This document shows, in pieces, positions 1 to 64,000 of a DNA stretch of 64,000 nucleotides; position 1 is the first letter of the stretch; every line of letters begins with the position of its first letter. The position numbers and the translations under genes are program-made. The DNA comes from Selaginella moellendorffii. Lineage: Eukaryota; Plantae; Lycopodiophyta. The stretch lies in NCBI RefSeq assembly GCF_000143415.4, contig NW_003314328.1:647889-711888 (forward strand), written 5' to 3'. Below the pieces are notes generated by a model. The model saw nothing but the letters and a program-made list of their open reading frames with translations, ran no database searches and was not told the DNA's origin.

Positions 1-74
1 AGAAACCGAGACGTAAGAGAGAAAAGTTTCAGAAGTTAGCTTGTTCTACCTAGCTGGTTTCTTCTCGTCGTCAA

Positions 75-590
75 ATGGCGGAGAACAGGTGATTTTCTTA
101 CATGTGTTTTTAATGAATACAAGTTCACTGTTGCAACAGGTTTGTCAAGCGATGTAAGAAATATTTGCTTGTAGGTGTAATGGATGATCTGGCCACTGTC
201 GTTGATTCAAAGCATGCCATTACGTTTGCCCACGAAGGGCACAGCGTTTGGCAAGTTGGACATGTCTTTACCTTCAGACACCCATTCAAGCAAACCGTGC
301 AGGAGGTGCCAGTCATTCTCGAAGTGGAAGCATTGTTTCGGAACTCGGATCTCATCCTCTTGAGACGGATGTATGGTGAGTTCCATAAGTATCCAGTGTT
401 GGAAATACCGCAGCAAGGCATGGAGTATTTCCTCCTTGGCTGCCGGCATGGACTTGTTGCAGTGAGACACGGCGTTGTGAGTGAAGATTCGGAGGAAGCG
501 TCCTCCATTCGAACAAATGGCTTCTTAATGGTGGATCTGTCAAGGGTGAAAGTGGTGGTGGACTCTTCGAAGCCGACAGTGGAGCTTTGA
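75..590 (+). CDS. Two-exon gene, trypsin-like (PA clan) protease-fold protein, apparently C-terminally truncated
   Basis: ATG at 75, GT-AG intron 89-139, in frame with ORF 165-590. HAITFAHEG resembles the LTxAHV His motif, SDLILLR resembles DLALL, and VRHGVVS resembles VTxGIVS. No GxSGG nucleophile motif appears before the stop. Confidence 0.45.
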
Positions 591-1316
591 TTGGCATGAA
601 CATCGGGGTTAACCATGAAGAGGAGTGTTGTGTTTTTGTCTCATCTTCTCTTCTCATGGAAATACTAGGCTAGGCTAGGCTCTGTTTTGTTTCCTTACAA
701 TATATCCATCTAAGCGCGCAGCAGCGTTCATTCCATCAGCGAACGGTGCTCCATTTGCGAGATGTTTTCGCGACGAGCGAGGATGTAGCTAGATGCTATG
801 GTGAGCTCGAGCCAGGGTAGAACGTCGAGATTCGAGAAGGCGGGATTGTCTGTTTGGAAGTCGAGCTGTTGAACCATTCGAGCAGTCGAGAGACGACCAG
901 CTCCGCGTATGTCAGCTTTTTTACGTCGAAATCTTTCTCCCACAGAAGCCGCAGTCACGCTGGTTTAGCAGACAAGACAAGGTATGTGCCTGATTGATCT
1001 GCTAGGACGATCTAACCATCTAGCTTGTGCAGTGGAGACTATGACGCCGGGAAAATTTCTTGAGATGACAAGATGGATGTGTGGCTAGAGATTCGCTATG
1101 CTTTGATGTGTTCTCTCCGCGTTGGCAAGAACTTGCGAGTTTATGACACACCAGTTACTTGCGCTAGCAACATGATCCTGTAAAAGAGCTGTAGCCAAGC
1201 TAGAAATGCACGCGGCAGCATCAGGCAGGAACTCGGCTGGTCGAGATTCGGTTCCGTCTCCCAGAACTAAGGAGTGATATTTCACGGCGGTCGCTCTAGG
1301 GTTTGGGTTTGCGTGA

Positions 1317-2570
1317 ATGGAGGGCAATATTCTAAGCGATGTCTTCCAGCACCTCGAGGTGAGCAGCTCCATCTGTGGGGTGTAAGTTGCCAAATTTGGA
1401 TTTTTTGCAGCAGCATCGCTCTGCGGATGCGGATGAGCGAAAGTGCCGCGAGTACCAGCAGCTTCTTGTCAAGGTAAGCAGGATCGATTTCTGGAAGAGT
1501 AAATTCTCCATCGATTTGCGTTGCTGATACGCAAGAGAGCTGTGACAGGGCGAGAGTTTAATGCTGTTTTGTTTGTTTCCGCAGCAACGCACTGAGGTTC
1601 AACACCTTCTCGAGCAACAGCAGCAACTCAACGAGCAGCAGCAGCGGCTCAACAAGCAACTCCAGCAGCTGCTCCGGCTGCCGCCAGAGCCAAAGCCAGA
1701 GCCAGAGCCTACTGTGGTCTTTCCAAAGGTATCACCTTTAGCTCCTGTTCCTGCTTTCTTTCCTCTTAGATCATCAAGCTTTCTTCTTTTTCTTCTCAGG
1801 AAGAACCTGTGCTGCGAGTTGTGAATGGCTGGTACACTGGCTGGGACATAATTTCCAAAGCGCGGGAGGATGCGGCAATCGTCGGGATCGACCAGTTTGG
1901 CCACCGTGCAGTACACTTGCCCGATCATGCGTGCGTCGTGGTGGCTAGAGACGGCCTCGAAGTCTTCCAGCGGCTTGATCTTCGCTTCCCGAAAGCCATA
2001 GACAACAAGACGACCACTGGCTACGTTCTCTCGGACTATGATATGTGTGGAGACAATGCCGCCGGAGCTCGAATGGTGGTAACCGAGGACCACATTTCGC
2101 CAAGCATGGGAAGCGTGGGCACGGATCGTTACGAGGACGAGCCTGGAGAGCATTTGGTGATGGGATGCGACGAGTCTGGAAAGCTGATAGTCCGCTGGGG
2201 ACAAATGCTTTGGGTCAAGCTTCCCAGCGGCTTGAAGATTCCAGATTTTTACCGCGAGAAATGTGCGCACTTCGGCATCGGGAGCGGTGCGGAACTCGAT
2301 GGAGGTGCAGTCTTTACTCGTGGTAAGTGAATCTTGGTATTGTTCTTGTTTGCTGTTCGTTGGTAACATGGTTCTTGATGTGTTTCAGCTGGTTTCCTTG
2401 GCATAGCTACGAGAAATGATGAGCGGAGTTACTGGATTTGGCGAGTCTGTGGGACGGAAGCTCCTTGCGTGCGGATTAAAGTAATCAAATGCAAAGACAA
2501 GCTTGCAAAAGCAGGATTTGTAGCAGAGAAGTTGGAGGCCACAGCCTGCCATGAAAGCTTACTGTCCTGA
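1317..2570 (+). CDS. Five-exon gene: Q-rich coiled coil, PEPK linker and degenerate trypsin-like domain
   Basis: Exons ~1317-1358, 1411-1473, 1585-1728, 1800-2322 and 2389-2570 join in frame via GT-AG. The C-terminal GAELDGGAVFTRAGFLGIA resembles GxSGGPVFxxxGxLVGI. Confidence 0.5.
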
Positions 2571-2776
2571 GGTTTGTCACTCCTTGCCAGGTACTTCTTG
2601 GAACTTTGAAGTTATTTCTAGGATTCCTGGAGAAATTGAAGAGCGTTTAGTTATGATACTTGAGAATTCGACCTGAATATAAAATCGGCTCTTTTTCTTG
2701 GATTTGCCTGCTGGGCTCATGGTTTCTTCCAGGACCTTTAGCTTCACGCTCTTGGCTGCAGCCACAAAGAGTTCCA

Positions 2777-4895
2777 TGGCCGTTCACTCTCGGGCTCGAC
2801 AGGTGAAACTGGACGCTGCGATCTTTGTTGGGAACGCTCTGATGATTCCGATGGACGTTTGACTCTGGTTTTTCATGACGTTATGTAGAGAACGACGAGT
2901 TTGCCACCGCTTTGGAGCTCTTTTCGCTGGCACTGTTTCGTGATACTCGGACTGTCGTGACTGTTCTCATGGCTTGTGAAAGCCTGACCTTGGCAGCAGA
3001 AAAGTCGACATCATATTTTGGAGAAAACTAACTGGAAAGCACAACACTCTGCTAGATGCTTATACGAAGTGTGGCAGCGATTCGAGGAAAGTATTCGCAA
3101 GCATGCAGCGTCACGGTGTTGTGTCATTGAACGCTCTAATGCTTGGGTATGTAGGGAACGGGAAGGACGAGCTGGCACTCGAGCCCGACTTGCGGATGCT
3201 AGGACGTAGCTGCTGTGGCCTGTGCTGGACTATCAGCAAGAGAAAAAAAGCAGTGAACTCGATGTGAAAGGAACCAGGATCCATCTTCAAGCTCGAAACT
3301 GTGGGTTTGATTTGGAACTTTTCGTGGCCAATGCTCTGACTGATAAGTCTTTGGTTGTTTTATGGGCGTTGCTGCTACAGGGGTACTGAGGTGGCGGTGA
3401 ACTTGCTTTGTAAGTCTTTCAAAGTGGCCTTCTCTGATTGCTTATTTCAGTTTGGCAGCAAAAGAAACGTTCAAATCCTGGAATCCACTCAACAGTTACG
3501 AGTTTCATCAAATGTGCTCTATAGCTTTCAAGGTTAAAGTTCTTCCAGTCACAACGATGCTCCCGAGTCTGAGAAAACTCTTCAATTTTTCATGTTTTAA
3601 GAAGTTCTAGGGGCAAAGCACCATGGCAGCTATGTTCACTCACAAATGTCAGGGTCAAAGCCATGAAGCCGAAGCTTGTAGTTGTAGTGTTTAGAACTCT
3701 CAAAAACGCAATCGGGCGAGCAACAGACATCTACTCATCCACGAACCCCAGACACGGAAACAATTTTTAAAAACTTTGAGCGTGTGAGCAAAAGTTGGCG
3801 ACTGTCCCCGCCAGGAACTCGTGCTGCTCACTCAACAGGGGCTGATCATCGGAGACTGGCAAAGGAGTTGGCTGATCATCTCTTGGAGACTCTCCACACC
3901 AGTGCCAAATTTGCCCAGAGCGGGAATCTAAACCGAATCCAGGAATTGTTTCCGAAGATGCCGTGGCACAGCAATGCGTCTGATAAAACTTGCTAATGCA
4001 AATTTACGCAGGCGTGGCAAAACCTTTGTATCGATTTGTCTTGGAAAGATCTCTATAAAAGATAGTCTCTTGTGAAACGCGGTAGCGTCTGCATATGCCC
4101 ATCCTTGGCGATGATAGATGTTATGACAAACGAACCACAACAGCAAAAAAAAATTGGTGGCAGGATTAGCAAGAGAACAAAGCTGTGAACTCGATGACAA
4201 AATGGTGAAGGCGCAGAAAGGAACCATGATTCATCCGTAAGCTCGGCAACATTTCATGGCCAATGCTCTCATTGCAAAGTGAAGTTTTTAGCGGTTTGAG
4301 GCATCCTGATGTTTCATTGGCATGACTGCTATGCACAGGGGTACGCGGAAGATGGAGGTGAACTTGTTGTAAGTTTTTCGAAGACTGGAGCAAAACGGTC
4401 ATGGTGTTTGTTAAATTGCTCGGGCTTTGGTCGCTGCTCTAATGGCTTGTTCCAGTTTGGCAGGAAAGAGCATGGAATGAAACTCAAATCTGTGGAGAAA
4501 TATCCCTGGAAATCCACGAGTGACACCGTCAAACATGCTTTGGTAAGTCTATTCAAACTGTGGATTCATGTTGGCAGTGTTTGACAAAATGAGTGTTTGA
4601 CATTGTCTCGTGGAATTCGCAGATCATCCTCGCTTGTGGCAGCATTCCAGAAAATCTCGCGGACATTCGTCGCCGCTCTCGCAGCTTGTGCAGCCCTTTC
4701 CGCTCATGAAGATGGAGAATTCTTGGCCTCAAAAGCTTGTCCAAACTTCTGTCGTCCAATTTTCCAGCCAAAACTTCTTCTTTTCCTTCAACTCGGCTCC
4801 TTCTCGTAAAAAAGTTCCTCGATGAAATTCTCGAAATTAAACGTTCTCGATGCACAAAGCGAAGTGCTCGCGCGCATAGCACCATGGCAGCTATG
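2777..4895 (+). pseudogene. Decayed PLS-class PPR sequences with internal partial duplications
   Basis: Fragments such as MAVHSRARQVKLDAAIFVGNAL, LLDAYTKCGS and FDLELFVANAL are broken by stops and frameshifts. 3230-3480 resembles 4160-4520. Confidence 0.65.
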
Positions 4896-5164
4896 TCATC
4901 AACTTAATCCGAGGAGCTTAATTACTTTAAAAAAAACACACCTCCAGTCGGACGTTTGCCGCCCGTTTCCCGCCCGGAATTCAAACTCGTCGCTTTAATG
5001 AATGCCACGCCGTTTAAAAAGTGGAAAAAAAAGGGGTATCATCGAATATTCGCAGTTGACGGTCCCACTTAAGATGCCGCTCTTGCCAACGGCCAGGATG
5101 TTCTAGGCCCGGACATACGTTTGATTTTCTTCCGTGTGGGCTCTCACCAGTGGAGGAGCGCGCG

Positions 5165-6096
5165 ATGGCGGTGAAGAACTGGGTCTCGCGGCTGGACAGC
5201 AAGGGCAAGATCGTGTGCTCTCTGGTTGTGGCGCTCAGTGTCTTCTCGGCGATTCTTGGCTTCTCGGCCGAGGGCGAGCGCGTCAGGGTATGTGTGATTC
5301 GATTTCTCCCCGTTCTTGCCCTATTCTCGCTCTTCCTCTCGATTCTTGGCTGGATTTCCTAGCAGCTGGGTTTTTCTTGATTGGATTCCAGTGCTGGGCG
5401 ATGCATTCCTTCTCAAGCTTGGGAATCTCTTTTCTTGTTCTTTCTTCCTTTTCTTGATACTCTGTACTAACGAAGACTTATTTGTTACGCGAAGCCCGAC
5501 GAGGTGCGTCGCGTCAATGGGGCGTGTACATATCCCAAGAGCTCGGCGTTGGGTCTTGGAATCAGCGCGGCCCTCTTCCTCCTCGCCGCCCAAGTCCTCG
5601 TTAACGTCTTTGGCGGCTGCATTTGCTGCGAGAGGAGATCGAGCTCCTCGTTCGTTTCCATGATCCGGCTCGCAACTTTGAGCTTGATCGCCTCCTGGTA
5701 AGTCAAGCTTGGTTTTCTCCTTGGTTCCCTAGCTTATAACTTTGCTCGATCTTGGGTCTCTAGCTTATAACGTTTGCTCGATCTTCCAGGATCACTTTCT
5801 TCTTCGCTTTCATCCTGCTCGTCGTGGGAGCAAGCTTGAATCAGCGCCACCAGGACGATCACTGGTTCACTGGCCAGTGCTTCGTCGTCAAGCGTGGGGT
5901 ATTTGCTGGTGCCGCGGTGCTCTCGCTCGCGACTGGAGCTCTGGGAGTTCTCTACTACTTCGCCGCCTCCGAGACGAGGAAGCAGGACTGGCAAAGCCAT
6001 CAACCGGGCGGTGTCACCATGGGCCAGTCGTATGGAGCTCACCAGTTTGGAAGCTACTCTCCATACCCACAAAGCAGCCAGTTCCCTTCCATTTGA
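5165..6096 (+). CDS. DUF1218 family (VCC/DEAL/MWL-like) four-TM membrane protein
   Basis: Three exons: ...SAILGFSAEGERVR | ...CTYPKSSALGLGISAALFLLAAQVLVNVFGGCICC...SW | ITFFFAFILLVVGASLN...CFVVKRGVFAGAAVLSL. These are hallmark DUF1218 motifs. Confidence 0.85.
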
Positions 6097-6520
6097 ATCA
6101 AGCTAAGTGGTTTCTTTCTCTTGGTACCATCTCTCTCGTGGAGCTTAAAGAGCTTAGATTTCTTGTCTAGGTGCTCGCTTGAATAAGAGAGCGTTCTTCC
6201 CGAGTCTTAAGACTTACTCTTTACGATCTTACGTAGAGCTTGTACGAGATCTCAAAGATAAGATTTCTTGTCCTTGAAAGCAATCAATAGAACTGGATTG
6301 TCTTGCTTCACGAGCAGCAGTATGGTTGTCTTCCAGGACTCGATGGAGCCATCGTTGGGCAAAGAGACGGACACATATTTTCTCCTATCAAAGATCTTCC
6401 TGTGGAGAAGTAAAGGAATTGTTCCCAGCTTATAGCACCGATTCCTATCAGACAGGCACCAAAACACTTGTTTAGATTTAAGAAAATGGTTCTTTTCTTG
6501 TTCTTCACTCACCTGTGTTG

Positions 6521-7889
6521 TCAATCCGGCTGAAGACACTCTCGAAGGACTCTCGTCGGCCATCCTTGTTTCGTGCTCTGGACAGCTGCATGAAGGCAGC
6601 GATCTGCAGCACAGGAGAGATTCAAGTTCTTAGCACCGTTGGAGAGGAGATTTTTTGAGAGCATACAGACATCTTTGTCGCGTTTCATCGCCACCATGAG
6701 CTCGCCCTTGGTGATTTTCCTGCAAGTTACTGAGGCGCTGTCCAAAAATAAAGAAGCTTACCCTGTGTTTTCAGAGTCGATCTTCGTGAACATGTCCAAT
6801 AGCCTTTGGTACTCCTTCACCGAAATTCCCACCGCCGCCGCTTGTGTCCTGGTGTAAGCAGCATCTCTTGCATTCTTGCTGGCTGCTCTTACAGCTCCAA
6901 ACGCTGCTGTTAGCTGCTCCATCGCCCTGTTTACGCACTAAACTAAGCTTACTTCTGAGAATTATCATCCGAGATCGAAAGTTTTTCCTTACCTTGCGTG
7001 AAATGTCAATGCGCTGTGAAGGAATTGCTCGAGAAGTTGCTGCAGACTCCTCGCAAGTCAGCTCTCCAAATAGGATGTACTTAATCCTCACCATGTAAGG
7101 CTCAAATGGATCACCAATGTCTCCCGGCCAGCGAGGGTGCCACCCTTCTGCGTGCGGTTTGAGCGGTATCTCACCTTTCCTCGCAGTCAAGAGATGTGGC
7201 ATCGTTTCTGATGGAAACATCTGGAAACGAAATGCATAAGTTAGAGCTTACTCTTGTAAGCTCGACTCTTTGATCTAAGCACTTACAACTTACTCTGGGA
7301 ACAACTCCGCGAGAGCCAAACTGCTGAATGGAAGCATCAAGAGCTACGTTGATCCTCTCTGCCTGCGATCAAGGAATGCTTCAAGGACTTAAAAGCCTTA
7401 GAAAAAAGAAGCTCAAGAAACTACCGTAGCATTGCGCATCTCTTCAGCAGCTAGTATCGCCTCGGCAGCAGTGTAAAGGCTAGAGACTTGTTCCTCTGTT
7501 AGAAACAAAGAGGAGAAAAATAAAAAAATAGAAGAGAAGTGTTCCACAAGTCATGGAAGAAACGCTCAAACAGGCAAGAAATTTGTTACCAGTTTGACCT
7601 TACGATTGCATTGATAAGCATCCATGCTGTTGCAATGGTTGAGCTTCTGCTCCAGCCGGGCGCAGGACTGGATTGCCCGCGACACATCAATGTCGTAGCA
7701 TTGGACACCTGATCGACAAAGAACACATAAGAAAACCGTAGAAAATCCCCCAAACTCACGCTTCATCTCCGTCGCCCATGTCTGCAGCGCATACCGGAGT
7801 TGCCACACCTTGCTGCTCCTCTGGAACTGTGGATCTCGCCACACAGCGCAATCGGTGATGATGGCGCGCGCGAGCTCCTCGCACGCCAT
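6521..7889 (-). CDS. Multi-exon uncharacterised protein with a C-terminal EF-hand
   Basis: Chain of short exons with GT-AG introns. Splicing at ~6762/6720 yields MFTKIDSENTG|KITKGELMVAM, a DxxxxGxIxxxE EF-hand loop. Exact 3' end is uncertain. Confidence 0.5.
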
Positions 7890-8483
7890 AGCCGAGCCTT
7901 AGGGCTCAACTGAAACAGGCGGCAGTTCTCATTTTAAATGTCTCTTACACGTGTCACTCATCCACTGGTTTTTTCCAGCGTGGATGCTGACATGGATAGA
8001 TTATACTTAAGTAATGTAAAATAACATCCTCAATCACATTTAGGCGCGCTCGCCAATCAATGCGAGCATAGGCATTATTATTCGATATGTACCGTGACGC
8101 TGTCGACGATGCTGCCCGCGAGCTACTACGACCTACTGCGACCCTATCGAGAGAGTCTCCCGCGACAGCGATCGCGACACCTCTCTGGTGCGCTATCGAT
8201 TCGATCGCTTTCGCCGCGACAGTGCCACTGCCCCTGCCCAAAAGCGCAAGCGCAATGCGCTGCCAGATAGCTGCTTAACAGGTACCATGGCCGCCGCTGG
8301 AAAGCGTGGCTAGGAGTGGAAGAATCGAGCCGCAAGTGTTCTTGACACCCCTGGCGTCACAATCTTTGCAGGGAGCGGCAGGAGCGATGGAATAAATGGC
8401 GGCATTCGCGCTGGGACTATCGCTGTTCATCGTCTAGGGCGCCGTACGCGAGGAGCAAGAACCCTGGGGTTTTTGGCGCTGGA

Positions 8484-11400
8484 ATGGCGCCTCGGCGATC
8501 AGGTAGCGAGCTCGCATCTCCTGCCTTTCCAGGATTTCAGGCTCACAATGCTCGCAGGTTTGGGATTCATCATCTATTGGAGTAGAGATTCGATATTACG
8601 CCGCCTCTGATCGATCTCTATCGTCTATCGCCGTGAGCAATGACGACGAGGCTACCGCGGACGTTCACCACTGGGACGTTCCCGACCGAATTCGATAGTG
8701 AGGTCGTGCCATCGTCCTTGGGTCCTATCGCCGCCATACTCCGTGTTGCCAATGAGGTCGAGCTAGACAGCCAACGAGTGGCTTATCTTTGTAAGTTTTT
8801 GTATAGCGATTCTGATCGATTTCTTATCTATGTTCTTCTCGTGGATTGATAGGCCGGTTCTATGCTTTCGAGAGAGCTCACTATGATGATCCTTCTTCGA
8901 GTGGTCGAGGAGTCCGGCAGTTCAAGACGGCGCTTCTGCAGCGGCTGGAGAAGGTCTGGAGTTTATTTTGTTTCGCTCTCTTCGTGTTCTTATTTCTTTT
9001 GGGCAGGATGAGGAGCCCTCCAGGCTTGCGAGGCGTGCAAGAAGCGATGCGCGGGAGATGCAGCAGTTCTACCAAAACTATTACGACAAATACGTCAAGG
9101 CTTTGGAGGCCGACCATCAGGACAGGTCTCATAGCCATGAATTTGAATGCAAAGCTTCACTGTGATTTGGATTAACAGGGCGTCGCTTGCGAAAGCTTAT
9201 CAGACAGCTGGTATTTTGTTTGACGTACTCACGTCTGTGACACGGCAGGACGGAGCGGAAGTGGATTCTGAAGTATTGTTTCTTTTTCGTTGTTTATGTT
9301 CTCGCAAAATAGTTTTTCTTACAACAATATTTTGTGCAGATGCAAGCTATGAACACTGATGTGACCAAGAAGAAAAAGGACATCAAGCACTACAACATCC
9401 TTCCGCTTGATGCCGCCGGCGCGTCCCAAGCCATCATGAAACTAGAAGAGGTACGTTTACCTTGTTCGCTAGTCGGGTTTTCCAATTTATGGTTTACAGG
9501 TCCGGGCTGCTCATGATGCAATAGCGAACGTTCGTGGTTTGCCAAAGAGAAAGGAAGCACCCTCAGACATTCTCGAGTGGCTTCAAGTGATGTTCGGTTT
9601 CCAGGTGTGTATTTGTTGTTCCGATTTCTCTCAGTTTCAACGATGAATTTCAGAAGGATAATGTCGCAAATCAACGAGAGCATTTGATATTGCTCCTTGC
9701 AAATGTCCATGTTTCTTTAGACCCAGAGCCGTCACCACTGTATAAGGTTTGTTTTGTATGGCTGCGAAATAATATTTGACAAGTTTTTTTGGTTTTAAAC
9801 AGTTGGATCAGCGTGCAACAGAGATTGTCATGAAACGAATGTTCAAAAACTATAGAACATGGTGCAAGTTTCTGGGGCGCTCAGACAAACTAGAGTATAC
9901 TGCTCTACTTTTTACTAGGTGCATGGTTCTGATCTCACACAACGTTACAGGCTTCCTGAGATACAATTAGAGGTGCAGCAGCGGATGATCTTGTACATGG
10001 CATTATACCTTTTAATATGGGGGGAAGCTGCAAACGTTCGATTTATGCCCGAGTGTTTGTGTTACATTTTTCATCATGTGAGTAAACTTCGTATATCCGT
10101 ACGGATGTTAACCAAGTTTAAGCTTGCAGATGGCGTCTGAGTTGTCGGGAATGCTTTCTGGGAGAGTTAGCTACGTCACTGGCGAGAATATAAAACCAGC
10201 CTATGGGAGCGAGGACGAGGCTTTCCTTAAAAAAGTCGTGACACCTATTTACAATGTGATTTTCAAGGTATGTGAGCTTTGGTTTTTCTACTGCTCATGA
10301 CGTATCTGCAGGAGAAAGAGAGTAACAGAAACGAAAGTGGCGGCAAGCCGCATTCTTCTTGGCGAAATTATGATGATTTGAACGAATACTTCTGGTTTGT
10401 ACATAGACACCCTCTTGGAAGTTCTAACAACTCAACGTGCAGGTCTAAAACGTGCTTCCGTTTGGGCTGGCCTATGAGAAAAGATGATGAATTTTTTGTT
10501 GGAGCGGCCGAAGAAGCACATAGCAGGTCTTCAAAGGTATTTTCATACTTCGTTATCTTAAAAGGCCTACTGTTTGTTTTTTACAGTTAGCAAGATTTTT
10601 ACCTCGAAAACCAAGTTGCTTAAAGACAAATTTTGTAGAAGCTAGATCATTTTGGCATTTATTCAGAACCTTTGATCGCATGTGGACGTTTTTTATCCTC
10701 TGGCTTCAGGTGAAATCTCGTCTTGATTGGCCTTTTTAAAACAGTGTTTGTTGCTTTCACAGGCGATGATTATCATTGCTTGGAATGGATCTGGCTCTCT
10801 AGGGGCGTTGTTTGAAGGTTCAGTGTTTAAGAAGGTTCTTTCTGTCTTCATCACGGCTGCTGTCCTCCGGTTCTTTCAAGGTAACTTCTGATGTGTTTCA
10901 TAACCAGGTACTAACACTTCGGAAACAGCTCTCCTTGATATAATATTCTCCTTCAAAGCACTCCATAGTCTCGGATATGTTGGTTCGATTAGGCTTGTAT
11001 TGAAAGTTCTGGTTTCTGCTTTTTGGATCGTTATCCTTTCGACCAGCTACGTCCACTCCTGGGAACATCCAACAGGACTGACGAGAACCATTAAAAATTG
11101 GCTGGGACATAATGGGGGGCCTTCCGTGTACTTGGTAGCTGTGATCCTGTATCTCGTACCAAATGCCATCGCAGCTATTTTTTTCTTGTTACCATGCGTG
11201 AGGCGAGTTGCAGAAGAATCAGATGCAATTCCCGTCAGAATTCTTCTTTGGTGGTCTCAGGTAAGTTTCTTTTTTGTGCACCTTATAGCTTCGTTTGTTT
11301 CTATGTTTTTTTTTCTTGCGACAGCCACCGTGCTACATTGGTCGAGGGATGCATGAGGAGCCTTTGCATCTTTTCAGGTAAAGATCTTTGACTATTCTTT

Positions 11401-34506: not shown

Positions 34507-36262
34507 TCAAACTCCAGCTTCTTGGGAGGTGACAGGCTTGAGAAGAAGCCCGTGCTCTTCGTCCGTACTAGTGGCGGCGGCGCCGCCGTTGGCACCTCCC
34601 TTCGCGCCGCCCTTCAGCTCCAGCTCCGTACCCGTCAGCCGCCGCGCCCGCTCCGCCTCCACCACCCAGTCCGTACGCCACACGACGAGCAGGATCGAGA
34701 ACGCGCACGCCGCCTGCGCCGCCAGGAGTCCGTACCACAGTCCGCCAAAGCCGACCTTAAACCAGAAGGCCAGCGCCACCGCGACGGGCGTCCCGAGGAA
34801 GTAGAAGGAGCCGAGGTTGATCCGCGCGCCAATGGCCGGCCGCGCGGTACCGCGCAGCACGCCGCACGCCGTCGTCTGGGGGCAGTTGCCCAGTTCGCAC
34901 AGCCCGATGAGCGGCATGACGGCGGCGGTGAGCGCCAGCACGCTGGCGTCGCGGGTGAAGACGCGGCCCCACTGGTGGCGCAGCGCGGTAGTCCACGTCA
35001 GCCCGGCGGTGGCCACCACCAACGCGCACCCCAGCGCGACGTATGCCGCGCGGCGCGCCCGGTCCGGCCGCCGCGCGCCCAGCTCGTTCCCGACCCTGGT
35101 GGAGACGCTGGCGCTCAGCGCGAGCGGGATCGTGTACATCAGCGAGGTGGTCTGGATCAAGATCGCGGTGGTGGCCACCGCGACCTCGGGATTCGGGAGG
35201 TAGCCCGCGAGCAGCGTCATGATCTCATACCACCACCACTCGAGGCAGATCGCGAAGCAGCTGGGCAGCGCGAGCGCCAGCAGCGGGCGCCACTCGCGGA
35301 GGCAGTCCATCGACCAGCCATCGCCCCAAGTCCGGCGGTAGACGCCCGAGATCCGGAGGTAGAGCAGGAGGAGCGCGATCATGAAGAAGTTCGTGAAGAC
35401 GGCGGCCATGGCGACGCCCGGGACGCCCAGCCGGAGCCCAAACGCGAGCGCGAGGCTGAGCGGGACGTGGAGCGCCACCGCCACGGCGGAGCACCACATC
35501 ATCGGCGTGGTGATGCCCTGCGATCGAAGGTAGACGCGCAGCGGCTGGAGGATGCTGTTGGCGAGGAGATCGGGCAGGGAGAAGAGGCAGTAGGTGCTCG
35601 CGACCGCGGTGATGCTTGGATCCTGGGCGAGGAAGAGGAGAATTCGGTGGAGATTGATCCAGAGGAGGGAGATTGGGACGCAGGCGGTGAGGAGGACGAG
35701 GATCGTCCGCCGGAGTGAGAGGCCGATGAGCTTCCAGTTCTTGGATCCGAAAGCTTGGGCGCAAATCGGGTCCATGCCGGATGCCAGGCCGAAGAGAACC
35801 GAGTAGCCCGTGATGTTGGTGAAGCCGATGGAGAGCGCGCCGCCGGCGAGCTCGCGGCCGCCCAGTCGGCCCAGGCAGAGCACCGAGACCATGGCTCGGA
35901 GGTAGACGACGCAGTTCATGGCGGTGATGGGCACCGCAATTCGACCCAATTCGCGCAGCTCCTCGAGAATCTGGCCATGGAGGAACCAAAAGAATCGAGC
36001 GATCAGTCTTGGGCTTCGATCGTGGAGAGGGAGAGAGATGGGCGATGGGCGATCGAGAAGAAATGCGAGAGAAATGTGGGAGAAATCTTGCCTGGGCGAG
36101 GGATGGGCACTCATGCAAGTGCTCCTCCACAATCATCTTGAGCGTGGCCTCGTCTAAGTGTTCTTCCTCGCCGCCATGGCCGACCTTGGAGAGCTTCTCT
36201 TGCCCTCCTCCTTTCTCCTCATCCCCAGCGACCTTTTGCCACGCCTTTGCTGGATCCTCCAT
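34507..36262 (-). CDS. MATE/DTX efflux transporter (largely intronless clade)
   Basis: [56 protein letters not shown] and [16 protein letters not shown] motifs. Exon 1 (36262-36092) joins 35970 via a GC-AG intron. Confidence 0.95.
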
Positions 36263-38019
36263 CGGCCTCACGAACGAAAAAAAAGAGAAAGCTCTACCTT
36301 CTCTCTCTTTTTTTTTTTTTTGCTCGATCAATCAATCAATCACTCGATCGATTGGGACGATTCACGCTCGATTGGAGTAAAGAAAAGGAGGCGAGACAAT
36401 GTAAGAGAGGACCAAAGGACACGCCGAGAAAACATCGAAAATCCTGACAAAGAAGCCCTTGTGTGTGTGGTTGCCATTGTATAGCTTATATACAAGCCTT
36501 TAAATTTTTCAATGCACATTTACTTATTGGCATTTAGGGCACGGAATGCGACACCGCCGCCACCCCGCCGTACGCCCCGCCGAAAACACATGCGGGCCGT
36601 GCGATGCCGGGGAGGTGCCATCTGCACCGTCGGCCCCGGCGCGCCACCGAATCTTTTAAAATGGTAGGCCAATACTGTCGCGGCGTGTTGCCCTACTTTT
36701 TGTAAAGCAATTGCGCGAAAGAATGTAGATTCCAGAGAATCATATGTGAAGTATTGTGTCTATGTAGTTAGCATTGCCATTATTTCTTGTTGTCTTATAA
36801 AGTATTCGCAAGGAGAATCCACATGGATGAATGAGGAAATCGGGAGTTATAGAAGTTAGGAGAGCTTCTCTTGCTAGATCGTCGTCGCCAAAGGGTATCC
36901 CTAGGCCGCATTGGGGTGCTTTCTTTTCTATAAAGGTGGGCATTTAGCTTAAGTGTTTGGGGGTGGGGGGAGGGGGGGCATTTAGCCATGAGTGTGATGC
37001 CCGCTTTGGTTCTCTTTGGAGCGAATTTTGATCATTGTCATTCTCAAAATCCGAAATTCTATAATTGCCCTCAATGGTTGAGAGAAAGAGAGGAAAACCA
37101 AGCGCCAAAAGGGATGATCACCATGAACTTTGGATCAACAAACAAACCCTTCTCTCCTTTTTTGTCCCGGAAGACCTTATGCCTTGCACTGTGGGTCTTT
37201 TGACACCGTCGTGATTATATGGCCCAAATTATAGCTCCTGGCAATCAAACCTCCTGAATCAGCCTTGATTTCTGGTTTTCATATACTTTTACTTGAAATA
37301 TCTATAGTATAATATTTGATTCCACTGCTAGCAGTGATCTCTCTCACTCTTACATAAACTTTGAGTGCTCTGCGGCGGTGCCGGATCGATTTGGTGGCAG
37401 TGAGTGCTCGCTGCGCTGCTCCAAAGTGTGCGCACCGGATTCTTCTACACTCTGCCGTGGAGCCTACGCGGCTGTGAAGCCCAAAACAGTGCTCTGGGGC
37501 CAATCAGCTTCCAATCTTCTACGAAAGATCACATCTTTCTACACATCTCAGGAACTGCAAATGCCATACTGGGCATTCATTGCCTTACGTTGGCCTGGGG
37601 AGATTCTTGTCAAGGCCACCGACAATTGGTTGGATTGGAGCTCCTTGGGTGGCCCCCCAAAACTTGATCGACATTCGCAAAAGCTTGTTGTTAAAATGGC
37701 TAGCCAATGTGAGGCTCCAGCACATTATTGAAACTGGGCACGCTTAGATTTTGGCTTTTTGGCATCCAGCACCATGCAAGAATAACTATAAAATACTAAA
37801 GACTAAATTATTTTAAATTTATTAAGGTTTTTAAAATTTAATTTCTAGAAAAGGAGGCAACCAGGATTGAACTAGTGACCCATTGGACTGCAGCCAATTG
37901 CTCTACCAGTGAGCTATACCTCCATTGGACGGGGAAGTTTACGCTAATTGCGAATCTATGGAATTATGCTTCTTTGTCAATGGAAATTCGTTTAGGTGTT
38001 CTAGGGCAGGGAAGCAAGA

Positions 38020-41000
38020 ATGGCGGAGAGGGAGAGGAGGAGCACTGTAATGCGGATGCTCGTCCCCGTCACTGCCCCGGAGGACAAGCGCTTGATCGAG
38101 TTTGACAGCGTTCTTCTCGATCACTTCCTCCGGATGCTCGAGGATCTCCACGGCCAGGGGATCAAAGAAGCTGTAAGTGATCGATCGACGTTTATTTTGC
38201 CCTGTTTGATCGATAGATCTTTGTTTCAAGGTCGAGCGCTGCTACCAGCTCTCGGTGGAGTACCAGAACAGTGGCAACACCAAGAAATTGGGTGAGCTCG
38301 CAACTGTGCTCGACGGCCTTGGCCCCGGGGATTCCAGCATTGTCGCGAGTTCCTTCTCTCACATGCTCAACCTGGGAAACCTCGCGGAGGAGGTCCAGTT
38401 CTCTTGCCGCAAGGCGAGCGCTGTGAGGAGATCCGGCGACATTGGCGATGAGAACAGTGCCGCGACGGAGTCGAACTTGGAGGAGACTTTTCGGCGGCTG
38501 ATGAGCGACGTGGGGAAAACTCCGGACGAGATCTTCCAGGCTTTGAAGCGCCAGACTGTGGATTTAGTACTGACTGCTCATCCAACTCAATCCATTCGAC
38601 GCTCGCTCCTCCAAAAACATGCTCGGTAAGAAAAGATCACAAACTTGACGAACTTCTCCTCTTGCTCGGTAAGAAAAGATCGTTAGACGTGAGCACTGAC
38701 TTGTTTGTGTCTAGCTTGCAGCATTCGTAACTGTTTGTCCCAGCTGCACAAGGACGACTTATCTCCCGACGATAGGCAAGAAATAGACGAGGCTCTCCAG
38801 CGAGAGGTAAGTGTTTTTTTGTCTCGTTTGTAGATAAACCAATGCTGGCTCCATTCTCGCAGATTCAAGCTGCTTTTCGAACTGATGAAATAAGACGTGC
38901 GCCCCCAACCCCGCAGGACGAGATGCGTGCCGGGATGAGCTACTTTCACGAGACAATCTGGAACGGCCTTCCCAAGTTTCTTCGTCGGGTGGATACTGCG
39001 CTAAGAAACATCGGTCTCAAGGAACGCCTTCCGTACAACGTTCCTCTCATACAGTTCTCCTCATGGATGGGAGGCGACAGAGATGGTATGCTTTTGCTGC
39101 TTTAACGATTGCTGAGCCTTACTTTTTCTTAAGGAAATCCTCGTGTAACACCCGAGGTTACGCGAGACGTATGTCTGCTGGCGAGGCTTATGGCAGCAAA
39201 TCTATACTTTTCACAGATCGAGGATCTGATGTTTGAGGTAGGAACTCTGCAAAGTCGTCATGCATAAAACTTTCTAAGAAGAGTTTTTTTTTGCTTCTCT
39301 GTAGCTATCAATGTGTCGTTGCAATGACGAGGTGCGCACTAGAGCCTCTCAGTTGCTTGCTGGAGAGAAAATCGATGTGAAACACTATATAGGTTTGCAG
39401 TGTCAACGTGCTTATCTTTGAGGAATCCGACTATCATTGCTATGTATCTGCTGGCAGAGTTTTGGAAGCAAATTCCACCCACGGAACCATATCGAGTACT
39501 GCTCGGCGATTTCCGTGACCGCCTTTATCAGACGCGAGGACGAACACGGCAGCTCCTTGGAAACGGGAAGTCCGACATTGGCCCAGATGAAACTTTCACC
39601 TCGACCGAACAGGTATATACTGGATCACCTACGTATGTCGACGTACTGATTGTGATACTGGACGATTCTTTGCTTGAAGCAGCACAGATACTGCAGCCTC
39701 TGGAGGTCTGTTATCGCTCTCTCTGCTCTACAGGTGACAAGCCAATCGCTGATGGAAGCCTGCTGGACTTCATGCGTCAAGTTGCGAGCTTTGGGCTGGG
39801 ACTCGTGAGATTAGACATTCGCCAGGAGTCCGAGAGGCATACAGATGTTATGGACGCCATCACGAATTACCTCGGCCTGGGTAGCTACAGAAGCTGGCCA
39901 GAAACGAAGAGGCAAGAATGGCTACTCACGGAGCTCCGCAGCAAGAGACCACTCTTTGGTGCTGATCTTCCGATGACTGAAGAGGTCCAGGACGTGCTAG
40001 GCACATTCTACGTTATATCCGAGTTGCCAGCTGACTGCTTTGGAGCCTACGTTATCTCCATGGCTACAGCTCCGTCCGATGTTCTCACAGTCGAGCTTCT
40101 GCAACGAGAGTGCCGGGTGAGCAAGCCACTGCGGGTGGTGCCGCTCTTTGAGAAGCTCGCGGATTTAGAAGCAGCTCCAGCAGCCATGGATTGCCTCTTT
40201 TCGATCGACTGGTATCGTAGTCACATCAATGGGAAGCAGGAGGTGATGATCGGCTACTCCGACTCTGGAAAGGACGCGGGGAGATTATGTGCTGCTTGGC
40301 AACTGTTCCAGACGCAGGAAAAGCTTGTCGAGGTTTCGAAGAAGCACGGTGTGAAGCTTGTCATGTTTCACGGACGTGGGGGCAGTGTCGGCAGAGGCGG
40401 CGGCCCGACTCATCTGGCAGTTCTTTCGCAGCCTTCGGACACAATCAATGGGTCGTTCCGCGTGACAATCCAAGGGGAAGTCATCCAGCAGTCGTTTGGA
40501 GAAGTCAGCTTTTGCTTCCGGACGCTCCAACGGCTTACTGCGGCGACGCTTGAACATGGAATGTGTCCGCCGAGAACACCCGAGCAACACTGGCGCTCGT
40601 TGATGGACGAGATGGCCGTGGTTGCAACGGCGGAGTATCGAGCCACTGTTTTCAAGGACAAACAATTCATGGACTATTTCACAGCGGTAAGAAAGAAGCT
40701 TTTTCTGCAGCTTGATTACAATGCAAGGAGCTGTTTTGCAGGCAACTCCAGTGCTGGAGTATGGACGGATGAACATAGGAAGCCGACCTTCCAAGAGAAA
40801 TCCCAGCGGAGGCGTCGAGTCCCTCCGGGCAATCCCATGGATCTTCGCCTGGACGCAGACCAGGTTTCACCTTCCAGTGTGGCTCGGAGTTGGAGCGGCT
40901 TTCAAAGCAGTGATCCAGCGCGATGCAACGAACTTGCAAGCGCTCCAGGAGATGTACAAGATGTGGCCCTTCTTCCGTGCAACCGTGGACCTCATCGAGA

Positions 41001-41453
41001 TGGTGTTTGCAAAGGGAGATCCCCGTGTCGCGGCGCTGTACGACGAGCTTTTGGTTCCCAAAGAGCTGCTGCCATTTGGAGACCACTTGAGGCAAAAGTA
41101 CGAAGAGACAAAGGAGCTGCTGCTCAAGGTACGTGAATCCATTTTCGAGCTTTTGGATTTGGATGCGATGGCTGGAAAGGAGCTTGCAGGTGGCGGGACA
41201 CAGCGAGCTTTTGGCCGGGAATCCGATATTAAAGCAGCGGCTGAGCCTTCGCGAGCCATTCATAACTCCGCTCAACGTACAGCAGGCTTTCACGCTCAAG
41301 AAGCTGAGGCAGCAGAGCTCGAGGATCTTTGTGGAGCTGCCGGTGGCGGAGGTGGTGGCGTCGAGAGCCACGGCGGAGGTGGCGGCTGGAATTCACGACT
41401 CGCTCATCCTCACCATGAAGGGAATCGCGGCTGGCATGCAAAACACTGGCTAG
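38020..41453 (+). CDS. PPC: Phosphoenolpyruvate carboxylase, plant type
   Basis: [43 protein letters not shown] and [12 protein letters not shown] motifs, and C-terminal GMQNTG. About 10 exons. Confidence 0.97.
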
Positions 41454-41481
41454 ACTTACTATTCTTTTCTTGGTGAATGAT

Positions 41482-42480
41482 CTACAAAATATATTTCCCT
41501 TTCATATTTGATCTCCTATGCTTCACATTTATGGGATCACAAAGTTTCACATTTATGGGATCATACAAAGCCTTGGGTGTTTTGCAATCCTCCCACACCT
41601 TCTCGTCCAGATTGTAACAAAATTCTTGCGAGCTCGTGTCTCCATCTTCCTCACACTCGGCCGGGGTAAAAGCACGAAAGCACAGGTAGCTTTTCTTCGA
41701 CCTGAAATCGAAATGCTGCCGAATGTATGAGACACATATCTCGTCAGCGATGACCTTTTCAGCCTCCAAACGTATTTCGTCTCTTGTAATATCCCAAATT
41801 TTGATCTTTCCTTCGAGATCCTCATCCTCGGTTGCCACCACAAAAAGTTTCTTCTCCCAGACTAGAAGATGGGCTTGCCCTCGCATCCCAATCACAGATA
41901 AATCCCTAAACAAGAACTCACAAGTTGTGGTATCATAGATTGTCAAGCTCTCTTTATCGATGTTGATCGAGACCACTTTGTCGTCGAAAACCACTGGGGT
42001 TGATGCCAAGCTCCGAGGCAAATCCTTTTCCTCCACCCAGCAAGATTGCCCACGGGAGAATGTCCAGACCCGGTTATGAAACCCCCATGCCACAAGTTTG
42101 TAGCATCCGTCATCACCTTTGATACAAACGCTATCAAACTGCACCATCTCGTCCTGGACCTCGGGGATTGTTTCCCAGCTACCAAGAAAAGGATTTCCAA
42201 TGTAGTATCGCTTGTTGTGTGCGGCAATCACTAGGTTATCTCGAAAGGTGGCGGAGTACATTTCATGTCCTCCCCAATGCATAACCGCGGTGCTAGAGTC
42301 CATGATGATCGCATCCCATGAAATCACGCCACTGTCAGAAAAGAGCTCCGTGAAACTTGGTAAGTTTACGAGCTTCCTCCAATGTTTGCATACGCTCCTC
42401 ACCCTGATAACGCCTGAAATAGGAAGCCTTAGAAAGATGGCTTCTAGAACCTCTTCTGGCAGGCACAAGATCCTCTTCAT
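41482..42480 (-). CDS. Single-exon F-box protein with beta-propeller-like C-terminus
   Basis: LPEEVLEAIFLRLPISGVIRVRSVCKHWRKLV F-box. IGNPFLGSWETIPE resembles F-box-associated repeats. ATG at 42480. Confidence 0.85.
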   Translation of the reverse strand: MKRILCLPEEVLEAIFLRLPISGVIRVRSVCKHWRKLVNLPSFTELFSDSGVISWDAIIMDSSTAVMHWGGHEMYSATFRDNLVIAAHNKRYYIGNPFLGSWETIPEVQDEMVQFDSVCIKGDDGCYKLVAWGFHNRVWTFSRGQSCWVEEKDLPRSLASTPVVFDDKVVSINIDKESLTIYDTTTCEFLFRDLSVIGMRGQAHLLVWEKKLFVVATEDEDLEGKIKIWDITRDEIRLEAEKVIADEICVSYIRQHFDFRSKKSYLCFRAFTPAECEEDGDTSSQEFCYNLDEKVWEDCKTPKALYDPINVKLCDPINVKHRRSNMKGKYIL

Positions 42481-44495
42481 TATTGAATGGTACCCTAACA
42501 ATCTTTACTTCGTCTTTATATATAACCAAGATTACCTTTTCGAGATAGCGTAAACCATGGTTATCATAAAATAAGATCCGAATATTCGCACATAAAATCC
42601 GGTTGGACTATGATAGAGTGGGGGTTATAAATCTTTGCACTCCTAGATGCAGCTGTGTTGGTTGAGGGGTGGTTAAAAAGTGAGGAGATTTCCAGCTGAA
42701 AGTAACAAGCATTAAAAAAGTTGTAACAAAATGAAACTAAATCTTACCATTCTTGATAAACTGTCAATCTCCAACTGTTTGTAACTGCCATCACATGTCG
42801 TTTCTTTTATATATATATATTCCGTTTTCAGAATTCTTGTGTATGAATTGCTGAGCTTGCATCGGTCAGGAAAGGCAGGGATTTGCATTGGACTGGAAGA
42901 CAGCAATCTAAACAAAACACGCAAGCATGCGCACAAACAGTGTTGTGGGGGCTGCAAGCGCAAATCAATCGATTCAATGAAAACCCTTGAAGCATCATCC
43001 GGTCTTTAATAATTCATTCCAATGTGACAAATCCCGCGAAGATATACACATCGTTCCACATATTCTAGCCTAAACGCACTTATGCTCTTGATTCTATCTG
43101 TCCGTGGAACGTGGGAAACTTCAGTGTGTGTTTGGATGGAACTCCCTGGCTCTTTGCAAATTGCCAGAAAGGCTGCCAATACAAATAAAAAAGTAGGATG
43201 TTGATAGAGTGAAAATGAGTGCTGCCATGCAATGCAATGCTCATGACAACCTAGCGATTATTATTCCCTTGCCTTCCATTCTTCCCAAATCACAATTCTT
43301 TTCAGTCTCGCAAAATCTCTCAATCCATTCTTTCCATCCCCAAGTTGGTACAAAAGCAAAGATTCCCCCCTTTCCATTCTCTCCTTTATTTTTTGTTGCT
43401 TGTCACCGACTGTGTGACAATAGTATGAAGAGATATCGAAAAAATATGTGCTTGGGGATTGGTCCCGTGGACCCATGGGCGGTGCCGGCGGGCCCACCAA
43501 CACGGTCCTCCCTGTCAGCATTGCTGACGTGTGACGGGTCGACTGTTTCCTTTCGTCCCAGGCGCTTTCCAGTTGGGGCATATAGTTGTGCCCATCAACC
43601 TTTTCTTTTTAATCAAAAGGGCGCGATTTCATACTAGAATATAATTTCATGGTTTCTAAAGTGATATTGCGATTCCATGGGCTGGAAATGCAAAGATTCC
43701 ACATGGTTTTAGAGGTTTTCGTAGAGATGGGATGGATTAGGTTAGCAGACTTTTTGGGTGCGAACGGCTAAGGCCTTCACATGGGGCCCTCGTGGCAATT
43801 CCAACACGAATTCTAGTGGCCTTTCTTTTTTCTGAAAATGAGTATTATGCGCTATACAGTGACGGAATATTCGTTGTACTGGATACGATATATATATGCG
43901 CCTTGCTTGAGGAGCTGGAGGTTTCTCTCGGTTTTTTTGATTGATCCATTGAGCGCGCTCGCGAGAGAGGAAAGGCGAGGAAGAAATCGATTAGGTTCTT
44001 CGGTGGCGAGAGAGATCCGGTAGCTCTCGCTTTGGATCGTTGGTCAAGGTTGTGAAGTGGTCGAAGGGAGTTTATGTGCATTCTTCCTGTTGGTTTTGGT
44101 CCGTCTGTGTGGTGGAGTGTATCGTCTGTGCTCTGCATTTTTTAGGAGCCAGGTCTATCTTGATCCACCGCTGGAAATTCTTTGATCCGCGATTGCGCTG
44201 CCTCGAGGCATCGCTCGCGCCAGTTTTGCTTTTTGCATATATCTTTCTTTTCCCTCCTGGGATTGTTTGACAGACCCCGGGGTTTTGCGTTTCGATTTTG
44301 TGCATAGTCGCGTCGAGAGGGATAAAGCTTCCAAGAAAATCGAAAAAAGAAAACATTTCGCCTTCGTGAGATTGATAGTGAGTCTGAGATCGATTTCGAT
44401 CGAATCGATCCAAGTCTAGTATTCTAGTGTGCATAAACTCGCTCGTCCCAATCCCAATTTTGCTGTGTTGTATATTTTGCTTTGTTCTTAACATC

Positions 44496-44589
44496 ATGGG
44501 GAAGTGTTCTAGCAAAGAACGTGTTGGAAAAGCAATGGTCTCCAAGATCAATGCCGTCCAGAAATCTTCGGGGGCTTCGAGCTCGAATG

Positions 44590-44620
<31 letters not shown>

Positions 44621-47600
44621 ATCCAACACAAAGCCTCAGGTATGGATCATTCGGAAAACTTCTCCTTTCTCTCATTCCTTGTGTATCTCCAGTCCATTCC
44701 AAGCTCGAGTGGTAGCACCAGGGTCCAGGTACGATCAAGCCTTAAAAGACAATTTGGTTGATTCATAAAACATACTTCCAGGACAACAATTCTCCCAAGA
44801 ATGTTGGGGTGGTGGTGCCACCAATCTCCATCCCTGCCCCTCCCGCCCCGGCTGTAGGCTCAAATATCCAACGAGGAGGCCCCGGCTCGGTGTCGGACAG
44901 ATTCCACGATGCACAAGAAGAACTCCCCGACTTCCCCACGCTCGACGCCCAAGGCAACGTCCCACCCGAGGAGCACCCAACTCCAAAGATGGGCTCCTCT
45001 TACAAGCAGCCATCCTCGTCGTCCCCAGCGTCGTCTCCCCAGGAAGTGAAAAAGATCCATTCCTACGCATACGTGGTGGCCCAAGCGCCACCATCCGCAA
45101 GTAAGTTGAGCTCGAGTTCTTCGTGTCCAGGTAAGTCGTCTAACCTCGAGGTCCTTAGCAGTAGTAATAGTAGCGCTGGTAGTTTCGGTAGAAGCCAAAG
45201 CCTTGAGACGTCTAGTAGAGCTAGCGAGACAAAGTTTTCTCACACAACCACCAGAACACCATCGAAAACTCCAGAAACCGTCGTGAAGCCCGAGTTAGTT
45301 TCGACTCAAACACCAAGTGCTAAGCCCGATCCTTACAAATCCGACTCGAAATATGCCAAGCCTGCTTCTACAACCAAGCTAGCTCCTGAATCAAAAACCA
45401 AAAGTGTTGAGACCATGAAGCCTGCCCCGGACACCAAAGGTAAGCCCATTAGTAGCAAAGGTAACAAGCCGCCTCCTCCGGTGCAAGAGAAGGCCTCACC
45501 GAAAGCCAAGTCTCCGCCTAAGGCCAAGGCTTCCCCGACGCCAGTAAGAGTTACAGAGCCTGCGATGCAAAACCGCAAAGAAGAGAAAGCTGCCGGCGTT
45601 TCTCGTCGTGGCTTTGTTCTCGAGGACTGGGAACTTGTCTCCAAAGCCACTGAAACTCCGGACGACAAACAAAAGGTGAGTGACATCTTTTTCGAGATCT
45701 GCTTATATAACTTTGATGAACCAGGCATCAAGAACAGCAAATACAGAGACCACAAAAGCTGGGCCGGATAGGAAAGCAGTGGATAGTCTAGGAAAACCAG
45801 GTGGCGCGATCAGGCCTCAAGCGGGATCTGATGTATCATCAGAGAACCGAGTAGGAAAACAGGCAGCCCCCCCGGAGATTATAAAAGAACAGAAGGCCAG
45901 GGAGATCCCAGCGATGGAGAAACGTTCATCACAATCTAAAGCAGCAACAGCAAAAATAGTCAAAGCTACACCGGAAGTGCATGTGCCGGGAAGTGATAAC
46001 TCCATGTCGAGCTTCAGTGGACCGTCTGATTCATCAAAAGTTGGCGAGGAAAAACAGCATGCTCAAAAGCGTGAAGCTGCTCAAGTTGGCGCTGGAACGA
46101 AGAGAAATTCGGGACAGGAGGAGCCAGTAAACATTGCGAAAGAAGTACCAGATAATGCTACAATCAAGGATGTTACAAGGGATTTTGACAAGAAAACTCC
46201 ACAAGGAGCTCAGAACAAACGAAAAGATGATACGCCAAAGCAGGAAGCTAAGATAGATCAGATCGGCATTGGCACATCGGTAACAACTTTAGGAGAGATA
46301 CAAGAGAAACCACAAGCAATTGCCGCTCTGCCTAAGGAGGAAAAGGCACCTGTTCCCGATCAGAAGCCACAGGAAGCGCCAATATCAGATACAGTGGCAG
46401 ATGCCACATCCAAATCAAATCTTGATGTGCCTAGGGACAAACCGCAGCACCGGGCGATAGCTCCATATGCGATAGTGAAGCGGGAAAATGATGATTCGTG
46501 CGTGGAGGAACAGCCCGCTGGCAAATTCACAATGAAATTGGAAGACAACGTAGAGAAGCCAGCCGTTTCTGAGCATGAGCTCAAGCTACCAGACAATTTT
46601 TACGGTGCTCAGACAATTGCAGCTGCACAGAACGTACAAGTCGCGACTCCAGCAGAAATGCAAGTGCTATTGGACATATATCCTGAGGCTGTGCAAAGAA
46701 ATGAGGAGCAGACTGCAAGTGACGTTTCCCTGAAGGATCCAAAAGCCCCTGTACCTTTGGAATACTTAGCAGGACTAGTCGAACACGTCATATGTACCAC
46801 AACAGAGGAACATGAAAACGTGACACCGCCCCAAATAAAGAGAAGTGCGCGTCCCAACCAAGGAAAGGACAACAGAAAAGAAAGAGACGAAACGGTTTCG
46901 GGCCTGCCCGTTCCCAAAGTCGTACAAGAAACATCGAAGGCCGTCGAGTTACAACAAGCCACGCCTTCAGAAGCCATGCCTGTGGTTAAAAAGAAGGCTG
47001 CAAGGGAGGCAATACCCGAGCCTCCAGCAGCAATGCCTCCAACCCCGGAAAACAAGGAAAAAGAGAGCCATGACGCAGCCAAGTTGGCTGTAGAGCATGC
47101 TGAGGCCGAGGAGAGTGATCCCAAGGCGATTGTGAAGGAGGGAGAAAAGGTGGCAGACCAGGAAATTAAGAGGTCCCCGCTGGATTGCACACACGCGACA
47201 GATTCTGTGGTGAAGGAGACAGCAGCTCCTGCCAGTGACGATTTTTCTCAGCTAGTGGCACAGGAAAAGAAAGTCAGGGAGCTACTGGTTTCTGAACGTG
47301 AGCTCGAGCTGCCTGTCCCAGTAGTCTCGCAGCACGCACAGCAGCACGTCAAGGAGCAGACACAAGCTGTGCCAGAGGATGCAAAGGATGCCAAGGAGGT
47401 GGAACAAGCCGAGCCAATAACAGCTCTAGCAGCAATGCCCGTGGCCAACGAGGTCTTGCCCGCAAAAGACAAACCTGAGAAGGCCAAGGTGGCTGTGGAC
47501 GACCAGGTGGAGCATTCTGACACCCAGGAGAGTGCTCCAGAGCTGATCGTGGAGGAGGAAGAAAAGGTGGCGGAGCCACAGATTGAGAAAGCCGTGCCGG

Positions 47601-50600
47601 ATTCCACGCAGGCGATGGATCCCATGGTAGAGGACACACTGGCAGCAGCTGCCAGTCTAGACATTCCCAAGCAAGTAGCAGAGGAGGTAATCAATATCGA
47701 GGAGCCAAAGCAAGTTTCTGAACGTGAGCACCACCTGCTCGTCCCAGTAGAAAAAGTCCCACAGCCCACAGGCAAGGCTGTTAAGGAGCCACAGGCTGTG
47801 CCTAAGGCAGTTCCTGAGGCTGCAAAGGAGGTGGAACTGGCCGAGCCACCTGCAGCTCCAGCAGCAATCCCTGCAGTCAACAATGTATTTCCCGCACACA
47901 ACGAAATCAAGGTGGAAGAGAGAATTGAGACGGCCGACGTGGCTGTGGAAGACAAGGAGGAGAATGCTGACGACAAGGAGAGTGTTCCAGATGCGATCGT
48001 AAAGGAGGGAGAAAAGTTGGCAGAGCCAGATATTGAGAGTCCTGTGCCAGAATACATGCATGCAACGGAACCCGCGCTGGAGACACTGCTAGCAGCCCCA
48101 TCAAGAGAAGACATTCACGAGCAAGTGCCAGAGGAGGAAATCAAAGTCAAGGAGGCACAACAAGTTTCCAAACGTGAGATCAAAGAAGATGTCCAGCAGG
48201 CTGCGGACGAGGCTTTCCAAAAGAAAGGCGATGAGCCTGAGCCTGAGGCCGTGCCTGAGAAACCTGACGAGGCTGCTAAGAAGGTGGAACTGGCTGAGCC
48301 AGTCGCAGCTCCAGCAGCAACGTCCGCGGTGAATGACGTCTTGCCCACACAGCACGAAATCAAGGAGGAAGAGAGCATAGAGCCAGCTGCTCTGCACGAC
48401 CAGGTGGAGAATGGTGAGGCCGGGGAGAGTGCTCCAGACGCGATCGTGGAGGAGCCAGGGATCGAGAGTGCTCTGCTGGATTCCATGCATGCGGCAGATC
48501 CCGTTCTGGAGGACACACACGCAGCAGCTCCTGCCAGTGAACACATTAACAGGCAAGTGGAATACGAGGAAATCAAAGTCGAGAAGCCACAACAACATTC
48601 CAAACGCAAGGTGAAGCTGCCCGTCCCAGTAGAAGAACTCCCACACACAACGAACAAAGCCGTCCAGGAGCCAGAGGCTGTTCCAAAGCCAGAGGCCGTG
48701 CCTGAGGCTGCTGAAGAGGCTGCCAAGGAGGTGGAACCGGCCGAGCCAGTCGTAGCTCAAGTACCAACTGCCACAGTGGATGACGTCTTACCCACACACG
48801 AAGAAATCAAGGAGGAAGAGAGCATAGAGCCGGCCAAGGTGGCTGTGGATGACCAGGTGGAGAATTTCAAGCCCAGGGAGAGTGCTTCAGTCGCGATCCT
48901 GCAGGAGGGAGAAAAGTTGGCGGTGCCAGAGATCGAGAGTGCTGCTCCAGATTCCATCCATGTGACAGATACCACAGTGGATGACACACAGCGAGCATCT
49001 CCTGCCAGTGAGGACATTCACGACAACGTGGAAGAGGAGCAAACCAAAGTCGAGGTGATGCATGAAGTTTCCGAACGCGAGGTTGAGCTTGCTGTCCCAG
49101 TAGAAGAACTCCCACCGTCAGGGAACGAAGAAGTCCAGGAGCCACAGCCTGTGCTTGACGCCGTTCCCGAGACAGAGGCCGTGCCTGAGGCTTCTGAAGA
49201 GGATGCCAAAGAGGTGCAACCAGCCGAGCCAGTTGTAGCTCAAGTACCAACCGCGAAAGTGCATGACGTCTTACCCGCACACGAGGAAATCAAGGAGGAA
49301 GAGAGCATAGAGCCGGCCAAGGTGGCTGTGGATGACCAGGTGGAGAATGTCGAGCCCAGGGAGAGTGCTTCAGTCGCGATCCTGCAGGAGGGAGAAAAGT
49401 TGGCGGTGCCAGAGATCGAGAGTGGTGCACTGGATTCCATGCATGCGACAGATGCCACAGTGGACGACACACAGCGAGCACCTCCTGCCAGTGAGGACAT
49501 TCACGAGAACGTGGAAGAGGAGCAAACAAAAGTCCAGGTGCCACATGAAGTTTCCGAACGCGAGGTCGAGCTTGCTGTCCCGGTAAAAGAACTCCCAGAG
49601 TCGGGGAATGAAGAAGTCCAGGACCCACAGCCTGTGCTTGAGGCCGTTCCCGAGCTTGAGGCCGTGCCTGAGGCTGCTGAAGAGGCTGTCAAGGAGGTGG
49701 AACCGGCCGAGCCAGTCGTAGCTCAAGTACCAACTACCACAGTGGATGACGTTTTACCCACACACGAGGAAATCAAGGAGGAAGAGAGCATAGAGCCGGC
49801 CAAGGTGGCTGTGGATGACCAGGTGGAGAATGTCGAGCCCAGGGAGAGTGCTTCAGTCGCGATCCTGCAGGAGGGAGAAAAGTTGGCAGTGCCAGAGATC
49901 GAGAGTGGTGCACCGGATTCCATGCATGCGACAGATGCCACAGTGGACGACACACAGCGAGCACCTCCTGCCAGTGAGGACATTCACGACAACGTGGAAG
50001 AGGAGCAAAGCAAAGTCGAGGTGCAGCATGAAGTTTCCGAACGCGAGGTCGAGCTTGCTGTCCCAGTAGAAGAACTCCCACAGTCGGGGAACGAAGAAGT
50101 CCAGGACCCACAGCCTGTGCTTGAGGCCGTTCCCGAGCTTGAGGCCGTGCCTGAGGCTGCTGAAGAGGCTGTCAAGGAGGGGGAACCGGCCGAGCCAGTC
50201 GTAGCTCAAGTACCAACTACCACAGTGGATGACGTTTTACCCACACACGAGGAAATCAAGGAGGAAGAGAGCATAGAGCCGGCCAAGGTGGCTGTGGATG
50301 ACCACGTGGAGAATGTCGAGCCCAGGGAGAGTGCTTCAGTAGCGATCCTGCAGGAGGGAGAAAAGTTGGCGGTGCCAGAGATCGAGAGTGGTGCTCCAGA
50401 TTCCATCCATGTGACAGATGCCACAGTGGACGACACACAGCGAGCATCTCCTGCCAGTGAGGACATTCACGACAACGTGGAAGAGGAGCAAAGCAAAGTC
50501 GAGGTGCAGCATGAAGTTTCCGAACGCAAGGTCGAGCTTGCCGTCCCAGTAGAAGAACTCCCACAGTCAGGGAACGAAGAAGTCCAGCAGCCACAGCCTG

Positions 50601-53600
50601 TGCTTGAGGCCGTTCCCGAGACAGAGGCCGTGCCTGAGGCTTCTGAAGAGGCTGCCAAAGAGGTGCAACCAGCCGAGCCAGTTGTAGCTCAAGTACCAAC
50701 CGCGAAAGTGGATGACGTCTTACCCGCACACGAGGAAATCAAGGAGGAAGAGAGCATAGAGCCGGCCAAGGTGGCTGTGGATGACCAGGTGGAGAATGTC
50801 GAGCCCAGGGAGAGTGCTTCAGTCGCGATCCTGCAGGAGGGAGAAAAGTTGGCAGTGCCAGAGATCGAGAGTGGTGCACCGGATTCCATGCATGCGACAG
50901 ATGCCACAGTGGACGACACACAGCGAGCACCTCCTGCCAGTGAGGACATTCACGAGAACGTGGAAGAGGAGCAAAGCAAAGTCGAGGTGCAGCATGAAGT
51001 TTCCGAATGCGAGGTCGAGCTTGCTGTCCCAGTAGAAGAACTCCCACCGTCAGGGAACGAAGAAGTCCAGGAGCCACAGCCTGTGCTTGAGGCCGTTCCC
51101 GAGACAGAGGCCGTGCCTGAGGCTTCTGAAGAGGATGCCAAAGAGGTGCAACCAGCCGAGCCAATTGTAGCTCAAGTACCAACTGCGAAAGTGGATGACG
51201 TCTTACCCGCACACGAGGAAATCAAGGAGGAAGAGAGCATAGAGCCGGCCAAGGTGGCTGTGGATGACCAGGTGGAGAATGTCGAGCCCAGGGAGAGTGC
51301 TTCAGTCGCGATCCTGCAGGAGGGAGAAAAGTTGGCGGTGCCAGAGATCGAGAGTGGTGCACTGGATTCCATGCATGCGACAGATGCCACAGTGGACGAC
51401 ACACAGCGAGCACCTCCTGCCAGTGAGGACATTCACGACAACGTGGAAGAGGAGCAAAGCAAAGTCGAGGTGCAGCATGAAGTTTCCGAACGCGAGGTCG
51501 AGCTTGCTGTCCCAGTAGAAGAACTCCCACAGTCGGGGAACGAAGAAGTCCAGGAGCCACAGCCTGTGCTTGAGGCCGTTCCCGAGACAGAGGCCGTGCC
51601 TGAGGCTTCTGAAGAGGATGCCAAAGAGGTGCAACCAGCCGAGCCAGTTGTAGCTCAAGTACCAACCGCGAAAGTGGATGACGTCTTACCCGCACACGAG
51701 GAAATCAAGGAGGAAGAGAGCATAGAGCAGGCCAAGGTGGCTGTGGATGACCAGGTGGAGAATTTCAAGCCCAGGGAGAGTGCTTCAGTCGCGATCCTGC
51801 AGGAGGGAGAAAAGTTGGCGGTGCCAGAGATCGAGAGTGCTGCTCCAGATTCCATCCATGTGACAGATGCCACAGTGGACGACACACAGCGAGCATCTCC
51901 TGCCAGTGAGGACATTCACGACAACGTGGAAGAGGAGCAAACCAAAGTCGAGGTGCAGCATGAAGTTTCCGAACGCAAGGTCGAGCTTGCCGTCCCAGTA
52001 GAAGAACTCCCACAGTCAGGGAACGAAGAAGTCCAGCAGCCACAGCCTGTGCTTGAGGCCGTTCCCGAGACAGAGGCCGTGCCTGAGGCTTCTGAAGAGG
52101 CTGCCAAAGAGGTGCAACCAGCCGAGCCAGTTGTAGCTCAAGTACCAACTGCGAAAGTGGATGACGTCTTACCCGCACACGAGGAAATCAAGGAGGAAGA
52201 GAGCATAGAGCCGGCCAAGGTGGCTGTGGATGACCAGGTGGAGAATGTCGAGCCCAGGGAGAGTGCTTCAGTCGCGATCCTGCAGGAGGGAGAAAAGTTG
52301 GCAGTGCCAGAGATCGAGAGTGGTGCACCGGATTCCATGCATGCGACAGATGCCACAGTGGACGACACACAGCGAGCACCTCCTGCCAGTGAGGACATTC
52401 ACGACAACGTGGAAGAGGAGCAAAGCAAAGTCGAGGTGCAGCATGAAGTTTCCGAACGCGAGGTCGAGCTTGCTGTCCCAGTAGAAGAACTCCCACAGTC
52501 GGGGAACGAAGAAGTCCAGGAGCCACAGCCTGTGCTTGAGGCCGTTCCCGAGACAGAGGCCGTGCCTGAGGCTTCTGAAGAGGATGCCAAAGAGGTGCAA
52601 CCAGCCGAGCCAGTTGTAGCTCAAGTACCAACCGCGAAAGTGGATGACGTCTTACCCGCACACGAGGAAATCAAGGAGGAAGAGAGCATAGAGCAGGCCA
52701 AGGTGGCTGTGGATGACCAGGTGGAGAATTTCAAGCCCAGGGAGAGTGCTTCAGTCGCGATCCTGCAGGAGGGAGAAAAGTTGGCGGTGCCAGAGATCGA
52801 GAGTGCTGCTCCAGATTCCATCCATGTGACAGATGCCACAGTGGACGACACACAGCGAGCATCTCCTGCCAGTGAGGACATTCACGACAACGTGGAAGAG
52901 GAGCAAACCAAAGTCGAGGTGCAGCATGAAGTTTCCGAACGCAAGGTCGAGCTTGCCGTCCCAGTAGAAGAACTCCCACAGTCAGGGAACGAAGAAGTCC
53001 AGCAGCCACAGCCTGTGCTTGAGGCCGTTCCCGAGACAGAGGCCGTGCCTGAGGCTGCTGAAGAGGCTGTCAAGGAGGTGGAACCGGCCGAGCCAGTCGT
53101 AGCTCAAGTACCAACCGCGAAAGTGGATGACGTTTTACCCACACACGAGGAAATCAAGGAGGAAGAGAGCATAGAGCCGGCCAAGGTGGCTGTGGATGAC
53201 CAGGTGGAGAATGTCGAGCCCAGGGAGAGTGCTTCAGTCGCGATCCTGCAGGAGGGAGAAAAGTTGGCAGTGCCAGAGATCGAGAGTGGTGCACCGGATT
53301 CCATGCATGCGACAGATGCCACAGTGGACGACACACAGCGAGCACCTCCTGCCAGTGAGGACATTCACGACAACGTGGAAGAGGAGCAAAGCAAAGTCGA
53401 GGTGCAGCATGAAGTTTCCGAACGCGAGGTCGAGCTTGCTGTCCCAGTAGAAGAACTCCCACAGTCGGGGAACGAAGAAGTCCAGGACCCACAGCCTGTG
53501 CTTGAGGCCGTTCCCGAGCTTGAGGCCGTGCCTGAGGCTGCTGAAGAGGCTGCCAAAGAGGTGCAACCAGCCGAGCCAGTTGTAGCTCAAGTACCAACCG

Positions 53601-56600
53601 CGAAAGTGGATGACGTCTTACCCGCACACGAGGAAATCAAGGAGGAAGAGAGCATAGAGCCGGCCAAGGTGGCTGTGGATGACCAGGTGGAGAATGTCGA
53701 GCCCAGGGAGAGTGCTTCAGTCGCGATCCTGCAGGAGGGAGAAAAGTTGGCAGTGCCAGAGATCGAGAGTGGTGCACCGGATTCCATGCATGCGACAGAT
53801 GCCACAGTGGACGACACACAGCGAGCACCTCCTGCCAGTGAGGACATTCACGAGAACGTGGAAGAGGAGCAAAGCAAAGTCGAGGTGCAGCATGAAGTTT
53901 CCGAACGCGAGGTCGAGCTTGCTGTCCCAGTAGAAGAACTCCCACCGTCAGGGAACGAAGAAGTCCAGGAGCCACAGCCTGTGCTTGAGGCCGTTCCCGA
54001 GACAGAGGCCGTGCCTGAGGCTTCTGAAGAGGATGCCAAAGAGGTGCAACCAGCCGAGCCAGTTGTAGCTCAAGTACCAACTGCGAAAGTGGATGACGTC
54101 TTACCCGCACACGAGGAAATCAAGGAGGAAGAGAGCATAGAGCCGGCCAAGGTGGCTGTGGATGACCAGGTGGAGAATGTCGAGCCCAGGGAGAGTGCTT
54201 CAGTCGCGATCCTGCAGGAGGGAGAAAAGTTGGCGGTGCCAGAGATCGAGAGTGGTGCTCCAGATTCCATCCATGTGACAGATGCCACAGTGGACGACAC
54301 ACAGCGAGCACCTCCTGCCAGTGAGGACATTCACGACAACGTGGAAGAGGAGCAAAGCAAAGTCGAGGTGCAGCATGAAGTTTCCGAACGCGAGGTCGAG
54401 CTTGCTGTCCCAGTAGAAGAACTCCCACCGTCAGGGAACGAAGAAGTCCAGCAGCCACAGCCTGTGCTTGAGGCCGTTCCCGAGACAGAGGCCGTGCCTG
54501 AGGCTTCTGAAGAGGATGCCAAAGAGGTGCAACCAGCCGAGCCAGTTGTAGCTCAAGTACCAACCGCGAAAGTGGATGACGTCTTACCCGCACACGAGGA
54601 AATCAAGGAGGAAGAGAGCATAGAGCCGGCCAAGGTGGCTGTGGATGACCAGGTGGAGAATGTCGAGCCCAGGGAGAGTGCTTTAGTCGCGATCCTGCAG
54701 GAGGGAGAAAAGTTGGCAGTGCCAGAGATCGAGAGTGCTGCACTGGATTCCATGCATGCGACAGATGCCACAGTGGACGACACACAGCGAGCATCTCCTG
54801 CCAGTGAGGACATTCACGACAACGTGGAAGAGGAGCAAACCAAAGTCGAGGTGCAGCATGAAGTTTCGGAACGCGAGGTTGAGCTTGCTGTCCCAGTAGA
54901 AGAACTCCCACCGTCAGGGAACGAAGAAGTCCAGGAGCCACAGCCTGTGCTTGAGGCCGTTCCCGAGACAGAGGCCGTGCCTGAGGCTTCTGAAGAGGAT
55001 GCCAAAGAGGTGCAACCAGCCGAGCCAGTTGTAGCTCAAGTACCAACCGCGAAAGTGGATGACGTCTTACCCGCACACGAGGAAATCAAGGAGGAAGAGA
55101 GCATAGAGCCGGCCAAGGTGGCTGTGGATGACCAGGTGGAGAATGTCGAGCCCAGGGAGAGTGCTTCAGTCGCGATCCTGGACGAGGGAGAAAAGTTGGC
55201 TGTGCCAGAGATTGAGAGTGCTGCACCGGATTCCATGCATGCAACAGATGCCACCCTGAAGGACACACAGCGAGCATCTTCTGCCAGTGAAGACATTCAC
55301 GAGAATGTGGAAGAGGAGCAAACCAACGTCGCAGTGCAACATGAAGTTTCCCAACGCGAGGTTGAGATTGCCATACCAGTAGAGGGAAGCCCGCAGCTCG
55401 TGAACGAAGCCGTCCAGGAGCCACAGCCTGTGCCTGAGGCCGTTCCCGAGCATGAGGCCGTGCCTGAAGCTGCCGAAGAGGCTGCCATGGAGGTGGAACC
55501 GGCGGAGCCAGTCGTAGCTCAAGTACCAACTGCCACAGTGGATGACGTCTTACCCACACACGAGGAAATCAATGAGGAAGAGAGCATAGAGCCGGCCAAG
55601 GTGGCTCTGGATGACAAGGTAGAGAATGTCGAGCCCCGGGAGAGTGCTTCAGTCGCGATCCTGGACGAGGGAGAAAAGTTGGCTGTGCCAGAGATTGAGA
55701 GTGCTGCACCGGATTCCATGCATGCAACAGATGCCACCCTGAAGGACACACAGCGAGCATCTTCTGCCAGTGAAGACATTCACGAGAATGTGGAAGAGGA
55801 GCAAACCAACGTCGCAGTGCAACATGAAGTTTCCGAACGCGAGGTTGAGATTGCCATAGCAGTAGAGGGACTCCCGCAGTTGGTGAACGAAGCCGTGCAG
55901 GAGCCACAGCCTGTGCCTGAGGCCATTCCCGAGCATGAGGCCGTGCCTGAAGCTGCCGAAGAGGCTGCCATGGAGGTTGAACCGGCGGAGCCAGTCGTAG
56001 CTCAAGAACCAACTGCCACAGTGGATGACGTCTTACCCACACACGAGGAAATCAATGAGGAAGAGAGCATAGAGCCGGCCAAGGTGGCTGTGGATGACCA
56101 CGTGGAGAATGTCAAGCCCAGGGAGAGTGCTTCAGTCGCGATCCTGGACGAGGGAGAAAAGTTGGCGGTGCCAGAGACTGAGAGTGCTGCACCGGATTCC
56201 ATGCATGCAACAGATGCCACCCTGGAGGACACACAGCGAGCATCTTCTGCCAGTGAAGACATTCACGAGAATGTGGAAGAGGAGCAAACCAACGTCGCAG
56301 TGCCACATGAAGTTTCCGAACGCGAGGTTGAGATTGCCATACCAGTAGAGGGACTCCCGCAGTTGGTGAACGAAGCCGTGCAGGAGCCACAGCCTGTGCC
56401 TGAGGCCGTTCCCGAGCATGAGGCCGTGCCTGAAGCTGCCAAAGAGGCTGCCATGGAGGTGGAACCGGCGGAGCCAGTCGTAGCTCAAGTACCAACTGCC
56501 ACAGTGGATGACATCTTACCCGCACACGAGGAAATCAAGGAGGAAGAGAGCATAGAGCCGGCCAAGGTGGCTGTGGATGACCACGTGGAGAATGTCAAGC

Positions 56601-59600
56601 CCAGGGAGAGTGCTTCAGTCGCGATCCTGGACGAGGGAGAAAAGTTGGCGGTGCCAGAGACTGAGAGTGCTGCACCGGATTCCATGCATGCGACAGATGC
56701 CACCTTGGAGGACACACAGCGAGCATCTTCTGCCAGTGAAGACATTCACCAGAATGTGGAAGAGGAGAAAACCAACGTCGCAGTGCCACATGAAGTTTCC
56801 GAACGCGAGGTTGAGATTCCCGTCCCAGTAGAAGTACTCCTGCAGTCAGGGAACGAAGAAGTCCAGGAGCCACAGCATGCGCTTGGGACCGTTCCCGAGC
56901 CAGAGGCCGTGCCTGAGGCTTCTGAAGAGGCTGCCAACGAGGTGGAGTCGGCCGAGCCAGTCGTAGCTCAAGAACCAACCGCCACAGTGGATGACATCTT
57001 ACCCGCACACGAGGAAATCAAGGAGAAAGAGAGCATAGAGCCGGCCAAGGTGGCTCTGGATGACCACGTGGAGAATGTCGAGCCCAGGGAGAATGCTTCA
57101 GTCGCGATCCTGGACGAGGGAGAAAAGTTCGCGGTGCCAGAGATCGAGAGTGGTGCAGCGGATTCCATGCATGCGACAGATGCCACAGTGGAGGACACAC
57201 AGCGAGCATCTTCTGCCACTGAAGAAATTCACGAGAACGGGGAAGAGGAGCAAAGCAATGTCGAAGTGCCACATGAAGTTTCCGAAGGCAAATTCGATCT
57301 TGCTGTCCCAGTAGAAGAACTCCCACAGTCGGGGAACGAAGAAGTCCAGGAGCCACAGCTTGTGCTTGAGGCCGTGCCTGAGGCTTCTGAAGAGGCTGTC
57401 AAGGAGGTGGAACCGGCCGAGCCAGTCGTAGCTCAAGTACCAACCGCCACAGTGGATGACATCTTACCCGCACATGAGGAAATCAAGGAGGAAGAGAGCA
57501 TAGAGCCGGCCAAGGTGGCTCTGGATGACAAGGTGGAGAATGTCGAGCCCCGGGAGTGTGCTTTAGTCGCGATCCTTGACGAGGGAGAAAAGTTGGCGGT
57601 GCCAGAGATTGACAGTGCTGCACCGGATTCCATGCATGCGACAGATGCCACCGTGGAGGACACACAGCGAGCATCTTCTGCCAGTGAAGACATTCACCAG
57701 AACGTGGAAGAGGAGAAAACCAACGGTTACGTGCCACATCAAGTATCCGAACGCGAGGTTGAGATTCCGATCCCAGTAGAAGGACTCCCGCAGTCGGGGA
57801 ACGAAGACGTCCAGGAGCCAGAGCATGCGCTTGAGGCCGTTCCCGAGCCGGAGGCCGTGCCTGAGGCTTCTGAAGAGGCTGCCAACGAGGTGGAGTCGGC
57901 CGAGCCACTCGTAGCTCAAGTACCAACCGCCACAGTGGATGACGTCTTACCCGCACACGAGGAAATCAAGGAGAAAGAGAGCATAGAGCCGGCCAAGGTG
58001 GCTCTGGATGACCACGTGGAGAATGTCGAGTCCAGGGAGAGTGCTTCAGTCGGGATCCTGGACGAGGGAGAAAAGTTGGCGGTGCCAGAGATTGACAGTG
58101 CTGCACCGGATTCCATGCATGCAACAGATGCCACCCTGGAGGACACACAGCGAGCATCTTCTGCCAGTGAAGACATTGACGAGAACGTGGAAGACGAACA
58201 AACCAACGTCGAGGTGCCACATTTAGTTTCCGAACGCAAGGTCAAGCTTGCCGTCCCAGTAGAAGAACTCCCACAGTCAGGGAACGAAGAAGTCCAGGAG
58301 CCACAGCCTGTGCTTGAGGCCGTTTCCGAGCTTGAGGCCGTGCCTGAGGCTTCTGAAGAGGCTGTCAAGGAGGTGGAACCGGCCGAGCCAGTCGTAGCTC
58401 AAGTACCAACCGCCACAGTGGATGACATCTTACCTGCACACGAGGAAATCAAGGAGGAAGAGAGCATAGAGCCGGCCAAGGTGGCTCTGGATGACAAGGT
58501 GGAGAATGTCGAGCCCCGGGAGTGTGCTTCAGTCGCGATCCTGCAGGAGGGAGAAGAGTTGGCGGTGCCAGAGATCGAGAGTGGTGCACCGGATTCCATG
58601 CATGCGACAGATGCCACAGTGGAGGACACACAGCGAGCATCTTCTGCCACTGAAGAAATTCACGAGAACGGGGAAGAGGAGCAAAGCAATGTCGAAGTGC
58701 CACATGAAGTTTCCGAAGGGAAATTCGATCTTGCTGTCCCAGTAGAAGAACTCCCACAGTCGGGGAACGAAGAAGTCCAGGAGCCACAGCCTGTGCTTGA
58801 GGCCGTGCCTGAGGCTTCTGAAGAGGCTGTCAAGGAGGTGGAACCGGCCGAGCCAGTCGTAGCTCAAGTACCAACCGCCACAGTGGATGACATCTTACCC
58901 GCACATGAGGAAATCAAGGAGGAAGAGAGCATAGAGCCGGCCAAGGTGGCTCTGGATGACAAGGTGGAGAATGTCGAGCCCCGGGAGAGTGCTTCAGTCG
59001 CGATCCTGCAGGAGGGAGAAAAGTTGGCGGTGCCAGAGATTGACAGTGCTGCACCGGATTCCATGCATGCGACAGATGCCACCGTGGAGGACACACAGCG
59101 AGCATCTTCTGCCAGTGAAGACATTCACGAGAATGTGGAAGAGGAGCAAACCAACGTCGCAGTGCTACATGAAGTTTCCCAACGCGAGGTTGAGATTGCC
59201 ATACCAGTAGAGGGACGCCCGCAGCTCGTGAACGAAGCCGTCCAGGAGCCACAGCCTGTGCCTGAGGCCGTTCCCGAGCATGAGGACGTGCCTGAAGCTG
59301 CCGAAGAGGCTGCCATGGAGGTGGAACCGGCGGAGCCAGTCGTAGCTCAAGTACCAACTGCCACAGTGGATGACATCTTACCCACACACGAGGAAATCAA
59401 GGAGGAAGAGAGCATAGAGCCGGCCAAGGTGGCTGTGGATGACCACGTGGAGAATGTCGAGCCCAGGGAGAGTGCTTCAGTCGCGATCCTGCAGGAGGGA
59501 GAAAAGTCGGCAGTGCCAGAGATGGAGAGTGGTGCACCGGATTCCATGCATGCAACCGATGCCACAGTGGACGACACACAGCGAGCACCTCCTGCCAGTG

Positions 59601-62600
59601 AGGACATTCACGAGAACGTGGAAGAGGAGCAAAGCAAAGTCGAGGTGCAGCATGAAGTTTCCGAACGCGAGGTCGAGCTCGCTGTCCCAGTAGAAGAACT
59701 CCCACAGTCGGGGAACAAAGAAGTCCAGGAGCCACAGCATGTGCTTGAGGCCGTTCCCGAGACAGAGGCCGTGCCTGACGCTGCTGAAGAGGCGGCCAAG
59801 GAGGTGCAACCGGCCGAGCCAGTTGTAGCTCAAGTACCAACCGCGACAGTGGATGACGTCTTACCCGCACACGAGGAAATCAAGGAGGAAGAGAGCATAG
59901 AGCCGGCCAAGGTGGCTGTGGAAGACCACGTGGAGAATGTCGAGCCCAGGGAGAGTGCTTCAGTCGCGATCCTGCAAGAGGGAGAAAAGTTGGCAGTGCC
60001 AGAGATGGAGAGTGGTGCACCGGATTCCATGCATGCAACAGATGCCACAGTGGACGACACACAGCGAGCACCTCCTGCCAGTGACGACATTCACGAGAAC
60101 GTGGAGGAGGAGCAAAGCAAAGTCGAGGTGCAGCATGAAGTTTCCGAACGCGAGGTCGTGCTTGCTGTCCCAGTAGAAAAACTCCCACAGTCGGGGAACA
60201 AAGAAGTCCAGGAGCCACAGAATGTGCTTGAGGCCGTTTTCGAGACAGAGGCCGTGCCTGAGGCTTCTGAAGAGGCTGCCAAAGAGGTGCAACCAGCCGA
60301 GCCAGTCGTAGCTCAAGTACCAACCGCCACAGTGGATGACATCTTACCCACACACGAAGAAATCAAGGAGGAAGAGAGCATAGAGCCGGCCAAGGTGGCT
60401 CTGGATGACAAGGTACAGAAGGTCGAGCCCCGGGAGAGTGCTTCAGTCGCGATCCTGGACGAGGGAGAAAAGTTGGCGGTGCCAGAGATTGACAGTGCTG
60501 CACCGGATTCCATGCATGCAACAGATGCCACCCTGGTGGACACACAGCGAGCATCTTCTGCCAGTGAAGACATTCACGAGAATGTGGAAGAGGAGCAAAC
60601 CAACGTCGCAGTGCTACATGAAGTTTCCCAACGCGAGGTTGAGATTGCCATACCAGTAGAGGGACGCCCGCAGCTCGTGAACGAAGCCGTCCAGGAGCCA
60701 CAGCCTGTGCCTGAGGCCGTTCCCGAGCATGAGGACGTGCCTGAAGCTGCCGAAGAGGCTGCCATGGAGGTGGAACCGGCGGAGCCAGTCGTAGCTCAAG
60801 TACCAACTGCCACAGTGGATGACATCTTACCCGCACACGAGGAAATCAAGGAGGAAGAGAGCATAGAGCCGGCCAAGGTGGCTGTGGATGACCACGTGGA
60901 TAATGTCAAGCCCAGGGAGAGTGCTTCAGTCGCGATCCTGGACGAGGGAGAAAAGTTGGCGGTCCCAGAGATCGAGAGTGCTGCACCGGATTCCATGCAT
61001 GCAACAGATGCCACCCTGGAGGACACACAGCGAGCATCTTCTGCCAGTGAAGACATTCACGAGAATGTGGAAGAGGAGCAAACCAACGTCGCAGTGGAAC
61101 ATGAAGTTTCCGAACGCGAGGTTGAGATTGCCATACTAGTAGAGGGACTCCCGCAGTTGGTGAACGAAGCCGTGCAGGAGCCACAGCCTGTGCCTGAGGC
61201 CGTTCCCGAGCATGAGGCGGAGCCTGAAGCTGCCGAAGAGGCTGCCATGGAGGTTGAACCGGCGGAGCCAGTCGTAGCTCAAGAACCAACTGCCACAGTG
61301 GATGACGTCTTACCCACACACGAGGAAATCAATGAGGAAGAGAGCATAGAGCCGGCCAAGGTGGCTGTGGATGACCACGTGGAGAATGTCAAGCCCAGGG
61401 AGAGTGCTTCAGTCGCGATCCTGGACGAGGGAGAAAAGTTGGCGGTGCCAGAGATTGAGAGTGCTGCACCGGATTCCATGCATGCAACAGATGCCACCCT
61501 GGAGGACACACAGCGAGCATCTTCTGCCAGTGAAGACATTCACGAGAATGTGGAAGAGGAGCAAACCAACGTCGCAGTGCCACATGAAGTTTCCGAACGC
61601 GAGGTTGAGATTGCCATACCAGTAGAGGGACTCCCGCAGTTGGTGAACGAAGCCGTGCAGGAGCCACAGCCTGTGCCTGAGGCCGTTCCCGAGCATGAGG
61701 CCGTGCCTGAAGCTGCCAAAGAGGCTGCCATGGAGGTGGAACCGGCGGAGCCAGTCGTAGCTCAAGTACCAACTGCCACAGTGGATGACATCTTACCCAC
61801 ACACGAGGAAATCAATGAGGAAGAGAGCATAGAGCCGGCCAAGGTGGCTGTGGATGTCCACGTGGAGAATGTCAAGCCCAGGGAGAGTGCTTCAGTCGCG
61901 ATCCTGGACGAGGGAGAAAAGTTGGCGGTGCCAGAGATTGACAGTGCTGCACCGGATTCCATGCATGCAACAGATGCCACCCTGGAGGACACACAGCGAG
62001 CATCTTCTGCCAGTGAAGACATTCACGAGAATGTGGAAGAGGAGCAAACCAACGTCGCAGTGCAACATGAAGTTTCCCAACGCGAGGTTGAGATTGCCAT
62101 ACCAGTAGAGGGAAGCCCGCAGCTCGTGAACGAAGCCGTCCAGGAGCCACAGCCTGTGCCTGAGGCCGTTCCCGAGCATGAGGCCGTGCCTGAAGCTGCC
62201 GAAGAGGCTGCCATGGAGGTGGAACCGGCGGAGCCAGTCGTAGCTCAAGTACCAACTGCCACAGTGGATGACGTCTTACCCACACACGAGGAAATCAATG
62301 AGGAAGAGAGCATAGAGCCGGCCAAGGTGGCTGTGGATGACCACGTGGAGAATGTCAAGCCCAGGGAGAGTGCTTCAGTCGCGATCCTGGACGAGGGAGA
62401 AAAGTTGGCGGTGCCAGAGATTGAGAGTGCTGCACCGGATTCCATGCATGCGACAGATGCCACCTTGGAGGACACACAGCGAGCATCTTCTGCCAGTGAA
62501 GACATTCACGAGAATGTGGAAGAGGAGCAAACCAACGTCGCAGTGCCACATGAAGTTTCCGAACGCGAGGTTGAGATTCCCGTCCCAGTAGAAGTACTCC

Positions 62601-64000
62601 TGCAGTCAGGGAACGAAGAAGTCCAGGAGCCACAGCATGCGCTTGGGACCGTTCCCGAGCCAGAGGCCGTGCCTGAGGCTTCTGAAGAGGCTGCCAACGA
62701 GGTGGAGTCGGCCGAGCCACTCGTAGCTCAAGAACCAACCGCCACAGTGGATGACATCTTACCCGCACACGAGGAAATCAAGGAGAAAGAGAGCATAGAG
62801 CCGGCCAAGGTGGCTCTGGATGACCACGTGGAGAATGTCGAGTCCAGGGAGAGTGCTTCAGTCGCGATCCTGGACGAGGGAGAAAAGTTGGCGGTGCCAG
62901 AGATTGACAGTGCTGCACCGGATTCCATGCATGCAACAGATGCCACCCTGGAGGACACACAGCGAGCATCTTCTGCCAGTGAAGACGTTCACGAGAACGT
63001 GGAAGAGGAGCAAGCGAACGTCGCGGTGCCACATCAAGTTTCCGAACGAGAGCTTGAGATTGCCGTCCCAGTAGAAGGACTCCCACAGTTGGTGAACGAA
63101 GAAGTCCAGCAGCCACAGCCTGTGCTTGAGGCCGTTCCCGAGACAGAGGCCGTGCCTGAGGCTTCTGAAGAGGCTGCCAAAGAGGTGCAACCAGCCGAGC
63201 CACTTGTAGCTCAAGTACCAACCGCGAAAGTGGATGACATCTTACCCACACACGAGGAAATCAAGGAGGAAGAGAGCATAGAGCCGGCCAAGGTGGCTGT
63301 GGATGACCACGTGGAGAATGTCGAGCCCAGGGAGAGTGCTTCAGTCGCGATCCTGCAGGAGGGAGAAAAGTTGGCGGTGCCAGAGATTGAGAGTGCTGCA
63401 CCGGATTCCATGCATGCGACAGATGCCACCCTGGAGGACACACAGCGAGCATCTTCTGCCAGTGAAGACATTGACGAGAACGTGGAAGAGGAGCAAACCA
63501 ACGTTGACGTGCCACATCCAGTATCCGAACGCGAGCTTGAGATTCCCATTCCAGTAGAAGGACTCCCGCAGTTGGGGAACATAGAAGTCCAGGAGCCAGA
63601 GCATGCGCTAGAGGCCGTTCTCGAGCTAGGGGCCGTGCCTGAGGCTTCTGAAGAGGCTCCCAAGGAGGTGGAACCGGCCGAGCCAGTCGTAGCTCAAGTA
63701 CCAACTGCCACAGTCGATGATGTCTTACCTGGACACGAGGAAATCAAGGAGGAAGAGAGCATAGAGCCGGCCAAGGTGGCTCTGGATGACCAGGTGGAGA
63801 ATGTCGAGCCCAGGGAGAGTGCTTCAGTCGCGATCCTGGATGAGGGAGAAAAGTTGGCGGTGCCAGAGATCGAGAGTGCTGCACCGGATTCCATGCATGC
63901 GACAGATGCCACCCTGGAGGACACACAGCGAGCATCTTCTGCCAGTGAAGACATTGACGAGAACGTGGAAGAGGAGCAAACCAACGTTGACGTGCCACAT
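44496..64000 (+). CDS. Giant acidic repeat protein (>6,400 aa, incomplete) with N-terminal MGKCSSK acylation motif
   Basis: Exons 44496-44639, 44693-44728, 44782-45675 and 45725->64000, all phase 0 GT-AG. Codon phase is the same at 45725, 48731 and 63962. The ORF track reports no closed ORF in this frame, consistent with no stop before the window end. Confidence 0.85.
44590..44619 (+). repeat. (AAC)n microsatellite encoding poly-Asn
   Basis: About 9-10 AAC units in exon 1 of the giant gene. Confidence 0.9.
48757..64000 (+). repeat. Coding tandem array of 483-bp units (two 465-bp variants), 31 complete units plus a partial one
   Basis: Unit starts recur every 483 bp (48757, 49240, 49723...63694), except the 465-bp units at 56968 and 58399. 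Degenerate precursor units lie at ~46900-48757. Confidence 0.98.

What the first reader, a model, noticed from the sequence alone, without database searches (positions are those of the whole stretch)
44496..64000. Giant titin/PEVK-like plant protein: one >18 kb exon of 161-aa acidic repeats
Seen: exon 45725->64000 stays in frame (>6,090 codons). It encodes >31 copies of AQVPTAKVDDVLPAHEEIKEEESIEPAKVAVDDQVENVEPRESASVAILQEGEKLAVPEIESGAPDSMHATDATVDDTQRAPPASEDIHENVEEEQSKVEVQHEVSEREVELAVPVEELPQSGNEEVQEPQPVLEAVPETEAVPEASEEDAKEVQPAEPVV. The unit is E/V/A/P-rich with almost no aromatics or Cys. Length variants are multiples of 3 (483 versus 465), which implies selection on the frame. The ORF track misses it because there is no stop in the window. 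Inference: a very large, disordered polyanionic protein (spacer, elastic element, Ca2+ buffer or desiccation/cytoskeletal scaffold) with no family I recognise.
Basis: partly seen in the sequence, partly recalled or inferred. Interest (0 to 1): 0.85.

Follow-up and report, generated by a model that had tools for sequence, protein, structure and literature searches.

The report
Giant acidic repeat protein of spikemoss
A spikemoss gene encodes an unfolded, strongly acidic protein of at least 6,449 residues with a probable lipid anchor at its start, and its repeat array has been rewritten separately on the plant's two chromosome copies while keeping frame, unit length and charge; it is unstudied and is not a titin.

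Summary
Observation confirmed. The + frame is stop-free from 45680 to the window end. The organism is Selaginella moellendorffii. The other haplotype's copy is public (XP_024540542 'titin, partial'; EFJ19067, 5,519 aa), and this scan noted what appears to be the same gene on another piece (s1-410769). A public model holds units 99-100% like this window's, so the array is not invented. Newly measured here: the two haplotypes are 99% identical in the head but 74% in the units, each array has its own homogenised unit set, and charge and frame are kept (dN/dS 0.53). Best reading: a membrane-anchored polyanionic brush selected for frame and composition more than sequence. It is not a titin/PEVK member. 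I found no relatives outside the species and no papers.

The parts
44496..44639 (+). Exon 1 (48 codons): start MGKCSSK (Gly2, Cys4, Ser6, Lys7; N-myristoylation plus S-acylation type), basic first 25 residues, poly-Asn tract
   Evidence: same start in public models
44693..44728 (+). Exon 2, 36-nt phase-0 micro-exon between two 53-nt GT-AG introns
   Evidence: present in XP_024540542 and EFJ19067
44782..45675 (+). Exon 3 (298 codons), Ser/Pro/Lys-rich basic disordered head; exons 1-3 are 99% identical between haplotypes
44899..44919 (+). FFAT-like core RFHDAQE (residues 100-106): matches F2, D4, A5, E7 of EFFDAxE; misses E1, F3 and an acidic flank
   Evidence: binding untested
45622..45639 (+). 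ATG8-interacting-motif-like EDWELV (residues 341-346), around the only Trp in 6,449 residues
   Evidence: binding untested
45676..45724 (+). Intron 3, 49 nt, GT-AG, phase 0
45725..46810 (+). Start of the giant exon: non-repetitive, near-neutral disordered segment (residues 359-720)
46811..48919 (+). About five decayed repeat units (33-72% aa to an array unit) with in-frame indels; the two tested pair with their counterparts on the other haplotype
48920..64000 (+). Homogenised array: 31 full units (29 x 483 nt; 465-nt units at 57131 and 58562) plus a partial one, continuing past the window; mosaic units of several subfamilies

Best explanation
A real, species-restricted gene for a giant intrinsically disordered protein. 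Shown: intact four-exon frame, basic head, polyanionic array, no transmembrane stretch, no fold. Inferred: Gly2 is myristoylated and Cys4 S-acylated, and with the basic start this holds the protein on the cytosolic face of a membrane, most likely the plasma membrane. The head carries any specific binding motifs. The array (at least 1,626 Asp/Glu per chain) forms a long self-repelling brush that works by length and charge, as a spacer or crowding element that also binds cations weakly, not by sequence-specific binding of each unit. The array turns over by unequal crossing-over and gene conversion within each chromosome, so each haplotype has its own unit set; selection mainly removes stops, frameshifts and loss of charge.
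For: Frame open for 6,107 codons; public models have the same splice pattern. dN/dS among units is 0.53 in frame versus 1.04 and 1.49 in the shifted frames. A context-matched permutation gives 62 synonymous changes against 51 expected (P about 0.02) and a stop deficit (P about 0.03). 13 of 15 indels in the decayed units are multiples of 3, and the other two sum to -6. Units differ by 26% between haplotypes, with 14 near-fixed, mostly non-conservative changes (mean BLOSUM62 -0.43), yet charge per residue stays at -0.22 versus -0.24 and Pro at 9-11%. AlphaFold on two units: pLDDT 43, no secondary structure. Highest 19-residue hydropathy 1.27. Residues 1-25 have pI 10.2. The start fits N-terminal Gly acylation with a nearby Cys as reviewed in PMC3927097.
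Against: No RNA or peptide evidence obtained here. Acylation is read from the motif; no predictor or assay was run. Selection is weak and the counts ignore shared ancestry of units. One antisense frame shows the same synonymous excess, as expected when third positions coincide, so only the long open frame sets the strand. Constant charge could partly reflect recent common ancestry of the units. No orthologue exists to test conservation over time.
Confidence: 0.5

Rival explanations
1. Membrane-contact or autophagy adaptor: the acylated head links a membrane to ER VAP27 through the FFAT-like core about 100 residues from the anchor, and recruits ATG8 through EDWELV in the head and DDDSWEEV in the tail. 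The array is a long spacer between the two ATG8 motifs.
For: The only Trp of the window's protein sits in an acid-flanked W-x-x-V motif (shuffle P about 0.003-0.006). The other haplotype's tail has two more W-x-x-V motifs. The FFAT-like core is the only [FY][FYH][DE] match in the protein. An earlier scan note reports a similar E-x-F-H-D peptide in two other giant acidic proteins of this genome (s1-344493, unchecked).
Against: The patterns were chosen after seeing the motifs, so the P values are optimistic. With the published-style xLIR pattern (recalled from memory) P is only 0.1-0.2. The FFAT-like core lacks E1, F3 and an acidic flank, and I could not obtain the scoring matrix. Such motifs give many false positives (PMC8666691).
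Confidence: 0.17
2. Mainly a membrane-bound, high-capacity, low-affinity Ca2+ or cation store: an oversized analogue of PCaP1/PCaP2 and other Glu-rich plant cation-binding proteins.
For: At least 1,626 acidic against 436 basic residues; array pI 4.05. PCaP1 is held at the plasma membrane by N-myristoylation and binds Ca2+ (PMC6471457).
Against: No VEEKK motif (two VEEEK only), no EF-hand-like loop, no DREPP or other Pfam match. Any polyanion binds cations, so this need not be the selected role.
Confidence: 0.12
3. Nearly neutral runaway expansion: the function lies in the head and tail, and the array grew by unequal crossing-over. The frame is kept only because the tail is needed or because premature stops destroy the mRNA.
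For: dN/dS of 0.53 is weak. Unit sequences were replaced between haplotypes. Copy number differs (about 25 units in EFJ19067, more than 31 here), though the public model may be incomplete. No relatives outside the species.
Against: Both haplotypes keep arrays of over 4,000 residues with near-equal charge; a synonymous excess exists beyond stop avoidance.
Confidence: 0.15
4. Titin-PEVK-like elastic spring stretched between two anchors.
For: Disorder; P+E+V+K 48%; automatic RefSeq names 'titin'; a possible beta hairpin in the tail could self-associate (low confidence).
Against: No PPAK, no Ig/Fn3, little Lys; no second membrane anchor or CaaX in the tail. The RefSeq names are probably composition-driven (inference).
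Confidence: 0.04
5. Assembly artefact, or a non-coding satellite that happens to be open in one frame.
For: The copy number here was not checked with reads.
Against: Units differ from each other (86-99.6%). The public model XP_024523736 holds units 99.4% and 100% identical to window units. The other haplotype has an open array joined to the same head and a tail. The majority unit has 1-7 stops in each of the other five frames.
Confidence: 0.02

Closest known systems
SELMODRAFT_444278 / EFJ19067.1 / D8S8M4 and XP_024540542.1, XP_024540543.1, XP_024523876.1, XP_024523736.1 (S. moellendorffii)
   Same: Same gene. The first three are on the other haplotype's 1,658,784-bp contig; XP_024523736 carries this window's unit type.
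   Different: Unstudied: no paper in the library names the four ids searched. RefSeq splits the gene into partial models named 'titin'. I found no full public model of this window's haplotype.
AHNAK and AHNAK2 (vertebrates)
   Same: Gene and protein layout: small 5' exons, one exon of about 17 kb, a central array (24 x 165 aa in AHNAK2), 600-700 kDa, membrane-associated (PMC10682155).
   Different: No PDZ domain and no sequence similarity detected; this protein has an acylation-type start and is far more acidic. Analogy only.
PCaP1/MDP25 and PCaP2/MAP18 (plant DREPP-type cation-binding proteins)
   Same: Myristoylation-type start followed by a hydrophilic Glu/Val/Pro-rich region.
   Different: PCaPs are roughly 30-fold shorter (own knowledge) and use VEEKK motifs, which are absent here; no DREPP match.
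RBB1 (At5g40450) and its angiosperm relatives
   Same: Giant plant-specific protein with no domains, conserved only among close relatives over most of its length (PMC4411111).
   Different: RBB1 relatives share a 75-aa C-terminal region; a search with the other haplotype's tail found no protein outside S. moellendorffii. RBB1 is cytosolic.
Titin PEVK segment
   Same: Disorder; rich in Pro, Glu and Val.
   Different: No PPAK repeats, little Lys, no Ig, Fn3 or kinase domains.
MARCKS / BASP1 / GAP-43 type acylated acidic disordered proteins (animals; own knowledge)
   Same: N-terminal fatty acylation plus a long acidic Ala/Glu/Pro-rich unfolded chain.
   Different: Those are about 250-330 aa with no long tandem array; no homology shown here.

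Membership tests
Titin / PEVK | Ig and Fn3 domain arrays and a kinase domain | tested here: not met
   No Pfam match in head, units or tail
Titin / PEVK | PPAK repeats and about 70% P+E+V+K (figure from own knowledge) | tested here: not met
   0 PPAK; P+E+V+K 48%; Lys 3.5%
AHNAK / periaxin | N-terminal PDZ domain and AHNAK-type central repeats | tested here: not met
   No Pfam match; no animal hits
AHNAK / periaxin | One giant exon carrying a 128-165-aa tandem array after small exons | tested here: met
   Exon over 18 kb, 161-aa units; layout only
PCaP / DREPP | N-terminal Gly2 myristoylation motif | tested here: inconclusive
   MGKCSSK present in both haplotypes; modification not assayed
PCaP / DREPP | DREPP domain and VEEKK motifs | tested here: not met
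RBB1-like giant plant proteins | Conserved 75-aa C-terminal region | tested here: inconclusive
   The tail search found only S. moellendorffii proteins, but RBB1 itself was not compared directly, the search has a length filter, and the window's own tail is outside the window
FFAT-motif VAP partners | EFFDAxE core with an upstream acidic tract | tested here: inconclusive
   4 of 6 specified core positions match; flank GPGSVSD is barely acidic; scoring matrix not available
ATG8-binding selective autophagy receptors | Acid-flanked W/F/Y-x-x-L/I/V in disorder that binds ATG8 | tested here: inconclusive
   Motifs present; binding not testable here
Concertedly evolving coding tandem array | Units more alike within an array than between homologous arrays, with edge units escaping | tested here: met
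   Within 84.5% and 89.0%, between 73.7%; window units on one side of a 99/96 branch; edge units pair across haplotypes; positional pairing of the first units rejected

The most novel reading that the evidence does not exclude
Selaginella has evolved its own AHNAK-sized (over 690 kDa), lipid-anchored polyanionic protein whose head links a membrane to ER (VAP27) and autophagy (ATG8) machinery, possibly one of a small lineage-specific class of giant acidic proteins sharing an F-H-D motif, and the two haplotypes of one plant make versions whose repeat sequences differ by a quarter.
Probability: 0.15. Interest if true: 0.75.

Novelty: new variant of a known kind. Interest (0 to 1): 0.48.

Why it matters
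If made in full, this would be an unusually long plant protein, and no folded domain is apparent in it. It shows a land plant arriving at the AHNAK-type layout independently. The locus is also a natural experiment. Two haplotypes with 99% identical heads carry arrays that differ by 26% yet keep charge, Pro content and unit length, which allows a direct test of whether composition rather than sequence is selected in giant disordered proteins. Interest is capped because the gene is already in databases, this scan noted the counterpart before, concerted evolution of coding arrays is a known process, and no function is shown.

Tried and rejected
The spliced model was searched exon by exon by reference; the joined window protein was used only in local scripts and not sent to a search tool. 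Pfam on exons, units and the other haplotype's tail: nothing significant. Homologue searches: the giant exon against long proteins gave none (the length filter hides the 1,559-aa cluster representative); exon 3 against 1.84 billion representatives gave one hit, same species; units plus tail gave the same species only. The tail model is low confidence (pLDDT 39, a possible beta hairpin) with no PDB match. No Rfam hit in the gene. No internal sub-repeat in the unit, and no strong splice donor in the array. The two 'stops' counted in frame come from placing single changes on the majority codon; the real units have none. The third clade test did not finish and is not used. Rejected: artefact, non-coding satellite, titin membership, and the 483/465 length argument as independent evidence.

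Full report
1. Observation. The + frame from 45680 has no stop to the window end (6,107 codons) and the window contains no N. TRF reports one 483-bp array, 48447-64000, 32.3 copies. Aligning one unit along the frame gives 31 full units at 48920-63856, a partial one at the edge, and about five decayed units from 46811. Twenty-nine units are 483 nt and two are 465 nt. The two short ones are 98% identical and share one 18-nt deletion, so they count as one event.

2. Gene model. Exons 44496-44639, 44693-44728, 44782-45675 and 45725 onward are joined by GT-AG, phase-0 introns of 53, 53 and 49 nt. The joined frame gives 6,449 residues without a stop, about 694 kDa, as a lower bound. A search of exon 3 against 1.84 billion representatives returned one protein: XP_024540542.1, 'titin, partial', Selaginella moellendorffii. 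It has the same start and the same three junctions, including the micro-exon. Its cluster also holds EFJ19067.1 (SELMODRAFT_444278), a 5,519-aa model with head, about 25 units and a tail of roughly 120-200 aa. These are predictions.

3. Not an artefact. Units are 86-99.6% identical in DNA, mean 91%. The public model XP_024523736.1, on a 17.5-kb contig, holds units 99.4% and 100% identical to window units 11 and 6. The majority unit has 1-7 stops in each of the other five frames and none in this one. The exact copy number remains unchecked.

4. Selection. Pooled dN/dS among units is 0.53 in the coding frame against 1.04 and 1.49 in the shifted frames; variant alleles number 64, 49 and 87 at codon positions 1, 2 and 3. 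Permuting the 200 variants among sites of the same base and methylation context gives 62 synonymous changes against 51 expected (P about 0.02) and a stop deficit (P about 0.03). Thirteen of 15 indels in the decayed units are multiples of three, and the other two sum to -6. This is real but weak purifying selection, and the counts do not correct for shared ancestry.

5. Two haplotypes, two arrays. The reference genome covers two haplotypes about 98.5% identical (PMC8839085). The F-box gene 2 kb upstream has two public copies: one 100% identical to the window's on a 1,081,329-bp contig, and one (96.5% over aligned columns) on a contig of 1,658,784 bp, the same length as the contig carrying EFJ19067. 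I infer that the window and EFJ19067 are the two haplotype copies of one locus; adjacency on that contig was not seen directly. Protein identity between the copies falls along the gene: 99.2% in exons 1-3, 96-97% in the next 500 residues, 94, 94 and 90% in the decayed units, then 78 and 72% on entering the array. Array units are 84.5% identical within the window, 89.0% within EFJ19067 and 73.7% between them, with 14 near-fixed differences. In a tree of 62 units, the 31 window units lie on one side of a 99/96 branch, while the two edge units tested pair across haplotypes. Forcing the first units of the two arrays together is rejected (p-AU far below 0.001). Four-gamete conflicts rise from 14% for close sites to 34% for distant ones, and units 23, 24 and 30 are mosaics. 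This is the signature of concerted evolution within each chromosome (inference from established theory).

6. Anatomy. Residues 1-25 are basic (pI 10.2) and begin MGKCSSK; exons 1-3 have pI 9.7. Net charge then falls to -0.22 per residue in the array (pI 4.05). There is no transmembrane stretch or CaaX box. All segments in the window are on the unfolded side of the charge-hydropathy boundary. AlphaFold with a 26-row alignment of two-unit fragments gives pLDDT 43 and no secondary structure. Despite the 26% difference and mostly non-conservative fixed changes, charge per residue (-0.22 and -0.24) and Pro content (9% and 11%) match between haplotypes. The head has an FFAT-like core, RFHDAQE, and an ATG8-motif-like EDWELV around the only Trp. 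The other haplotype's tail has DDDSWEEV and a possible beta hairpin of low confidence. These motifs are leads only.

7. Mechanism. Most likely (0.5): a doubly acylated, membrane-anchored chain whose array acts as a polyanionic brush or spacer, selected for frame and composition. Frame, composition, disorder and array turnover are shown; acylation, localisation and role are inferred. Rivals: ER-contact or autophagy adaptor (0.17), near-neutral expansion (0.15), cation store (0.12), elastic spring (0.04), artefact (0.02). The first and the cation-store readings are not exclusive.

8. Comparison. It is built like AHNAK2 (one exon of about 17.5 kb, 24 x 165 aa; PMC10682155) and anchored like PCaP1, but it fails the domain tests for both families and for titin. 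RBB1 membership is unlikely but was not directly tested. No relative outside the species was found; these searches have length and clustering limits. No paper in the library names the models.

9. Verdict. Real, in databases but unstudied, and noted before by this scan on another piece of the genome. The haplotype-specific replacement of the array with charge conserved is the main addition here. New variant of a known kind; interest 0.48.

Noticed in passing
public protein P0005 (XP_024523736.1), residues about 600-852: After three window-type 161-aa units it continues with shorter units of about 126 aa that lack a 35-aa block. This is either a further in-frame length variant beyond the window or a predicted intron.
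   Followed up: no
public protein P0003/P0004, last 134 residues: The tail has a Gly run, a Val/Thr-rich stretch modelled as a beta hairpin plus a third strand (pLDDT about 50) and four Trp; no PDB match.
   Followed up: partly
window 44590-44620: An (ACA)10 microsatellite encodes poly-Asn in exon 1; it is three residues shorter in the other haplotype.
   Followed up: partly
window 41482-42501 (-): Single-exon F-box gene, SELMODRAFT_424469 type. Its only other hit is the other haplotype's copy, 96.5% identical with a 14-residue length difference.
   Followed up: partly
window about 38255-41476 (+): Phosphoenolpyruvate carboxylase gene (PF00311); exon structure and intactness not checked.
   Followed up: no
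window 37852-37923 (-): tRNA-Cys(GCA).
   Followed up: no
window 26989-29941 (-): PPR gene split over several ORFs in different frames; it may be broken or spliced.
   Followed up: no
window 30568-36132: Pyruvate dehydrogenase E1-beta-like gene (30568-31539, -), a second F-box-like gene (from 32211, +) and an intronless, GC-rich MATE transporter (34507-36132, -).
   Followed up: no
window 24978-25493: 220-bp tandem repeat, 2.4 copies, inside the Fic-family gene noted earlier by the scan (s1-351354, s1-351521).
   Followed up: no
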